Source: Chloroflexota bacterium (GTDB lineage Bacteria; Chloroflexota; Dehalococcoidia; GIF9; AB-539-J10). From it: a stretch of DNA of 31,477 nucleotides. The stretch is from positions 1 through 31,477 of the forward strand of contig JAXHSX010000039.1 in the NCBI GenBank assembly GCA_034190625.1, in the 5' to 3' direction. Positions within the stretch are counted from its first letter, which is position 1, and each line of letters opens with the position of its first letter. A model generated the notes under the pieces. That model searched no databases and had not been told where the DNA came from. It saw nothing but the letters and a program-made list of their open reading frames with translations. Of the stretch, positions 1 to 31,477 are shown one piece after another. The position numbers were made by a program, and so were the translations under genes.

Positions 1-466
1 TTGCGGATAGATTTAAGAATATGATAAGTTCAATTATTAGCCAATCGATAATACTTTTTGTGTATTCAATATCAAGAGTCTCAATATTGGTTGCGATATC
101 CTGCCCAAGTTCGGACATCAATCTGCAGAACCGTGTTGGAAGCTTTACTGGAAATGATAGACGCTAGGAGGAAATCTAGGAGCTAATATGCTCCTGAGCT
201 GAAACAAATGTTGCTTGGATTCTATTCGTAGGAGTGGAATTGAGGGACGTTGGGGTTTGCTTTCAATGTTCAGAAATTGGTGAGGTGAGATATTTGACTA
301 TTGCGCCTACGACGTGATAGTGGCTTTGTGGAAGGTGAGGATAACCTGACAAAGGTCGTCATCACATAGCTTATGGATATCGTAACATTGGTAATCTCAA
401 GGAGGATGTTTCTGCAAACAACGAGACAGCTACCAATACTAAGCTGCCAACACTAAGGTTTCACAA

Positions 467-493
467 GGTTTTTACGTCTATTGACGAAAAACC
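467..493 (-). terminator. Possible terminator hairpin downstream of nuoH
   Basis: Plus strand GGTTTTT(A)CGTC-TATT-GACGAAAAACC: an 11-bp stem with one bulge, about 50 nt past the nuoH stop. There is no clear U-tract. Confidence 0.3.
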
Positions 494-542
494 GGTTTCT
501 AGAGATATCATGGGACTTGAAGCATTATTAAAGATTAAGGCG

Positions 543-1514
543 CTATAGTACTCCTGCAAACTTCAGCCCAACAGCTACTAAAAGTTGAATCATTGCTATA
601 GGAGCGAGCCATTTTAGACACATAGTTACCATTTGCTCAATTCTAAGTCTGGCAAACAGCGCTTTAATGCAAGCTAAAATGAAGACAATGAGTAAAGTTT
701 TGATAATAAAGGCAACAAATCCTACTATTGAGGCAGGGATTCCCAATAAGTGTACTCCAGGAATATCAAAGCCGCCCAGAAAGAGGACTGATATCAAAGC
801 TGCTCCCGCCACCATTTCTATATTTATCATTATCCTCATCAAGGCTAACCTTCCGCCAGAATACTCTACCAGGGGGCCGTCAACGATTTCTTGTTCTGCT
901 GTGGGAATATCGAAGGGAATACGTTCTAGCTTACCGACAAGGGCGATAATAGCCACGATAAAAGATAGAGGCAACCAGCAAATAAACCAGACATGACTAA
1001 GTTGATATTGAACGATACCTGACAGGCTCCAGACCCCGGCTACTAAAGCAGGGGAAAGTATTGCCAGGAAGAAGGGGACTTCGTATCCAAAAAGCTGGGT
1101 AAGAACTCTAAAGCCACCAATAGTGCCAAAAGGATTCGTGGAGTGCCATCCAGCTAGGAATAGAAGGAGGGCGGGGAGGGTCAGAAGATAGGCTACCACT
1201 ATTATGTCCCCAGTGAAGGGAAAAACCGAGCTGGAAGACCAAATAGGAATATAAATAAACGCAGTGGCTACAGCCGCAATACCAAATATGGGCACCGCAG
1301 TAAACATCTTTCTATCTGCTTCCTTAGGAACCAACCCTTCCTTGGACAGGAGTTTCCAGAAATCAGCTATGGGCTGATAAAGCGGTGGACCTACCCGATT
1401 CTGCAAGCGAGCGTAAACCTTTCTATCAATGAACTCGCAGAATAGAGAATAGAAAAAGACAAATACGAATCCAGGGAAGACTAGTAAATTAACTATGGCG
1501 ATCCCAACGTTCAT
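543..1514 (-). CDS. nuoH: NuoH/MbhM/HycD-family membrane subunit (323 aa)
   Basis: DRKVYARLQNRVGPP and ERIPFDIPTAEQEIVDGPLVEYSG motifs; multiple hydrophobic helices; GGAG RBS 8 nt upstream of ATG. Confidence 0.92.
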   Translation of the reverse strand: MNVGIAIVNLLVFPGFVFVFFYSLFCEFIDRKVYARLQNRVGPPLYQPIADFWKLLSKEGLVPKEADRKMFTAVPIFGIAAVATAFIYIPIWSSSSVFPFTGDIIVVAYLLTLPALLLFLAGWHSTNPFGTIGGFRVLTQLFGYEVPFFLAILSPALVAGVWSLSGIVQYQLSHVWFICWLPLSFIVAIIALVGKLERIPFDIPTAEQEIVDGPLVEYSGGRLALMRIMINIEMVAGAALISVLFLGGFDIPGVHLLGIPASIVGFVAFIIKTLLIVFILACIKALFARLRIEQMVTMCLKWLAPIAMIQLLVAVGLKFAGVL

Positions 1515-1576
1515 CTCATTTACTCCTTTGCCTATTTTGTCACCCTCAGCTTATTCCTCTACTTTCAAGGGAGAGT

Positions 1577-2221
1577 CTAGGTGAGGGATTCTCCATTTAA
1601 CCATGCTCTTTTATCTGGCCCCCAAAATTTTACAATTTCCTTCGCGATCCATTCTAGTGGAAGATCCGCTTGTGGGCTATATTTCTCCAAATACTCTATA
1701 TATGGGTTGCCATCTAAATCTGTCTGGGGCAGAATCGCATCATGTATTCCGTCAAATTCTACTGTAGGGAGCTTATTCTTCGTACATAGTTCCCTGTCGA
1801 AAGTAGCAGCAGCACTAATCCATTTTCCACTAAGAAAGAACTGGTTATAGCCATGGCGGGGAAAAATGTTTGTGCCCATCTTTTCCATTAGGTGAGCGGG
1901 TATTCTGTGATTTTTAATTTTTGCGAAGGAAAGTCTACTGGGAATTAGTGCAGCTCTGCCTAGTGCTGTCAGAAGCACTGCCTTTTGAACACAGTATCCC
2001 TTCTCTCTTCTGAGTACAGTACTGGCCTTGAAATCCTCGAGAAATACAGACGCCATATAAATATTGTATCGAATTGAATCACGGACGAAATAAAAAAGCT
2101 TGATAACTTTCTCTACCTCGCTCGTACAGTCAAGAGTTAGCTTTTCTGCTAACTCTTGAATCATCTCATGTTCCGAGTCAATAGCTTCTGTAGGTTTCAA
2201 ATAAGACTTAAGATCATCCAT
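1577..2221 (-). CDS. Transglutaminase-like superfamily protein (214 aa)
   Basis: GYCVQKAVLLTALGRAALIP (catalytic Cys motif), RHGYNQF (His), ATFD (Asp); N-terminal YLKPTEAIDSEH segment typical of the family. Confidence 0.85.
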   Translation of the reverse strand: MDDLKSYLKPTEAIDSEHEMIQELAEKLTLDCTSEVEKVIKLFYFVRDSIRYNIYMASVFLEDFKASTVLRREKGYCVQKAVLLTALGRAALIPSRLSFAKIKNHRIPAHLMEKMGTNIFPRHGYNQFFLSGKWISAAATFDRELCTKNKLPTVEFDGIHDAILPQTDLDGNPYIEYLEKYSPQADLPLEWIAKEIVKFWGPDKRAWLNGESLT

Positions 2222-2230
2222 TGTTAAGAG

Positions 2231-2596
2231 CTACCCAACAGGCTGACTTAGCTTATCAGGAGTATATAGCGCCTGCGATTTATCCATTATAGAAATCATA
2301 GCTTCATGGGTCAAGTGAATTGCGTCTCTAGGGCAGTACTCTTCACAAAGCCCACAGAAACAACATTTTCCTAAGTGTATTTGGGGATACTTTTTCCCTT
2401 CATCGACTTCTACAAGCTCGATAGCCTTGTTGGGGCAAGCCAAAGAACATACAGGGCAACCTGTGCATTTCTCCAAGTCTAATAATTGTCTCCCTCTATA
2501 GCCATCTACTGGAGGCAGACTCTGATAGGGAAATTGCAAGGTCATGGGTTTTTTGAACAGATTCCTCATAATAGCAGCAGGTCTAAATATGCTCAT
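2231..2596 (-). CDS. NuoI/MbhN/MbxN-like 2x[4Fe-4S] subunit, module 2 (121 aa)
   Basis: KPMTLQFPY, YRGR, CTGCPVCSLACP and CCFCGLCEEYCP motifs. Confidence 0.9.
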   Translation of the reverse strand: MSIFRPAAIMRNLFKKPMTLQFPYQSLPPVDGYRGRQLLDLEKCTGCPVCSLACPNKAIELVEVDEGKKYPQIHLGKCCFCGLCEEYCPRDAIHLTHEAMISIMDKSQALYTPDKLSQPVG

Positions 2597-2602
2597 TTTA
2601 AC

Positions 2603-3742
2603 TCACCTATCCATATCAGCAGGGCAAGAATCCAAACTCCAGTATATCGCAGGAATGTCTGCTATATATGCTCCCTTGGCCAAATAAGGAAACGCAGCTA
2701 AGTTCTGAGAGAAACTGGGAGCCCTAACTTTTACTCTATAGGGTCTCTCGCTTCCATCGCTTACCATGTGGTAGCAAAATTCACCTCTAGCTGCCTCACA
2801 GCAGAAATAGGCTTCCCCTTTAGCAACTTTTTTAGTTAGACCCCATTTTACCCTAAAATCTCCCTCTGGTATCCTTTCCAGTAATTGCCTGATTATAGAG
2901 ATGCTTTCAATTATTTCCCCTCTTCTACACAAAGCCCGGGAGTAGGCATCTCCTTTTTCAAGAGATACAACTTTGAAATTCACGTAGGGGTAAGCGTCAT
3001 AAGGCTCGTCTTTCCTTACATCGGCTACCACGCCGGATGCTCTCAGATTAGGGCCAGTGATCCCCATCGCTATAGCATCATCAGGTCTAAGGATGCCCAC
3101 ATTTTCCAGCCGCATGACAAATGTAGTATTGTAGAAAACGAGATTATCATAGAGTTTCACTTGATTTTCTGTATAATCAAGCGCCTTCAGGGCTTCTTCC
3201 TTGAACCCTTGAGGTAAATCTCTTCTAACACCACCAGGTATGAAATAGCAAGGATATATTCTGCCCCCGGTTGCTAGCTCATTTAGGCGTATGATCTTTT
3301 CTCTATCCCCCCAAGCGATTCTAGTACCGCTATCAAGACCTAGAGCCATGCACATTATCCCGAGCCATGTTATATGGCTTTGTATTCTCCCCAGCTCTGC
3401 CATTATAGTCCGGATGAATTTACCTCTTTGAGGTGCCTCGATACCGGCGGCTATTTCGACAACATTCGCATATCCCATCTCGCAGGAGAAAGGGTCCAGG
3501 ACATTTATCCTATCAACCAACATAGAATTCTGGGCATGGTTTCTATACTCCATAAGCCTTTCAAAACCTCTATGGAGATACCCTGGATGGAAGGTTAGAT
3601 CAACCACTTCCTCGCCGTCGCATTTTAATGAAACATGCACATGGCCTGAGGCTGGGTGCTGAGGACCAAATGGAATGGTAGTGAAGCTTATTTCCCTTTC
3701 CTCTAATTCACTTTTAGCCAAAATACCCTTTGTCCTCTCCAT
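2603..3742 (-). CDS. NuoD/MbxL(MbsL)-like large subunit without the NiFe-binding CxxC motifs, module 2 (about 379 aa)
   Basis: GPQHP, GYLHRGFE, GGVRRD, EAARGE and C-terminal DSCPADMDR. The L1 position reads DRINVLD and there is no C-terminal extension. Start trimmed from the ORF track to ATG 3742; TTG at 3721 is an alternative. Confidence 0.88.
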   Translation of the reverse strand: MERTKGILAKSELEEREISFTTIPFGPQHPASGHVHVSLKCDGEEVVDLTFHPGYLHRGFERLMEYRNHAQNSMLVDRINVLDPFSCEMGYANVVEIAAGIEAPQRGKFIRTIMAELGRIQSHITWLGIMCMALGLDSGTRIAWGDREKIIRLNELATGGRIYPCYFIPGGVRRDLPQGFKEEALKALDYTENQVKLYDNLVFYNTTFVMRLENVGILRPDDAIAMGITGPNLRASGVVADVRKDEPYDAYPYVNFKVVSLEKGDAYSRALCRRGEIIESISIIRQLLERIPEGDFRVKWGLTKKVAKGEAYFCCEAARGEFCYHMVSDGSERPYRVKVRAPSFSQNLAAFPYLAKGAYIADIPAIYWSLDSCPADMDR

Positions 3743-4199
3743 AATATTCCCTTTTAACATATTCACGGATATCAAAATCTTTTCTAAATGGTGGCAACTC
3801 TTCCCAATCCTCAAGAAACAAGGGGGTGAGGTTTGGGTTTCCTTCAAATTCTACACCAAACATTTCATGACCTTCTCTCTCATGGATTTGTGCTCCTATC
3901 CATAGGTCAATGATCGATTTGATCCTAGGAGATTCTCTAGGAATCCTGGTCTTCACGATCGCTCTTATTTTCTTGCTATGTGACCAAAGATGATAGATCA
4001 GCTCAAATTCTCCTTCATTGATATAATCAACGAGGGCGACATCTGAAAGGTGATCAAATCCCATATCTTTAAGATTAGATAAAATTTGGTGAAATTTTAT
4101 CTCTTTTACAGTGAGTAGAATTTTCTTATCTTCCGAGGCTGAGGAGAGAACCTCCTTGGGGAATTTAGACTCAATGGCGGAGATAATTTCGTTGTCCAT
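3714..4199 (-). CDS. NuoC/MbxK-like subunit, module 2 (about 161 aa)
   Basis: GFDHLSDVALVDY, HEREGHEMFGVEFEGNP, PFRKDF. Start trimmed to ATG 4199, which has a GAAGGT RBS and sits just after the upstream stop. Confidence 0.88.
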   Translation of the reverse strand: MDNEIISAIESKFPKEVLSSASEDKKILLTVKEIKFHQILSNLKDMGFDHLSDVALVDYINEGEFELIYHLWSHSKKIRAIVKTRIPRESPRIKSIIDLWIGAQIHEREGHEMFGVEFEGNPNLTPLFLEDWEELPPFRKDFDIREYVKREYYGEDKGYFG

Positions 4200-4200
4200 A

Positions 4201-4650
4201 TTAATGACCTTCAAATCCGCCTTTTATAGCATTCATAGCCATAACTATTCCGTGACCAATATTCTCAGGTTTAGGAGGGCAACCAAGAATCCACATATCC
4301 ACGGGTATGTAGTCATCTATCCGCTTTACAGTAGCATAGGAATCCCAGTACATCCCGCCTGTCATAGGGCAGCTTCCTAAGGCTAAAACATATTTGGGCG
4401 AAGCCATTTGGTCATAGATCATCTTTATACGCTTAACAGCCTTCTTGGTTACATATCCTGCTACGATAAGGACATCAGCATGCCTAGGAGTTGGTACAGC
4501 TAATATTCCAAATCTTTCCATGTCATAGCCAGATCCCACCCAGGGAAGCAATTCCATAAATCCACAAGCGGAGAAGTAATTGATAGCCCATAAGGAATAG
4601 GTGCGCGCTTCAGCTGTGGATTTTATCGCTCGCGGAGTTAAACTCTTCAT
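4201..4650 (-). CDS. NuoB/MbxJ-like Fe-S subunit with only three cluster Cys, module 2 (149 aa)
   Basis: FSACGFME, TPRHADVL, ALGSCPMTGG, GCPPKPE; GGAGG RBS. Confidence 0.88.
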   Translation of the reverse strand: MKSLTPRAIKSTAEARTYSLWAINYFSACGFMELLPWVGSGYDMERFGILAVPTPRHADVLIVAGYVTKKAVKRIKMIYDQMASPKYVLALGSCPMTGGMYWDSYATVKRIDDYIPVDMWILGCPPKPENIGHGIVMAMNAIKGGFEGH

Positions 4651-4705
4651 TTATCAGCCTCCGATACGTGCGCTATCTGATTCGACCATTCTGTATTCAT
4701 AGTCT

Positions 4706-5239
4706 TCAAGATCGGTATCCTTGAGTCATGGCCTCCAATGAATTGCCAAGCACTTCCTTAAATAAAAGTACCAGTTCATCAAGGGAACATTCGACTTCAC
4801 TTGATATTGTAGTGCCGAAAGAGAGCATCTTCGGCTGAATACCTAAAACAATCATTTCTGAGCCGAGTTCTTTTTTAAGGTAATTGATTAACAAGTATAG
4901 AGGGAGGGAATGAGTAGATGGCATTGTCTCCTCTATTTCGTGGTCTTTAATTAGCTTGATCGTGCCGGCTTTTCCTCCTATTTCTGCAGCATCTATAAGC
5001 AATATATGGGAAGGAGATAGCCTGCGTAGCAATCCAGTGAAGTTCTCTGGAGCGTTTCCTGTAGCCAAAACTTCAACGTTCGGTATTTCTGCCAAAGCCT
5101 CTTTGAGCTTCTTCGCTGCCGATAGTCCCAGGGCATCATCGCCACCTAATTCGTTGCCAACGCCCAAAACGACAATTCGTCTCCAGCCACTTAAGGCTTC
5201 CTCAATCCCATTTTTCAAGTTACTTTGAGTAATTACCAT
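4706..5239 (-). CDS. hycI: HycI-type hydrogenase maturation endopeptidase (177 aa)
   Basis: GVGNELGGDDALG, PENFTG, LIDAA, STHSLPL; start overlaps the upstream stop (ATGGTAA). Confidence 0.9.
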   Translation of the reverse strand: MVITQSNLKNGIEEALSGWRRIVVLGVGNELGGDDALGLSAAKKLKEALAEIPNVEVLATGNAPENFTGLLRRLSPSHILLIDAAEIGGKAGTIKLIKDHEIEETMPSTHSLPLYLLINYLKKELGSEMIVLGIQPKMLSFGTTISSEVECSLDELVLLFKEVLGNSLEAMTQGYRS

Positions 5240-5592
5240 TGTTTTGATATTAATGATTCCTTGTCATAGCTGGCAAGCTCAAATTCCTCTGAAAGAGTAA
5301 TTGCCCCGAAGGGACAACTTTCAGCACACTGCCCACAAAATGCGCACCTGTAGAGGAGAAAAACAGGCCGGCTTTCCTCTTCTCCTACCTGCTCCATAAT
5401 TATCGCCTTAGCAGGACAGTCCGTAGCACATAATCCCTTGCACTTTAGTGAGCACTTCTCTGGATCGTATATAGGTCTGCCACGAAAATTCTTGGGAATA
5501 TCCAGTCTCTCGAAAGGATAGAGCACTGTAGCTCTCTTTTTAAACAGATACCTGCTAATCTCGGGGAACATAGCGCCGATTTTCGACATCAC
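5233..5592 (-). CDS. NuoI/MbhN-like 2x[4Fe-4S] subunit, module 1 (119 aa)
   Basis: ATVLYPFE, FRGRP, CSLKCKGLCATDCP, CAFCGQCAESCP; GTGA overlap with the large-subunit stop. Confidence 0.9.
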   Translation of the reverse strand: MMSKIGAMFPEISRYLFKKRATVLYPFERLDIPKNFRGRPIYDPEKCSLKCKGLCATDCPAKAIIMEQVGEEESRPVFLLYRCAFCGQCAESCPFGAITLSEEFELASYDKESLISKQW

Positions 5593-6809
5593 ACTCTCCT
5601 AGCCTCTCCCTTCAATGGAGAGGGAGATTGGTACCTATCAGAGTACCATTTCATGCTGTATTTCCTTAGCTCTTCCCAGCTTATTGCTTGTTTTTCTTTT
5701 CTATTTCTATTCTCACTGTCAAGAATCATGATCCTATCCATACAGGCCATGCATGGATCGATTGCTGCAAATACGATAGGAATATCAGCAATATATCCGC
5801 CCTTGAGGCAATGAAGCACTGAGGTGATATTTGCCAGAGTAGGCGTCCTAACCTTGAGCCTTTCTGGATGATCAGTACCATTACTCCTGATATAGTGAAG
5901 CAATTCTCCTCTAGGGGCTTCAGTCTTGCTTACTACCTCGCCCGCGGGTACCTTGCGCGGTGCTTTGGTTCTGAATTCCCCCTCGGGCAACTCTTCAATT
6001 ATTTGGCGGCACATCTTGCAACTCTCAATTACTTCTAATACTCTGACAACGGTTCTTCCTAAGACATCGCCAAGGTCTGAGGTGACAACCTTGAAATCCA
6101 GATATGGATAGGCAGCGTACGGGTCATCTCTACGAACATCATATTCTACACCAGAGCCTCTGGCGGTAGGACCGCAAGCGCAAAGTTCTATCGCCTTTTC
6201 CTTGGGGAGCAATCCTACTCCTTCGGTTCTGCGCAGGAAAGTGACCTCTGTACTAGCTACCCCAAGATAATATTCAGTTCTTTCCTTGAGTTGCTGAATG
6301 CCCTTTAAGATTTGGGGTTTCATCTCATCAGTTATATTGCGTCTTACCCCGCCGATAGTATTCATGCCATAGTTAACCCTGTTGCCTGAGATAATCTCGA
6401 GTAGATCCATAACTATTTCTCGATCTCTCCAGCTATACATAAACAGAGTATCGAATCCCAGTTCGTGTCCCGCTACTCCGAGCCAAAGGAGATGGCTATG
6501 TATTCTTTCTAATTCGCAGACTAAGGTACGGATATAAAGTCCCCTTTTCGGAACTTCCAAACCGAGTAACTCCTCTACCCCTTGGCAAAAAGTCGTGGAG
6601 TGTATATGAGAGCATATTCCACAGATCCTCGCGGTAAGATAGATATCTTGGATATAATTTCCCAGTTCGCCAGCCTTCTCAATTCCGCGGTGGTTATATC
6701 CCAGACGTACACCTATATCTACTATTGTTTCCCCATCTACAGTGACTGTCAGATTAATGGGTTCTTTCAGTGCCGGATGTTGTGGACCGATAGGAATAGT
6801 GACAGCCAT
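5589..6809 (-). CDS. Group 4 (Mbh/4g-like) [NiFe] hydrogenase large subunit, module 1 (406 aa)
   Basis: IPIGPQHPALKEP, L1 RICGICSHIH, EAPRGE, L2 DPCMACMDR, followed by a cleavable C-terminal extension. Confidence 0.95.
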   Translation of the reverse strand: MAVTIPIGPQHPALKEPINLTVTVDGETIVDIGVRLGYNHRGIEKAGELGNYIQDIYLTARICGICSHIHSTTFCQGVEELLGLEVPKRGLYIRTLVCELERIHSHLLWLGVAGHELGFDTLFMYSWRDREIVMDLLEIISGNRVNYGMNTIGGVRRNITDEMKPQILKGIQQLKERTEYYLGVASTEVTFLRRTEGVGLLPKEKAIELCACGPTARGSGVEYDVRRDDPYAAYPYLDFKVVTSDLGDVLGRTVVRVLEVIESCKMCRQIIEELPEGEFRTKAPRKVPAGEVVSKTEAPRGELLHYIRSNGTDHPERLKVRTPTLANITSVLHCLKGGYIADIPIVFAAIDPCMACMDRIMILDSENRNRKEKQAISWEELRKYSMKWYSDRYQSPSPLKGEARRV

Positions 6810-6810
6810 T

Positions 6811-7275
6811 TCAGCCCTCCTTAACCTCGACCTTGTAATCCTTTCTCAAAGGATAGACCCCTTCCTCCCAATCGTCTGGGAGAATCAATCTCCTAGGATC
6901 GGGGTGGTCTTTCACCTTTAAACCTAGTAGATCCTGTATCTCTCGCTCATAAAGAATGGCGCCAGGCATGACCGGGGTAATAGTATCAAGTACAGGATTT
7001 GTCTTAGGGACAAAAGTGCTTAAGCTGATGGTTACTCCCTGGCAAAAGAAGTGATACAAGACCTCAATATCCTCTCCCACATCGACTGCAGTTATGGTGG
7101 TAATGTGGACCATGCCAAAACTTTGCTTGAGATAATCGATGACTTCCTTAACCTTGGGCAAGGGAATTCGAACAAATATTCTGCGTTCCCGAGGTATCCT
7201 AACTTTGAGGATTTGCTCGCCGAAAGTCTCTTTGAGTTTGTTCTCGACATCACTCGCCACTGACATGAATTTCAT
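6811..7275 (-). CDS. NuoC/MbhK-like subunit, module 1 (154 aa)
   Basis: HITTITAVD, YEREIQDLLG, HPDPRRL, YPLRK. Confidence 0.9.
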   Translation of the reverse strand: MKFMSVASDVENKLKETFGEQILKVRIPRERRIFVRIPLPKVKEVIDYLKQSFGMVHITTITAVDVGEDIEVLYHFFCQGVTISLSTFVPKTNPVLDTITPVMPGAILYEREIQDLLGLKVKDHPDPRRLILPDDWEEGVYPLRKDYKVEVKEG

Positions 7276-7735
7276 TTTTCCTTTTCAGTTCTTCCAAAAG
7301 TTGGTTATAACTGGGATCAAGATCTCCCAGAAGCTTTACTACCCCATGGATGATGGCATCGGGTCGGGGGGGGCAACCAGGTATATATACATTCACCGGG
7401 ATTGCCTTATCTATGCCACCTAGGACGTTATAGCAGCCCCAAAACACATCACCGGAGCAAGCGCAGGAACCAATAGCTATAACGAACTTCGGGTCAGGCA
7501 TCTGCTCGTATATTCTAACAGCTCTATTCTTCATTTGCCTGGTTATCGGGCCGCAGCACAGAAGGACATCAGCATGTCTCGGGGTTCCCTTAAGCAATAT
7601 ACCAAACCTTTCAATATCAAACCTCGGCATAAGGGCAGCAAGGGTTTCAATGTCACAACCATTGCAGCCACCGGTGTTTAGGTGACATACCCATGGTGAT
7701 TTCACTCTGGACCACTTGGTCAAACTTTCAAGCAT
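7250..7735 (-). CDS. Group 4 hydrogenase small subunit (NuoB/MbhJ-like), module 1 (161 aa)
   Basis: GGCNGCDIE (CxxC), TPRHADVL, IGSCACSG, PGCPPRP: four cluster Cys. Confidence 0.93.
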   Translation of the reverse strand: MLESLTKWSRVKSPWVCHLNTGGCNGCDIETLAALMPRFDIERFGILLKGTPRHADVLLCCGPITRQMKNRAVRIYEQMPDPKFVIAIGSCACSGDVFWGCYNVLGGIDKAIPVNVYIPGCPPRPDAIIHGVVKLLGDLDPSYNQLLEELKRKNEIHVSGE

Positions 7736-7778
7736 GAATAAACTCCCTGCATCGTCTCATGGAGGCGGCGCGATGTTT

Positions 7779-8099
7779 TCAATCAGTGAGCAAAATTACT
7801 ACTGTTATCAAAGCGATGACTAAATAAATAATGCCTATCCAAGCAATCCTACCACTTGGTACAGTGGCAATTACCAGGGCAGCTACGTGCAATATGGTAA
7901 AGAAAAAGGCAAAATGAAAGAAGCGGTAATTATGCTGTACTTTCCCTCCTGGAATATCTTCTCCACAAGCATAAGTGCTTAGCTTTCCTTCCTCCATGCT
8001 TGGTTTCGGCCCCAGGGATTTGCTCAATCTGTAAACCAAGTAACCGATAACTAAGAATATTAGGAAGGCAACTGGCGGATAGAGAAGAAATTGACTCAT
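7779..8099 (-). CDS. nuoA: NuoA-like membrane subunit (106 aa)
   Basis: Three hydrophobic helices; loop GKLSTYACGE matches the NuoA YECG loop. Confidence 0.8.
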   Translation of the reverse strand: MSQFLLYPPVAFLIFLVIGYLVYRLSKSLGPKPSMEEGKLSTYACGEDIPGGKVQHNYRFFHFAFFFTILHVAALVIATVPSGRIAWIGIIYLVIALITVVILLTD

Positions 8100-9572
8100 T
8101 TAGCTTCCTCCTAAACTGGTTATCATGAAGCTTACCACGGGATCAACTATTTTCAAACCCAGCTCGGGATATACGCCAAGTGCTACAGTGAGGATGACCA
8201 TTATAATTATAGGTATATATATAGATGGTGGAATTCCCTTTGCCTCCTTGGCTTTTTCCGAGATATCACTGGAGAAGAGGATCTTATTGATAGCTGGCAA
8301 ATAGTATACGAGAGAGAGCACACTATTTACTATGAGTAGGATCATGGCCACAATGCCCCAACCACCGACGTCGACACCTGCTCTACAGATGAAGAATTTA
8401 CTGATAAAGCCATTGAGCGGAGGCACACCAGCTAGTGCAAACCCAAAGAAGGCAAAGGCAACGCCAATCAATGGCAATTTACGCCCTATTCCCCGCATCT
8501 CCTCCAAATCCCTGGTTCCGATAGAATAAATAATAGCCCCAGCGCATAAAAAGGCTCCACCTTTTATCACAGCATGGTTTAGTATATGTAGAAATCCTCC
8601 GCGGAATCCATATTCGCCACCGGTGGAAAGATACGCGAAAGCTAATCCTACCCCCAATAAGATATATCCCATCTGAGCAATACTGGAATAAGCCAACATT
8701 CGTTTCAGGTCTCGCTGCACTATAGCTATGAAGTTGCCTACGAACATGCTGACGATGCCGAAGATAATTAATACCACTCCAGAATTGACTCCTGGTAATA
8801 CAGCCAGTGCTTTGATCATGGCGATGAATCCCGCTCCGATAATTATCCCTGACAACATGGCGCTTATTCCACTGGGAGCAGCACTATGCGCATCGGGGAG
8901 CCATGTGTGGAGAGGTACTATAGCTGCCTTTACCCCGAAGCCAATAATGATGAGTACAACCGCACCGATTGCCGTTAGAGAATCCATACCAGCAGTTAAA
9001 TTGGCTAAGATAGCGAGGTCTAAACTTCCGGTATACATGAATATCAGCGAGATGCCCATAAGAGCCATAAGGGAACCAGCAACGCTCATAAAGATATATT
9101 TTATCGCTGCTTCTATGGGTTCCCACCTATCTTTCTCGAAAGCAACTAAGACATAAGAAGGGATAGCCATAACCTCGAAGAAAACAAACATGTTAAATAA
9201 ATCACCAGCAAATCCAATTCCCACAATGCCGGCGATCATAATGAGCAAAAGGCTATAATATCTACCTAAACCATCAAAATGTTCCATATAGCTTATAGAG
9301 AAGAGGGATACTAATGCTCCAAGTCCCACCGCTACGAGTCCCAGGAATATAGCTAGACCATTGGCTTCAAGATAGGTTTGAGCTCCCCCGATGGACCATG
9401 TTAGTAACTCTGTTCCAGAACGAAGTGTGAAGATCTGGATGCCCGAGATCACTAAGAAGATAAAAGAAACGACTCCGGTATACTTAGGCTTGGGCAGCAG
9501 GCGAGCAAAAAGATAGCTTACGAGGGCTCCGATAAACAAGGTGATGATAGGTACAAGAGGTGTTACATTCAT
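8100..9572 (-). CDS. Antiporter-like proton-pumping subunit (NuoM/N, MbhH, HyfB family; about 490 aa)
   Basis: FVFFEVM, EAAIKY, KAAIVPLHTWLPDAHSAAPSGISA, KRMLAYSSI, GVPPLNGFISK. Start trimmed to ATG 9572. Confidence 0.9.
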   Translation of the reverse strand: MNVTPLVPIITLFIGALVSYLFARLLPKPKYTGVVSFIFLVISGIQIFTLRSGTELLTWSIGGAQTYLEANGLAIFLGLVAVGLGALVSLFSISYMEHFDGLGRYYSLLLIMIAGIVGIGFAGDLFNMFVFFEVMAIPSYVLVAFEKDRWEPIEAAIKYIFMSVAGSLMALMGISLIFMYTGSLDLAILANLTAGMDSLTAIGAVVLIIIGFGVKAAIVPLHTWLPDAHSAAPSGISAMLSGIIIGAGFIAMIKALAVLPGVNSGVVLIIFGIVSMFVGNFIAIVQRDLKRMLAYSSIAQMGYILLGVGLAFAYLSTGGEYGFRGGFLHILNHAVIKGGAFLCAGAIIYSIGTRDLEEMRGIGRKLPLIGVAFAFFGFALAGVPPLNGFISKFFICRAGVDVGGWGIVAMILLIVNSVLSLVYYLPAINKILFSSDISEKAKEAKGIPPSIYIPIIIMVILTVALGVYPELGLKIVDPVVSFMITSLGGS

Positions 9573-9658
9573 TACTCTTTCGCTCCACTTGAGTTGCTTC
9601 GCTTTAGCCGCAATACCATTACTTTGTTTCCAATCCGTTTTAATTCTTGGTTCTTCAT
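9572..9658 (-). CDS. Putative 28-aa bridging mini-ORF (MKNQELKRIGNKVMVLRLKRSNSSGAKE)
   Basis: The ATG overlaps the nuoL-like stop (ATGA) and its TAA overlaps the next ATG (TAATG). It fills the gap exactly. Confidence 0.3.
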   Translation of the reverse strand: MKNQELKRIGNKVMVLRLKRSNSSGAKE

Positions 9659-11430
9659 ACTGTCCAAACAAGTAGCAACACCAGGAATATGACAAACCCA
9701 ATGACTATTCCTAAGTTGTTATAATTCAAGTCTCCAGTTTGTATTCTCCTGAATTGCTGCCAAAACCTAAAGAGACCTCTAACACATTTATTATAGAAAA
9801 TATCAAACCAATAGGCTTTCATTAGAGGCAAAGTTAAAGCAGAGGGCTTTCTAAATGCATTGATGACAGTTGCCTTCCATTTTATGGTAAGTAGGGCTAT
9901 CAGAATGGCTACGCCAACGGTAATCCAGATAGTGGGACCGGCGAAGGCATGCTGGATGAAGTTCCCTAAAGTAATATGTGCTATGGAATAATGAGGAAGG
10001 GAAGAGGCCATGCTGGCGGTATAAGGTGATATGTAAAGCCAGAATAAAAGAGATGCCGCAGCCAACACTATCAGTGGTACTGTCATCTGCCAGGGCGCCT
10101 CGTGGATCTTCACCTTGCTTCTTCTATCACCCTGGAAAGTGAGCCAGTACATTCGCCAGGAGTAGGCAGCGGTTAAAAATGCCGTTATAGCAAGAAGTGC
10201 GAAAGCCTCATATAACCCTCCCGCGTGTAAATGTGCCAGAATCATGTGTTTAGAGAAGAAACCAGTCAAGACAGGAATTCCTACCAATGAGAGGAGACCG
10301 AGAATAGCGCAAATGTGGGTAATCTTCATGTGCTTGCGCAATCCTCCCATTTCACGCATGTCCTTGGTTCCTGTTACATAAATTATGGCGCCAGCGCAAA
10401 GGAACAAGAGGGCTTTGAATATTCCGTGAGATAAAAGATAGAATTTACTGGCTAGAATTGCGCCTGCTCCGATGGCTGCCATCATGTATCCCAGTTGGCT
10501 GATAGTGGAGTAGGCGAGCACCCGTTTAATATCCCATTCTGTTAAGGCTATAGTGGCTGCCAGGAATGCAGTTATAGTACCAATCCACAGTATCGCTGTA
10601 GACCACCCAGCTAATCCCATAAAGATAGGATAGCTACGAGCGAGCAGATATACTCCAGCATTGACTAAACAAGCAGCATGGATCAGAGAAGTAATCGTCG
10701 TGGGAGCCACCATAGCATCAGGTAACCAAACGTGAAGAGGAAATTGGGCTGACTTGCCCACTGCCCCTGCGATAAATCCGGCACCCGCTAGTCCAAGAAG
10801 GACAGGAGAGACGGTACTCGCGACGTTCATTATCTCGAAGACGTTGAGGCTTCCTGTAGCGTGCCATAGGATCAATATTCCAGCTAAGAATCCAATATCC
10901 CCTATCCTTGTTACGATAAACGCTTTGGTTCCCGCAGGTATCGGTTCGGGATCGTGGTAGTAGTAACCAATCAAAGCATAAGAGCAAAAACCAATGATCT
11001 CCCAGAAGATGTACATAACCAAAAGGTTACTGGTTAAAGCCAGACCAATCATGCCGCCGATGAAGAACAAGGTCTGCCAGTAGTATCGTGAAAGAGAATA
11101 CTCATGCTCAGCGTGCTTCATATAGCGTATGGAGTATAATAGAGCCAACGCTCCAATACACCCGGCAATTATGGCGACAAAGACACTTAAAGAGTCAAGA
11201 CAAATCCCTAGGCTGATATTTGCTCCCGGTATCCACAGAAAGTCATTGACGCTACCTTCTGTAATAGAAGGAATGAGTGATAGAGTTAAACCAGCGGTGA
11301 TAAATCCCAGAGTAATGGCATATATAGTTCTCGCTTTGGGGCTTATCTTCTCGACAACGTAACAAAAAGGCCCGCCTATTATCGGTATGACTACAGCCAG
11401 TATAGCGATTAGTGTGCTGCTTTCCATCAT
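9655..11430 (-). CDS. nuoL: NuoL-like antiporter subunit (591 aa)
   Basis: FWEIIGFCSYALIGY, TRIGD, GKSAQFPLHVWLPDAM, IKRVLAYSTISQLG, HGIFKALLFL, GFFSK, C-terminal QTG. Confidence 0.92.
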   Translation of the reverse strand: MMESSTLIAILAVVIPIIGGPFCYVVEKISPKARTIYAITLGFITAGLTLSLIPSITEGSVNDFLWIPGANISLGICLDSLSVFVAIIAGCIGALALLYSIRYMKHAEHEYSLSRYYWQTLFFIGGMIGLALTSNLLVMYIFWEIIGFCSYALIGYYYHDPEPIPAGTKAFIVTRIGDIGFLAGILILWHATGSLNVFEIMNVASTVSPVLLGLAGAGFIAGAVGKSAQFPLHVWLPDAMVAPTTITSLIHAACLVNAGVYLLARSYPIFMGLAGWSTAILWIGTITAFLAATIALTEWDIKRVLAYSTISQLGYMMAAIGAGAILASKFYLLSHGIFKALLFLCAGAIIYVTGTKDMREMGGLRKHMKITHICAILGLLSLVGIPVLTGFFSKHMILAHLHAGGLYEAFALLAITAFLTAAYSWRMYWLTFQGDRRSKVKIHEAPWQMTVPLIVLAAASLLFWLYISPYTASMASSLPHYSIAHITLGNFIQHAFAGPTIWITVGVAILIALLTIKWKATVINAFRKPSALTLPLMKAYWFDIFYNKCVRGLFRFWQQFRRIQTGDLNYNNLGIVIGFVIFLVLLLVWTV

Positions 11431-11736
11431 TTATCCGCGAAGTTTCTTGAGGTCATCAATGTCAAGAGTTCCTGTATGTCGGTAAGACCTTACTATCAAA
11501 GCCATGGCAACAGCGGCAGTAATTGCTTCAATGACTATGATGGTTATCACGATAGCCTGGGCGATTTGCTCGTTGCCCTGGAAAAAACCGGCGAGAATAA
11601 AGCTCAAGGTAACTCCTTTGGCAATTACCTCAATGCCGATGAGTAACTGAACTATGTTCTTTCTGGCTATCAGACAATAAATCCCAATGCCGATAAGTAT
11701 GACAATGGCCAGCATGTAAAGTTGCCACAAGTTCAT
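11431..11736 (-). CDS. nuoK: NuoK/MnhC-like subunit (101 aa)
   Basis: Three helices with GIE and IEA conserved Glu; ends TLDIDDLKKLRG; ATGA coupled to the upstream gene. Confidence 0.9.
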   Translation of the reverse strand: MNLWQLYMLAIVILIGIGIYCLIARKNIVQLLIGIEVIAKGVTLSFILAGFFQGNEQIAQAIVITIIVIEAITAAVAMALIVRSYRHTGTLDIDDLKKLRG

Positions 11737-11960
11737 CGCTGTATCCTTTCCTTGACTAGTGTGAGAATGCCGAGGGTTCCTGATAAAATGATTAACAATT
11801 GTAGGAAAACATCAAGCGAGCGAAATTCCCAGAGTGCTTGGCTGAATGACTTAGCAACAGTGAGGCTAATATCAGGCTGGGGTGGAGGAATAAGTAGTGC
11901 AATAGAAAAGCCGATGAAAACCAAGGTTGCTATTATACCTATTATCTCTTTTGTATTCAT
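11733..11960 (-). CDS. Small membrane subunit, MbhE/MnhB N-terminal-like (NuoJ C-half equivalent; 75 aa)
   Basis: Two hydrophobic helices; WEFRSLDVFLQ resembles the xxRxxDTxxE motif. Confidence 0.65.
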   Translation of the reverse strand: MNTKEIIGIIATLVFIGFSIALLIPPPQPDISLTVAKSFSQALWEFRSLDVFLQLLIILSGTLGILTLVKERIQR

Positions 11961-11961
11961 T

Positions 11962-12228
11962 TTACTTTCTTTTGGTTAAGCTGATGACAGAGACAAATAA
12001 AGCTGTAATCAATCCGGCGCAGATAGAAAGTTCAAATACTCCAGCGTAGGGAGAGTCAAGCTTGAAAAATATTATTGCTATCATTACGCTCAACACTGCC
12101 AGTGAAATGGCAGAAAAAAGCATTTCTTTGAAGCGTACTGCCAAAACAGCCGAGGCAATAGCGGCAATAATTAAAACGATACTGATAGCGTCAATTGGCA
12201 CTAGCTTTGCCTCCAAAGGTGCTTCCAT
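11962..12228 (-). CDS. DUF4040/MbhD-like small membrane subunit (NuoJ N-half equivalent; 88 aa)
   Basis: Three helices; LDSPYAGVFELSICAG resembles the APxxAxxExxVGAG motif. Confidence 0.7.
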   Translation of the reverse strand: MEAPLEAKLVPIDAISIVLIIAAIASAVLAVRFKEMLFSAISLAVLSVMIAIIFFKLDSPYAGVFELSICAGLITALFVSVISLTKRK

Positions 12229-12389
12229 TCCCCCAAGGGTTTTTTCTCAGCAGGATAAAAGAAGCAACTATAAAATCCACAGTGGTGGGGAATAACGTCT
12301 CTGCTCGGTTTGCAGTTTCTGACTCCTATAAAAATCAGGACGATAAGAATAGGAATACAGGTAGAGAGTATAATCAGCGCATCTGTCAC
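12201..12389 (-). CDS. Small single-TM Cys/His-rich hypothetical protein (62 aa), first ORF after the promoter
   Basis: GTG start with GGAGGG RBS; hydrophobic N-terminus; overlaps the next gene by 28 nt. Confidence 0.45.
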   Translation of the reverse strand: MTDALIILSTCIPILIVLIFIGVRNCKPSRDVIPHHCGFYSCFFYPAEKKPLGEWKHLWRQS

Positions 12390-12427
12390 TGGTTTTTCCC
12401 TCCACTAATCATAATACAGATATGTAT

Positions 12428-12456
12428 ATTATAAACAGGTTTTAAAGCATCGTCAA
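12428..12456 (-). promoter_or_regulatory. Sigma70-type promoter of the membrane-complex operon
   Basis: Minus strand TTGACG (12456-12451), N17, TATAAT (12433-12428). Confidence 0.8.
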
Positions 12457-12541
12457 TGGGTCTTTGAAGCGTAGATAGAAAAATATTAAAGAGTCTCTAC
12501 CATTTTTAGGTTGATAGCAAGGGAGATATAGATGTAACGTC

Positions 12542-12970
12542 CTAAACTATCATGGCTATCTTAAATAATCGCTGGGTATCCGTATGTAGCTCTTGCCATA
12601 TCTTGGGAATATTATCCTGTTCTATCCACAAAGCCTCGCCAACATCGCTATCTGCCCTGAGTTCTCCGCCCAACAACCTGGCGATATAATCAATATAGAT
12701 AACATGTAAGGTAGTTTTTTTATGAATTTTAACAATACGATCGAAGGAAACTAAAGGGGTGATCAGTTCTATCTCCAGATTTGTCTCTTCTTTAACCTCT
12801 CTTCTAATCCCTTCTATAATTTCCTCACCGTACTCAAGTTTTCCTCCTGGGCAAATCCATTTTCCTTGCCAGTAACCACCTCGCTCCTTCTTGTGTCTCA
12901 CGATAAGTATTCTATCTTTATCATCCTTGATAATTGCTCCAACAGCTACTAGTATATGTTCCGCTGTCAC
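12542..12970 (-). CDS. Nudix hydrolase (142 aa)
   Basis: Nudix box GGKLEYGEEIIEGIRREVKEETNL; GTG start 2 nt after the protease stop. Confidence 0.92.
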   Translation of the reverse strand: MTAEHILVAVGAIIKDDKDRILIVRHKKERGGYWQGKWICPGGKLEYGEEIIEGIRREVKEETNLEIELITPLVSFDRIVKIHKKTTLHVIYIDYIARLLGGELRADSDVGEALWIEQDNIPKIWQELHTDTQRLFKIAMIV

Positions 12971-12972
12971 CT

Positions 12973-13431
12973 TTAACCTCGAATGGTTTCTTCCATGACC
13001 ATCCTAACCGCTTCAGGAATAACTCGCTCTACGTCGGGTGTGCATTTCTCACTAAACTTAGTAACGTCTTTTACTTCTATAGCGAATATGGTGATCTTTC
13101 GGGGCATTGGTAAGTTAAGTAGCTTGCCTAATTCTAGAGCAGTGACTAAGTTTATTTGATGGGGTGATGAAGGATGTTTAGCAAAGGAGAAATCTTGCGG
13201 TTCCATACAATATATCTGGCCTACTTTTCCTTCCTTAGTTTGGATGGCATCAATAATAATAACTTCGTCATAGCCTACGACATAATCTAAAAAGCTGAGG
13301 CCAGCTAAACTCGACTCAGCTACAGTAACTTGGGGGTTACTAAAGGTCTTGCTTATTTCTTGTACTACCCTAATACCTACAGCGTCGTCACAAAGAATGG
13401 GATTTCCCAGTCCTAGAATCAATGTTTTCAT
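12973..13431 (-). CDS. HyaD/HupD-type hydrogenase maturation protease (152 aa)
   Basis: LGLGNPILCDDAVG, IIIDAI, SPHQINL. Confidence 0.92.
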   Translation of the reverse strand: MKTLILGLGNPILCDDAVGIRVVQEISKTFSNPQVTVAESSLAGLSFLDYVVGYDEVIIIDAIQTKEGKVGQIYCMEPQDFSFAKHPSSPHQINLVTALELGKLLNLPMPRKITIFAIEVKDVTKFSEKCTPDVERVIPEAVRMVMEETIRG

Positions 13432-13467
13432 TTCGCTTCATGAAACATTAGTTGATTCGCCCTGTAA

Positions 13468-13695
13468 TTATGAGTGTAGCGAAAGATCGCATTGTTTAGG
13501 TAATGTAATAGCCCTAAACTTGAAATTCTTGCCTCTTGACTTTCCGCCAAGATCAAGCAATTGAGCCAAGGTTTTAGCCTCTCTCAAGCCTCGTGGTGGT
13601 TGGGTACAGCCATCGCAGCCTGTGATTAGAATGGAATTGTAAGGGGACAGGAAATCGAAAATTTCATCTAAAGGTTTTTGACTTGTTATTATCAC
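13468..13695 (-). pseudogene. metV: Truncated metV copy (75 aa; 5' third only)
   Basis: Near-identical to the first ~70 aa of the 20410..21057 product, then diverges after KQCD and stops. The C-terminal Fe-S/Zn domain is missing. Confidence 0.85.
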
Positions 13696-13708
13696 TGCCT
13701 AGTCTCCT
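13486..13708. repeat. Direct repeat copy A (223 bp)
   Basis: Aligns ungapped to 20848..21070 with 10 mismatches by manual count. Confidence 0.95.
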
Positions 13709-14858
13709 GGGAACAATCGCTTTCTATTCTTTCCTTAAACTGCTGAAGTTCTTTACGGAAAGTATCAGGATATCTTGGAGATACAGAACAGAAATGAAGT
13801 CTCTCTGCAAGGCCAATTTGGCTTAAGATTTTCTTCAAAGCTGTGGTTGACCTTTTAGCCTCCTTACTTCCTGTCTTCGATTTGCAATCTTCCTCAGGGC
13901 AGGCTGCTATCAATATGCCGTCTACGCTGTTCTGAAAAGCCTCTACGATATGCAGGGGATCAACTCTCGCAGCACAGGGTAAATCTATAACACGAACATT
14001 AGAATCAAATTCTTCACCAAGTGGGGGAAAAGTGGACCATTGACAACGAAATACCATAATTTTTGGTGTTTTCATCTCTGAGGATAGCTTAGATATTAAT
14101 GCTGATATGAGATCTTCTTCCCAGTGATCGAGATCTAAAGCGAAAGCGGGGCATAGGGTGACACATAAGCCGCAGCCACGGCACAATTCTAGGTCGAAGC
14201 TAGCCGCTCCGCTCTCTAGTTTGGCAGCATCGTAGGGACAATAGAATGCACAGTTACCACAAGCGATACATTTATTCCTATCTACTTTGACTTTCAGGGT
14301 ATGCCGCTTAAGCTTGATCATATCTTTGCCATAGCCAAGCTGTTCTAGCACAAGATTAAGTGCTATGACTCTGCGGCCGGTTATTGAGCTCCCCCTGTCA
14401 AATCGGCAGTAATCCTCATCACAGGCAAGGATGTTGATGCTTTTTATACCTAGGGGAATAATTTTCAATAATATCTCTGATGGGATACGACCAACACAGG
14501 GAACAGACAAGGGTATGAAGTTCGAAGTTCCGAAGAGCTTCCCCACATCTTCAAAATCCGGGGCACATCCTTTACACATAATAACTAATGAATCGGATTC
14601 ATATTCCTGCTTTGCCCTCTTTATGTATCTGAACAAGGAATCTATATCGTAGTAAATAACGTCGATAGCTCCAGCGGGGCAAGTGGAGTAGCAAATTGCG
14701 CAGGACTGACACTTCTCTATCTCCAGGAGCATTTTGCCTGTTTCAGAGTCTTTTTTTATTGCGTCAAAAGGACAAGCTGAGGCGCACATAGTACAGCTGC
14801 TACAGGATTCCTCGTTTATTCTAAGGGCAACTTTTTGTTTATTGTCTGATAGTTCCAA
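13692..14858 (-). CDS. Tandem [2x4Fe-4S ferredoxin + MvhD-like domain] x2 protein (388 aa)
   Basis: Four CxxCxxCxxxCP motifs in two pairs. Each pair is followed by an MvhD-like domain (MCKGC..VPCVGR..ACDEDYC; FRCQWS..LPCAARVDP..ACPEEDC). TTG start with AGGAG RBS. Confidence 0.85.
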   Translation of the reverse strand: MELSDNKQKVALRINEESCSSCTMCASACPFDAIKKDSETGKMLLEIEKCQSCAICYSTCPAGAIDVIYYDIDSLFRYIKRAKQEYESDSLVIMCKGCAPDFEDVGKLFGTSNFIPLSVPCVGRIPSEILLKIIPLGIKSINILACDEDYCRFDRGSSITGRRVIALNLVLEQLGYGKDMIKLKRHTLKVKVDRNKCIACGNCAFYCPYDAAKLESGAASFDLELCRGCGLCVTLCPAFALDLDHWEEDLISALISKLSSEMKTPKIMVFRCQWSTFPPLGEEFDSNVRVIDLPCAARVDPLHIVEAFQNSVDGILIAACPEEDCKSKTGSKEAKRSTTALKKILSQIGLAERLHFCSVSPRYPDTFRKELQQFKERIESDCSQETRQ

Positions 14859-14890
14859 TCAATCCTCTCCTTTTTAATTATTTTGGAGAA

Positions 14891-16738
14891 TCATAATGCT
14901 GCGTAGGTATGGGCTATAGTCTCTAATAGCTTATCTTTGCTAGCAATTGCTTCAGAAGGACAGGCAGCGATACATACACCACATCGCTTGCACTTAAGGT
15001 CGTCTATATGTGCTACTGACCCTTTCTCGGACTTTTCAAGTTGGATGGCGCTATAAGGACATAGTGCGATGCAAACCATACACCCGCTACATAGCTCTTG
15101 ATTTACTTCAATCTCCGGTATCTCGAACTGAAGCTCTAGTGCCACACATGCTTTACAACTCCTACATGGGCCACAGCAGAGACACCTTCGAGCCTCTTCT
15201 ACTGCTTCTTCTAGAGTGAATCCTTTCTCAAAGATTTCGAAGTTTAGCCTTTCTTCTACAGGAGCCCATACTAGTTCGGGTTGAGCTTTGTAGTCTATAG
15301 ATTTTGGGATAGCTGCACCTTCATATTCTCTTTCTCGTCCAACTTTAAGGTCTTCGCCCTTTAAGTAGCGGTCTATGGATTCTGCAGCTATCATCCCATC
15401 TCTCATAGCATCTGCGGCAAAACCTATCCGCTTCACATCACCCCCAATAAAAATTCCTTCTTTGCGATTACTCATGAGAGTAAACGGATCAACATCAAGC
15501 CTGCCTTTATCGTTTATCAAGTCTCCCTGCTGTAAGAATGCTCGCTCTGGGCCTTGCCCAATGGTGACCAGCAGCACATCGCCTTCAAGATATATTATAT
15601 CATTAAGGTCAAACTTTGGATTGAATCCGCTTTCATCAAAGACAGATGTACATCGGGGGCATTCTATTTTTCTGAATTGTCCATTCTCACCAATTATCTT
15701 GTTTATTCCACGAGAATAAGTTATCTTTATTCCTTCTTCGTTAGCGCCTTCTATTTCTTCTATATCAGCCGGAATTCCATCTTTAAAGCACTTATCTTGA
15801 CATTCAAGACATACGACGGAAATATCTCCACCAAGTCGTCGGGCGGTTCTTGCAACATCAAATGCTACATTACCACCTCCCACTACTATCACTCTTTTGC
15901 CCTGAAAGAGTCCAGGGGAAACATTCCCTCGATTCGCATCGTAGAGTAGATTCAATCCGAACATGACTCCCTCCATATCTGCCCCTTCTACCATTTCCCT
16001 TTCGAAGGTGAGTGGTCTGGGGGAAGGAGTACCGGTGGCAATGAATACGGCTTTGTAGCCTTCCGCTTTAAGGTCGTTCAGGGTTTTACCTCCATTGCCC
16101 ATTTTGACCCCATATTCAACCTTGACATTGGCAACTCTTACTAAGTTATTCATAGTAATGTCCATTACATCTCTGGGAAGGCGATAACGGGGAATATACC
16201 CGAGAGCACCTCCTAGCTGGGAATCTTTTTCCAGGATAGTTACGGAATAATCTTTTTTACTTAGCATGTAGGCACACATTAATCCACCAGGTCCTCCTCC
16301 GATCACAGCAATCTTTCCTTTGCCAGGGGAAGCAAATGGGGGTTTGGTCTCCAGATATGGAATATAGTAATCGGAGAGAAATCGTTTGAGCATTCTCCTT
16401 CTCACTGCTCCAGTGTGGTCTTTATAATTGCACTCTTTTTCACATAGTCCGCAGATATAACCACATACTGTGAATAGAGGATTCTTATCAAAAATTTCAT
16501 CACCTATCTTTATTATCTGACTGGAAGCCTCTTGGGTGTTCAGAGGGAGAAGTGAGATCATGGTATTGGTTCGCTGAATATCCTCTCCGATAGGACAAGC
16601 TATCTGGCAGGGAGGCAAGTATACCTTCCCGCTCATCTCATCAATCACTTCCTCGACCCGAGCCCGGTCTTTTTGAGAACTAATCTTTTCTTCCTTGACT
16701 TTCCCTGTTTTTTCCCTCTTACGAAAAATATTACGCAT
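14891..16738 (-). CDS. GltD/NfnB-like FAD-dependent oxidoreductase with a C-terminal ferredoxin (615 aa)
   Basis: PPCQIACP..CGYICGLCEKEC; IGGGPGG; VGGGNVAFDVAR; RRCLCCGPCRSCKAC; two C-terminal CxxCxxCxxxCP motifs. Confidence 0.88.
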   Translation of the reverse strand: MRNIFRKREKTGKVKEEKISSQKDRARVEEVIDEMSGKVYLPPCQIACPIGEDIQRTNTMISLLPLNTQEASSQIIKIGDEIFDKNPLFTVCGYICGLCEKECNYKDHTGAVRRRMLKRFLSDYYIPYLETKPPFASPGKGKIAVIGGGPGGLMCAYMLSKKDYSVTILEKDSQLGGALGYIPRYRLPRDVMDITMNNLVRVANVKVEYGVKMGNGGKTLNDLKAEGYKAVFIATGTPSPRPLTFEREMVEGADMEGVMFGLNLLYDANRGNVSPGLFQGKRVIVVGGGNVAFDVARTARRLGGDISVVCLECQDKCFKDGIPADIEEIEGANEEGIKITYSRGINKIIGENGQFRKIECPRCTSVFDESGFNPKFDLNDIIYLEGDVLLVTIGQGPERAFLQQGDLINDKGRLDVDPFTLMSNRKEGIFIGGDVKRIGFAADAMRDGMIAAESIDRYLKGEDLKVGREREYEGAAIPKSIDYKAQPELVWAPVEERLNFEIFEKGFTLEEAVEEARRCLCCGPCRSCKACVALELQFEIPEIEVNQELCSGCMVCIALCPYSAIQLEKSEKGSVAHIDDLKCKRCGVCIAACPSEAIASKDKLLETIAHTYAAL

Positions 16739-16769
16739 TATCTAGTCTCCACATTAGCTTATTCGGTCT

Positions 16770-18242
16770 TTAAAACTCACGAAGATTCCTGCTTAGCCTC
16801 CGAAGTTCATTTCCCTGGTAATCACGGATGAGTACCTCTAAAGGCATCTGTCCGGGTAGCGTGTGCGTGCCACAGGCCATGCAAGGATCATAGGCTCTGA
16901 ATGCCATCTCAACCATATTGAGAAGACCGTCAGAGACCTCGCCTTTGTGTATCAGTGACTTAGCTGCTTTCTCGACTGACATAGCAATTGGAGCCATATT
17001 GTTTGTCGTGGCCACAATTAAGTTGACCTTGGTAAGAATCCCTCGCTCATCGGTTTGATAGTGATGAAAAAGAGTCCCTCTTGGTGCTTCTACTACCCCG
17101 ATGCCCTCTCTGGGAGTTTCAGTTGGCAGATTTACAGTATCAGGAGAGGTAAGTTCTGGGTCATGAGAAAGCTCCACTACCCGTTCTGAAGCACAAAGCG
17201 CCTCAATGAGTCGAGCCCAGTGGAAAGCCAGGGTATTGTGAACCGGTTTTCCACCTAATGTTGCGTACATCTTTTCATAGGCTTCTTGGGCTAGCGGGGT
17301 GGCCATCCCATCGGATGCATTAAGTCGAGCTAATGGTGCTACCCGGTAAATGCCGCTATCTTCCCCGTCAGTAAACCCCTTCCAACCGACATTTTTTAGA
17401 TAGCAGAACTTCATATAACTCCAGGGCTCAACATGTTCCCTGACGTGATCCAGATATTCTTGGGGCCTGAACTTGGCAAACTCCTTACCATTGGGGTCAA
17501 CCACTCTAATCATGCCATCATAGAAGTTTACCTTATTGTTCTCATCTACCAGCCCCATATAATAAGTCCTGTGCTTAAAGACATCTCCAACGATAAGGTC
17601 GACGTAATCCTTATTTTTCAGTACAATGTCATCAAAAGCACTCAGGGCAAACTGGCAGAAATCCACGGCATATTTCCCTGCCTCTATAATCTCTTTCCTT
17701 TCCTCCTCGCTGATTGCTTTTGACACTCCTCCAGGTAGACCCATACTAGGATGGACAGGCTTGCCTCCGATTATTCTTAAAACATTCCTCAGCCTCTTCC
17801 TCATCTCTATTACTTTCCCGCCAGCTTCCAGCCCAACTTTGCCAATCACTCCCAGGATGTTTCTTTCTGCGGCGGGTGCCGTTGGGCCAACAATGAAATC
17901 GGGACCTCCGAGGAAGAAGAAATGCAATATATGGTCTTCAGCCGTGAAAGCATTGTACATCAATCTTCTTATTTTCTTCGCTGTCGAAGTTGGCTCAACC
18001 TTCCAAAGGTCATCCAGGGTTTTAGTCGACGCCATGTGGTGAGCGGTAGGACACACTCCACAAATCATGGTTGTTATTCTTGGCATCTCCTCTGCTGGCC
18101 TTCCTATACAAAATTCCTCGAAGCCTCGAAGCTCGGGGATTTGAAGGTAAGCCCTGTCAACGTCTCCGTCATCATTGAGAAAGATTTCTATCTTTCCATG
18201 TCCTTCCAGTCTGGTTATTGGGTCTATCGTTATTTTTTTCAT
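16770..18242 (-). CDS. mvhA: Group 3c [NiFe] hydrogenase large subunit (about 490 aa)
   Basis: IDPITRLEGHGKI, ELRGFE, L1 MICGVCPTAH, EAPRG, L2 DPCMACGTH plus extension. Start trimmed to ATG 18242 (AGGAGG RBS). Confidence 0.95.
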   Translation of the reverse strand: MKKITIDPITRLEGHGKIEIFLNDDGDVDRAYLQIPELRGFEEFCIGRPAEEMPRITTMICGVCPTAHHMASTKTLDDLWKVEPTSTAKKIRRLMYNAFTAEDHILHFFFLGGPDFIVGPTAPAAERNILGVIGKVGLEAGGKVIEMRKRLRNVLRIIGGKPVHPSMGLPGGVSKAISEEERKEIIEAGKYAVDFCQFALSAFDDIVLKNKDYVDLIVGDVFKHRTYYMGLVDENNKVNFYDGMIRVVDPNGKEFAKFRPQEYLDHVREHVEPWSYMKFCYLKNVGWKGFTDGEDSGIYRVAPLARLNASDGMATPLAQEAYEKMYATLGGKPVHNTLAFHWARLIEALCASERVVELSHDPELTSPDTVNLPTETPREGIGVVEAPRGTLFHHYQTDERGILTKVNLIVATTNNMAPIAMSVEKAAKSLIHKGEVSDGLLNMVEMAFRAYDPCMACGTHTLPGQMPLEVLIRDYQGNELRRLSRNLREF

Positions 18243-18243
18243 T

Positions 18244-19236
18244 CTATCCTCCTGTGTATTCCATCCTCTTTCTTGTAAGCAGGGAGGATGGCAAACTAAA
18301 TCTGTAGAATGTTCCCGCGGGGTCTGCGATTTGATCAATTAGTTTCTGGCTATCTTCCTCTGTCATTTTCTCTTCACCTTCAAGTCCTAATATAGAGGCG
18401 ATTGCTGAAAGCGCTCTTGCTCCTTGGTCAATAACACCATCTATAGGACCAAAACAACCCCTGCATGGCATGTTAGCCCTAATGCATGTTTCTCCGCATC
18501 CTGAACGAGTGGCTGGCCCAAGACAAATTAGCCCTTGCACCAGGAAGCATTTCTCAGGGTCGATTTTAATCTCCCAGGGTCTCTTTATCTCTGCCATTGA
18601 TAGCTTCTCTGGTTTTGTATCTGCTCTTGGGCAAGTATCGCATTGCGCTTTGTTAGGAGCAAGGACTGTCCCCTTATCTGGTAGTTGCCCTGTGAGTATG
18701 GCATTTATGGCATTCATTATTAAATCAGGCGGTGGTGGACATCCCGGAAGGTAATAATCCACAGGGATAGTTTGATTTAATGTCTTTACCGTGTTATATA
18801 ATTCGGGCAGGGTGAGTACACCAATTCCGATGTCTGTCTTCTCCTGTGGAACTGTTCCCTCTGGATTTTCGGTGGACGGGGTCTCCTTATACGCCGTCTG
18901 GAAGATTGTCTCCCTGGTACAGAAATTCCCTAGGCCAGGTATCCCTCCCAGATGGGCACAAGACCCAAAGGCAACTACAAGACCAGATTTTTCCCTAAGT
19001 AATTTTACCATCTCTTCTTGCTCCTCTGTCCGCACAGCACCGTTTATGAAGCTCACTGCGATTTCTCCATCGCTTAAAGCCTCAACATCCTTCCTTCTAA
19101 AATCCAACGCAACTGGCCATAAGACAATATCCACAGCGTCTGTCACTTTTAATATATCTTCATTAAGATCTACCACTGCCTCTTCACATCCACCACACGA
19201 AGCACACCAATAAAAAGCAACCTTTGGTTTAGCCAT
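18244..19236 (-). CDS. mvhG: Group 3c [NiFe] hydrogenase small subunit (about 330 aa)
   Basis: WCASCGGCE, GSCAHLGG, PGCPP, CDTC, CFLVQGLICLGP, CRGCFGP. Start trimmed to ATG 19236. Confidence 0.95.
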   Translation of the reverse strand: MAKPKVAFYWCASCGGCEEAVVDLNEDILKVTDAVDIVLWPVALDFRRKDVEALSDGEIAVSFINGAVRTEEQEEMVKLLREKSGLVVAFGSCAHLGGIPGLGNFCTRETIFQTAYKETPSTENPEGTVPQEKTDIGIGVLTLPELYNTVKTLNQTIPVDYYLPGCPPPPDLIMNAINAILTGQLPDKGTVLAPNKAQCDTCPRADTKPEKLSMAEIKRPWEIKIDPEKCFLVQGLICLGPATRSGCGETCIRANMPCRGCFGPIDGVIDQGARALSAIASILGLEGEEKMTEEDSQKLIDQIADPAGTFYRFSLPSSLLTRKRMEYTGG

Positions 19237-19295
19237 GTTCACTCTCCTTATTTAACCTTTTCATGTATTATAACTTCCATCTATTACTAAATTAT

Positions 19296-19715
19296 TTATT
19301 GTTGCTTTCTAAACGGACCTGGCCCAAGTTCCTTTACCGTTTTGGTGAAATCGGTAACCACCTCGGCAAACCTTGCTCCTTCAGAAGCGGAAACCCACTC
19401 CAGCCGAATTCTTTCACTCTCTATCCCAAATTGGCTCAACATTTTCTTGAGTAATGGGATACGTCGTGCTGCTTTATAATTACCTGCAATATAATGACAA
19501 TCGCCAGGATGGCAACCGGTAATGAGAACTCCATCAGCTCCCGCTTCAATAGCTTTGAGTATGAAAGTAGGATCAACCCTGCCACTGCACATCACCCTAA
19601 TTATTTTTATATTGGAGGGGTATTGGAATCGTGAGACACCAGCGAGGTCCGCGCCAGCATAAGAACACCAGTTACAACAAATTCCGACGATTTTTGGCTC
19701 AAATCCATTATCCAT
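19296..19715 (-). CDS. mvhD: MvhD/FlpD [2Fe-2S] subunit (about 139 aa)
   Basis: [38 protein letters not shown]. Start trimmed to 19715; 19718 is an alternative. Confidence 0.95.
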
Positions 19716-19762
19716 CATAATTCCTTTCAATTTTAAATTATCCCACATTTTATTATTAGCAG

Positions 19763-20128
19763 CTAGATGTCCAGAGATTTCGTACGCTTTACACATGGAC
19801 TCTCCCGCACTGTAGTCTTCAGTCGCTCTTTGTCGCTGTTACTAACTGCATTACCTTCAAGGGCGGTTTGAATAAGCTGTCGGAAACAACTATAGGATTT
19901 CCCTATACGTTCATCGTCAATTGAATATAGCACCCAGAGGCCGTCACGCTTTGCTTTTAAAAAACCTGTATTGCATAGGGCGGTCAATCCACGAGAAGCG
20001 CGAGTATGGGGTATCATCATCGCTTGAGCTATTTCGCAGACACTGCATTCTCGTTCCAGAACCAAGTTTGCAATCCTGAGCCTCGTTTCATCTGAGAGGG
20101 CTTTAAATAAATTCAATGCACTTTGCAT
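19763..20128 (-). CDS. ArsR/SmtB-family transcriptional regulator (about 121 aa)
   Basis: [30 protein letters not shown]; ATG 20128 with AAGGCGG RBS. Confidence 0.9.
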
Positions 20129-20140
20129 GTGAACCGCCTT

Positions 20141-20180
20141 TAAACTGTATGCATATATGAGCAACCATGCATACAGTTTA
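20141..20180. promoter_or_regulatory. Perfect 14-bp inverted repeat, candidate ArsR operator
   Basis: TAAACTGTATGCAT-N12-ATGCATACAGTTTA, overlapping the -10 region and leader of arsR. Confidence 0.75.
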
Positions 20181-20204
20181 TACCGAGATAATTCTTTTTG
20201 TCAA
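20175..20204 (-). promoter_or_regulatory. Sigma70-type promoter of the arsR-mvh operon
   Basis: TTGACA (20204-20199) with -10 TATAAA (16-bp spacer) or TAAACT (18-bp spacer). Confidence 0.7.
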
Positions 20205-20223
20205 GGCAGTTTTGTAGCTAATT

Positions 20224-20247
20224 AAAAAAAAGTAGGTTTCTCTACCC
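20224..20247 (-). terminator. Weak candidate intrinsic terminator after metV
   Basis: Minus strand GGGTAG-AGAAAC-CTAC followed by T8; only 4 Watson-Crick pairs plus 2 G-U pairs. Confidence 0.3.
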
Positions 20248-20409
20248 TAAAAAATAAGTTATTTTTAACTTCATATGGTCCCAGATAACGCATAAGGTAT
20301 CTTAATCATTGTAAAAAATGATATTGAATTAAAGCTAGACGCATAATTTGGGATGATGAAGCACAATTAGCGGTATTCTGTGTATAACAATTTTCTCCCC
20401 GCTGGAGCT

Positions 20410-21057
20410 TCATTCTTTGACTATTCCGGGTCTAGCCACCTGCGCAAAATTCCTGGGAGGCTGAATTTCCTCTAAGACGGACAATCTGCCTAGTTTCTCC
20501 AGGCGTTTAATAATCAGATCCCAGGCACAGTCTTTTTCAGGATCGATCTCGCACTTACCGTATTGTGAGCCACCACAGGGGCCGTTAAGCAGAGATTTGG
20601 CGCATCTGGCAATAGGGCAAATACCGCCGGTTAAAGCTAACATACAATCTCCGCAGGCAGCGCATCTTTCCTCGAGAGTGCTATCCTCTCTGATCTCCGA
20701 CCCGATAAAGAGAGTGTTTTGAGCGGGAAAGGCAGGTAGATCGGGTAGGACTTGAGATATAGTTTGTACGCCCAGGCCACAAGCTAACGATAAGATAGCT
20801 TCCATACCCTCTGTTTGAGGCTGAAGTGAAGTAATGGTCAGGTAAGAATCGCATTGTTTAGGCAATGTAATAGCCCTAAACTTGAAATTCTTGCCTCTTA
20901 ACTTTCCGCCAAGATCAAGCAATTGAGCCAAGGTTTTAGCCTCCCTCAAGCCTCGTGGTGGCTGGGTACAGCCATCGCAGCCTGCGATTATGATGGAATT
21001 GTAAGGGGATAGGAAATCCAAAATTTCATCTAAAGGTTTTTGACTTGTTATTATCAC
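20410..21057 (-). CDS. metV: MetV-like methylenetetrahydrofolate reductase Fe-S/Zn subunit (215 aa)
   Basis: GCDGC, KQCD, LACGLGVQ, CAACGDCML..GGICPIARCAKSLLNGPCGG..GKCE..DCAW. Confidence 0.88.
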   Translation of the reverse strand: MIITSQKPLDEILDFLSPYNSIIIAGCDGCTQPPRGLREAKTLAQLLDLGGKLRGKNFKFRAITLPKQCDSYLTITSLQPQTEGMEAILSLACGLGVQTISQVLPDLPAFPAQNTLFIGSEIREDSTLEERCAACGDCMLALTGGICPIARCAKSLLNGPCGGSQYGKCEIDPEKDCAWDLIIKRLEKLGRLSVLEEIQPPRNFAQVARPGIVKE

Positions 21058-21070
21058 TGCCTGGTCTCCT
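20848..21070. repeat. Direct repeat copy B (223 bp)
   Basis: About 95% identical to 13486..13708; covers the RBS and 5' end of metV. Confidence 0.95.
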
Positions 21071-21094
21071 TTATCTTATAATGATAGGGCTCGA

Positions 21095-22774
21095 CTACGC
21101 GATGACTGCCTCCAGTTGCGCCATAATCTGCTGATTTGTGAAATGATTCATGGTGATGGCTCCAGAGGGACAGGCAGCGCCACAAGTGCCGCAACCCTTG
21201 CATTGAGCTACAGTGACCTGAGCTACTCTTTCTCCATTTTGGGGTATAAGTTGCATGGCTCCAAATGGACAAAGGGAAGCACATGTGCCACATCCTGAGC
21301 ACATATCCGCATTAACCGAGGAAGTTATGGCCTCAGGCCATACATAGCCCATTTTCAATGGCCCCGCTGCCTTTGCAGCGGCAGCATAAGCTTGAGAAAT
21401 TCCTTCGACCGTATCTGTAGGCCAGCGTGCTGAACCACAAAGGTAAATACCGTCCATGGCAAATTCCACCGGGCGAAGCTTCAGATGTGCTTCCAGTAAG
21501 AAACCAAACTCATCCAATGAGCACTTAAGCATCTGGGAAATTTCCTGGTTATCCTCATAGGGGATAAGCGGTGTAGTGAGAACAAGCGTATCACAGGCAA
21601 GCTCTATTTCCTCTCCTCGTAGCACATGGTACATATTTATCTTCTCGGCTTTACCTTCTCCGATGACTTGAGGAGGTCTGTCCAAGCTATATCTGATGAA
21701 TCTGACTCCTAGCTCCATAGATCTTCGATAATAATTCTCGAAATCTTCACCATACGCCATAATGTCTCGATGCAATATCCAGACCTTTGACTGAGGGTTT
21801 GCTTCTTTAATAAGGGAAGCGTTTTTAAGTGCAGTCATACAGCAAATTCTGCTGCAATAAGTTCTCTCCGGAACTCGAGCTCCTACACAATTGATCATGA
21901 CGATGTTTTGCCCTACAGATTCCCCCTTCTTCAACCGCTCCTCTAACTCGAGTTGTGTGATGACATTGGGCATTTCACCATAGCCATATTGACCGACAGG
22001 TTTTAACTTATCAGCACCGATTGCCACTATGATAGTACCTACATTGAATCCGTTCTCTTTTCCAGCTTGGTCCACAACGATATCGAAATTACCTATGAAT
22101 CCGCCGACTTCCTTCACTCTAGTTGAAAGATGAGTCTCGATCTTGGGATGACTGTCAATTTTCTTAATAAGAGGATCGATTATCTTTGCTGCTTCTACAT
22201 TACTGGTGAAAAGTTTATACAGACTGCGGAGAGTTCCCCCGAGTTCTCCTTCTCTTTCTACTAGGTGAACTTGGAAACCCTGGTTGGCTAGAGTTAGAGC
22301 TGCCTCCATTCCTACAATTCCGCCACCTATTACTAAGGTAGAAGGATTGACTGGAATCTCAATTTCCTCTAGCGGCTGCAGCAATCTGGCCTTGGCTGCT
22401 CCCATCCTAATGAGGTCTTTAGCTTTTTCAGTAGCCTTCACCGTATCATCCATATGAACCCAGGAGCACTGGTCTCTTATGTTAACAAACTCGAAAAGAT
22501 ATTTATTCAGGCCGACGGACTCACATGCAGACCTGAAAAGTGGCTCATGTGTTCTAGGTGTGCAAGAAGCTACTATGACGCGGTTAAGATTATGCTCCTG
22601 AATGCCCTTCTTAATCGCTGATATTCCCTCTTCAGAGCAAGTATAGATATTGCGCTCAGCGTGCACAACGTGAGGCAACCCCTTGGCATATTCTACTAGT
22701 TCAGAAACATCCACATATGCTGCTATATTCCTGCCACAATGGCATATGAAGATGCCAATACGCGGCTCTTCCAT
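21095..22774 (-). CDS. hdrA: HdrA-like subunit (QmoB-like layout, no MvhD fusion, no inserted ferredoxin; 559 aa)
   Basis: FICHCG, ASCTPRTHE, NIRDQCSWVH, GGGIVG, LELEE, CSRICCMTALK, C-terminal 2x[4Fe-4S]. Confidence 0.9.
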   Translation of the reverse strand: MEEPRIGIFICHCGRNIAAYVDVSELVEYAKGLPHVVHAERNIYTCSEEGISAIKKGIQEHNLNRVIVASCTPRTHEPLFRSACESVGLNKYLFEFVNIRDQCSWVHMDDTVKATEKAKDLIRMGAAKARLLQPLEEIEIPVNPSTLVIGGGIVGMEAALTLANQGFQVHLVEREGELGGTLRSLYKLFTSNVEAAKIIDPLIKKIDSHPKIETHLSTRVKEVGGFIGNFDIVVDQAGKENGFNVGTIIVAIGADKLKPVGQYGYGEMPNVITQLELEERLKKGESVGQNIVMINCVGARVPERTYCSRICCMTALKNASLIKEANPQSKVWILHRDIMAYGEDFENYYRRSMELGVRFIRYSLDRPPQVIGEGKAEKINMYHVLRGEEIELACDTLVLTTPLIPYEDNQEISQMLKCSLDEFGFLLEAHLKLRPVEFAMDGIYLCGSARWPTDTVEGISQAYAAAAKAAGPLKMGYVWPEAITSSVNADMCSGCGTCASLCPFGAMQLIPQNGERVAQVTVAQCKGCGTCGAACPSGAITMNHFTNQQIMAQLEAVIA

Positions 22775-22775
22775 T

Positions 22776-25505
22776 TTAACTACCTCCTGTTAGCGCCTCA
22801 GCAGCTCTACCTGCTGCTCCTGAAGCTTGGGTTACTGAGTCCGGGATGTCCCGCGGACTGTGGACATAGCCGCAAGCAAAGATGCCAGGCTTCGTAGTAT
22901 CTAAGGGTTGTGACAAGTTATCTGGGATCTTCACAAAACCATTTTCATCTAACTCTATACCTAGTATTTTTGCTAGCTCCTTATTGATTTGAGGAATCAT
23001 CGCTTGAGCAAGAACCACTATTTCTGCCTCAAATTTCTTTATTTCACTAGTAGTGGTATCTTCGTACCAGATAATAGGGTTATCATTCTCGGGGTTAACT
23101 TCGATCCTGCCGGGGCGACCTCTGATATAAGCCACATTGTAGTCTTTTTTAGCTCTAGCGATATACTCCTGGAACCTTTTGCCTACAGCTCTCATATCCA
23201 TATAGAAGACAGTAGACTTCGTCCCGGGTTCATGCTCGTATGCCATCATTGCCTCTTTGGTAGCATGCATACAACAGACGCTAGAACAATATGGTTGATA
23301 CCTGAAATCGCGGGAGCCGACGCATTGAATGAAAGCTATATTATGAGGGATTTTCCCGTCAGATGGCCTATCAAGCGATCCCACAGTAGGTCCAGATGCT
23401 GCGGTTAGTCTCTCATATTCTATGGCTGTAATAACGTTCTTTATCTTTCCATAGCCATACTCTTCAAGCCCTGAGATGTCGTAGAAATCCAAGCCAGTAG
23501 CGACAATAATCGCACCTACATTGATTTTAATATCCTTACCTTTCATTGTGTATACTATGGCATTCGCATCGCATCGTCGTTCACACTCATGGCATTCGAT
23601 GCACCCTTCTATTTGTCCTGCAAGGCAACGTGAAGCTTCCTCTACAGCTTCTTCCAGAGAATATCCCGGAGCTGCTTCACGGAAATCCTTTACCCTCTGT
23701 GCGACAGGTTCCTCTCGCATCTTTATTCTCTTTGCAGCAGGAAAGCGTTTCTTACGGTCATCCATTTCTTTCTCAGAGAATTTCTCCGGTTCTTTCTCTT
23801 CCACCGCAACCTCGATCGATTCCCCCTTAAGGTATCTGTCGATTGAACGAGCAGCTGTTTTGCCTGCTGCTACGGCATTTATTACGAAAGCGGGGCCAGT
23901 GACTACATCACCGCCGGAAAACACTCCCTCGATGTTTGTTGCCCCAGTCTTGGTATCAATTTCTACCGTGCCCTTCTTAGAAAGCGAGACTTCCAGTTCT
24001 TTGACGAACTCTGTCTCAGTAGCCTGTCCTAGGGCAGCAATAACCGTATCCATTGGAATAGTGAACTCGGAATCTTTGATAGGGACAGGTCGAGGACGAC
24101 CGCTAGCATCTGGTTCCCCTAATTGCATTTTTATACACTCGATCTTGGCAAGCTTTTCATTCTGGGACAAGAAGCGTGTTGGGTTAGTCAGGAATTCGAT
24201 TTTTATTCCCTCTTCCTCTGCTGCTGCTATTTCTTCCTCAGCCGCTGGCATCTCAGTACGGGAACGACGATAGATAATAGTTGCATCTTCTGCTCCAAGG
24301 CGTCTCGCCGTGCGGGCACAATCAATAGCTGTATTACCTCCACCGATTACTGCTACTTTCTTTCCTATCTCTACCTTTGTCCCCAGGTTTACATCACGGA
24401 GGAATCTTACTCCCTCTATAACTCCCGGAGTCTCTTCGCCCTCTACTCCAAGCTTCATGCCACCGTGTGCCCCAATACCGATAAAAATGGCATCGTAATC
24501 TTTTCTCAATTCCTGTAGGGTAATGTCTTTGCCAACCTGGATGCCTGTTTTTATCTCTACACCAAGCTTTTGGATATAATTTATTTCCTTACGCAAAATT
24601 TGCTTGGGCAGGCGATATTCGGGAATGCCAACACGAAGCATGCCCCCGGGTTCAGGGAGGGCTTCGAAGACAGTCACATTATGACCCTTTAAAGCAAGAT
24701 CATTGGCAGCAGTAAGGCCAGCGGGACCAGCACCCACGATTACTACTTTTTTATCCGTTTTTACAATAGTTGGGACTTCAAGTTCCACGATGTTCCACTG
24801 CTCCGCGGGAACTCTCTTGAGGTCACGAATAGCCATAGATTCATCGATTTGACCCCGGTTACAAGCTTGCTCACAAGGGGCGTAGCAAACCCGGCCGACG
24901 GAGGCAGGGAAAGGGTTTGTTTCCCTTATGAGTTTATAAGCCTCTTTAAACTGACCTTCTGCAATGAGTTTAATATATCCAGGCACATTAGTATGAGCAG
25001 GACAAGCGTCCATACAAGCTGCTTTGCAAGGACGGTCTTCCCTTTTGTCGATTACGCATTTCTTGGGAACAGCCTGAGGGTAGAGCATAAAGATGGCTTT
25101 TCTTTTTCCTAGTCCTCGATTGAATTCATCCGGTATTACGACAGGGCATCCTTCCGTGCAAAGACCGCAGCCAGTGCATTTATCCCAATCAACGTATGTT
25201 GCCTTCTTTTCAACCTTAACCTGGAAATTTCCAACCTCTCCCGATACCTCTTTGAGCTCAGAATAGGTCAGAAGTTCAATATTAGAATGCTGGCTTGCCT
25301 CTATCATTTTAGGGGCCAGAATACACATAGCGCAATCATTAGTGGGAAAGGTTTTGTCCAGCTGTGACATTCTTCCCCCGATGCTGGGCGTCTTTTCTAC
25401 TAAATAGACTTTAAAGCCCATATTAGCCAAATCAAGAGAGGCTTGAATCCCAGCTATTCCACCACCAACCACTAGTATTGAGTTATGTCCATTTTCTCCG
25501 TTCAT
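22776..25505 (-). CDS. hdrA: HdrL-like protein (HdrA FAD core with inserted ferredoxin and GltD-like module, lacking the HdrA N- and C-terminal domains; 909 aa)
   Basis: Begins VVGGGIAG; LDKTFPTNDC; CTGCGLC..CP, then the GltD module (GAGPAG, GGGNTA, YRRS), then CIECHECERRC; CSSVCCMHATK; ends GRAAEAL. Confidence 0.9.
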   Translation of the reverse strand: MNGENGHNSILVVGGGIAGIQASLDLANMGFKVYLVEKTPSIGGRMSQLDKTFPTNDCAMCILAPKMIEASQHSNIELLTYSELKEVSGEVGNFQVKVEKKATYVDWDKCTGCGLCTEGCPVVIPDEFNRGLGKRKAIFMLYPQAVPKKCVIDKREDRPCKAACMDACPAHTNVPGYIKLIAEGQFKEAYKLIRETNPFPASVGRVCYAPCEQACNRGQIDESMAIRDLKRVPAEQWNIVELEVPTIVKTDKKVVIVGAGPAGLTAANDLALKGHNVTVFEALPEPGGMLRVGIPEYRLPKQILRKEINYIQKLGVEIKTGIQVGKDITLQELRKDYDAIFIGIGAHGGMKLGVEGEETPGVIEGVRFLRDVNLGTKVEIGKKVAVIGGGNTAIDCARTARRLGAEDATIIYRRSRTEMPAAEEEIAAAEEEGIKIEFLTNPTRFLSQNEKLAKIECIKMQLGEPDASGRPRPVPIKDSEFTIPMDTVIAALGQATETEFVKELEVSLSKKGTVEIDTKTGATNIEGVFSGGDVVTGPAFVINAVAAGKTAARSIDRYLKGESIEVAVEEKEPEKFSEKEMDDRKKRFPAAKRIKMREEPVAQRVKDFREAAPGYSLEEAVEEASRCLAGQIEGCIECHECERRCDANAIVYTMKGKDIKINVGAIIVATGLDFYDISGLEEYGYGKIKNVITAIEYERLTAASGPTVGSLDRPSDGKIPHNIAFIQCVGSRDFRYQPYCSSVCCMHATKEAMMAYEHEPGTKSTVFYMDMRAVGKRFQEYIARAKKDYNVAYIRGRPGRIEVNPENDNPIIWYEDTTTSEIKKFEAEIVVLAQAMIPQINKELAKILGIELDENGFVKIPDNLSQPLDTTKPGIFACGYVHSPRDIPDSVTQASGAAGRAAEALTGGS

Positions 25506-25507
25506 TA

Positions 25508-26668
25508 TTAGTCTCCCATAGCGTTTGCTACCAAACTTACCAAATCCATGACCTCAATCTCTGGCATTGACCGCTTTAGGTCTCCTTTATCCACCATGGC
25601 ACACCTGAAATGAGTCTGACATTTAGGACAAGAAGTTATAAGTGTCTCTGCTCCTGTTGCCTTGGCCTCAGATAGTCTTTGCATCCTTATCATATTGGAA
25701 CAGGAGTCACAATTTGTCCAAGCGCTGGTACCACAGCAAATAGATTCTTCCTTAATATATGGCATTTCCACTAATTCTATGCCAGGAATAGATTCGAGTA
25801 CTTTTCGCGGCGCGTCATAAACACCCAAGTGCCTCCCCAACCTACAGGGATCCTGATAGGTCACCTTCTTTTCGATCTCTTTAAATTTCAGCCCGTCTTT
25901 CTCTATCTTCTCCGCTAGAAATTCGGAAATATGCTGTACTTCACAACCCAAATCAACGTAATTGGGATAGTCTAGCTTGAATGTTCGATAACCCTCGGGG
26001 CAGGAAAAAACGATTTTCTTGATCCCTGCTTCCTTGATTTGCGCCGCATTATATTCGGCTAGTTTCTTAAATGTTACTATGTCACCGGTCCAGAGTGCAT
26101 CATGTCCGCAGCATTTTTCGTTTGGAAGCAATTTAGGCTCTATACCCAAGAGGTTTAAAATTTTTAGGCTTGCCTTGGTGATATCAAGAGCACTAAATTC
26201 AATATCCTCAAAGATAGGTTCGAAATATGGAGCACATCCGACCCAGAAAAGAACGTCGCTTGTATCAGAAATGCGATATAGAGCAGAACCATCAATCCCT
26301 TTTAGCCATTCCAACCTACTTTGTTTAATTTCAGGGCTTGCCATAAGTCGTGCCAAAGATTGTAATTGTCCTGCGTGAGCACAGATTCCATGCTGTCCAT
26401 TATTTTGGGCAATACCTCTCGCTTTCTGAATAAATACAGGAAAATCAACGTCACTGGGGCACCTGAGCGAGCATGTGTAGCAAGTCAGACAGGAAAAAAG
26501 TTTCTGATTGAAGGTTAACTCATCCTCGAATCCCAAAAGAGCGTTTTCAATCATCCTCCGAGGAGAAAAGGAAGGATCATATTTGGCGACGGGACATACA
26601 CTGGTACACTTGCCACACTCCAGGCAATAGTGGGTATTAGTTTCTTGAATAATATCCTCTAAATTCAC
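25508..26668 (-). CDS. HdrD-like Fe-S oxidoreductase (HdrC-like ferredoxin + two CCG domains; 386 aa)
   Basis: CLECGKCTSVCP, CLTCYTCSLRCP, EKCCGH, DPCRLGRH, ICCGT, SCPKC; GTGA coupled to mvhD. Confidence 0.88.
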   Translation of the reverse strand: MNLEDIIQETNTHYCLECGKCTSVCPVAKYDPSFSPRRMIENALLGFEDELTFNQKLFSCLTCYTCSLRCPSDVDFPVFIQKARGIAQNNGQHGICAHAGQLQSLARLMASPEIKQSRLEWLKGIDGSALYRISDTSDVLFWVGCAPYFEPIFEDIEFSALDITKASLKILNLLGIEPKLLPNEKCCGHDALWTGDIVTFKKLAEYNAAQIKEAGIKKIVFSCPEGYRTFKLDYPNYVDLGCEVQHISEFLAEKIEKDGLKFKEIEKKVTYQDPCRLGRHLGVYDAPRKVLESIPGIELVEMPYIKEESICCGTSAWTNCDSCSNMIRMQRLSEAKATGAETLITSCPKCQTHFRCAMVDKGDLKRSMPEIEVMDLVSLVANAMGD

Positions 26669-27093
26669 GCTACGGCCTCCGTTTTAGCTTTGAAGGGTGA
26701 AGGTCCTAATTTCTTGAGTTGATTGACAGATTCCTCAACTATCCTGGCGAATACCGTTCCTTCGGAGGTGGCTATCATTTCGCGTCTTAGCCGCTCATCC
26801 TCTAAACCAAGGACATGAACCAGCCTCTTTAATTTTGCATACATAGCATCGCACTTCACCGGTCCATCAACATAATGGCAATCGGTATACTTACACCCGG
26901 AGACTATGACTCCGTCGGCACCATTCTCAAAAGCTCTAAGAACATATTCAGGACTTACCATCGCGCTGCACATTACCCTCGCAATGAAGACATTAGAAGG
27001 GTATTGGACTCTACTTGTTCCAGCCAAATCGGCTGCAGCATAAGTACACCAATTGCAGCAGAAAGCGACAATCTGTGGTTCGAACTCAGGCAT
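26665..27093 (-). CDS. mvhD: MvhD/FlpD [2Fe-2S] subunit (about 142 aa)
   Basis: CCNWCTYAAADLAG, MCSAMV, GCKYTDCHY. Start trimmed to ATG 27093 (GGAGG RBS, overlaps the hdrL stop). Confidence 0.92.
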   Translation of the reverse strand: MPEFEPQIVAFCCNWCTYAAADLAGTSRVQYPSNVFIARVMCSAMVSPEYVLRAFENGADGVIVSGCKYTDCHYVDGPVKCDAMYAKLKRLVHVLGLEDERLRREMIATSEGTVFARIVEESVNQLKKLGPSPFKAKTEAVA

Positions 27094-30000
27094 GTTGCAC
27101 CTCCAATAAGCCATCAATTAAACTATCTAGTTCCTGTTTGGTGAAATGCCTAACTGATATTGCTCCTGTGGGGCAGACAACAGCGCAGGCTCCGCATCCT
27201 TTGCATAAGGCTTCATTTATGTTGGAAACCACGGTTCCATTATTGCTGATGATAGTAGGAGCATGGAAAATGCAGATCTCCTCACAGCGCCCGCATCCGT
27301 GGCAGATAGTTTCATCCACGTGGGCTACGGTTGCCAAGGTCGTGACCATGCCTTTGCTTATTAGCGACAAAGCCTTAGATGCTGCTGCCGAGGCCTGAGC
27401 CACGGTGTCAGGGACATCCCTTGGCCCCACGCAGCACCCGGCTATGAAAACCCCATCTGTGGGCGTGTTTACTGGGGCAAGCTTGGGATGGGTTTCCAGA
27501 AAGAATCTGTCAGCTCTTTGACCTATAGTAAAGAGACTGGCAACATCACTTGCGTCAGACCGAGCTTCTAGAGCAGCACAGAGAATGACCATGTCTGCCG
27601 GGACACGGATCATCTTTCCTAGTAATGTATCCTCAGCCACGACAACTAGTTTCCCCTGTTCCTCTTCACTTGTCGTTTGATCTGTTACTGTAGCTACCTT
27701 GCCCCTTATGAAATTAACTCCCTCCTCAGAGCAACGTTTGTAAAATTCCTCGTAAGCCTCTCCAAAACAACGCATGTCGATATAAAATTCATATACTTCA
27801 GCCTTGGTAAACTCTTTTATCAGGTGGGCGTACTTGAGTCCATACATGCAGCAAACTCGCGAGCAATATTCGTGATAATTCTTATCACGGCTGCCGACGC
27901 AGTGTACTATAGCCACACTCTCTGGTTCTCGACCATCCTTGAGTTGAATCTTTCCTGCAGTTGGCCCTCCAGCACAGGTTATCCTTTCAAATTCGAGCCC
28001 AGTCAGGACATTATCGTATTTTTTATACCCATATTGAGGTATAACACTGGGATCGAATTGATCATATCCAGTAGCCAGAATTATCGAGCCTATTTCGACT
28101 TCAACAAGATCATCCCCCATATTGTGATTAATCGCCTTTTGATCACAAACCCTAACACATTCCAAACATTCTGAGCATACGCCGCAGTTGAGACAACGCT
28201 TGGCTTCCTCAATTGCTGTTTTTTCATCGAAGACCTGTTCAACCTCAGTAAACGAGCCTTTTCTCTCTTTGAGATTGAGTATCGGTGTGCTAGCCCTTGC
28301 TTTTGACTTGACTCCTTCTTTTGACACCTGCTCTACCTTTTTGGGTGTTGTTTGTCTTTCCTCTGTAAGGCTAACTCCGCTTATATAGCGATCGATAGAA
28401 ATGGCTGCTTCCTTACCCGCAGCAACGGCTGTAACAACATCCGCAGGGCCGGAGACAACATCGCCGCCGGCAAAGACGCCATCGATATTCGTTTGAAGAC
28501 TAACAGGGTTGACCTCGAGCGTACCCCAGCCGGTATAAGCAAGTTCTTTCGGCAAAGCTTCTTTATTCACAGTCTGGCCAATAGCAATGATGACATTATC
28601 AACATTGATGGTGAATTCGGATCCCTTAACAGGTGAGGGGCGTCGGCGGCCACTGACATCTGCTTCGCCTAACTCCATCTTAATACATTCTATGGCGGAC
28701 AATTCATTATCTTTGGAGAGGATTTTAGCTGGCGCTGCTAGGAAGTGGAATTTGATTCCTTCCTCCTCAGCTTCCTCAATTTCTGTTCTTATAGCGGGCA
28801 TTTCAGCTTGAGAACGGCGATAAACGATGGTAACCTCTTTTGCCCCAAGGCGCCATGATGCCCGAGCAGCATCAACAGCAGCATTGCCACCACCAATAAC
28901 TGCCACTCGACGGTCCACCAGGGTAGGTTTCGTTTCAGAGTTCACCAACTTGAGAAAGTCCAGGGCATAGATTACTCCGCTGGTATCCTCGCCGGGGATC
29001 CCCATTTTTTGACTTGCCTCCGCACCAAACGCCAGGAAAATTGCCTTATATCCCTGCTCGAAAATGTCGCCGAGGTCTTTCACTAGTGTGCTTGTCTTGA
29101 TCTCCACTCCCAGTTCTTGTACATAACTTATATCATTATCCACTATTTCTGTGGGTAACCTGTATTCAGGGATGCCGTATCTCAGGAGACCACCTGCTTG
29201 AGGCAAAGCTTCAAACACAGTAACGGCGTAACCTTCTCTAACTAGATCGTAAGCACATGAAAGCCCAGCAGGGCCGGAACCAATAATGGCTACTTTTTCG
29301 TCTTTTGTCTTCTCAATGGGAGTTACTTTCTCTCTTCCCACCCTTAATTCGTAGTCAGCCACAAATCGCTTTAGAGCACGGATGGCAATGGCTTCGTCGA
29401 ATACCCTTCTCTCGCAGTCGAGTTCGCAGGGATGAGTGCAGACACGCCCAAGAACTCCAGCAAAGGGCATGGTTCTTCTAACTACTTCCAGAGCCTCTTT
29501 GAACTTGCCCTGCGAAATGAGGGCGACGTAACCTTGAGGATTAACCCCTGCAGGACATGCAATACGACATGGGGAAGTGCCTTTTTTATCAATAGCAAAA
29601 GCGGCAGGGACTGCTTGGGGGAGAGGGAGGTAAGCCGCTTTTCTCATATGCAGGCCCATTTCAAACTCGTCAGGTACCTCAACGGGACATACCTTGGCGC
29701 ATTCCCCACACGAATTGCACAGGTCGATGTCAATGTACCTGGGCTTTTGTCTCACTTTAGCTTTAAAATTGCCGAGAAACCCCGTAACATCTTCGACTTC
29801 ACTTAAGGTCATTAATTCGATATAAGGATGGTGACCAACATCGGTCATCTTTGGGGTTTGGATACATTCTGCACAGTCTAAAGTGGGAAAAGTTCTATCA
29901 AGCTGTATCATATGTCCACCAACGGATGGACTACGTTCCACCAGGTAAACCTTCTTTTCTCCATCAGCGATATCCAAAGCAGCCTGGATGCCAGCGATGC

Positions 30001-30454
30001 CTGCACCTACAATTAAGACATTAGGATTAACTGGCACATTCTTAGTCTCCAGAGGGTCAGCATAATAGACGCGACTTACCGCAGCGCGCACAAGAGCTTT
30101 GGCTTTCTCTGTGGCCAACTTCCTGTCTGTGGCATGAGGCCATGAACACTGCTCCCTGATATTGGCTTGAACGTATAAATAAGGATTCAACCCACCGTCC
30201 TGACAGGTTTTTCGGAATGTAAGCTCATGCATCCTTGGGGAGCAGGAAGCAACGACTACTCTGTTAATTCCCAACTCCTTGATATCCTTTTTGATAAGGT
30301 CCTGCCCCGGATCAGAGCACACATATTTATAATCGCGAGAAATCACTACATGAGGCAAGGTGCCAGCATATTTGGCTACCTCTACAGAGTCCAAGGTGCC
30401 GGCGATATTTAATCCACACCAGCAAACATAAACACCAATCTTTACCTCTTCCAT
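27086..30454 (-). CDS. hdrA: HdrL: full-length HdrA with an inserted GltD/NfnB-like NAD(P)H module (1122 aa)
   Basis: YVCWCG, ASCSPRMHE, GAGIAG, LDRTFPTLDC, GltD module (GSGPAG, GGGNAA, YRRS), LEFER, CSRVCCMYGLK, C-terminal 2x[4Fe-4S]. Confidence 0.93.
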   Translation of the reverse strand: MEEVKIGVYVCWCGLNIAGTLDSVEVAKYAGTLPHVVISRDYKYVCSDPGQDLIKKDIKELGINRVVVASCSPRMHELTFRKTCQDGGLNPYLYVQANIREQCSWPHATDRKLATEKAKALVRAAVSRVYYADPLETKNVPVNPNVLIVGAGIAGIQAALDIADGEKKVYLVERSPSVGGHMIQLDRTFPTLDCAECIQTPKMTDVGHHPYIELMTLSEVEDVTGFLGNFKAKVRQKPRYIDIDLCNSCGECAKVCPVEVPDEFEMGLHMRKAAYLPLPQAVPAAFAIDKKGTSPCRIACPAGVNPQGYVALISQGKFKEALEVVRRTMPFAGVLGRVCTHPCELDCERRVFDEAIAIRALKRFVADYELRVGREKVTPIEKTKDEKVAIIGSGPAGLSCAYDLVREGYAVTVFEALPQAGGLLRYGIPEYRLPTEIVDNDISYVQELGVEIKTSTLVKDLGDIFEQGYKAIFLAFGAEASQKMGIPGEDTSGVIYALDFLKLVNSETKPTLVDRRVAVIGGGNAAVDAARASWRLGAKEVTIVYRRSQAEMPAIRTEIEEAEEEGIKFHFLAAPAKILSKDNELSAIECIKMELGEADVSGRRRPSPVKGSEFTINVDNVIIAIGQTVNKEALPKELAYTGWGTLEVNPVSLQTNIDGVFAGGDVVSGPADVVTAVAAGKEAAISIDRYISGVSLTEERQTTPKKVEQVSKEGVKSKARASTPILNLKERKGSFTEVEQVFDEKTAIEEAKRCLNCGVCSECLECVRVCDQKAINHNMGDDLVEVEIGSIILATGYDQFDPSVIPQYGYKKYDNVLTGLEFERITCAGGPTAGKIQLKDGREPESVAIVHCVGSRDKNYHEYCSRVCCMYGLKYAHLIKEFTKAEVYEFYIDMRCFGEAYEEFYKRCSEEGVNFIRGKVATVTDQTTSEEEQGKLVVVAEDTLLGKMIRVPADMVILCAALEARSDASDVASLFTIGQRADRFFLETHPKLAPVNTPTDGVFIAGCCVGPRDVPDTVAQASAAASKALSLISKGMVTTLATVAHVDETICHGCGRCEEICIFHAPTIISNNGTVVSNINEALCKGCGACAVVCPTGAISVRHFTKQELDSLIDGLLEVQHA

Positions 30455-30472
30455 TTTTAACTCTCCATTATA

Positions 30473-31477
30473 TTACATTGCTTCAGCGACGAGCTCAGAT
30501 ATATCCTTCAGTTGAAGAACTTCTCCTTTGCCCATGCTGAGTATACTATCCCGATAATTAAGGAAGCAGTAGGGGCAAGCCACAGCTATTATATCGGCGC
30601 CCTTTTCGAGAGCTTGCTCTACTCTTATGTTGGAAAATCTTTCCTCCTTTGGGGTATCCATCCAGATTCTACCGCCGCCTCCGCCACAACAAAGAGCTTC
30701 CTCGTGAGAATCGGGAAATTCTATCAATTCCAAGCCGGGAATACCTTGTAATACCTTTCTTGGTTCATCATATATGTCATTGTGTCGCCCCAAATAACAG
30801 GGGTCGGAATAGATTACCTTTTTATTTATCTCATTAGAAAAATTTAACTTTCCATGGTCGATAAGGGAGGCTAAATATTGTGTGATGTGAATCACCTGGA
30901 ATTCACCCCCGAGTTCAGGATACTCATTCTTAAAGGTATGGTAACAATGTGGTGAGGAGACTATTACAGTCTTGACATCGTTGCTGCTGAAAGCAGTGAT
31001 GTTGCTTTGAGCCAGGCTTTGGAAAGTCTCCTCATACCCCGCCTTTCTAACTGCTTCACCACAACATTTCTCCTCACTGCCTAGAATACCAAAATTAGCT
31101 CCAAGCTTATTGAGGATAGTAGCAACAGACCTAGCTACTGTTTTTACATCAGGATCATAAGCGGGAATACAGCAGGGGAAGTAAAGTAGCTCAGTACCAG
31201 AAGCAAATTTATTCACTCCCAGCTCTTTAGCCCAATCACCTCTCTCTCCCGGTTCCTTGCCCAGTGGATTACCCACACCGGCAATATTCTTAGCTGAGAT
31301 TCGGAGAGCATCAGGGACAACACCAATGCCCAAACTAACTATAGCACGGCGTATGGCTCTCATGACATCAATTATCTCTACACCACGGGGACATCGCTGA
31401 ACACAATTCCCACAGGTGGCGCAAGTCCACATCTCCTCGCTCCCGAAATCAGTCACCCCAAGCTGGGACTCATGCAT
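30473..31477 (-). CDS. HdrD-like Fe-S oxidoreductase, 5' end outside the window
   Basis: CATCGNCVQRCP, EKCCGE, DPCYLGRHN, LCCGGGGG, ACPYC. The frame is open to the window edge, so the ATG at 31477 is probably internal. Confidence 0.85.
   Translation of the reverse strand: MHESQLGVTDFGSEEMWTCATCGNCVQRCPRGVEIIDVMRAIRRAIVSLGIGVVPDALRISAKNIAGVGNPLGKEPGERGDWAKELGVNKFASGTELLYFPCCIPAYDPDVKTVARSVATILNKLGANFGILGSEEKCCGEAVRKAGYEETFQSLAQSNITAFSSNDVKTVIVSSPHCYHTFKNEYPELGGEFQVIHITQYLASLIDHGKLNFSNEINKKVIYSDPCYLGRHNDIYDEPRKVLQGIPGLELIEFPDSHEEALCCGGGGGRIWMDTPKEERFSNIRVEQALEKGADIIAVACPYCFLNYRDSILSMGKGEVLQLKDISELVAEAM

What the first reader, a model, noticed from the sequence alone, without database searches (positions are those of the whole stretch)
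543..12228. Two-headed complex I-like machine: one membrane arm, two different catalytic modules
Seen: one operon carries a single set of membrane genes (MbhD-like, MbhE-like, K, L, M/N, A, H) but two full peripheral sets, B1-C1-D1-I1 (7735-5233) and B2-C2-D2-I2 (4650-2231), with hycI between them. D1 has both Ni-binding CxxC motifs; D2 does not. Established: Thermococcales encode Mbh (H2 evolution) and Mbs/Mbx (sulfane-sulfur reduction) as separate operons, each with its own membrane arm and NuoH-like anchor. Inference: here one ion-pumping arm accepts interchangeable heads, switching between ferredoxin:H+ and ferredoxin:unknown-acceptor (polysulfide, disulfide or quinone-like) activity. This is the best candidate for an undescribed system in the window.
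Basis: partly seen in the sequence, partly recalled or inferred. Interest (0 to 1): 0.88.

Follow-up and report, generated by a model that had tools for sequence, protein, structure and literature searches.

The report
One membrane arm, two catalytic heads
A marine-sediment bacterium has one operon encoding a single complex-I-like ion-pumping membrane arm and two different catalytic heads, a nickel-iron hydrogenase head and a sulfur-reductase-like iron-sulfur head. Related genomes carry the same arm with either head alone, so the heads look exchangeable on a fixed arm.

Summary
On the minus strand, 12228-543 is one operon: nuoJ (split in two), K, L, M/N, A; then B1-C1-D1-I1-hycI; then B2-C2-D2-I2; then a transglutaminase-like gene and the only nuoH.

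- **Head 1** is an intact group 4 [NiFe] hydrogenase module. Its closest solved relative is MbhL.
- **Head 2** is MBS-like. Its closest solved relatives are MbsL and MbsJ, and it has a three-cysteine proximal cluster.
- **The host** is a bacterium from a family labelled Dehalococcoidales, not a Thermococcales archaeon.
- **The arm** is of the Fpo-like "Hfo" (group 4g) type and has no Mrp module.

Orthologous arms (72-88% identity) occur in relatives with head 1 only, or with head 2 only. A 93%-complete relative has head 2 on the arm, head 1 as an orphan cassette beside mvh, and one nuoH. A deletion scar at 13486-13708 shows that head 1 recently moved from the mvh locus into the arm operon. Both heads are under purifying selection (dN/dS 0.06-0.14). 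Independent contigs support the junctions.

The best reading is two alternative heads competing for one arm (about 0.55). This rests on genomics only, with no biochemistry and no RNA evidence. I found no description of it in the literature searched. An earlier scan note reports stand-alone MBS-type heads in archaea.

The parts
12428..12456 (-). Promoter-like site (TTGACG, 17 nt, TATAAT; 11 of 12) in the gap between the NUDIX gene and nuoJ1
   Evidence: It ties for the best match in the region and is in the expected place. The overall number of such sites is no higher than chance, so this is only suggestive.
11962..12228 (-). NuoJ N-terminal half / MbhD-like (J1)
   Evidence: Pfam Oxidored_q3 and MbhD. 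68-73% identical to the first gene of the arm operons in relatives.
11733..11960 (-). NuoJ C-terminal half / MbhE-like (J2)
   Evidence: No Pfam hit. Same position and 64-71% identity in L025, L027, L128 and L130.
11431..11736 (-). NuoK-like
   Evidence: Pfam Oxidored_q2, E 9e-23.
9655..11430 (-). NuoL-like antiporter subunit (591 aa)
   Evidence: Pfam Proton_antipo_N and Proton_antipo_M.
8100..9572 (-). NuoM/N-like antiporter subunit. The likely start is the ATG at 9572 (490 aa); the ORF extends to 9701.
   Evidence: Pfam Proton_antipo_M. Relatives align only from residue 41-44 onward. The Met is seen.
7779..8099 (-). NuoA-like
   Evidence: Pfam Oxidored_q4. 70-78% identical in relatives.
7250..7735 (-). 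Head 1 small subunit B1 (NuoB/MbhJ-like), with CxxC plus two further cluster cysteines
   Evidence: Pfam Oxidored_q6. The GCNGC motif is seen in the alignment.
6811..7275 (-). Head 1 C1 (NuoC/MbhK-like)
   Evidence: Pfam Complex1_30kDa.
5589..6809 (-). Head 1 large subunit D1: group 4 [NiFe] hydrogenase with both CxxC pairs and a C-terminal extension
   Evidence: The best solved relative is MbhL, 6cfw_L, at 323 bits. It lies inside the Fpo-like hydrogenase clade.
5233..5592 (-). Head 1 I1 (NuoI/MbhN-like) with eight cysteines. The first motif has an unusual Cx3Cx3Cx3CP spacing.
4706..5239 (-). HycI-type maturation endopeptidase (hycIa), presumably for D1
   Evidence: Pfam HycI. It follows I1 in all relatives.
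4201..4650 (-). Head 2 small subunit B2, MbsJ-like. It has exactly three cysteines, and its cluster loop is three residues shorter than in B1.
   Evidence: The best solved relative is 6u8y_J. Clade-wide conservation is shown. The meaning of the three cysteines comes from PMC7684303.
3714..4214 (-). Head 2 C2
   Evidence: Pfam Complex1_30kDa.
2603..3742 (-). Head 2 large subunit D2, MbsL-like, with no [NiFe] site
   Evidence: The best solved relative is 6u8y_L at 282 bits.
2231..2596 (-). Head 2 I2 with two canonical CxxCxxCxxxCP motifs
1577..2221 (-). Transglutaminase-like protein between the heads and nuoH; role unknown
   Evidence: Pfam Transglut_core. 90% identical in L035, with dN/dS 0.16. 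Only fragments remain in L128, L131 and L149.
543..1514 (-). NuoH-like membrane anchor, the only one in the MAG
   Evidence: Pfam NADHdh, E 2e-78. Own-genome search. Tree.
13486..13708 (-). Scar of the relocation: a 5' remnant of metV after the Fd-MvhD gene, followed by 55 nt and then hycIb
   Evidence: A 223-nt direct repeat, 96% identical to the intact metV 5' end at 20848-21070. Relatives carry metV-B1-C1-D1-I1-hycIa exactly between these two points.
12973..13431 (-). Second HycI-type protease (hycIb), left behind at the former site of head 1
   Evidence: Pfam HycI. It follows hycIa in relatives.

Best explanation
The operon encodes one Fpo-like (Hfo-type) membrane arm with one NuoH anchor and two alternative ferredoxin-linked peripheral modules.

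- Head 1 (B1-C1-D1-I1, matured by HycI) is a [NiFe] hydrogenase module that interconverts protons and H2.
- Head 2 (B2-C2-D2-I2) is an MBS-type module with no [NiFe] site. Its proximal [4Fe-4S] cluster has three cysteine ligands and therefore one open iron. It most likely reduces a sulfane-sulfur or disulfide-type acceptor.

A complex-I-type arm offers one NuoH docking site, so the cell would build two populations of complexes on the same arm. One would be a hydrogenase and the other a non-hydrogenase reductase.

Shown: the gene content, cofactor motifs, selection, orthology of the arm across head types, and the recent relocation of head 1 into the operon.

Inferred: that both heads dock in this organism, the acceptor of head 2, and the direction and ion coupling of either form.
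For: 1. Parts list. One NuoH, two NuoD and two antiporter-like genes in this MAG. The same holds in relative G118/G041, which is 93% complete. There the arm carries head 2 on contig 43 and head 1 is an orphan cassette on contig 25.
2. Orthologous arms. Their identity to the window's arm is A 70-78%, M/N 77-87%, L 72-78% and H 77-88%. They occur with head 1 only (L127-L131) and with head 2 only (L025, L027, L028).
3. Arm phylogeny. In the concatenated arm tree (1644 columns) the head-1-only arms are nested inside the head-2 arms on branches of 0.04-0.05 substitutions per site. The AU test rejects separating them (p = 0.0024). D1 and D2 themselves are only 40% identical and fall in separate, fully supported clades of the D tree.
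4. Repeated linkage. Head 1 is attached to the arm operon at three different positions in close relatives: between nuoA and B2 (this window), after nuoH (L034, L127, L131), and before TGase-nuoH (L035, L128).
5. Intact, constrained heads. D1 has both CxxC pairs. B2 has the three-Cys MBS hallmark, conserved across its clade. dN/dS is 0.10 for D1, 0.07 for D2 and 0.06 for B2 at unsaturated dS of 0.4-0.7.
6. Orphan head-1 copies keep family-wide conserved positions as well as arm-linked copies do: 3-5 of 128 changed in D1, 1-2 of 60 in B1.
7. Canonical Hfo genomes have as many heads as NuoH genes, so the imbalance is specific to this clade.
Against: - There is no protein-level, structural or expression evidence. 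No RNA run holds this DNA.
- The MAG is only 71% complete.
- The one-operon arrangement is recent. The metV remnant is still 96% identical to its source, and the closest head-2 relative (93%) lacks the insertion. The arrangement could therefore be neutral.
- Head 1 sits next to mvh/hdr/metV genes in several relatives, which would also fit a cytoplasmic role.
- Stand-alone MBS-type heads with no arm nearby exist (L207, L209; earlier scan note e1-4792382). Soluble MBH and MBS subcomplexes are catalytically active in vitro (C-MBS in PMC7684303).
- The AU-test group was named after the tree had been seen.
Confidence: 0.55

Rival explanations
1. Only head 2 docks on the arm in this organism. Head 1 works as a cytoplasmic [NiFe] hydrogenase module together with the neighbouring Mvh / Fd-MvhD / HdrA-like / MetV proteins, and its presence inside the arm operon is a recent, selectively neutral rearrangement.
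For: - In G118, L029, L124 and L125, head 1 directly follows mvhDGA, Fd-MvhD and metV with no membrane genes.
- The window keeps a scar showing that head 1 came from that locus.
- Throughout this clade I1 has an unusual Cx3Cx3Cx3CP first motif, which could reflect a different electron partner.
- Soluble MBH/MBS subcomplexes are active in vitro (PMC7684303).
Against: - The same head-1 clade is the sole head in orthologous arm operons (L127-L131), so it can dock.
- Orphan copies show no relaxation at conserved positions.
- Head 1 has been linked to the arm operon at three different sites.
- Its wider family is always arm-encoded (80 of 80 loci apart from this clade).
Confidence: 0.2
2. This is a transitional state of module replacement. 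One head is displacing the other on the arm, and the redundant head is simply not yet lost.
For: Sibling lineages have only one head in the arm operon. The insertion is recent.
Against: - Both heads show strong purifying selection and intact cofactor ligands.
- G118 also keeps both heads at about 75-80% identity to the window's. The arm and head-1 trees are compatible with vertical co-inheritance, which implies long coexistence.
Confidence: 0.1
3. A second NuoH or membrane arm exists in the unassembled part of the genome, so each head has its own arm as in Thermococcales.
For: The MAG is 71% complete and fragmented into 147 contigs. Other members of the family (G007, G018, G177, G111) have one NuoH per head.
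Against: The 93%-complete relative G118 has the same two heads and only one NuoH and one arm. No orphan arm was seen in any related contig.
Confidence: 0.08
4. The two-headed operon is an assembly chimera of two strains, one with an arm-head-1 operon and one with an arm-head-2 operon.
For: Both single-head operon types exist in nature with very similar arms. The region holds a 223-nt repeat.
Against: - Independently built contigs of the source run cross both junctions with no mismatch.
- A contig from another study crosses the nuoA-B1 junction.
- B1 and B2 are too different at DNA level to mis-join.
- The Shine-Dalgarno sequence of B2 is preserved right after the inserted block.
Confidence: 0.02

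Closest known systems
Hfo, the Fpo-like 11-subunit group 4g [NiFe] hydrogenase (Loh, Herve and Brune 2021, PMC7886697)
   Same: - Gene order J-K-L-M/N-A-B-C-D-I/H with a complex-I-like arm and no Mrp module.
- D subunit with both [NiFe] motifs, and a HycI protease.
- The arm, NuoH and head 1 of the window all nest among such operons.
   Different: - In this clade nuoH has moved from between D and I to the end of the operon.
- Head 1 can be an orphan cassette.
- A second, non-hydrogenase head shares the operon.
- I1 has an unusual first cluster motif.
MBS (formerly Mbx), the membrane-bound sulfane sulfur reductase of Pyrococcus furiosus (PDB 6U8Y; PMC7684303)
   Same: - D2 and B2 have MbsL and MbsJ as their best solved relatives.
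- B2 keeps only the three cysteines that ligate the proximal cluster in MbsJ, and has the shortened loop.
- No [NiFe] site.
- Two antiporter-like subunits.
   Different: - No MbsA/B/C (Mrp) sodium module.
- Asn replaces MbsL C85; only the C385 equivalent remains.
- The host is bacterial.
- The arm derives from a hydrogenase (Hfo) arm and is shared, or exchanged, with a hydrogenase head.
- The substrate is untested.
MBH, the membrane-bound hydrogenase of Pyrococcus furiosus (PDB 6CFW)
   Same: D1's best solved relative is MbhL. The four-subunit ferredoxin-linked [NiFe] head has the same composition.
   Different: MBH has one antiporter-like subunit plus an Mrp module, and its own MbhM anchor encoded between L and N. 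Here there are two antiporter-like subunits, no Mrp module, and the anchor lies at the end of the operon.
Respiratory complex I / NDH-1 (for example Thermus thermophilus, 4HEA)
   Same: Arm composition (A, H, J, K, L, M/N) and Q-module composition (B, C, D, I).
   Different: - No NuoEFG.
- B2 lacks the tandem CC, and D2 has Val at the position of the quinone-binding Tyr (Nqo4 Y87).
- Only two antiporter-like subunits.
Cyanobacterial NDH-1 variants (NDH-1L, NDH-1MS and others), cited from my own knowledge and not tested here
   Same: A precedent for one conserved core complex combined with alternative modules in the same cell.
   Different: There the exchanged part is the distal membrane module (NdhD/NdhF paralogues and Cup proteins). 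Here the exchanged part would be the catalytic Q-module itself.
Stand-alone MBS-type heads (earlier scan note e1-4792382; also L207 and L209 here)
   Same: B-C-D-I cassettes of the D2 family with no membrane genes nearby.
   Different: In the window, head 2 sits between nuoA and nuoH. This is its native place in five related arm operons.

Membership tests
Group 4 membrane-bound [NiFe] hydrogenase (head 1) | Large subunit with the L1 (RxCGxCxxxH) and L2 (DPCxxCxxH/R) nickel-binding motifs | tested here: met
   D1 reads RICGICSHIH and DPCMACMDR. Both are invariant in 13 close homologues.
Group 4 membrane-bound [NiFe] hydrogenase (head 1) | C-terminal extension on the large subunit plus a HycI-type endopeptidase | tested here: met
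   47 residues follow the CxxCxxR motif. hycIa lies directly downstream.
Group 4 membrane-bound [NiFe] hydrogenase (head 1) | Small subunit with four cysteines (CxxC...C...C) for the proximal cluster | tested here: met
   B1 has GCNGC plus the two downstream cysteines, aligned with all Hfo-type B subunits.
Hfo / subgroup 4g Fpo-like hydrogenase | Complex-I-like arm (A, H, J, K, L, M/N) in one cluster with B, C, D, I and no Mrp subunits | tested here: met
   79 of 80 wider homologues of D1 have this layout. The description is in PMC7886697.
Hfo / subgroup 4g Fpo-like hydrogenase | HydDB assignment of the large subunit to subgroup 4g | not testable with these tools
   HydDB is not available here. 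Placement rests on synteny and on trees built with unnamed metagenomic relatives.
MBS (Mbx) sulfane sulfur reductase (head 2) | Proximal [4Fe-4S] cluster ligated by three cysteines, on a loop three residues shorter than in MBH | tested here: met
   B2 has exactly three Cys, at the MbsJ C28, C93 and C123 positions, with Phe at C25. The loop is three residues shorter than in B1. All this is conserved in 12 members.
MBS (Mbx) sulfane sulfur reductase (head 2) | Large subunit retaining two of the four [NiFe] cysteines (MbsL C85 and C385) | tested here: not met
   The C385 equivalent is present (SLDSCPADMDR). The C85 position is Asn, and a different Cys lies seven residues downstream of it. The paper shows that these cysteines are not needed for catalysis.
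MBS (Mbx) sulfane sulfur reductase (head 2) | Mrp-type sodium module (MbsA, B, C and the long MbsE) | tested here: not met
   No such genes are in the operon or window. No other PF00361 antiporter-type gene lies elsewhere in the MAG.
MBS (Mbx) sulfane sulfur reductase (head 2) | Ferredoxin-dependent reduction of polysulfide or dimethyl trisulfide | not testable with these tools
   Requires enzyme assays.
Complex I / NDH-1 quinone reductase (head 2) | Quinone-binding Tyr (Nqo4 Y87) and tandem cysteines in NuoB | tested here: not met
   Val aligns with Y87. B2 reads SACGF where NuoB has CC.

The most novel reading that the evidence does not exclude
The cell changes the chemistry of one respiratory pump by exchanging its whole catalytic Q-module. 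The same arm would carry either a [NiFe] hydrogenase head (H2/ferredoxin) or an MBS-type iron-sulfur head (ferredoxin to a sulfane-sulfur-like acceptor). This would match two reactions of very different free energy to one ion-translocating machine. The same module exchange, passing through a two-headed intermediate, would be the route by which complex-I-like enzymes changed substrate during evolution.
Probability: 0.45. Interest if true: 0.9.

Novelty: new variant of a known kind. Interest (0 to 1): 0.78.

Why it matters
How hydrogenases gave rise to MBS and then complex I is usually described as gradual loss of the nickel ligands within one enzyme. This clade offers a concrete alternative. 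Whole catalytic heads are exchanged on an almost unchanged membrane arm, and living lineages represent each stage: head 1 only, head 2 only, both in trans, and both in one operon.

If both heads dock in one cell, this would be, as far as I could find, the first case of a complex-I-type pump with alternative Q-modules. It would also provide a natural system for asking what the NuoH interface needs in order to couple different redox chemistries to ion pumping.

The lineage is common in marine and freshwater sediment metagenomes, so the finding also bears on hydrogen and sulfur cycling there.

Tried and rejected
- **Assembly chimera: rejected.** Independent contigs cross both junctions.
- **Second arm or nuoH elsewhere: not found.** Searched in the MAG and in the 93%-complete relative.
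- **Relaxed selection or broken genes in module 2: not seen**.
- **Conserved synteny B-C-D-I-hycI-B-C-D-I-TGase-H: not found anywhere else.** The closest D1 relatives (88-91%) and the closest D2 relative (93%) have other layouts.
- **Thermococcales-type Mbh/Mbs arms: rejected.** There are no Mrp subunits, and the arm nests in Fpo-like hydrogenase arms.
- **Recombination between head 1 and arm histories: not supported.** The AU test gives p = 0.29.
- **Orphan D2-type heads in archaeal Hfo genomes G262-G266: none**.
- **Expression evidence: none.** No RNA run holds the DNA, and the single read-laying run had already been used.
- **Genomes behind L208 and L027:** not held, so their NuoH counts could not be taken.
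- **Rfam:** no RNA family in the window.
- **Promoter and terminator scan:** counts no higher than chance.
- **Literature:** searches for a prior description of two Q-modules on one arm, or of Mbx in Dehalococcoidia, found nothing in the held library. The search for "Ehr" complexes was swamped by unrelated hits.
- **Docking models:** multimer modelling is not possible with the tools given.


Full report
**1. What is in the window**

ORF listing and Pfam scans confirm a tightly packed minus-strand operon from 12228 to 543.

- **Membrane arm, first part:** nuoJ split into two genes, then nuoK, a 591-aa NuoL-like subunit, a NuoM/N-like subunit and nuoA.
- **Head 1:** B1, C1, D1, I1, followed by hycI.
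- **Head 2:** B2, C2, D2, I2.
- **Tail:** a transglutaminase-like gene and nuoH.

Gaps between genes are overlaps or at most 82 nt. No convincing terminator lies inside the operon. A promoter-like site that ties for the best match in the region (11 of 12) sits at 12456-12428, just upstream of the first gene, although the number of such sites overall is no higher than chance.

Two gene starts should be corrected. D2 starts at the ATG at 3742 (379 aa) and M/N starts at the ATG at 9572 (490 aa).

The MAG is bacterial. It holds three sigma-70 genes, a family that rang only in the bacterial control genomes. A relative in the same family is titled "uncultured Dehalococcoidales bacterium". The samples that hold the sequence are marine sediment metagenomes.

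**2. The two heads**

Head 1 is an intact group 4 [NiFe] hydrogenase module.

- D1 carries both nickel-binding CxxC pairs and a 47-residue C-terminal extension.
- B1 has the CxxC-type four-cysteine set, and I1 has eight cysteines.
- The closest solved structure to D1 is MbhL of Pyrococcus furiosus (6cfw_L, 323 bits).

Head 2 is MBS-like.

- The closest solved structures are MbsL for D2 (6u8y_L, 282 bits) and MbsJ for B2.
- B2 has exactly three cysteines. They align with MbsJ C28, C93 and C123, which are the three ligands of the site-differentiated proximal cluster that the MBS paper identifies as the catalytic site (PMC7684303).
- The B2 loop is three residues shorter than in B1, as that paper describes for MBS against MBH. 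This holds for all twelve members of the B2 clade examined.
- D2 has lost both cysteines of the first nickel motif, with Asn at MbsL C85. It keeps the C385 equivalent and has Val where Nqo4 has the quinone-binding Tyr87.

Head 2 is therefore neither a hydrogenase nor a canonical quinone reductase. It shares the catalytic hallmark of MBS but is not a full member of that family: one large-subunit feature and the Mrp module are missing.

**3. The arm**

There are no Mrp-type subunits. The wider family of D1 (56-66% identity) was sampled as 80 genomes across many bacterial phyla and Thermoplasmatota-type archaea. Apart from G118, it almost always shows one layout: two or three antiporter-like genes, J, K and A, followed by B-C-D-H-I-hycI. 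This is the Fpo-like 11-subunit hydrogenase that Loh and co-workers named Hfo and placed in subgroup 4g (PMC7886697).

The NuoH tree, the D tree and the concatenated arm tree all place the window's arm, its NuoH and head 1 inside that group, next to archaeal-labelled Hfo operons.

**4. A natural head-exchange series**

Contigs that carry the closest homologues show orthologous arms in four states. The identities of these arms to the window's arm are A 70-78%, M/N 77-87%, L 72-78% and H 77-88%.

| State | Layout | Examples |
|---|---|---|
| a | J1-J2-K-L-M/N-A-B1-C1-D1-I1-hycI-(TGase remnant)-H; head 1 only | L128 (a 102-kb contig), L129, L130 |
| b | ...A-(30-codon B1 remnant)-H-B1-C1-D1-I1-hycI | L127, L131, L034 |
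| c | J1-J2-K-L-M/N-A-B2-C2-D2-I2-H; head 2 only | L025, L027, L028; L210 (93% D2 identity, nuoA 3' end directly before B2); more distantly G177 and G111 |
| d | Both heads in one operon | this window |

In genome G118/G041 (93% complete, 3% contamination), the arm carries head 2 on contig 43. Head 1 is an orphan cassette on contig 25, directly after arsR-mvhDGA, Fd-MvhD and metV. The genome has one NuoH, two NuoD and two antiporter-like genes.

The reverse situation is also seen. A Bathyarchaeota-labelled assembly has a complete Hfo operon and, 3 kb away, an orphan head-2 cassette (L208). Orphan head-2 cassettes with no membrane genes within reach also occur (L207, L209).

Canonical Hfo genomes have equal numbers of heads and NuoH genes and no D2-type head.

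**5. Phylogeny**

The concatenated arm tree (H, L, M/N, A, K; 1644 columns) gives ((G177,G111),(window,(L027,(L025,(L128,L130,L131))))), with supports of 94-100. The head-1-only arms are thus nested among head-2 arms, on branches of about 0.04-0.05 substitutions per site.

Forcing all arms that have head 2 in the operon into one clade costs 32.5 log-likelihood units (AU p = 0.0024). The caveat is that the group was named after the tree had been seen.

D1 and D2 are only 40% identical and fall in separate, fully supported clades of the D tree. The head at the arm operon has therefore changed while the arm, including the NuoH anchor, hardly changed.

The concatenated head-1 tree does not reject the arm topology (AU p = 0.29). 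Vertical co-inheritance of arm and head 1 is therefore sufficient, and I do not claim recombination.

The simplest history has three steps.
- An Hfo-type ancestor carried the arm plus head 1.
- Head 2 was added at the base of this clade.
- The three modules were then re-arranged or lost differently in each lineage.

On this history, the lineages leading to the window and to G118 have kept two heads and one arm over the whole depth of the clade.

**6. How the window's operon arose**

In relatives the order is Fd-MvhD, metV, B1, C1, D1, I1, hycIa, hycIb. In the window, Fd-MvhD is followed by the first ~210 nt of metV (13486-13708), then 55 nt, then hycIb.

The remnant is a 223-nt direct repeat, 96% identical to the 5' end of an intact metV at 20848-21070. 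The missing block B1-hycIa now lies a few kilobases downstream, inside the 13-17-nt nuoA-B2 spacer of a type-c operon, and the Shine-Dalgarno sequence of B2 is preserved.

The one-operon state is therefore recent and derived.

The arrangement is nevertheless real. Independently built contigs from the probable source run cross both junctions without a mismatch, and a contig from a different study at about 96% identity crosses the nuoA-B1 junction.

**7. Selection**

Against the nearest relatives at unsaturated dS (0.4-0.7):

| Gene | dN/dS |
|---|---|
| D1 | 0.10 |
| I1 | 0.06 |
| D2 | 0.07 |
| B2 | 0.06 |
| C2 | 0.14 |
| TGase-like gene | 0.16 |

The arm genes give 0.04-0.11 at higher dS.

Orphan head-1 copies keep positions conserved across all Hfo-type sequences as well as arm-linked copies do. 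This is weak evidence, but it fits retained docking ability.

**8. Mechanism proposed**

*Shown:* one arm and one anchor; two intact heads of different chemistry; orthologous arms serving each head in sibling lineages.

*Inferred:* in this cell the two heads compete for the single NuoH site, giving two kinds of complex. Each head has an I subunit with two clusters of the kind that accepts electrons from ferredoxin in MBH and MBS. The neighbouring mvh/hdr-like genes are typical ferredoxin-linked systems.

- With head 1, the complex would couple ferredoxin and H2 to the ion gradient. Loh and co-workers argue that Hfo may run in the H2-uptake direction, driven by the membrane potential.
- With head 2, the complex would pass ferredoxin electrons to a sulfane-sulfur or disulfide-type acceptor at the open iron of the B2 cluster, as proposed for MBS.

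The acceptor, the direction and the ion stoichiometry are all untested.

**9. Rivals**

| Rival | Weight |
|---|---|
| Head 1 is cytoplasmic and works with Mvh/Hdr/MetV, and its relocation is neutral | 0.2 |
| Transitional replacement of one head by the other | 0.1 |
| An unassembled second arm | 0.08 |
| Assembly chimera | 0.02 |

The first rival is the serious one. It is supported by the repeated mvh linkage and by an unusual Cx3Cx3Cx3CP motif in I1 that is conserved through the clade. It is weakened because the same head-1 clade is the only head in orthologous arm operons, and because head 1 has been linked to the arm at three different sites.

**10. Novelty**

The parts belong to known families (Hfo/4g, MBS-like, complex-I-like arm). 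Three things appear to be undescribed in the library searched:

- two different Q-modules with one arm in one operon;
- genomes with more heads than anchors;
- the series of orthologous arms with exchanged heads.

I rate it a new variant of a known kind, of high interest to people working on complex I evolution and on anaerobic energy conservation. The evidence is genomic only.

Noticed in passing
window 13486-13708 and 20848-21070: A 223-nt direct repeat (96% identity). One copy is the 5' end of the intact metV. The other is a truncated metV remnant between the Fd-MvhD gene and hycIb. It marks the former site of the head-1 cassette.
   Followed up: yes
window 5233-5592 (I1); also L031, L033-L035, L127-L131: The first cluster motif of I1 is Cx3Cx3Cx3CP rather than the usual CxxCxxCxxxCP. 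All members of this head-1 clade share it, whether orphan or arm-linked. No wider Hfo relative has it. It may reflect a changed electron partner.
   Followed up: partly
window 1577-2221; L035 2176-2859; L128 12102-12287; L131 9759-10025; L149 1888-2094: The transglutaminase-like gene before nuoH (with a GYC motif) is intact and constrained in the window and L035 (90% identity, dN/dS 0.16). Only fragments remain in other arm operons, so it is dispensable for the complex.
   Followed up: partly
window 1-542: No convincing ORF or Rfam match lies downstream of nuoH. Contigs from three other samples (X2-X4) match the window down to position 520 and then continue with a different shared sequence. 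This suggests a strain-variable breakpoint just after the operon.
   Followed up: partly
L027 1-3667: A third kind of orphan head lies directly upstream of a type-c arm operon. It consists of B-C-D (365 aa, 41% identical to D2) followed by a 626-aa GltD/SudA-like flavoprotein with ferredoxin domains.
   Followed up: no
L020 (G007 C94) and L021 (G018 C6): Other genera of the same family have K, a single antiporter-like gene, then B-C-D-I-H and B-C-D-H-I in tandem. That is two heads, each with its own NuoH, behind one antiporter-like subunit at that locus. G014 has one NuoH but two heads, and the D2-like set on contig C3 has no nuoH in the 900 nt that follow it.
   Followed up: partly
L208 (Bathyarchaeota-labelled assembly GCA_021161125.1): An orphan MBS-like B-C-D-I cassette followed by a HycI gene lies 3 kb from a complete Hfo-type hydrogenase operon. 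Within the 13.4 kb of the contig examined, the archaeal locus thus has two heads and one NuoH.
   Followed up: partly
L127 816-947 and L131 5470-5601: A 30-codon remnant of the 5' end of B1 sits between nuoA and nuoH in operons where nuoH precedes head 1. It is a scar of another rearrangement.
   Followed up: no
L202 (G177 C11) 16441-18213: The NuoL-like subunit of G177 is 88% identical to the window's, while the other arm subunits of G177 are 56-69% identical. This may reflect gene conversion or exchange of a single arm gene.
   Followed up: no
L029, L030, L031 flanks: Rhodanese, NifU, Rrf2 and SufBD genes cluster next to the orphan head-1/mvh locus in relatives. This hints at sulfur-transfer chemistry in the neighbourhood.
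   Followed up: no

What the first reader, a model, noticed from the sequence alone, without database searches (positions are those of the whole stretch)
543..12228. Two-headed complex I-like machine: one membrane arm, two different catalytic modules
Seen: one operon carries a single set of membrane genes (MbhD-like, MbhE-like, K, L, M/N, A, H) but two full peripheral sets, B1-C1-D1-I1 (7735-5233) and B2-C2-D2-I2 (4650-2231), with hycI between them. D1 has both Ni-binding CxxC motifs; D2 does not. Established: Thermococcales encode Mbh (H2 evolution) and Mbs/Mbx (sulfane-sulfur reduction) as separate operons, each with its own membrane arm and NuoH-like anchor. Inference: here one ion-pumping arm accepts interchangeable heads, switching between ferredoxin:H+ and ferredoxin:unknown-acceptor (polysulfide, disulfide or quinone-like) activity. 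This is the best candidate for an undescribed system in the window.
Basis: partly seen in the sequence, partly recalled or inferred. Interest (0 to 1): 0.88.

Follow-up and report, generated by a model that had tools for sequence, protein, structure and literature searches.

The report
Two swappable heads, one membrane arm
An uncultured Dehalococcoidia-type bacterium has one operon with a single complex-I-like ion-pumping membrane arm and two complete catalytic heads, a [NiFe] hydrogenase and a sulfur-reductase-like (MBS-like) module; related genomes carry the same arm with either head alone, so the heads look like exchangeable cassettes.

Summary
On the minus strand, 12228-543, 17 genes encode one membrane arm (split NuoJ, K, L, M/N, A, H) and two full B-C-D-I heads, with hycI between them. 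Head 1 is a true group-4 [NiFe] hydrogenase; its best solved match is P. furiosus MbhL. Head 2 has no Ni ligands and no quinone Tyr. Its B subunit has the shortened loop and three-Cys proximal cluster that define P. furiosus MBS; its best solved matches are MbsL and MbsJ.

Comparative data support sharing of the arm. The same orthologous arm (65-89% identity, one tight clade) lies in cis with head 1 alone (L052, L129), with head 2 alone (L024, L126, L128, G118), or with both (this window only). A 93%-complete relative has both heads at separate loci but one NuoH and one arm.

Both junctions recur in an independent assembly. Both heads are intact and under purifying selection.

Corrections: the host is a bacterium, not a Thermococcales archaeon. 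The arm is of NuoL/complex-I type, with no Mrp sodium module.

Alternate docking, regulation and head 2's acceptor remain inferred. I found no published description.

The parts
12428..12456 (-). Best sigma-70-like promoter match (TTGACG-17-TATAAT), in the 313-nt gap upstream of the first arm gene; candidate operon promoter.
   Evidence: 11 of 12 matches. The number of such sites in the region is not above chance, so this is weak evidence.
11962..12228 (-). J1: N-terminal half of a split NuoJ (MbhD-like).
   Evidence: Pfam Oxidored_q3/MbhD. 57% identical to residues 13-75 of the unsplit 159-aa NuoJ of L039.
11733..11960 (-). orf75: C-terminal half of the split NuoJ (two predicted TM helices).
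   Evidence: No Pfam hit. Aligns to residues 90-152 of the L039 NuoJ, E 2e-8. Conserved at 55-70% identity in all arm-clade loci.
11431..11736 (-). NuoK-like subunit.
   Evidence: Pfam Oxidored_q2, E 9e-23.
9655..11430 (-). NuoL/NdhF-like antiporter-type subunit (591 aa).
   Evidence: Pfam Proton_antipo_M and _N. Best solved matches are NdhF (298 bits) and Nqo12 (283 bits), against MbhH at 162 bits.
8100..9701 (-). NuoM/N-like antiporter-type subunit. The start is uncertain; homologues are 490 aa.
   Evidence: Pfam Proton_antipo_M; homologue lengths.
7779..8099 (-). NuoA-like subunit (three TM helices).
   Evidence: Pfam Oxidored_q4.
7250..7735 (-). B1: hydrogenase small subunit (NuoB/MbhJ-like) with all four Cys ligands of the proximal cluster (GGCNGCDIE, GSCAC, GCPP).
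6811..7275 (-). C1: NuoC-like subunit of head 1.
   Evidence: Pfam Complex1_30kDa.
5589..6809 (-). [quoted passage not shown]
   Evidence: Best solved match is MbhL 6cfw_L, 323 bits. dN/dS 0.10 against L129.
5233..5592 (-). I1: NuoI-like ferredoxin-type subunit with 8 Cys. The first motif has the unusual spacing Cx3Cx3Cx3CP.
4706..5239 (-). HycI_a: maturation endopeptidase for D1. Its last ~20 codons lie beyond the homology breakpoint with L129.
   Evidence: Pfam HycI. Always follows I1 in relatives. Breakpoint at window 4767.
4201..4650 (-). B2: MbsJ-like subunit. Its loop is three residues shorter than in B1, and only three Cys remain for the proximal [4Fe-4S] cluster (ACGFMEL, GSCP, GCPP).
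   Evidence: Gapless best solved match to MbsJ 6u8y_J, 144.6 bits. Alignment. MBS paper PMC7684303.
3714..4214 (-). C2: NuoC-like subunit of head 2.
   Evidence: Pfam Complex1_30kDa.
2603..3742 (-). D2: MbsL-like subunit. It has no NiFe CxxC motifs, Val where Nqo4 has Tyr87, and no C-terminal extension.
2231..2596 (-). I2: NuoI-like subunit with two canonical 4Fe-4S motifs.
1577..2221 (-). Transglutaminase-core protein (soluble; the catalytic Cys motif GYCVQKA is present). It accompanies head-1 operons; function unknown.
   Evidence: Pfam Transglut_core. 90% identical copy between HycI and NuoH in L129; decayed fragments in L052 and L055; absent from head-2-only operons.
543..1514 (-). NuoH: the only head-docking anchor subunit found in the genome.
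   Evidence: Pfam NADHdh, E 2e-78. Single copy in G000. 86-88% identical to the NuoH of the head-1-only L052 and of the head-2-only L024.

Best explanation
The operon encodes one complex-I-type membrane arm (split NuoJ, K, L, M/N, A and a single NuoH) and two alternative peripheral heads. Each head is a complete B-C-D-I set that takes electrons from ferredoxin through its NuoI-like subunit and docks on the same NuoH/NuoA site. A given arm molecule therefore carries one head or the other.

- Head 1 is a group-4 [NiFe] hydrogenase matured by the adjacent HycI. It catalyses ferredoxin:H+ oxidoreduction, that is H2 evolution, or H2 uptake driven by the ion gradient.
- Head 2 is an MBS-like module. 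Its proximal [4Fe-4S] cluster has only three Cys ligands, as in P. furiosus MBS, where the free Fe is the site of sulfane-sulfur reduction. The most likely chemistry is ferredoxin-dependent reduction of polysulfide or a related non-quinone acceptor.

Shown:
- the gene content and the catalytic residues;
- orthology of the arm across loci that carry one head or the other;
- a 2:1 ratio of heads to arm in this genome and in a 93%-complete relative;
- cassette-like relocation of the heads.

Inferred:
- physical docking of both heads on the arm;
- mutually exclusive use of the docking site;
- the acceptor of head 2;
- any regulation of which head is used.

History (inferred). The arm and head 1 descend from a standard J-K-L-M-N-A-B-C-D-H-I-HycI hydrogenase operon. 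The B2-C2-D2-I2 cassette was added to that arm later. Different lineages have since kept head 1, head 2 or both in cis.
For: (1) Head 1 is a real hydrogenase. It has both NiFe CxxC motifs, a C-terminal extension with HycI next to it, and a four-Cys B1. Its best solved match is MbhL.

(2) Head 2 is MBS-like. The best solved matches are MbsL (282 bits, against 254 for Nqo4) and MbsJ (gapless). B2's loop is three residues shorter than B1's and holds a single Cys, which gives the three-Cys cluster described as catalytic in MBS. D2 has Val at the Nqo4 Tyr87 position.

(3) The same arm serves either head.
- L052 has J1-orf75-K-L-MN-A-B1-C1-D1-I1-HycI-(TGase remnant)-H. L129 has ...D1-I1-HycI-TGase-H.
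- L024, L126, L128 and G118 have J1-orf75-K-L-MN-A-B2-C2-D2-I2-H.
- Arm proteins are 65-89% identical to the window's.
- All these arms form one clade (100% support) that does not split by head. The head-1-only arms nest inside the head-2 arms. Monophyly of the head-2-only arms is rejected (AU p = 2e-6).
- Few positions separate the two sets, for example 10 of 333 alignment columns in NuoH and 4 of 110 in NuoA, and the window is mixed at them.

(4) Head-to-arm ratios. G059 (the same genome as G041; 93% complete) has head 1 on contig 25 without membrane genes and arm + head 2 on contig 43. It has exactly one NuoH, two NuoD-like genes and two antiporter-like genes. G000 has the same counts.

(5) The head-1 cassette entered or adjoined the arm operon at three different junctions, in two parts of the D1 tree: A|B1 in L052-54, H|B1 in L040, L051 and L055, and A|B1...HycI|B2 in the window. 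This points to selection for linkage with the arm.

(6) Both heads are intact, with dN/dS of 0.03-0.10. Both junctions recur in an independent assembly.

(7) In G047 (88% complete) the cognate arm was not found. There D1 carries two in-frame TGA codons and a frameshift, and I1 a frameshift, while the neighbouring mvh genes are intact.
Against: - There is no direct evidence of assembly, expression or activity.
- The window's genome is only 71% complete, so a second NuoH or arm could lie in unassembled DNA.
- In most close relatives the head-1 cassette sits beside MvhADG, HdrA, an MvhD-ferredoxin fusion and DUF5981, with no membrane genes. That would also fit an arm-independent, soluble role.
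- Both heads appear to be co-transcribed from one promoter, with no clear internal promoter or terminator. Nothing in the sequence shows how a switch would be made.
- dS is saturated for head 2, so the dN/dS values average over the time before the merger.
- The window's D2 lacks the Cys equivalent to MbsL C85 that most of its clade keeps, and the operon lacks the Mrp module of true MBS.
- The double-headed order was found in one population only.
Confidence: 0.6

Rival explanations
1. Only head 2 uses the arm. Head 1 is an arm-independent, soluble or loosely attached four-subunit hydrogenase that works with the Mvh/HdrA/MvhD-ferredoxin/DUF5981 proteins. On this reading it landed inside the arm operon through a neutral rearrangement.
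For: Most D1-clade loci (L028, L030, L032/33, L046, L048, L049, L044) place B1-C1-D1-I1-HycI directly after MvhD-MvhG-MvhA-(HdrA)-MvhD_fer-DUF5981, with no membrane genes. A truncated DUF5981 copy after MvhD_fer in the window (13468-13695, 96% identical to 20848-21070) marks the spot where the cassette sits in those relatives.
Against: - The same D1 clade also occurs as the sole head of complete arm operons (L052-L055, L051, L040, L129). More distant relatives are all standard arm-linked hydrogenases.
- Arm-linked and Mvh-linked D1 sequences intermix on the tree without long branches.
- Three different junction types join the cassette to the arm.
- D1 is a pseudogene in G047, where the arm was not found.
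Confidence: 0.17
2. Each head has its own arm. A second NuoH and antiporter set for one of the heads lies in the unassembled ~29% of the genome, so this operon is just two clusters packed together.
For: G000 is 71% complete in 147 contigs. In other members of the family (G018, G007, G118) a hydrogenase-type head and a D2-type head each have their own NuoH.
Against: - G059, 93% complete and carrying the same two heads, has one NuoH and one pair of antiporter-like genes.
- All arm-clade sequences form one orthologous lineage with no paralogous split.
- The operon itself would then encode a head without an anchor.
Confidence: 0.1
3. The double-headed operon is a short-lived intermediate of cassette replacement. 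One head was inserted recently and the other is on its way out, so only one head is physiologically relevant.
For: The nearest D1 relative, L129 (86% nt identity), lacks head 2 at exactly this site. The window differs from it by one 2.5-kb insertion. The double order was seen in one population only. Single-head derivatives are common.
Against: All eight head genes plus hycI are intact with their catalytic residues, and none shows an excess of amino-acid changes. G059 also keeps both heads, at separate loci.
Confidence: 0.1

Closest known systems
Pyrococcus furiosus membrane-bound hydrogenase MBH (PDB 6CFW)
   Same: Head 1 has the same B-C-D-I (MbhJ-K-L-N) make-up, both NiFe CxxC motifs and a four-Cys proximal cluster. 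It sits on a NuoH-like anchor with antiporter-like subunits. MbhL is D1's best solved match (323 bits).
   Different: The host is bacterial. There are no MbhA-C (Mrp E/F/G-type) sodium-module genes, and PF03334 was not found in the genome. There are two antiporter-like subunits, one of NuoL/NdhF type, against a single MbhH. The anchor is shared with a second head.
[quoted passage not shown]
   Same: D2 and B2 have MbsL and MbsJ as their best solved matches. B2 has the three-residue-shorter loop and a three-Cys proximal cluster. D2 lacks the NiFe ligands, keeps the C-terminal Cys and has Val at the Nqo4 Tyr87 position. The arm has two antiporter-like subunits.
   Different: There is no Mrp-type distal module. 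B2 lacks even the non-coordinating Cys (MbsJ C25). The window's D2 has Asn at the MbsL C85 position, with a Cys seven residues downstream. The arm is phylogenetically that of a hydrogenase. Activity is untested.
MBH/MBS pair of Thermococcales (own knowledge: separate operons under the sulfur-responsive regulator SurR)
   Same: A hydrogen-evolving and a sulfur-reducing complex-I relative occur in one cell, presumably as alternatives for ferredoxin oxidation.
   Different: In Thermococcales each complex has its own full membrane arm and anchor, and its own operon. Here one arm and one NuoH serve both, and both heads lie in one operon.
Cyanobacterial NDH-1 variants (NDH-1L, NDH-1MS; own knowledge)
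   Same: This is the precedent for one complex-I-family core assembled with alternative modules in the same cell.
   Different: In NDH-1 the exchanged parts are membrane subunits (NdhD/NdhF paralogues with Cup proteins) and the Q-module head is constant. Here the head is exchanged and the arm is constant.
Ehr, 'energy-converting hydrogenase-related' complexes (Marreiros et al. 2013; recalled, not read here)
   Same: These are complex-I/group-4 relatives whose D subunit lacks both the NiFe ligands and the quinone-binding residues. Arm + head-2 operons such as L024 would fall under this heading.
   Different: As recalled, Ehr complexes are described as stand-alone complexes, not as an alternative head on the arm of a real hydrogenase.

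Membership tests
Group 4 membrane-bound [NiFe] hydrogenase (head 1) | Large subunit with the N-terminal RxCGxC and C-terminal DPCxxC nickel-iron ligands | tested here: met
   D1 has RICGIC and DPCMACMDR.
Group 4 membrane-bound [NiFe] hydrogenase (head 1) | C-terminal extension removed by a dedicated HycI-type endopeptidase | tested here: met
   45 residues follow the DPCxxCxxR motif. HycI (PF01750) lies directly downstream.
Group 4 membrane-bound [NiFe] hydrogenase (head 1) | Small subunit with a four-Cys proximal [4Fe-4S] cluster, and a NuoI-like two-cluster subunit | tested here: met
   B1 has CNGC, GSC and GCPP. I1 has 8 Cys, though the first motif has unusual spacing.
Group 4 membrane-bound [NiFe] hydrogenase (head 1) | NuoH-like anchor and antiporter-like subunit(s) in the same gene cluster | tested here: met
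   The head-1-only operon L052 has the same arm.
Mrp-linked Mbh (subgroup 4d, P. furiosus type) | MbhA-C (MrpE/F/G-like) sodium-translocating module | tested here: not met
   There are no such genes in the operon. PF03334 was not found in G000, which is 71% complete.
MBS / Mbx sulfane-sulfur reductase (head 2) | NuoB-like subunit with a loop three residues shorter than in MBH and only three Cys on the proximal cluster | tested here: met
   B2 has ACGF--MEL against GGCNGCDIE in B1, plus GSCP and GCPP. The feature is conserved in L024-L027 and L126-L128. Definition from PMC7684303.
MBS / Mbx sulfane-sulfur reductase (head 2) | NuoD-like subunit without the NiFe site that keeps two of the four Cys (MbsL C85, C385) | tested here: inconclusive
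   The C385 equivalent is present. The C85 position is Asn in the window but Cys in most of the clade. In MBS both Cys are dispensable for activity.
MBS / Mbx sulfane-sulfur reductase (head 2) | Closest sequence relatives among solved structures are the MBS subunits | tested here: met
   D2: 6u8y_L 282 bits, Nqo4 254, MbhL 165. B2: 6u8y_J 144.6 bits, NdhK 122.5.
MBS / Mbx sulfane-sulfur reductase (head 2) | Mrp-type distal membrane module (MbsA-C) and the MbsH/MbsH' pair | tested here: not met
   There is no Mrp module. Two antiporter-like subunits are present, but the larger is of NuoL/NdhF type.
MBS / Mbx sulfane-sulfur reductase (head 2) | Ferredoxin-dependent polysulfide/DMTS reductase activity | not testable with these tools
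   This needs an enzyme assay.
Respiratory complex I / NDH-1 (quinone reductase) for arm + head 2 | Quinone head-group ligands (Nqo4 His38 and Tyr87) and the tandem Cys-Cys of NuoB | tested here: not met
   Tyr87 aligns with Val and His38 with a gap in D2. B2 has a single Cys where NdhK has CC.
Respiratory complex I / NDH-1 (quinone reductase) for arm + head 2 | Three antiporter-like subunits (L, M, N) | tested here: not met
   Only two PF00361 genes were found in the operon and in the genome.

The most novel reading that the evidence does not exclude
In one cell, a single complex-I-type membrane arm with one NuoH is capped alternately by a [NiFe]-hydrogenase head or by an MBS-like three-Cys-cluster head. 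These B-C-D-I heads behave as mobile cassettes that are inserted, removed and relocated around a conserved arm operon. That would be a living example of the head exchange proposed for the evolution from hydrogenase through sulfur reductase to complex I.
Probability: 0.5. Interest if true: 0.85.

Novelty: new variant of a known kind. Interest (0 to 1): 0.72.

Why it matters
Complex I is thought to have arisen when a soluble hydrogenase-type module joined an Mrp-type membrane module. The catalytic head then changed from proton reduction through sulfur reduction to quinone reduction (Yu et al. 2021, PMC8165549).

All characterised relatives (MBH, MBS, FHL, NDH-1, complex I) have a dedicated head for each arm. 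An organism in which a hydrogenase head and an MBS-like head share one arm would show that the docking interface tolerates head exchange. So would a clade in which the same arm occurs with either head.

That would give a natural system for three questions:
- how coupling survives a change of chemistry;
- how assembly chooses between competing heads;
- what the non-hydrogenase, non-quinone heads widespread in uncultured anaerobes actually reduce.

It also bears on metabolic annotation of MAGs. Lone nuoBCDI-like cassettes without membrane genes need not be fragments or soluble enzymes.

Tried and rejected
- **Misassembly or chimera:** rejected. Both junctions recur in Logan contigs and no repeats flank them.
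- **Archaeal (Thermococcales-like) origin:** rejected. bL20 is present and eL24 absent, and the closest named relatives are Dehalococcoidales/Chloroflexota MAGs.
- **First working idea, that head 1 + hycI is simply an insertion into a head-2 operon** (from L024): superseded. L052 and L129 show the mirror-image operon with head 1 alone.
- **Reading L040 as 'head 2-H-head 1':** not supportable. L051 and L055 show A-H-B1.
- **Arms specialised by head type:** not supported.
- **Source of the left junction:** a search for a piece of nuoA or another recognisable source in window 4651-4766 found nothing.
- **Class-level search for further D1-clade genomes:** none among the 400 genomes sampled.
- **Searching the rest of the metagenome records of L052 and L126 for the other head:** those records are not held.
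- **Rfam scan of the window:** no RNA family.
- **Promoter/terminator scan:** counts are not above chance, so there is no evidence for separate regulation of the heads.
- **Literature searches** for a two-head/one-arm system, or for MBS-like complexes in Dehalococcoidia: nothing found in the held library.
- **AlphaFold complex job:** not sent.
- **Reference tree of D1/D2 against Fpo, Nuo and hydrogenase subgroups:** Bit scores against solved chains were used instead.

Full report
**1. What is in the window**

The window is a whole contig (C81) of a MAG of 1.25 Mb in 147 contigs, 71% complete. The organism is a bacterium: bL20 is present and eL24 is absent. The nearest named relatives of its genes are Dehalococcoidales/Chloroflexota MAGs.

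On the minus strand, from 12228 to 543, lie 17 co-oriented genes with short or overlapping junctions. Pfam identifies them as follows:
- **Arm:** J1 (Oxidored_q3/MbhD), orf75, NuoK, a 591-aa NuoL-type subunit, a NuoM/N-type subunit and NuoA.
- **Head 1:** B1, C1, D1, I1, followed by HycI.
- **Head 2:** B2, C2, D2, I2.
- **Tail:** a transglutaminase-core protein and NuoH.

orf75 has no Pfam hit. It aligns with the C-terminal half of an unsplit NuoJ, and J1 aligns with the N-terminal half. Together they are a split NuoJ.

The best promoter-like site lies in the 313-nt gap upstream of J1. No convincing internal promoter or terminator was found, and site counts are at chance level.

**2. The two heads**

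*Head 1.* D1 carries RICGIC and DPCMACMDR plus a 45-residue extension. B1 has the four-Cys proximal-cluster pattern and I1 has eight Cys. D1's best solved match is P. furiosus MbhL (6cfw_L, 323 bits), followed by E. coli HycE. Head 1 is a bona fide group-4 [NiFe] hydrogenase head with its own maturation protease.

*Head 2.*
- D2 has neither CxxC motif and ends exactly at ...DMDR, like NuoD and MbsL.
- Its best solved match is MbsL of the P. furiosus sulfane-sulfur reductase (6u8y_L, 282 bits). T. thermophilus Nqo4 scores 254 bits and MbhL 165.
- The quinone ligand Tyr87 of Nqo4 aligns with Val, as in MbsL. His38 aligns with a gap.
- B2's best match is MbsJ, aligned without a gap over 131 residues.
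- The MBS structure paper reports that the MbsJ loop is three residues shorter than in MBH. Only three Cys (C28, C93, C123) hold the proximal cluster, and the Fe without a Cys ligand is the catalytic site (PMC7684303).
- B2 and its whole clade have exactly this shortened loop, with a single Cys (ACGF-M/L/I-EL) plus GSCP and GCPP. A three-Cys proximal cluster is therefore obligatory here.
- Most of the clade keeps both Cys that MbsL keeps. The window's D2 has Asn at the C85 position and a Cys seven residues on. In MBS those Cys are dispensable.

Head 2 is thus MBS-like in its catalytic signature and is not a quinone reductase. Its substrate is inferred, not shown.

**3. The arm**

The 591-aa subunit is much closer to NdhF/Nqo12/NuoL (298-260 bits) than to MbhH (162 bits). 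NuoH is about equally distant from NdhA, Nqo8, MbhM and MbsM. There is no Mrp E/F/G-type gene in the operon, and PF03334 was not found in the genome. The arm is of complex-I type with two antiporter-like subunits, not the Mrp-linked arm of Thermococcales Mbh/Mbs.

**4. Is the arrangement real?**

Exact-protein look-ups found Logan contigs of run SRR24907504 that cover HycI_b-Nudix-J1...A-B1-C1 (L042, 99.985% identical over 6763 nt) and D1-I1-HycI-B2-C2 (L043). Both unusual junctions are therefore reproduced by a second assembler. No repeats flank them. A merger of two strains cannot produce the HycI-to-B2 edge.

**5. Relatives: the same arm with either head**

- **Head 2 only.** The closest D2 loci, L024, L126 and L128, read J1-orf75-K-L-MN-A-B2-C2-D2-I2-H. 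So does G118. G052's short contig covers only B2-C2-D2-I2-H.
- **Head 1 only.** A metagenome survey with D1 found L052 (a 102.7-kb contig) reading J1-orf75-K-L-MN-A-B1-C1-D1-I1-HycI-(decayed TGase)-H. L053 and L054 have the same start. L055 and L051 read ...MN-A-H-B1-C1-D1-I1-HycI, and L040 shows the same H-B1-C1-D1-I1-HycI order. The nearest D1 relative, L129 (91% aa, 86% nt), reads C1-D1-I1-HycI-TGase-H.
- **DNA level.** The window is the exact union of the two types. Against L129 it has one 2.5-kb insertion (window 4766-2222: the end of hycI plus B2-I2). Against L024 it has two insertions (7777-4651: B1-HycI; 2230-1529: TGase).
- **Arm identity.** Arm proteins of all these loci are 65-89% identical to the window's.
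- **Arm trees.** In single-gene and concatenated trees all these arms form one clade with 100% support on a long stem. Within it, the head-1-only arms nest beside L024 (head 2), and the window groups with G118 (head 2). Monophyly of the head-2-only arms is rejected (AU p = 2e-6; note that the group was named after earlier trees had been seen).
- **Diagnostic positions.** Only 10 of 333 alignment columns in NuoH and 4 of 110 in NuoA separate the two sets. The changes are mostly conservative, and the window is mixed at them.

There is therefore one arm lineage, not two paralogues tuned to different heads.

**6. Genome-level ratios**

G059 is the same genome as G041, with identical contigs and coordinates. 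It is 93% complete and in the same family. It has head 1 on contig 25, between mvh/hdr-type genes and without membrane genes (L028). It has arm + head 2 on contig 43 (L024). In all it has exactly one NuoH, two NuoD-like genes and two antiporter-like genes. G000 shows the same counts.

G014 (93% complete) has a more distant D2-like head without membrane genes next to mvh, plus one hydrogenase cluster with the genome's only NuoH.

Other family members (G018, G007, G118) give each head its own NuoH. Sharing is therefore a feature of this arm clade, not of the family.

**7. Mobility of the head-1 cassette**

In the D1 clade (75-91% identity; many metagenomic members) the cassette B1-C1-D1-I1-HycI occurs in two settings:
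- after MvhD-MvhG-MvhA-(HdrA)-MvhD_fer-DUF5981, followed by a second HycI (L028, L030, L032/33, L046, L048, L049, L044);
- inside or next to the arm operon, with three different junctions.

On the D1 tree the arm-linked states fall in two separate places among the Mvh-linked ones. More distant relatives (54-65% identity, from Caldiserica, Omnitrophota and many metagenomes) are standard hydrogenase operons in which antiporter-like genes and J-K-A precede B-C-D-H-I-HycI. Their arms are the closest outgroups of this arm clade.

The window itself carries a scar. A truncated 5' copy of DUF5981 (ORF 13468-13695) directly follows MvhD_fer and precedes the second HycI. It is 96% identical to the start of the intact gene at 20410-21057. 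This is exactly where the cassette lies in L048-type loci.

My reading (inference): the arm and head 1 share descent from a standard hydrogenase operon. Head 2 was acquired as a B-C-D-I cassette; lone B2-C2-D2-I2 sets occur in several phyla (L025-L027, L127). The heads have since been shuffled. Repeated re-linkage of head 1 to the arm argues that it works with that arm.

**8. Integrity and selection**

All head genes are open and keep their cofactor ligands. Pairwise dN/dS is 0.03-0.10 for the B, C, D and I genes of both heads and 0.04-0.19 for arm genes. hycI is looser, at 0.18-0.34. dS is unsaturated only against L129 (0.4-0.5). For head 2 it is saturated, so those values are approximate and span the time before the merger.

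In G047 (88% complete) this arm was not found. There D1 has two in-frame TGA codons at Gly and Arg positions and a frameshift, and I1 has a frameshift, while the flanking mvhA/G, B1, C1 and both hycI genes are intact. This single case fits dependence of head 1 on the arm.

**9. Mechanism**

Both heads should take electrons from reduced ferredoxin through their NuoI-like subunits and dock on the one NuoH/NuoA site, so each arm carries one head at a time. With the same arm the ion/electron ratio should be the same, and the two forms differ only in driving force.

- **Head 1** gives ferredoxin:H+ oxidoreduction, that is H2 evolution. In reverse it gives gradient-driven ferredoxin reduction from H2.
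- **Head 2** gives a more exergonic ferredoxin:sulfane-sulfur (or similar) reduction at the open Fe of the three-Cys cluster.

Running head 1 backwards and head 2 forwards on identical arms would yield no net gain. Alternative use is therefore more plausible than a combined H2-to-sulfur chain (inference).

How the choice would be made is unknown. The genes look co-transcribed, so control could lie in nickel supply and maturation by HycI, in assembly, or in substrate availability. The adjacent Mvh/HdrA cluster (13692-20164) is a likely source or sink of reduced ferredoxin.

**10. Comparison, novelty and verdict**

Membership:
- Head 1 meets the sequence criteria of a group-4 [NiFe] hydrogenase but not those of the Mrp-linked Mbh subgroup.
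- Head 2 meets the catalytic-signature criteria of MBS but lacks its Mrp module. It fails the criteria for a quinone-reducing complex I.

Prior knowledge:
- Thermococcales have separate MBH and MBS operons, each with its own arm.
- Cyanobacterial NDH-1 swaps membrane modules on a constant head, which is the reverse case.
- I found no description of two alternative B-C-D-I heads sharing one arm and one NuoH in the searched library. That is not proof of absence.

I rate this a new variant of a known kind. The core reading has about 0.6 probability. The main rivals are a soluble, Mvh-linked role for head 1 (0.17), a missed second arm (0.10) and a transitional state of cassette replacement (0.10).

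Noticed in passing
window 13468-13695 (repeat 13486-13708 vs 20848-21070): A truncated 5' copy (~70 codons) of the DUF5981/MetV-like gene, 96% identical to the intact gene at 20410-21057. It lies directly after the MvhD-ferredoxin fusion and before the second hycI. It looks like a rearrangement scar at the site where relatives carry the head-1 cassette.
   Followed up: partly
window 12542-20164 and 20410-31477: Upstream of the operon lie Nudix, a second HycI (12973-13431), an MvhD+4Fe-4S fusion, an HdrA-like protein, MvhA, MvhG, MvhD and an ArsR-type regulator. Further up lie DUF5981, two HdrA/NfnB-like flavoproteins, an HdrB/C-like CCG protein, another MvhD and a 1122-aa protein. This is a large hydrogen/heterodisulfide-type electron-bifurcation neighbourhood.
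   Followed up: partly
window 1577-2221; L129 2086-2859; L052 12105-12424; L055 9765-10329: A soluble transglutaminase-core protein with an intact Cys motif sits between the last head gene and nuoH. L129 has a 90% identical copy. L052 and L055 hold decayed fragments, and head-2-only operons lack it. Its role (assembly or proteolysis?) is unknown.
   Followed up: partly
L126 1-3667 (GCA_963986145.1, contig CAXCWI010000071.1): About 1 kb upstream of an arm + head-2 operon, past two small ORFs, lies a third kind of head-like set: NuoB-, NuoC- and NuoD-like genes (D 41% identical to D2) followed by a 626-aa 4Fe-4S/pyridine-nucleotide-disulfide-oxidoreductase protein. It has no membrane genes of its own.
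   Followed up: no
proteins P0195-P0216: Bathyarchaeota-type proteins of about 600-664 aa fuse NuoB-, NuoD- and NuoI-like (4Fe-4S) domains in one chain. They are about 50% identical to D2.
   Followed up: no
L044 (G047:C104) 8967-10490: The head-1 cassette is decaying. D1 has two in-frame TGA codons and a frameshift, and I1 has a frameshift, while the flanking mvhA/G, B1, C1 and both hycI genes are intact. The only NuoH found in that genome belongs to an ordinary nuoBCDHIJKL-type cluster (L045).
   Followed up: partly
L131+L132 (G118:C11): In this arm + head-2 operon NuoL is 88% identical to the window's, whereas NuoK, NuoM/N, NuoA and NuoH are 66-69% identical. This suggests recombination within the arm. 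Directly downstream lie an NfnB/GltD-like gene and an Ech-like hydrogenase cluster with an Nfn/HdrA-like gene between its B and D genes.
   Followed up: no
window 5233-5592 (I1): The first cluster motif of I1 has the spacing Cx3Cx3Cx3CP instead of the canonical CxxCxxCxxxCP. I2 has two canonical motifs.
   Followed up: no
window 2603-3742 (D2) vs its clade: Most D2-clade proteins have DRIC...FSNE. The window has RIN...FSCE and G052 has RAD...FSCE: the Cys at the MbsL C85 position is lost and a Cys appears seven residues downstream.
   Followed up: partly
window 2286-2314 (minus strand): A strong sigma-70-like match (TTGACC-17-TATAAT) lies inside I2, just upstream of the transglutaminase-like gene and nuoH. 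It could give nuoH separate transcription, but site counts in the region are at chance level.
   Followed up: no
window 1-542: The 542 nt between nuoH and the contig end hold no ORF of 60 aa or more and no Rfam match.
   Followed up: partly

What the first reader, a model, noticed from the sequence alone, without database searches (positions are those of the whole stretch)
2603..3742. Second large subunit is Mbs/Mbx-like but with a rearranged cysteine set
Seen: L1 reads DRINVLDPFSCE (no CxxC, with a Cys further along). L2 reads SLDSCPADMDR (one Cys, no extension). The N-terminal loop is GPQHPASGH rather than the NuoD GPQHPSxHG, and Val sits where NuoD has its quinone-binding Tyr. Established, recalled from memory: MbsL keeps one Cys in each motif (RIC.. 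and DxCP.D.DR), while NuoD has the His/Tyr quinone pair. Inference: this subunit is neither a hydrogenase nor a standard quinone reductase, and has a new substrate pocket related to the sulfane-sulfur reductases.
Basis: partly seen in the sequence, partly recalled or inferred. Interest (0 to 1): 0.7.

Follow-up and report, generated by a model that had tools for sequence, protein, structure and literature searches.

The report
MBS-type subunit with a swapped cysteine
The gene encodes the pocket-forming subunit of a sulfur-reductase-like (MBS/Mbx-type) relative of respiratory complex I in a marine-sediment bacterium; one of the family's two relic cysteines has changed places with an asparagine seven residues away, and the same swap arose a second time in a related lineage.

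Summary
On the minus strand, 2603-3742 encodes a 379-aa NuoD/MbsL homologue. It reads GPQHPASGH, DRINVLDPFSCE and SLDSCPADMDR.

By sequence and tree it belongs with P. furiosus MbsL, not with NuoD/FpoD or the hydrogenases. N80 aligns with MbsL C85, C373 with C385, and V81 with Nqo4 Y87. Its partner B2 (4201-4650) has only the three cysteines that hold the open-iron proximal cluster in MbsJ.

The broader family is large and already described. Its C80/C373 pair is nearly universal: only 4 of 81 species-level sequences lack C80.

The new result concerns this lineage. Cys80 and Asn87 have swapped places, and residue 87 sits in the histidine column of the hydrogenase L1 motif. Three other changes come with the swap: I81V, G341A and P372S. 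The same set of changes arose independently in a second lineage (AU p=1.5e-4; overlap of derived sites p~9e-5). The gene is under strong purifying selection (dN/dS 0.07).

"New substrate pocket" is not shown. In MBS the two cysteines are dispensable in vitro. I could not measure distances in the model.

The host is bacterial, probably Dehalococcoidia. Apart from first-reader notes on this same window, the scan holds no earlier finding of this feature on other DNA. Verdict: new variant of a known kind, moderate interest.

The parts
2603..3742 (-). D2: MbsL/NuoD-like large subunit, 379 aa. This is the finding.
   Evidence: PF00346 at 255 bits. Best solved relative is 6u8y_L at 282 bits. Tree placement.
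3641..3667 (-). Beta1-beta2 loop GPQHPASGH (residues 26-34). It is one residue shorter than in NuoD and in hydrogenases, and it carries His34.
3479..3514 (-). L1-equivalent DRINVLDPFSCE (residues 77-88). N80 is in the MbsL C85 column, V81 in the Nqo4 Y87 column, D83 in the second Ni-ligand column, and C87 in the L1 His(+7) column.
2606..2638 (-). L2-equivalent SLDSCPADMDR (residues 369-379). C373 corresponds to MbsL C385. S372 is one of the changes that arose in parallel in the second lineage. D376 is in the fourth Ni-ligand column.
2720..2722 (-). A341 (G341A), a substitution seen in both Cys-swap lineages. It lies in the conserved R-x-P-S-F segment.
4201..4650 (-). B2: MbsJ/NuoB-like small subunit with only three cysteines (C29, C94, C124). 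The first motif is four residues shorter than in the hydrogenase paralogue B1.
   Evidence: Best solved relative is 6u8y_J at 145 bits. Family alignment. Cluster ligands of MbsJ from PMC7684303.
3714..4214 (-). C2: NuoC/MbsK-like subunit.
   Evidence: PF00329. It is 78% identical to the orthologue in L009.
2231..2596 (-). I2: NuoI/MbsN-like subunit with two CxxCxxCxxxCP motifs, predicted to bind 2x[4Fe-4S].
   Evidence: Fer4 families. Cys positions 44, 47, 50, 54, 78/79, 81, 84, 88.
543..1514 (-). NuoH/MbsM-like membrane anchor. It is the only copy found in the 71%-complete assembly.
   Evidence: PF00146. It is 86% identical to the anchor of the single-head operon in L009.
7779..12228 (-). Membrane arm shared with the ancestral operon: NuoJ/MbhD-like, NuoK-like, NuoL-like (591 aa), NuoN-like (533 aa) and NuoA-like genes.
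   Evidence: Pfam. Orthologous order J K L N A B C D I H in relatives.
4706..7735 (-). Inserted [NiFe] hydrogenase cassette B1-C1-D1-I1-HycI, lying between NuoA and B2. It is context for the finding, not part of D2.
   Evidence: Independent contigs bridge its junctions.

Best explanation
D2 is the pocket-forming large subunit of an MBS/Mbx-type head (B2-C2-D2-I2). The head sits on a complex-I-like membrane arm in a marine-sediment bacterium, probably a member of the Dehalococcoidia.

Inferred mechanism, by homology to P. furiosus MBS:
- Reduced ferredoxin delivers electrons through the two clusters of I2 to the proximal [4Fe-4S] cluster of B2.
- That cluster is held by only three cysteines, so one iron is open.
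- A hydrophobic acceptor is reduced at that iron, in the chamber formed by D2, B2 and NuoH. Sulfane sulfur (polysulfide or an organic persulfide/trisulfide) is the best guess. A quinone is unlikely.
- The two antiporter-like subunits conserve the energy.

Shown here:
- D2 cannot bind Ni-Fe and lacks the quinone-binding Tyr/His pair.
- The family's two relic cysteines lie next to that chamber. In this lineage the first one (Cys80) changed places with Asn87.
- I81V, G341A and P372S accompany the swap.
- The same set of changes evolved independently in a second lineage.
- The gene stays under strong purifying selection.

I read the swap as a compensated repositioning that keeps two thiols in the relic Ni-Fe pocket. 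It is neither decay nor a new catalytic centre. What the thiol pair does is unknown. Candidates are persulfide handling, a redox switch or a structural role.
For: Family placement:
- the best solved relative is MbsL (6u8y_L), 282 bits in one stretch over residues 23-379. N80 aligns with C85, C373 with C385 and V81 with Nqo4 Y87, and H38 falls in a gap.
- B2 best matches MbsJ. It has only C29, C94 and C124, which correspond to C28, C93 and C123 of MbsJ.
- (PMC7684303): those three residues bind the proximal cluster, and the open iron is the proposed catalyst.
- D2 lies in a 98%-supported clade with MbsL-like representatives. One of them, P0123, scores 347 bits to 6u8y_L. All named NuoD sequences fall in a separate 97%-supported clade that carries Tyr87.
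- the NuoD (TIGR01962) and FpoD models score below their cut-offs.

The swap:
- C80 and C373 are nearly universal. Only 4 of 81 species-level sequences lack C80.
- the swap arose in two separate lineages. Monophyly is rejected (AU p=1.5e-4).
- the derived sites of the two lineages (23 and 15 of 379) overlap at 6 positions against about 0.9 expected (p~9e-5). The changes at 81, 87, 341 and 372 are identical in both lineages, and residue 80 also changed in both (to Asn or Asp).
- each half of the swap needs two nucleotide changes.

Selection and context:
- dN/dS between the window and L114 is 0.07.
- L114 carries the same N/C/C state but has NuoA directly upstream of B2. The swap therefore does not depend on the hydrogenase insertion.
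- no MqnA/D gene was found in the 71%-complete genome. The literature states that subphylum II Chloroflexi make no quinones.
Against: - In P. furiosus the C85A/C385A enzyme reduces dimethyl trisulfide like wild type. The cysteines may be functionally minor and the swap close to neutral.
- There are only two independent swap events, so the paired sign test cannot reach significance. The two groups were named after the tree had been seen.
- I could not read coordinates from the AlphaFold model. The closeness of C87 to C373 rests on the motif column and on recalled hydrogenase structures.
- The fold search does not separate MbsL from complex I subunits: TM is 0.89 to both, and identity is 40% against 39%.
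- The broad NCBIfam NuoD model NF004739 passes its cut-off.
- The membrane arm is complex-I-like. It has a separate NuoA, and no MrpE/G-type genes were found. That differs from MBS.
- The acceptor is untested. His34 sits within two residues of the H38 position.
- The window branch shows 17 unique amino-acid changes against 7 in L114, which may indicate mild relaxation.
Confidence: 0.55

Rival explanations
1. Neutral drift of dispensable relic residues. The two cysteines have no role, so losing Cys80 and gaining Cys87 are unrelated, nearly neutral events.
For: The C85A/C385A MBS subcomplex keeps wild-type activity in vitro. Some family members lack one cysteine without a replacement: P0042/L017 read N-W-C, P0032/L014 read D-A-C, and P0035/51/56 lack the C-terminal Cys.
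Against: Both cysteines are kept in about 95% of species-level sequences across bacteria and archaea. Cys87 is never seen alongside Cys80. The same five-site set recurs in two lineages (p~9e-5). Each half of the swap needs two nucleotide changes. dN/dS is 0.07.
Confidence: 0.2
2. The head does not reduce sulfur. It passes ferredoxin electrons to another acceptor: NAD(P)+ through a GltD-like partner, or a heterodisulfide/Hdr-type partner. The second route has been proposed for Fpo-like complexes of Methanomassiliicoccales.
For: Related operons end with a GltD-like flavoprotein (L003). Mbx-like operons with gltD have been described (PMC4758237). The window carries HdrA-like, MvhD/FlpD and GltD-like genes just upstream.
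Against: No such gene lies inside this operon. The three-cysteine proximal cluster is the feature tied experimentally to sulfane-sulfur reduction.
Confidence: 0.17
3. It is an ordinary 11-subunit Nuo/Fpo-like quinone (or phenazine) reductase, as such operons are usually annotated in marine Dehalococcoidia.
For: NF004739 "NuoD" passes its cut-off. The operon order J K L N A B C D I H is Nuo/Fpo-like. The fold is equally close to the complex I 49-kDa subunits. His34 lies near the H38 position.
Against: Tyr87 is replaced by Val, and H38 falls in a deletion. B2 lacks the tandem Cys-Cys of the N2 cluster. The tree separates D2 from all named NuoD. TIGR01962 and FpoD score below cut-off. No MqnA/D gene was found (71%-complete genome).
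Confidence: 0.05
4. D2 is a head on its way out. The hydrogenase cassette is replacing B2-C2-D2-I2, and the odd cysteine pattern reflects relaxed selection.
For: A relative 86% identical in DNA (L112) has D1-I1-HycI joined directly to the transglutaminase-like gene and NuoH, with no B2-C2-D2-I2 in between. The window branch carries more unique changes than L114, 17 against 7.
Against: dN/dS is 0.07. All invariant family residues are retained. The N/C/C state is shared with L114, which has the ancestral NuoA-B2 junction, and with a second lineage that has single-head operons.
Confidence: 0.03

Closest known systems
[quoted passage not shown]
   Same: It is the best solved relative by sequence (282 bits, 40% identity) and falls in the same clade. 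The beta1-beta2 loop has the same length. Val occupies the Tyr87 column. There is no H38 or E21 counterpart. The C-terminal relic Cys in CPxDxDR is kept. The partner small subunit has the same three cluster cysteines.
   Different: The first relic Cys (C85) is Asn here, and a Cys sits seven residues later, where MbsL has Pro92. His34 stands where MbsL has Asn. The membrane arm has a separate NuoA-like gene, and no MbsA/B/C (Mrp E/F/G-type) genes were found. The host is a mesophilic sediment bacterium, not a hyperthermophilic archaeon.
11-subunit "Nuo without NuoEFG" and Fpo-like complexes of marine Dehalococcoidia, Bathyarchaeia and Methanomassiliicoccales
   Same: The gene order J K L N A B C D I H is the same, the NADH/F420 input module is missing, and ferredoxin is the presumed donor. 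The nearest relatives of D2 are these operons.
   Different: These complexes are usually annotated as quinone or phenazine reductases. Here the head has MBS hallmarks: a three-Cys cluster, no Tyr87 and the relic Cys pair. In addition, this lineage has the Cys80/Asn87 swap.
NuoD / Nqo4 / 49-kDa subunit of respiratory complex I
   Same: The fold is the same (TM 0.89) and identity reaches 38-39% to Nqo4. The Pfam family is the same, PF00346.
   Different: D2 has no H38/Y87 quinone pair. It lacks the roughly 30-residue insertion that splits all NuoD alignments into two stretches. It falls in a separate clade. Its partner lacks the tandem cysteines of cluster N2.
Group 4 membrane-bound [NiFe] hydrogenase large subunits (MbhL; Hfo of Bathy-6), including the paralogue D1 at 5589-6809
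   Same: They share ancestry and fold. The L1 and L2 motif columns can be aligned one to one.
   Different: D2 keeps only one of the four Ni-Fe cysteines. Its new Cys occupies the L1 histidine (+7) column. It has no C-terminal extension for HycI processing.

Membership tests
MBS/Mbx-type sulfane sulfur reductase head | The large subunit is closest to MbsL by sequence and tree | tested here: met
   6u8y_L is the top solved hit at 282 bits. D2 lies in a clade with MbsL-like representatives at 95-98% support.
MBS/Mbx-type sulfane sulfur reductase head | Relic cysteine in the L1 motif (MbsL C85, RIC) | tested here: not met
   N80 (AAT) occupies that column, and a Cys sits at residue 87 instead.
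MBS/Mbx-type sulfane sulfur reductase head | Relic cysteine in the L2 motif (MbsL C385, CPxDxDR) | tested here: met
   C373 in SLDSCPADMDR.
MBS/Mbx-type sulfane sulfur reductase head | No counterparts of Nqo4 H38/Y87 or MbhL E21 | tested here: met
   V81 is in the Y87 column, and the loop is one residue shorter so H38 falls in a gap. Caveat: His34 lies two residues after that position.
MBS/Mbx-type sulfane sulfur reductase head | The small subunit binds the proximal [4Fe-4S] cluster with three cysteines, and its first motif is shortened | tested here: met
   B2 has only C29, C94 and C124, which correspond to MbsJ C28, C93 and C123. Its first motif is 4 residues shorter than in B1. This is a sequence-level test only.
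MBS/Mbx-type sulfane sulfur reductase head | Two antiporter-like pump subunits (MbsH, MbsH') | tested here: met
   There are two PF00361 genes, of 591 and 533 aa.
MBS/Mbx-type sulfane sulfur reductase head | Mrp-type distal module (MbsA/B/C) | tested here: not met
   None is in the operon. No MrpE or MrpG family match was found in the 71%-complete genome. MrpF was not searched.
MBS/Mbx-type sulfane sulfur reductase head | Ferredoxin-dependent reduction of polysulfide or dimethyl trisulfide | not testable with these tools
   This needs a biochemical assay.
Complex I NuoD / FpoD (quinone or phenazine reducing) | His38/Tyr87 head-group ligands | tested here: not met
Complex I NuoD / FpoD (quinone or phenazine reducing) | Passes the curated equivalog models | tested here: inconclusive
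   TIGR01962 scores 320.8 against a cut-off of 459, and FpoD scores 306 against 600, so both fail. The broad NF004739 model scores 387.7 against 360 and passes. The true hydrogenase D1 also scores 343 on that model.
Complex I NuoD / FpoD (quinone or phenazine reducing) | The partner NuoB has tandem Cys-Cys ligands for cluster N2 | tested here: not met
   B2 reads FSACGF with a single Cys.
Complex I NuoD / FpoD (quinone or phenazine reducing) | Falls inside the NuoD/FpoD clade | tested here: not met
   All named NuoD references form a separate clade at 97-98% support. No named FpoD reference was available.
Group 4 [NiFe] hydrogenase large subunit | Four Ni-Fe cysteines in L1 (CxxC) and L2 (CxxC) | tested here: not met
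   The four columns read N, D, C, D.

The most novel reading that the evidence does not exclude
Cys87 and Cys373 form a new redox-active dithiol. It retunes the relic Ni-Fe pocket for a different acceptor, for example an organic persulfide or heterodisulfide handled by thiol-disulfide exchange next to the open-iron cluster. In this organism the retuned head would work alongside the hydrogenase head encoded in the same operon. A single membrane arm could then be driven either by proton reduction or by sulfur-compound reduction.
Probability: 0.1. Interest if true: 0.8.

Novelty: new variant of a known kind. Interest (0 to 1): 0.4.

Why it matters
MbsL's two relic cysteines are conserved, yet they are dispensable for activity in vitro. 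Why they persist is an open question in the evolution of complex I from hydrogenases.

A natural Cys/Asn position swap that recurs with the same accompanying substitutions is evidence that selection keeps two thiols in that pocket. It also supplies ready-made variants for testing what they do.

The work further shows that the "11-subunit Nuo" of a marine Dehalococcoidia-like bacterium carries MBS hallmarks rather than quinone-reductase hallmarks. This bears on how these abundant and reportedly quinone-free sediment bacteria conserve energy.

Tried and rejected
- Distances between residues 80, 87 and 373 in the AlphaFold2 model (pLDDT 88.5, C-terminal residues 375-379 below 50) could not be computed. 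The coordinates are not exposed to scripts.
- The Foldseek search of the PDB did not discriminate MbsL from complex I subunits.
- A literature search for the L1-motif His to Cys hydrogen bond found nothing usable. That point rests on memory.
- No named P. furiosus MbsL or Methanosarcina FpoD sequence could be fetched for the tree. MbsL-like representatives were identified indirectly through the PDB search. NuoD references came from plasmid records.
- I first read the host as Bathyarchaeia, from the source names of homologues. I rejected that after finding three sigma-70 genes and no archaeal L15e or RpoN.
- The paired sign test for co-occurrence of C80 loss and C87 gain is not significant with only two informative pairs.
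- A chimeric assembly of the two-head operon was considered and rejected. Independent Logan contigs bridge the junctions.
- No RNA holder was listed among the sequencing runs, so nothing can be said about expression.
- No parallel substitutions were found in B2, I2, NuoH or NuoA between the two swap lineages. One was found in C2 (D128N), which may be chance.
- Complex prediction was not used, because B2-D2 is a textbook pair.
Full report
**What is there**

The finding lies on the minus strand. The frame 2603-3742 (ATG at 3742, TGA at 2603-2605) encodes a 379-aa protein of Pfam family PF00346.
- GPQHPASGH: residues 26-34, window 3641-3667.
- DRINVLDPFSCE: residues 77-88, window 3479-3514.
- SLDSCPADMDR: residues 369-379, window 2606-2638.

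The gene is the thirteenth in a minus-strand operon running from 12228 down to 543. The order is:
- NuoJ/MbhD-like, NuoK, NuoL (591 aa), NuoN (533 aa), NuoA;
- a complete [NiFe] hydrogenase cassette B1-C1-D1-I1 plus a HycI protease;
- B2-C2-D2-I2;
- a transglutaminase-like gene;
- the only NuoH found in the assembly.

D1 has RICGICS and DPCMACMDR. D2 is the gene of the finding.

**Residue correspondences**

HMMER alignments to solved chains give P. furiosus MbsL (6u8y_L) as the best hit. It scores 282 bits in one continuous stretch over residues 23-379. T. thermophilus Nqo4 follows at 254 bits in two stretches, because NuoD has an insertion of about 30 residues near 300. MbhL scores 165 bits.

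The alignments place the residues as follows:
- N80 opposite MbsL C85.
- C87 opposite MbsL P92.
- C373 opposite MbsL C385.
- V81 opposite Nqo4 Y87.
- Nqo4 H38 in a one-residue gap of D2.

Against the operon's own hydrogenase D1, C87 falls in the column of the conserved L1 histidine, C-x-x-C-x-x-x-H (motif as given in PMC7886697). The four Ni-Fe ligand columns read N, D, C, D in D2. In the wider family they read C, D/E, C, D.

PMC7684303 confirms that MbsL keeps C85 and C385 and lacks counterparts of H38, Y87 and E21.

**The partner subunit**

B2 (4201-4650) best matches MbsJ (6u8y_J, 145 bits). It contains only three cysteines: C29, C94 and C124. They align with MbsJ C28, C93 and C123.

PMC7684303 shows that those three residues bind the proximal [4Fe-4S] cluster. 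The fourth iron is left open, and that paper proposes it as the catalytic site for polysulfide reduction. MbsJ C25, which does not bind the cluster, is Ser in B2.

The first motif of B2 is four residues shorter than in B1. The same single-Cys motif, F[TN][AS]CGF, runs through nearly the whole family. I2 has two CxxCxxCxxxCP motifs.

**Family placement**

A search of 5.8 billion proteins and a scan of species-representative genomes found thousands of relatives.

I built a tree of 168 sequences. It holds 50%-identity representatives, D1, D2 and named NuoD references from plasmid records. I followed it with an 84-row IQ-TREE analysis under LG+C20.
- D2 falls inside a clade with 98% SH-aLRT support whose members read C-[D/E]-C-D and have Val or Ile in the Tyr87 column.
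- That clade contains representatives with RICVxDP and CPPDIDx motifs. One of them, P0123, scores 347 bits to 6u8y_L against 249 bits to Nqo4.
- All named NuoD sequences (Sinorhizobium, Ralstonia, E. coli, Bacillus, Halalkalicoccus) fall in a separate clade with 97% support that carries Tyr87.
- The four-Cys hydrogenases lie outside both clades.

Curated NCBIfam models for NuoD (TIGR01962) and FpoD score below their cut-offs. Only the broad NF004739 model passes, and the true hydrogenase D1 nearly passes it too.

The fold search cannot separate the groups: TM is 0.89 to both, and identity is 40% to MbsL against 38-39% to Nqo4.

**What is unusual**

Among 80 species-representative relatives plus the window, the C80 and C373 columns are almost always Cys. 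Only four sequences lack C80:
- the window, reading N-C-C at residues 80, 87 and 373;
- L011, reading D-C-C;
- L014, reading D-A-C;
- L017, reading N-W-C.

A Cys at residue 87 is seen only where C80 is absent.

On a 74-row tree with the three trait columns masked, the swap sequences fall in two places.
- Lineage A is the window plus P0001. It nests among sequences reading C-N-C at residues 80, 87 and 373, such as P0002-P0005 (97% support).
- Lineage B is P0026, P0058 and P0030. It nests among other C-N-C sequences (99-100% support).

Forcing the two lineages into one clade costs 216 log-likelihood units (AU p=1.5e-4). I named the group after seeing the tree, which weakens that test.

In lineage A the change is literally an exchange, Cys80 to Asn and Asn87 to Cys. 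Each half needs two nucleotide changes.

Each lineage was then compared with its own sisters. Lineage A has 23 derived positions and lineage B has 15, out of 379. They overlap at six positions, where about 0.9 is expected (hypergeometric p~9e-5). Four of the six changes are identical in both lineages: I81V, N87C, G341A and P372S. Position 80 also changed in both, to Asn or Asp.

Three of these sites (80, 81, 87) lie in the L1 motif and one (372) lies in L2. These segments build the Ni-Fe site in hydrogenases. A stricter comparison on species representatives recovers 80, 87 and 341. The partner subunits show almost no parallel change.

**Selection and independence from the hydrogenase insertion**

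L114 is the contig that carries P0001. It is 88.5% identical in DNA and 93% in protein, and it has the same N-C-C state. On it, the C-terminus of NuoA lies directly upstream of B2. This is the ancestral single-head junction also seen in L001/L009, L003, L013, L014 and L115.

The swap is therefore older than, or independent of, the insertion of the hydrogenase cassette.

dN/dS for D2 between the window and L114 is 0.07. For B2 it is 0.06 and for C2 it is 0.12. The window branch has somewhat more unique amino-acid changes, 17 against 7. D2 keeps every invariant residue of a 77-sequence family alignment. This is a maintained gene, not a decaying one.

**Context**

Close relatives of D1 (76-91% identity) are common. 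The B1-C1-D1-I1-HycI cassette occurs in four settings:
- after a FlpD-ferredoxin gene and metV, with two HycI genes and no membrane genes (L107-L109, L111);
- directly after NuoH (L110);
- joined directly to the transglutaminase-like gene and NuoH, with no B2-C2-D2-I2 in between (L112, 86% DNA identity);
- between NuoA and B2, in the window.

In the window, a 223-base 5' remnant of metV (213/223 identical to the full copy) and the second HycI remain where the cassette sits in relatives.

Logan contigs from the probable source run bridge all three junctions at even depth. Contigs from another study bridge the NuoA-B1 and I2-transglutaminase junctions. The two-head arrangement is therefore real DNA.

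**The host**

The genome is 1.25 Mb in 147 contigs and 71% complete. It has three sigma-70 genes, and no archaeal L15e or RpoN was found.

The nearest species representatives are labelled Dehalococcoidales. More distant homologues carry Bathyarchaeota, Hadarchaeota and other names. The host is a bacterium, and the family crosses domains.

The genome has one NuoH, two NuoD-like genes, no MrpE/MrpG and no MqnA/D match. An incomplete genome limits what these absences mean.

The literature already notes 11-subunit Nuo operons without NuoEFG in marine Dehalococcoidia. It also states that subphylum II Chloroflexi make no quinones (PMC5736913).

**Interpretation**

The best-supported reading is an MBS-type, ferredoxin-oxidising head. 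Catalysis would occur at the open iron of the three-Cys cluster in B2. D2 would form the hydrophobic chamber.

That D2 is neither a hydrogenase nor a quinone reductase is shown at the sequence and tree level. The sulfur acceptor is inferred by homology only.

The cysteine rearrangement is real, derived, convergent and selected. It most likely keeps two thiols in the relic pocket.

It is not evidence for a new catalytic centre. In P. furiosus, removing both cysteines leaves activity unchanged in vitro. Their conserved but non-catalytic status is stated as surprising in PMC8165549. Relic cysteines in mbx-like NuoD homologues were described earlier (PMC4758237).

The spatial closeness of residue 87 to residue 373 is an inference. 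It rests on three things:
- the L1 motif column;
- my recollection that the L1 histidine hydrogen-bonds a Ni-bound cysteine in standard hydrogenases, which I could not confirm in the library;
- the exchange-type substitution itself.

I could not measure it, because model coordinates were not readable.

**Verdict**

The family is known. The position swap and its convergent recurrence are, as far as I could find, undescribed. I class this as a new variant of a known kind, of moderate interest.

Noticed in passing
window 4706-7735; loci L107-L112: The hydrogenase cassette B1-C1-D1-I1-HycI is mobile relative to the Mbs-like operon. It occurs alone after FlpD-Fer4 and metV, after NuoH (L110), in place of B2-C2-D2-I2 before the transglutaminase-like gene and NuoH (L112), and between NuoA and B2 (the window). 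This looks like stages of a head replacement or head addition on one membrane arm.
   Followed up: partly
window 12973-13708 and 20848-21070: A 223-base 5' remnant of metV (213/223 identical to the full copy) is followed by a second HycI gene. This is exactly where relatives carry metV-B1-C1-D1-I1-HycI-HycI. It looks like a footprint of the cassette having moved out of this site.
   Followed up: partly
whole genome G000: The host is bacterial. It has three sigma-70 region-2 hits, no L15e or RpoN was found, and the nearest MAGs are labelled Dehalococcoidales. Many 60-70% identical homologues are labelled Bathyarchaeota or Hadarchaeota. That implies cross-domain transfer of the whole operon, or mis-binned records.
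   Followed up: partly
loci L023-L041; proteins P0071-P0092: Hecatellales, Bathyarchaeia and Asgard records carry fused NuoI-NuoB-NuoD-type proteins of 600-664 aa. Their large-subunit part keeps the C-D-C-D relic set, with CPADHDR. Their small-subunit part has the NuoB-like tandem Cys-Cys (TGCCF). This mixes MBS-like and complex-I-like hallmarks.
   Followed up: no
proteins P0029, P0038, P0035, P0051, P0056: In one subclade the C-terminal relic Cys is shifted one residue earlier (SLDCVPADMDR) or lost (SLDSVPADMDR). This is another natural variant of the cysteine pair.
   Followed up: no
loci L038, L040, L047, L054, L060, L063, L065, L086, L013: Many MAGs carry an Mbs-like module (B-C-D-I-H) immediately followed by an Mbh-like hydrogenase module (B-C-D-H-I, with HycI nearby). 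Each module has its own NuoH. Tandem pairing of the two heads is therefore common. Sharing one NuoH, as in the window, is not.
   Followed up: no
window 1577-2221; L112 2209-2841: The transglutaminase-like gene between the head genes and NuoH is 90% identical in L112, where it follows HycI directly. Other relatives have only a 49-aa ORF or a short gap at that place (L001, L115).
   Followed up: partly
window 5589-5625: Contigs of three runs (X1, X2, X4) break away from the window sequence at 5589 and 5625, which is the D1 stop / I1 start region. This suggests strain-level structural variation at the 3' end of D1, the part that encodes the C-terminal extension cut off by the maturation protease.
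   Followed up: no
window 3641-3643 (His34): The subclade nearest the window has His at residue 34 (GPQHPASGH), where the rest of the family and MbsL have Asn. It lies within two residues of the Nqo4 H38 / MbhL E21 position in the beta1-beta2 loop.
   Followed up: no
proteins P0124, P0125, P0137, P0201, P0203, P0229: The sister clade of the Mbs-like group reads S/T/M-D-F/W-E at the four ligand columns. It has no Tyr87 and scores higher to complex I subunits than to MbsL. It may be an Fpo-like type. I did not identify it.
   Followed up: no

What the first reader, a model, noticed from the sequence alone, without database searches (positions are those of the whole stretch)
4201..4650. NuoB-like subunit with only three cluster cysteines
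Seen: the first motif is FSACGFME with one Cys. The paralogue B1 has GCNGCDIE, and NuoB has tandem CC. The whole protein contains only three Cys (SAC, GSC, GCPP). Inference: the terminal cluster facing D2 is a [3Fe-4S] cluster, a site-differentiated [4Fe-4S] cluster with an open iron for substrate binding, or takes its fourth ligand from a D2 Cys. Any of these would be unusual active-site chemistry.
Basis: partly seen in the sequence, partly recalled or inferred. Interest (0 to 1): 0.62.

Follow-up and report, generated by a model that had tools for sequence, protein, structure and literature searches.

The report
MBS-type three-cysteine iron-sulfur subunit
This gene encodes the small iron-sulfur subunit of a complex-I-like enzyme whose last cluster is held by three cysteines instead of four, a feature already shown by structure and experiment in the archaeal sulfur reductase MBS, so it is a real and conserved but known kind of active site.

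Summary
The 149-aa NuoB-like protein B2 (4201-4650, minus strand) has exactly three Cys: C29, C94 and C124.

It is not an assembly error or strain-specific decay. About 90 homologues from independent assemblies carry the same single-Cys motif N[YW]F[NT][SA]CGFxE. Contigs from other samples agree at these codons. dN/dS against an orthologue is 0.045.

The best solved relative is MbsJ of Pyrococcus furiosus MBS (6u8y_J, E 2e-41, ungapped alignment). B2's three Cys align with MbsJ C28/C93/C123. These are the only ligands of the published site-differentiated proximal [4Fe-4S] cluster, whose open iron reduces polysulfide (PMC7684303). B2 Phe26 replaces MbsJ C25, a non-ligand whose C25A mutant stays active. 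Gly30 replaces the second tandem Cys of NuoB and is invariant in 65 of 65 three-Cys sequences.

A tree places B2's clade as the well-supported sister group of the MBS J-subunit clade, not inside it. Many MBS-clade proteins also lack C25 (Gly instead).

The D2 'FSCE' Cys is absent from the six other B2-type loci sampled, including a 71%-identical D2 orthologue, so it is not a conserved fourth ligand.

Verdict: a new member of a known kind, with modest interest. The substrate is inferred, not shown.

The parts
4201..4650 (-). B2: NuoB/MbsJ-like subunit, 149 aa, predicted carrier of the proximal [4Fe-4S] cluster
   Evidence: ORF. Pfam PF01058, 85.8 bits. Best PDB hit 6u8y_J, E 2e-41. AF2 model with pLDDT 86.6.
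4564..4566 (-). Codon of Cys29 (TGT), first cluster ligand; aligns with MbsJ C28, NdhK C52 and Nqo6 C45
   Evidence: Ungapped alignment. Invariant in 65 of 65 sequences.
4561..4563 (-). Codon of Gly30 (GGA), at the position of the second tandem Cys of NuoB/NdhK; its absence leaves one iron without a Cys ligand
   Evidence: alignments to NdhK (CC) and MbsJ (CG). Gly in 65 of 65 three-Cys sequences, Cys in the CC trio.
4573..4575 (-). Codon of Phe26 (TTC), at the position of the vestigial non-ligand Cys25 of MbsJ (first Cys of the hydrogenase CxxC)
   Evidence: alignment. Phe in 31 of 32 B2-type sequences; G19/C13/V1 in the MBS clade. No variant in contigs of other samples.
4369..4371 (-). Codon of Cys94 (GSCP), second ligand; aligns with MbsJ C93
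4279..4281 (-). Codon of Cys124 (GCPP), third ligand; aligns with MbsJ C123
3714..4214 (-). C2: NuoC/MbsK-like subunit of the same peripheral module
   Evidence: Pfam PF00329, 116 bits. Syntenic with B2-type genes in L002-L007.
2603..3742 (-). D2: NuoD/MbsL-like subunit that forms the pocket under the B2 cluster. No [NiFe] CxxC pairs; the start codon is uncertain (ATG at 3742 used).
   Evidence: Best PDB hit 6u8y_L, E 6.5e-83. MbsL C85 aligns with Asn in D2, the FSCE Cys aligns with MbsL P92, and C385 is kept as DSCP. Conservation.
2231..2596 (-). I2: NuoI/MbsN-like 2x[4Fe-4S] ferredoxin-type subunit that would feed electrons to the B2 cluster
   Evidence: Pfam Fer4 families. Two CxxCxxCxxxCP motifs are visible in the translation.
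543..1514 (-). NuoH/MbsM-like membrane anchor, the only one found in the 71%-complete genome
   Evidence: PF00146, 264 bits. The own-genome search finds one copy.
7779..12228 (-). Membrane arm genes: MbhD-like, a 75-aa ORF, NuoK-like, two antiporter-like subunits (591 and 533 aa) and NuoA-like
   Evidence: Pfam. The same order K-L-N-A runs directly into B2 in the related contig L001.

Best explanation
B2 is the J-type (NuoB-like) subunit of a ferredoxin-driven, MBS/Mbx-like peripheral module (B2-C2-D2-I2) that sits on a complex-I-like membrane arm.

Proposed mechanism (inferred by homology): B2 binds the proximal [4Fe-4S] cluster through Cys29, Cys94 and Cys124 only. The fourth iron has no cysteine ligand, for two reasons. 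The position of NuoB's second tandem Cys is an invariant Gly (G30). [quoted passage not shown] Electrons arrive from the two [4Fe-4S] clusters of I2. The site-differentiated iron faces the chamber formed by B2, D2 and NuoH, and is the likely place where substrate is bound and reduced. In P. furiosus MBS that substrate is polysulfide.

Shown here: the three-Cys pattern, its conservation and its homology to the MBS ligands.

Inferred: that the cluster is 4Fe, that the open iron is catalytic, and that the substrate is sulfane sulfur. The stated confidence (0.75) is for the cluster type; I give the sulfane-sulfur substrate about 0.35-0.4.
For: -: the best solved relative is 6u8y_J (144.6 bits, against 122.5 for NdhK). 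The alignment is ungapped over residues 15-145. B2 C29/C94/C124 align with MbsJ C28/C93/C123, and F26 with C25.
- (PMC7684303, PMC8165549): in MBS only C28, C93 and C123 ligate the cluster. The C25A and MbsL C85A/C385A mutants stay active. Ferricyanide converts the cluster to [3Fe-4S] with about 98% loss of activity, and Fe2+ restores it.
- the motif is conserved in about 90 homologues and G30 is invariant in 65 of 65.
- B2 is a net three residues shorter than B1 in this loop, as described for MBS against MBH.
- careful tree with the motif columns removed. The MBS clade and the B2-type clade are sisters (99/90*), separate from Nuo/Ndh/Fpo and from hydrogenase types.
- both clades share the GGMYWDSY signature without the one-residue insertion seen in NdhK.
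- D2 matches MbsL best (E 6.5e-83). It has Val at the position of the quinone-binding Tyr87 of Nqo4, and a gap at His38.
- dN/dS is 0.045.
- a confident model shows the helix, strand, short loop and helix arrangement around C29.
Against: - B2 lies outside the MBS clade proper (that clade has 100/98* support and excludes B2).
- The margin over NdhK in the PDB search is small: 22 bits, against 86 or more for true MBS-clade proteins.
- The membrane arm has a NuoA-like subunit and no MrpE/F/G-like genes, unlike P. furiosus MBS.
- D2 lacks the MbsL C85 equivalent at its usual place.
- The invariant Phe26 and Phe31 replace small residues of MBS and could change access to the open iron.
- A CC-bearing lineage (P0043, P0118, P0128) is nested in the B2-type clade with the same kind of D subunit, so three or four Cys may not decide function here.
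- There are no biochemical data for any member of this clade.
- A non-Cys ligand (water, hydroxide, Asp, Glu, Ser) cannot be seen from sequence.
Confidence: 0.75

Rival explanations
1. The cluster is a normal electron-transfer [4Fe-4S] cluster. Its fourth ligand is a protein residue other than a B2 Cys, for example the conserved C-terminal Cys of D2 (DSCP, equivalent to MbsL C385) or an Asp, Glu or Ser. Catalysis would then happen elsewhere in the D2 pocket.
For: Both relic Cys of the D subunit are kept wherever covered in the partners of B2-type proteins: the C85 equivalent at 7 of 7 distinct places and the C385 equivalent at 7 of 7. They are often lost in partners of MBS-clade proteins, where the C385 equivalent becomes Y, N, V, A or T. 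This suggests they matter in this clade.
Against: In the homologous MBS structure these Cys lie about 12 A from the cluster, and the C85A/C385A mutant is fully active. In the window the C85-equivalent Cys has moved seven residues, to the position of MbsL P92. The FSCE Cys is absent from all other B2-type loci sampled, which is hard to reconcile with a fixed ligand geometry. G30 is invariant, which suggests selection for an empty site.
Confidence: 0.13
2. The native cofactor is a [3Fe-4S] cluster, as expected from three Cys ligands. It acts as a higher-potential electron relay.
For: Three-Cys sites commonly hold 3Fe clusters. MBS itself converts to [3Fe-4S]+ on oxidation.
Against: In MBS the 3Fe form is inactive and the as-isolated reduced enzyme shows three interacting [4Fe-4S] clusters. 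The organism comes from anoxic marine sediment samples, where oxidative loss of iron is unlikely.
Confidence: 0.08
3. The missing Cys is an assembly error, or decay of a redundant paralogue made dispensable by the neighbouring hydrogenase module.
For: The genome is a 71%-complete MAG. A second, complete B1-D1 module lies in the same operon.
Against: About 90 independent homologues share the motif. Contigs from two other samples cover these codons and agree there, and a diverged contig from a third encodes the same motif. dN/dS is 0.045. The related contig L001 has B2 as the only module behind nuoA. The ORF is intact and has a Shine-Dalgarno sequence.
Confidence: 0.01

Closest known systems
[quoted passage not shown]
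   Same: 47% identity and an ungapped alignment. The same three ligand Cys. Gly after the first ligand Cys. The same short loop. The shared GGxYWDxY signature. Its partner D subunit matches MbsL best. The two form sister clades at 99/90*.
   Different: B2 lacks the vestigial Cys25 (Phe instead) and has Phe31 where MbsJ has Gly. It has GCPP where the MBS clade has GCMP. It falls outside the MBS clade. The membrane arm has a NuoA-like subunit and no MrpEFG-like genes. The host is a mesophilic-sediment bacterium, not a hyperthermophilic archaeon. Substrate unknown.
NuoB / Nqo6 / NdhK, the carrier of cluster N2 in complex I and photosynthetic NDH-1
   Same: The same fold (TM about 0.82, rmsd 1.6-1.7 A) and the same loop length. 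The first tandem Cys, the GxC Cys and the GCPP Cys are conserved. NCBIfam names B2 NuoB at subfamily level.
   Different: The second tandem Cys (Nqo6 C46, NdhK C53) is Gly. No equivalog-level NuoB model is passed. Partner D2 lacks the quinone-site Tyr and His. B2 lacks the one-residue insertion of NdhK after GGM.
MbhJ and other group 4 [NiFe]-hydrogenase small subunits (PDB 6CFW chain J; the window's own B1)
   Same: Homologous fold and operon role. The two C-terminal ligand Cys are shared.
   Different: Hydrogenase types have CxxC in a loop three residues longer and four Cys ligands. Their partner carries the [NiFe] CxxC pairs (D1 does, D2 does not). They form a separate clade (99/94*).

Membership tests
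MBS/Mbx J subunit (MbsJ) | Three Cys at the positions of MbsJ C28, C93 and C123, the only ligands of the proximal cluster | tested here: met
   alignment: C29, C94 and C124. Ligand assignment from PMC7684303.
MBS/Mbx J subunit (MbsJ) | Non-Cys (Gly) at the position of the second tandem Cys of NuoB | tested here: met
   (CG against CC in NdhK). G30 invariant in 65 of 65.
MBS/Mbx J subunit (MbsJ) | Cluster-binding loop three residues shorter than in MBH-type small subunits | tested here: met
   against B1, a gap of four residues and an insertion of one, net three. The alignment to MbsJ is ungapped.
MBS/Mbx J subunit (MbsJ) | Falls inside the clade that holds P. furiosus MbsJ | tested here: not met
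   the MBS clade (100/98*, including P0121, which matches 6u8y_J at 364 bits) excludes B2. B2's clade is its sister (joint clade 99/90*).
MBS/Mbx J subunit (MbsJ) | Partner L subunit keeps two of the four [NiFe] Cys (MbsL C85 and C385) | tested here: inconclusive
   The C385 equivalent is present (DSCP). The C85 position is Asn, with a Cys seven residues later. Other B2-type loci have the canonical pair.
MBS/Mbx J subunit (MbsJ) | Mrp-type membrane arm with MbsA/B/C (MrpE/F/G-like) subunits and two antiporter-like pumps | tested here: inconclusive
   Two antiporter-like subunits, MbhD-like and NuoK-like genes are present. No MrpE/F/G family hit, and a NuoA-like gene is present instead. Only the window was scanned.
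MBS/Mbx J subunit (MbsJ) | Ferredoxin-dependent polysulfide (sulfane sulfur) reduction at the unique iron | not testable with these tools
   Needs enzyme assays and spectroscopy.
NuoB (complex I cluster N2 subunit) | Tandem CC motif giving four Cys ligands | tested here: not met
   B2 has ACG, not ACC.
NuoB (complex I cluster N2 subunit) | Passes curated NuoB models | tested here: inconclusive
   The subfamily models NF005012 and TIGR01957 are passed. All equivalog models fall far below their cut-offs.
NuoB (complex I cluster N2 subunit) | Partner NuoD with the quinone-binding Tyr87 and His38 (Nqo4 numbering) | tested here: not met
   alignment to 2fug_4: Val at the Tyr87 position and a gap at His38.
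Group 4 [NiFe]-hydrogenase small subunit | CxxC motif, and a partner large subunit with RxCGxC and DPCxxC | tested here: not met
   B2 has a single Cys. D2 has RINV...FSCE and DSCPAD. By contrast, B1 and D1 meet both.

The most novel reading that the evidence does not exclude
The F..CG clade (N[YW]F[NT][SA]CGFxE) may be a distinct, uncharacterised family of ferredoxin-driven, complex-I-like ion pumps. It is found in MAGs from anoxic sediments labelled Dehalococcoidia, Bathyarchaeia, Altiarchaeales, Heimdallarchaeota and others. Its three-Cys catalytic cluster is flanked by two invariant Phe residues, and its partner subunit always keeps the two relic Cys. It may act on a substrate other than polysulfide. 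In this MAG it may share one membrane arm with a [NiFe] hydrogenase head.
Probability: 0.25. Interest if true: 0.6.

Novelty: new member of a known kind. Interest (0 to 1): 0.3.

Why it matters
The result places the one experimentally established example of catalysis by a three-Cys, site-differentiated [4Fe-4S] cluster in a complex-I-like enzyme (P. furiosus MBS) in a wider setting.

- The same ligand set defines a sister family that is common in uncultured sediment bacteria and archaea. Standard annotation hides it under the name 'NuoB'.
- Natural replacement of the vestigial Cys (Phe in this clade, Gly in many MBS-clade proteins) independently supports the published finding that MbsJ C25 is dispensable.
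- The invariant Gly at NuoB's second-Cys position gives a simple sequence marker, C-G against C-C against CxxC, for sorting NuoB homologues into MBS-like, quinone/NDH-like and hydrogenase-like classes in metagenomes.

The result does not reveal new chemistry.

Tried and rejected
I used genome-contig loci and relatives' genomes instead.
- The genome-contig scan was swamped by NuoB/NdhK because one search pattern was GCPP[RK]PE. Only L001-L007 were B2-type.
- Foldseek against the PDB does not separate MBS from complex I subunits. All score TM about 0.82, so fold gives no membership information.
- No coordinates were available and no multimer prediction was offered. Distances from D2 Cys, F26 or F31 to the cluster could not be measured.
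- The P. furiosus MbsJ sequence could not be put in the tree directly. Its near-identical cluster representative P0121 stood in for it.
- Literature searches for MbxJ/MbxL and for MBS-like complexes in MAGs found no description of this clade. An Asgard preprint discusses other complex-I-like hydrogenases.
- No RNA holder was listed among the sequencing runs, so nothing can be said about expression.
- The laid runs were contigs, not raw reads, and depth at the motif codons was only 3-5x.
- One B2-type row (P0054) grouped with Fpo-like proteins in the quick trees. I left it out of the careful tree, together with the unstable rows P0044, P0050, P0130, P0131 and P0138. The long-branch rows P0095 and P0105 had already been dropped from the second tree.

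Full report
**1. Observation**

The minus-strand ORF at 4201-4650 encodes a 149-aa protein of the NuoB family (Pfam PF01058, 85.8 bits). A GGAGG sequence lies 7 nt upstream of the ATG.

The protein has exactly three cysteines:
- C29 in FSACGFME
- C94 in GSCP
- C124 in GCPP

The paralogue B1 (7250-7735) has GCNGCDIE and nine Cys.

**2. Real or artefact**

A search of 5.8 billion proteins returned 117 homologues. Of these, 88, plus B2 itself, have Phe at position 26. Those that cover the motif carry the single-Cys form [NT][AS]CGFxE and the other two Cys, with very few exceptions.

Contigs from other samples were laid on the gene. A contig from another sample of the source study (X3) and one from a second study (X4) cover codons 26-30 (4561-4575) and list no difference there. 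A diverged contig from a third study (X5) reads WVINYFSACG. These are assembled contigs at low depth, not raw reads.

dN/dS against the orthologue in L001 (84% identity) is 0.045.

**3. What it is**

[quoted passage not shown] The match has E 2e-41 and 144.6 bits, and is ungapped over residues 15-145. NdhK follows at 122.5 bits.

In that alignment the residues correspond as follows:
- B2 C29, C94 and C124 align with MbsJ C28, C93 and C123.
- B2 F26 aligns with MbsJ C25.
- B2 G30 aligns with the second tandem Cys of NdhK and NuoB.

The MBS structure paper (PMC7684303) reports the following:
- The proximal [4Fe-4S] cluster is bound by C28, C93 and C123 only.
- The C25A mutant and the MbsL C85A/C385A mutant keep activity.
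- Ferricyanide converts the cluster to [3Fe-4S], with about 98% loss of activity that Fe2+ reverses.

A review restates the three-Cys coordination (PMC8165549). B2 is likewise a net three residues shorter than B1 in this loop.

The AF2 model (pLDDT 86.6) shows helix 12-18, strand 20-26, a loop of one or two residues, and helix 28-38. This is the arrangement described for MbsJ. Foldseek finds all NuoB-like chains at TM about 0.82, with 6u8y_J the most identical at 47%. Fold therefore confirms the superfamily but does not discriminate within it.

**4. Family picture**

Loci from reference genomes and 50%-identity representatives sort NuoB homologues into motif classes:

| Class | Motif | Notes |
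|---|---|---|
| Hydrogenase | CxxC..E | longer loop |
| Nuo/Ndh/Fpo | CC..E | tandem Cys |
| MBS-like | [FY][CG]TGCG[AI]xE | position 25 is G19, C13, V1 |
| B2-type | N[YW]F[NT][SA]CGFxE | position 26 is Phe in 31 of 32 |

P0121 (AFCTGCGGIE) matches 6u8y_J at 364 bits, and a G-variant (P0125) matches at 222 bits. The MBS-like class therefore holds the characterised enzyme.

Gly after the ligand Cys is invariant in all 65 three-Cys sequences. Both classes share GGMYWDSY.

A careful IQ-TREE analysis with the motif columns removed and rooted on the hydrogenase type gives:
- the MBS clade at 100/98*
- the B2-type clade at 98/86*
- the two together at 99/90*, apart from Nuo/Ndh/Fpo

B2 is thus a member of the sister family of MBS J subunits. 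The three-Cys state is most simply ancestral to both families.

One nested lineage (P0043, P0118, P0128) has the tandem CC. P0118 is an I-B-D fusion protein with an MbsL-like D domain. The fourth Cys can therefore be regained, or was retained, within this family.

**5. Partner subunit and the 'D2 ligand' idea**

D2 matches MbsL best (E 6.5e-83). The equivalent of MbsL C385 is kept, as DSCP. MbsL C85 aligns with Asn in D2, and the FSCE Cys aligns with MbsL P92.

At six other distinct B2-type places the D partner has the canonical Cys at the C85 position and no Cys at the FSCE position. This includes L002, which is 71% identical to D2. The FSCE Cys therefore cannot be a conserved cluster ligand.

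The C385-equivalent Cys is kept in every B2-type partner that covers it, so conservation alone does not exclude it. However, its MBS counterpart lies about 12 A from the cluster and is dispensable.

D2 also has Val at the position of the quinone-binding Tyr87 of Nqo4, and a gap at His38.

**6. Context**

The window is a whole contig of a 1.25-Mb, 71%-complete MAG. Its relatives are labelled Dehalococcoidales. The runs that hold the sequence are marine and marine-sediment metagenomes.

The operon on the minus strand, from 12228 to 543, reads:
- MbhD-like, a 75-aa ORF, NuoK-like
- two antiporter-like subunits and NuoA-like
- B1-C1-D1-I1-HycI
- B2-C2-D2-I2
- a transglutaminase-like gene
- NuoH

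In the closest contig, L001, NuoA is followed directly by B2. The membrane arm therefore belongs with the B2 module, and the hydrogenase cassette looks inserted. Earlier notes of this scan had already flagged the two-headed operon and the MBS-like D2.

**7. Mechanism and verdict**

The most likely reading has confidence of about 0.75 for the cluster type. B2 holds a site-differentiated [4Fe-4S] cluster with three Cys ligands. I2 feeds it electrons, and its open iron faces the B2/D2/NuoH chamber. By analogy with MBS, that iron reduces sulfane sulfur. The substrate is uncertain (about 0.35-0.4) for four reasons:
- The clade is distinct from MBS.
- It has invariant Phe26 and Phe31.
- It has a different membrane arm.
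- It lives in a different host.

The rivals are a non-B2 fourth ligand, a native 3Fe cluster, and an artefact. They are listed separately with their tests.

The feature is real and conserved, but its chemistry was published in 2020. It is a new member of a known kind, of modest interest.

Noticed in passing
window 4706-7735, compared with L001:4495-5273: The [NiFe] hydrogenase cassette B1-C1-D1-I1-HycI sits between the nuoA-like gene and B2. In the closest related contig, L001 (B2 84% identical; K, L, N and A 66-75%), nuoA is followed directly by B2 after a 66-nt spacer. The cassette therefore looks like an insertion into an MBS-like operon.
   Followed up: partly
L104 (G018:C6) 6600-16100; L105 (G007:C94) 1-8500: Same-family genomes also place an MBS-like module next to an MBH-like module, in the other order (B2-like C D I H, then B1-like C D H I). 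There each module has its own nuoH. The window's genome has only one nuoH.
   Followed up: partly
P0118 (668 aa), P0043, P0128: A lineage nested in the B2-type clade carries the tandem CC (NYFTGCCFIE). P0118 is a single polypeptide that fuses a NuoI-like 2x[4Fe-4S] domain, the NuoB-like domain and an MbsL-like D domain (RICV..., NCPAD), with no C subunit.
   Followed up: partly
window 2603-3742 (D2), compared with L002-L007 and L104-L107: Partners of B2-type J subunits keep both relic Cys (the MbsL C85 and C385 equivalents) at every distinct place sampled, seven including the window, wherever the alignment covers them. The window is the one case where the first Cys is shifted seven residues. 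Partners of MBS-clade J subunits often lost them: the C385 equivalent becomes Y, N, V, A or T.
   Followed up: partly
window 4201-4650, compared with G007, G009, G014, G015 and G018: The window's B2 (NYF subtype) is only 56-60% identical to the B2-type genes of its own family (NWF subtype). It is 75-89% identical to proteins in MAGs labelled Bathyarchaeota, Aminicenantes, Eubacteriales or Dehalococcoidales. The distribution is patchy, which suggests lateral transfer or mis-binning.
   Followed up: no
window 4201-4650: NCBIfam subfamily models would name this protein 'NADH-quinone oxidoreductase subunit NuoB', and public sources do so for its homologues. The three-Cys MBS-like nature is invisible in standard annotation.
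   Followed up: yes

Follow-up and report, generated by a model that had tools for sequence, protein, structure and literature searches.

A GltD/NfnL-like flavoprotein encoded beside group 3c-type mvhDGA genes in a Dehalococcoidia-like bacterium, a candidate NAD(P)-linked [NiFe] hydrogenase

Bacterial group 3c hydrogenase genes are routinely taken as Hdr-linked and electron-bifurcating. The locus described here raises the question of which partner receives the electrons of such a hydrogenase when its genes are followed by a GltD-like flavoprotein gene. The window, that is the whole stretch of 31,477 nucleotides that was analysed, comes from an uncultured Dehalococcoidia-like bacterium with a 71% complete genome. 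On the minus strand, mvhD, mvhG and mvhA are followed by the gene of a 615-residue flavoprotein and then by that of a 388-residue tandem ferredoxin-MvhD protein, which confirms the predicted gene order. The gaps amount to 1 nt between mvhG and mvhA, 31 nt between mvhA and the flavoprotein gene and 32 nt between the flavoprotein and tandem genes. The features of the region are:

21095..31477, minus strand: HdrBC-like/HdrL/MvhD/HdrBC/HdrA-GltD/HdrA' block, upstream of the mvh cassette (Pfam)
20410..21057, minus strand: full-length MetV-like protein, between the Hdr block and arsR (Pfam DUF5981, 7.8e-36)
19763..20164, minus strand: arsR-family regulator, a context gene heading the mvh cassette (Pfam HTH_5)
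19296..19796, minus strand: mvhD, hydrogenase adaptor subunit with [2Fe-2S] (Pfam FlpD, 2.9e-57)
18244..19242, minus strand: mvhG, [NiFe] hydrogenase small subunit (Oxidored_q6; match to MvhG 5odc_E)
16770..18242, minus strand: mvhA, group 3c-type [NiFe] large subunit with ATG start (nickel motifs and MvhA match)
14891..16738, minus strand: GltD/NfnL-like FAD/NAD(P)H Fe-S flavoprotein, 615 aa (Pfam Fer4_20, Pyr_redox_2, C-terminal 2x[4Fe-4S])
13692..14858, minus strand: tandem protein of two (2x[4Fe-4S] ferredoxin + MvhD/FlpD) units, 388 aa (Pfam: two FlpD, two Fer4 pairs)
13486..13708, minus strand: metV 5'-end remnant of about 70 codons, one copy of a 223-nt direct repeat
12973..13431, minus strand: hycI-type maturation endopeptidase for the C-terminal tail of MvhA (Pfam HycI, 3.5e-16)

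The true start of mvhD is likely the Met at 19715. The order arsR-mvhDGA recurs in locus L052, and hycI orthologues are present within the mvh/GltD-Fd operons of relatives. A scan for promoters and terminators returned sites no more numerous than in shuffled sequence and is uninformative on the operon limits.

The hydrogenase genes show the features of group 3c, with a large subunit of the MvhA type, a small subunit of the MvhG type and MvhD (FlpD) as a gene of its own in the operon; the assignment of MvhA is made by matches to solved chains. MvhA carries both nickel motifs, CGVCPTAHH at the N-terminus and DPCMACGTH at the C-terminus, and ends in a 30-residue tail predicted to be cleavable by the maturation protease. 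Its best solved match is MvhA 5odc_F (2.6e-114), nearly equalled by NiFe-Bfu HydL 7t2r_D (6.6e-112), while HoxH follows with 3e-96 and group 3b (SHI) reaches only 1e-25. MvhG matches MvhG 5odc_E over its full length (4.4e-72). The best solved relatives of MvhD are the methanogen MvhD chains 8rvu_F and 5odc_D with E values around 1e-54 (2e-54), and it has all four cysteines that are invariant among FlpD domains.

The 615-aa protein had been predicted to consist of the GltD insert, half-ferredoxin and C-terminal ferredoxin of HdrL without the HdrA FAD domain, and the alignment agrees. Residues 43-532 align to residues 295-767 of the window HdrL with 33% identity, covering the GltD insert and the CxxCxxC 'half ferredoxin', and residues 544-601 align to its C-terminal ferredoxin (1045-1102) with 31% identity. 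HdrL residues 1-294 and 768-1044 have no counterpart, and neither the N-terminal [4Fe-4S] domain of HdrA nor its thioredoxin-reductase-like FAD domain, the site of the bifurcating flavin, is present. Among solved chains, residues 28-466 match NfnA 9n5u, StnC 8oh5_C and NfnL 5jca_L, and Foldseek matches of an AF2 model (pLDDT 74) return the same three proteins. In NfnA and StnC this module is an NAD(P)H port, and its FAD supplies a chain of Fe-S clusters without being the site of bifurcation (PMC12018979). Residues 531-602 in turn find their best solved match in the C-terminal ferredoxin of HdrA (HdrA 569-633, up to 3.7e-16), the domain that serves as entry point for MvhD electrons (PMC9012536). 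By analogy, MvhD would dock on the C-terminal ferredoxin domain of the 615-aa protein.

Across 20 orthologues, twenty cysteines are invariant, including Cys 44, 48, 92, 96, 99, 103, 519 and 522 for two [4Fe-4S] clusters, as are the FAD motif VIGGGPGG and the second dinucleotide motif GGGNVAFD (GxGxxA). The first cysteine pair of the GltD-type clusters is contributed by sequence that follows the flavin domain, which is also the case in StnC/NfnA, and in the orthologue alignment all eight cysteines of the C-terminal ferredoxin domain are conserved. NfnL, NfnA, the window HdrL and the C31 paralogue have the Tyr-Arg-Arg that binds the NADPH 2'-phosphate where the second strand of the NADPH domain ends. 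In the family of the 615-aa protein it is absent and replaced by 'CLEC', with L311-E312 invariant. Because of this replacement NAD is the more likely cofactor than NADP, a call that rests on two residues.

A synteny survey had been posed beforehand as the test that could refute the pairing, and it found the GltD-like gene conserved beside mvh. In neighbourhoods read from 32 related genomes and from one metagenome scan with 80 loci, the flavoprotein gene lies within 2.5 kb of mvh genes in 27 and 49 cases, respectively, and it does so in three different gene orders. All four genomes with the flavoprotein gene apart from mvh have mvhDGA elsewhere. Among 41 relatives, MvhA is found in 12/12 genomes with the flavoprotein, compared to 16/29 without it. 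A restriction of the flavoprotein to Hdr-containing loci can be rejected, since many loci (such as L033, L039, L041, L043 and L044) lack any hdr gene within 8 kb. L030 forms a self-contained operon that includes hypFDE. A contig search with the 615-aa protein alone returned solely a 28%-identical gammaproteobacterial paralogue.

Three genomes (G029, G036 and G039) contain two Mvh operons each, hdr-mvhDGA-hycI and gltDFd-mvhDGA, and these two operon types sit in different clades of the MvhA tree (quick IQ-TREE; FastTree rooted on a 40%-identical paralogue). The window MvhA falls into a clade made up almost entirely of flavoprotein-linked sequences, a purity that is biased because the loci were mostly picked for having the flavoprotein gene. 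In addition, the flavoprotein is found fused to MvhD/FlpD in a 73%-identical orthologue (P0104) and in L069/L084/L086 (67-71%), in a Nitrospiraceae homologue (P0126, 44%) and in a paralogue from the same genome as the window. Conversely, the MvhA proteins of G024, G009 and G007 are 84-90% identical to that of the window and no flavoprotein orthologue was found there, so the partner is dispensable.

Linkage in three gene orders, fusions to MvhD and the HdrA-type ferredoxin together make an H2:NAD(P)+ function the simplest reading. We therefore retain the oxidoreductase of the original prediction as a predicted activity: judged from sequence, MvhAGD and the 615-aa flavoprotein probably constitute a soluble [NiFe] hydrogenase that is linked to NAD(P) and works reversibly, without bifurcation. 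For the ferredoxin-dependent (bifurcating) role that had been considered possible, we find no specific support. From the domains, motifs, linkage and fusions observed we infer a complex in which MvhA would split H2 at its NiFe site, with electrons passing through the clusters of MvhG to the [2Fe-2S] cluster of MvhD. MvhD would dock on the same kind of domain that accepts its electrons in HdrA, and from this C-terminal ferredoxin the path would reach FAD via the CxxCxxC region and then both [4Fe-4S] clusters of the GltD type. The FAD would then reduce NAD(P)+, with NAD as the likelier cofactor and with a reaction direction that is likewise predicted. In the window genome, the Mvh module would probably also feed the Hdr-type complexes encoded just upstream, and the Fd-MvhD tandem together with MetV would represent an optional side branch. 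The same genome holds HydABC-like [FeFe] hydrogenase genes, and a link between H2 and NAD via Mvh and the flavoprotein is therefore not required.

The flavoprotein had been proposed to act instead of HdrABC, and this part of the proposal is not supported for the window. The HdrL/HdrBC/HdrA block lies directly upstream, separated from the mvh cassette by metV and arsR, and the single mvhA found in the genome is located just downstream of it. In G028, G036, G029, G039 and G011, mvhDGA-hycI directly follows homologous hdr genes with no flavoprotein gene between, and the window MvhD is 66-77% identical to MvhD of hdr operons compared to 29-67% for MvhD of flavoprotein-type operons. One Mvh module may thus serve both the flavoprotein and the upstream Hdr complexes. 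The same findings, together with the close MvhA relatives that occur without flavoprotein, would also agree with MvhAGD acting only with the upstream Hdr complexes, in canonical H2-driven bifurcation to ferredoxin and a disulfide. In that case the 615-aa protein would be independent and a mere neighbour, either an NAD(P)H:ferredoxin-type oxidoreductase or an input module for Fd-MvhD/MetV. The same-genome paralogue, a GltD-Fd-FlpD fusion next to metV and metF in a context with no hydrogenase, would be in line with this. We consider this unlikely. It is opposed by the linkage in several gene orders and at many loci without nearby hdr, by the presence of Mvh in every checked genome with the flavoprotein, by the two-Mvh genomes that devote one copy to the flavoprotein, and by a ferredoxin tail of the MvhD-receiving type in a protein with orthologues fused to MvhD.

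The 388-aa protein has the order ferredoxin-FlpD-ferredoxin-FlpD. Its ferredoxin parts match the C-terminal ferredoxin of HdrA, its FlpD parts match MvhD, and the cluster cysteines are kept in both FlpD copies. The tandem protein had been counted as part of the system; it is indeed encoded downstream, but orthologues occur in only about 8 of 112 loci (L019, L024, L030, L051, L071-L073 and L089), and it is an accessory electron-wire subunit outside the conserved core. Wherever the flank is readable (L030, L051, L071, L072, L089), metV follows the Fd-MvhD gene, and it is also found behind the flavoprotein-FlpD fusions in L069, L084 and L086. In the window, the metV behind the Fd-MvhD gene is truncated: the repeat D1 (13486..13708) is 96% identical to 20848-21070, and the remnant matches residues 1-70 of MetV with an amino-acid identity of 94% (tblastn). 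The Fd-MvhD protein likely has its partner in the full-length MetV-like protein (20410..21057). These metV genes, the remnant in the window and the GltD-Fd-FlpD, metV and metF genes of the same genome would fit a multi-port hub of MvhAGD, flavoprotein, (Fd-MvhD)x2 and MetV, with MetF in trans. By bi- or confurcation, such a hub would link the reduction of methylene-tetrahydrofolate with NADH and H2, e.g. 2 NADH + CH2-THF -> CH3-THF + H2. The literature contains a comparable proposal for HdrA-MvhD-MetVF with MvhAG in Acetothermia and Moorella (PMC9586279, PMC5736913). We regard this hub as improbable here: no metF was found adjoining any of these hydrogenase loci, the accessory genes are missing from most loci including every locus of the gltDFd-mvhDGA order, the metV in question is truncated, the operon has no HdrA-type bifurcating flavin, and in the nearest relatives of known structure the FAD of the GltD type serves simply as an NAD(P)H port (PMC12018979). 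Less probable still is a transfer of H2 electrons by the flavoprotein to another acceptor, polysulfide or sulfur as in SudA or a small-molecule disulfide, with a dinucleotide site that is structural or regulatory. The missing NADPH-type YRR, an invariant CPxC pair with nearby cysteines within the NAD(P) domain of the family and the SudA-like proteins, which belong to the same family (PMC5736913), would be in line with it. However, the GxGxxA and FAD motifs are invariant across the family, and no sulfur-handling genes were found in the conserved operons (tblastn with window genes; Pfam on L017 and L030).

If the preferred reading, an NAD-linked hydrogenase, applies to a large part of the group 3c enzymes of the abundant subseafloor and sediment Dehalococcoidia, these would equilibrate H2 with NAD(H) and make no reduced ferredoxin, and models of H2 turnover and energy conservation would need adjusting. 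The pair of MvhD and HdrA-type C-terminal ferredoxin would represent a reusable plug-and-socket joint, which bears on the evolution and engineering of electron-transfer complexes. A wider arrangement, which we consider unlikely, would give one Mvh head three outlets via such interchangeable joints: the NAD flavoprotein, the upstream HdrL/HdrA complexes, and a (Fd-MvhD)x2-MetV wire towards methylene-tetrahydrofolate reductase. A single switchable assembly would thereby couple the folate branch of the Wood-Ljungdahl pathway with H2, NADH and ferredoxin, possibly with bifurcation.

Compared to known systems, the hydrogenase part is closest to MvhADG-HdrABC/VhuADG-HdrABC of hydrogenotrophic methanogens (5ODC, 9SW2, 9SFI), with full-length homologues of MvhA, MvhG and MvhD at E values of 1e-114, 1e-72 and 1e-54. 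HdrA of these complexes carries the same type of C-terminal ferredoxin as the 615-aa protein. In contrast to them, the window cassette lacks HdrBC, and a GltD/NfnL-type NAD(P)H-FAD module replaces the N-terminal cluster and FAD domains of HdrA. With this module in place of the HdrA bifurcating core, bifurcation is not expected. In HdrL, a GltD module is inserted into HdrA (Desulfobacterium autotrophicum, PMC2702500; 'type III HdrA', PMC12054007), whereas the 615-aa protein lacks the whole HdrA core and has an invariant Leu-Glu and a 5-residue insertion where HdrL has YRR. With the core absent, it is not a member of HdrA/HdrL.

The best sequence and fold matches are NfnL/NfnB of NfnSL and NfnA/StnC of NfnABC/StnABC (4YLF, 5JCA, 9N5U, 9BOV, 8OH5), which resemble the 615-aa protein in their FAD and dinucleotide motifs and in having the two [4Fe-4S] clusters. 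StnC/NfnA and the 615-aa protein also have in common an 'RCLxCG' segment after the flavin domain, followed by a ferredoxin-like extension. A PyrK-like NfnS partner with [2Fe-2S] and second FAD was found neither in the cassette nor among the conserved neighbours, and membership in NfnSL is rejected for want of NfnS and of YRR. NfnA-type proteins have 950-1180 residues, and the alignments stop after the ferredoxin part. The HydA/NuoG-like and pseudo-formate-dehydrogenase domains are absent from the 615-aa protein, a NuoF-like gene is absent from the window, and the Bfu-type NfnA family is excluded since the HydA/NuoG part and HydB/HydC-like subunits are missing. Unlike in Nfn/Stn, the Fe-S chain of the 615-aa protein would run through MvhD to a [NiFe] hydrogenase.

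The predicted reaction, reversible H2:NAD(P)+ by a cytoplasmic group 3 enzyme, is that of groups 3d (HoxEFUYH, 5XF9) and 3b (SHI, 9NEZ). Their diaphorases, an FMN module of the NuoF/NuoE type in Hox and AsrB-like subunits in SHI, are unrelated to the 615-aa flavoprotein. Neither HoxFU (NuoF/E/G-like) nor HyhBG (AsrAB-like) diaphorase subunits were found in the cassette, and with the large subunit nearer to MvhA than to HoxH or SHI, the system does not belong to groups 3b/3d. In the literature searched, we found no published description of a system of Mvh and a GltD-like flavoprotein; for Syntrophobacter 'Mvh1' (Sfum_3535-37), subunits that bind FAD/NAD are reported (PMC5947623). The system is built from known parts, and their pairing is widespread in sediment relatives.

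All genes of interest lie on the minus strand of the window, which has an even GC content and no sign of artefact. Read 5' to 3' along this strand, the gene order is:

minus strand, HdrBC-like gene
minus strand, HdrL gene (1122 aa)
minus strand, mvhD of the Hdr block
minus strand, second HdrBC-like gene
minus strand, hdrA with a GltD insert (909 aa)
minus strand, HdrA-like gene (559 aa)
20410-21057, minus strand, full metV
minus strand, arsR
minus strand, mvhD, mvhG and mvhA
14891-16738, minus strand, gltDFd, encoding the GltD/NfnL-like flavoprotein P0001 (615 aa)
13692-14858, minus strand, gene of the tandem ferredoxin-MvhD protein P0002 (388 aa; Fd-MvhD)
13486-13695, minus strand, metV remnant of 70 codons, in a repeat copy of 223 nt
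minus strand, hycI
minus strand, NUDIX gene
minus strand, complex-I-like group 4 hydrogenase cluster

The original prediction placed mvhDGA next to a GltD-like flavoprotein gene and an Fd-MvhD gene. This observation is confirmed at the gene level, with intergenic gaps of 1 to 53 nt in this region. In MvhA the motifs for nickel binding read CGVCPTAHH and DPCMACGTH, and after them comes a tail of 30 residues for the HycI protease. Among solved chains MvhA is matched best by methanogen MvhA (5odc_F, 2.6e-114) and by the large subunit of NiFe-Bfu (7t2r_D, 6.6e-112). The match to HoxH is weaker (3e-96), and group 3b sulfhydrogenase reaches only about 1e-25. MvhG matches its namesake over the full length (4.4e-72) and MvhD matches methanogen MvhD at about 1e-54. 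These motifs and matches identify the three proteins as a standard group 3c-type trio.

Pfam divides P0001 into an N-terminal Fe-S domain of the GltD/DPD type, a two-dinucleotide flavoprotein fold and, at the C-terminus, a 2x[4Fe-4S] ferredoxin. The stretch 28-466 is similar to NfnA of T. sibiricus NfnABC (6.7e-54), and also to StnC, to NfnA of C. saccharolyticus and to the NfnL proteins of P. furiosus and T. maritima. For residues 491-535 the match is the 'RCLxC' segment at the N-terminus of T. maritima NfnB, so that the GltD clusters take their first Cys pair from downstream of the flavin domain, as they do in StnC and NfnA. Residues 531-602 match the C-terminal ferredoxin of HdrA (9sfi_A 569-632, 3.7e-16; also 5odc_A 569-633), which outscores every other PDB ferredoxin. 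In alignment to the HdrL of the window, residues 43-532 pair with 295-767 and 544-601 with 1045-1102, while no counterpart of the HdrA core is found. The description of P0001 as the GltD insert, half-ferredoxin and C-terminal ferredoxin of HdrL lacking the HdrA FAD domain is thus accurate. With 20 orthologues as input, AlphaFold gave a model (pLDDT 74, pTM 0.73) that finds NfnA, StnC, NfnL, DPD and GltD in Foldseek.

Across 20 orthologues of 52-80% identity, the FAD motif and GGGNVAFD are invariant, as are Cys 44, 48, 92, 96, 99, 103, 519, 522, 525, 528 and 531. Of the eight Cys in the C-terminal ferredoxin, seven are invariant and Cys593 is nearly so. NfnL, NfnA, HdrL and the paralogue from the same genome keep Tyr-Arg-Arg at the NADPH 2'-phosphate site, whereas the P0001 family replaces it with Leu311-Glu312, which is invariant, and shows an insertion of five residues. 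From this replacement we infer a preference of P0001 for NAD(H). Beside the altered site, within the NAD(P)-binding domain, the CPxC pair Cys360-x2-Cys363 is also invariant, Cys310 is near-invariant and Cys313 is often present. These Cys (residues 310-363, window about 15650-15810) may form an additional site for a metal or for redox chemistry.

The assembly has relatives with small genomes, and the named homologues are Chloroflexota. Orthologues of P0001, with at least 51% identity over nearly full length, are present in 12 of 41 close relatives. Class-wide sampling of 401 genomes gave 30 with an orthologue, and phylum-wide sampling of 401 gave 6, every one of which belongs to that same class. 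Mapping the proteins of the window onto 32 retrieved genomic loci places mvhA, mvhG or mvhD within 2.5 kb of gltDFd in 27; a contig end interrupts one. In the remaining four (G011, G012, G028, G752) gltDFd stands apart from mvh, and mvhDGA-hycI is present elsewhere in each genome; in G011 gltDFd adjoins hypF. A metagenome scan with the family alignment gave 80 loci, with mvh adjacent in 49, 17 too short for judgement and 14 lacking mvh, several of these with an ORF the size of hypF immediately downstream, like G011. The synteny survey therefore supports conservation of gltDFd beside mvh, in three gene orders: mvhDGA-gltDFd as in the window, mvhGA-gltDFd-hycI-mvhD and gltDFd-mvhDGA. At many gltDFd loci hdr genes are absent within 8 kb, and L030 holds a self-contained operon, mvhGA-gltDFd-hycI-mvhD-FdMvhD-metV-hypF-hypD-hypE. 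The Mvh-flavoprotein system is widespread in sediment Dehalococcoidia and assembled from known modules.

Several variants were seen. Of the flavoprotein orthologues, P0045 (737 aa) carries an N-terminal and P0123 (724 aa) a C-terminal response-regulator receiver domain, an observation that extends over loci L056, L059, L065, L077, L079, L085 and L091. In L065, L077 and L079 the gene between HdrL and mvhDGA-hycI encodes an orthologue whose N-terminus has a long extension, probably the receiver-domain form. In G035 and G036 (L021:5768-12694 and L022:5168-12094), gltDFd lies between mvhDGA and a divergent [NiFe] hydrogenase pair with 40% identity to MvhA and 33% to MvhG. A 595-aa GltD-ferredoxin protein with 40% identity to P0001 (P0127/P0288, WP_066060091.1) occurs in Candidatus Desulfofervidus auxilii, which uses hydrogen and lives as partner of methane-oxidising archaea.

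The proposal that the flavoprotein acts instead of HdrABC is too strong. All 12 relatives with the flavoprotein have MvhA, and 16 have MvhA but no flavoprotein; as the 41 relatives are non-independent samples, we draw no statistics from this co-occurrence. G024, G009 and G007 have an MvhA 84-90% identical to that of the window and no P0001 orthologue was found in them, so the flavoprotein partner is not obligatory. Two Mvh operons each occur in G029, G036 and G039, one directly after hdrBC-hdrA (hdr-mvhDGA-hycI), the other after the flavoprotein gene. In MvhA trees, whose sampling is biased because the loci were mostly picked for carrying gltDFd, one clade holds the hdr-linked copies alongside a few flavoprotein-linked ones. 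Two other clades are nearly all flavoprotein-linked, and the MvhA of the window belongs to one of them (nearest rows G012, 89%; L052, 87%; L051, 84%).

In its own assembly (71% complete) we found one mvhA and no second copy, with the Hdr block on one side of this gene and gltDFd on the other. Homologous Hdr genes continue straight to mvhDGA-hycI in G028; in G011 a GltD-like gene separates it from hdrA genes a few kb upstream. We compared window 16770-19796 with L047, L048, L131-L136 and loci of the mvhGA-gltDFd-hycI-mvhD order. MvhD is 66-77% identical to that of operons ordered mvhD-mvhG-mvhA, mostly hdr-linked, versus only 29-67% for other flavoprotein-type operons, whereas MvhG (71-87%) and MvhA (72-84%) are closest to mvhGA-gltDFd-hycI-mvhD operons. 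The mvh operon thus looks mosaic. Given the single mvhA, the Hdr-mvhDGA runs in relatives and this mosaic, we think that the Hdr complexes and the flavoprotein share the Mvh head here.

In P0002 a unit made of a 2x[4Fe-4S] ferredoxin and, behind it, an MvhD/FlpD domain occurs twice in tandem. The ferredoxin parts match the C-terminal ferredoxin of HdrA and the FlpD parts match MvhD, with the four Cys invariant among the compared FlpD domains kept in both copies. P0002 looks like two MvhD/HdrA-ferredoxin joints in series, an electron wire. Orthologues occur only in L019, L024, L030, L051, L071-L073 and L089, and a MetV-like gene follows wherever the flank is present. The remnant after P0002 shares 94% protein identity with the start of the full metV, and the metV 5' end forms a 223-nt direct repeat of 96% identity (13486-13708, holding the remnant, and 20848-21070, the start of the intact gene). 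Since relatives L030 and L051 keep a whole metV after Fd-MvhD, the cassette is rearranged, perhaps by recombination between two metV copies.

No metF lies beside any of these hydrogenase loci. On contig C31 of the same genome (L050:8039-11734, minus strand) metF does adjoin a metV, in an operon with a 706-aa GltD-ferredoxin-FlpD fusion that retains the NADPH-type YRR. This operon could encode a methylene-tetrahydrofolate reductase linked to NAD(P)H through a connector of MvhD type. A second metF, on C19 (about 3212-7473), adjoins a 1032-aa open frame joining a NuoF-like (Complex1_51K) and a GltD-like part; here too a methylene-THF reductase gene neighbours an NAD(P)H module, one of a different kind. 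Judged by gene order, the hydrogenase may be linked to methylene-tetrahydrofolate reduction, in a way similar to that proposed for HdrA-MvhD-MetVF with MvhAG (PMC9586279). On contigs C14, C58, C5 and C95 there are two genes for an [FeFe] hydrogenase catalytic domain, along with further NuoF-like genes, so the genome probably also has HydABC-type hydrogenases.

A C-terminal FlpD domain is found in P0104 (73% identical to P0001), in the genes of L069, L084 and L086 (67-71%), in P0126 from Nitrospiraceae (44%) and in the 706-aa paralogue. Such fusions suggest physical contact between the flavoprotein module and MvhD. L086:395-6242 holds two flavoprotein genes, one after mvhA and split over two frames at about 1503, the other the FlpD fusion followed by metV.

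In the solved Mvh-Hdr complex, electrons pass from MvhAG over MvhD and HdrA's C-terminal ferredoxin domain to FAD (summarised in PMC9012536). The NfnL-like module of NfnABC is a plain NADPH port, whose FAD lies off the branching point and feeds a cluster chain (PMC12018979). Combining both, the simplest path would lead electrons from H2 at the NiFe site to the MvhG clusters, the MvhD [2Fe-2S] cluster, the C-terminal ferredoxin of P0001, its GltD clusters, FAD and finally NAD(P)+. With no HdrA-kind bifurcating flavin and no NfnS-like second branch encoded, we would expect a reversible, non-bifurcating enzyme. The original interpretation is partly supported: support extends to the partnership and the likely NAD(P)-linked function, and not to exclusivity versus Hdr, the role of Fd-MvhD or ferredoxin dependence.

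A limited literature search found no publication describing or testing the Mvh-P0001 system. A Chloroflexi hydrogenase survey places group 3c beside HdrABC and Etf and, in the passages searched, makes no mention of a GltD-ferredoxin partner (bioRxiv 10.1101/2021.08.23.457424). An archaeal HdrA survey describes the GltD insert inside HdrA with mvhADG adjoining, not a free GltD-ferredoxin partner (PMC12054007). 'Mvh1' with FAD/NAD-binding subunits in a Syntrophobacter proteome (PMC5947623) may be related. The function expected here resembles that of Hox and the sulfhydrogenases, but their diaphorase is unrelated to P0001.
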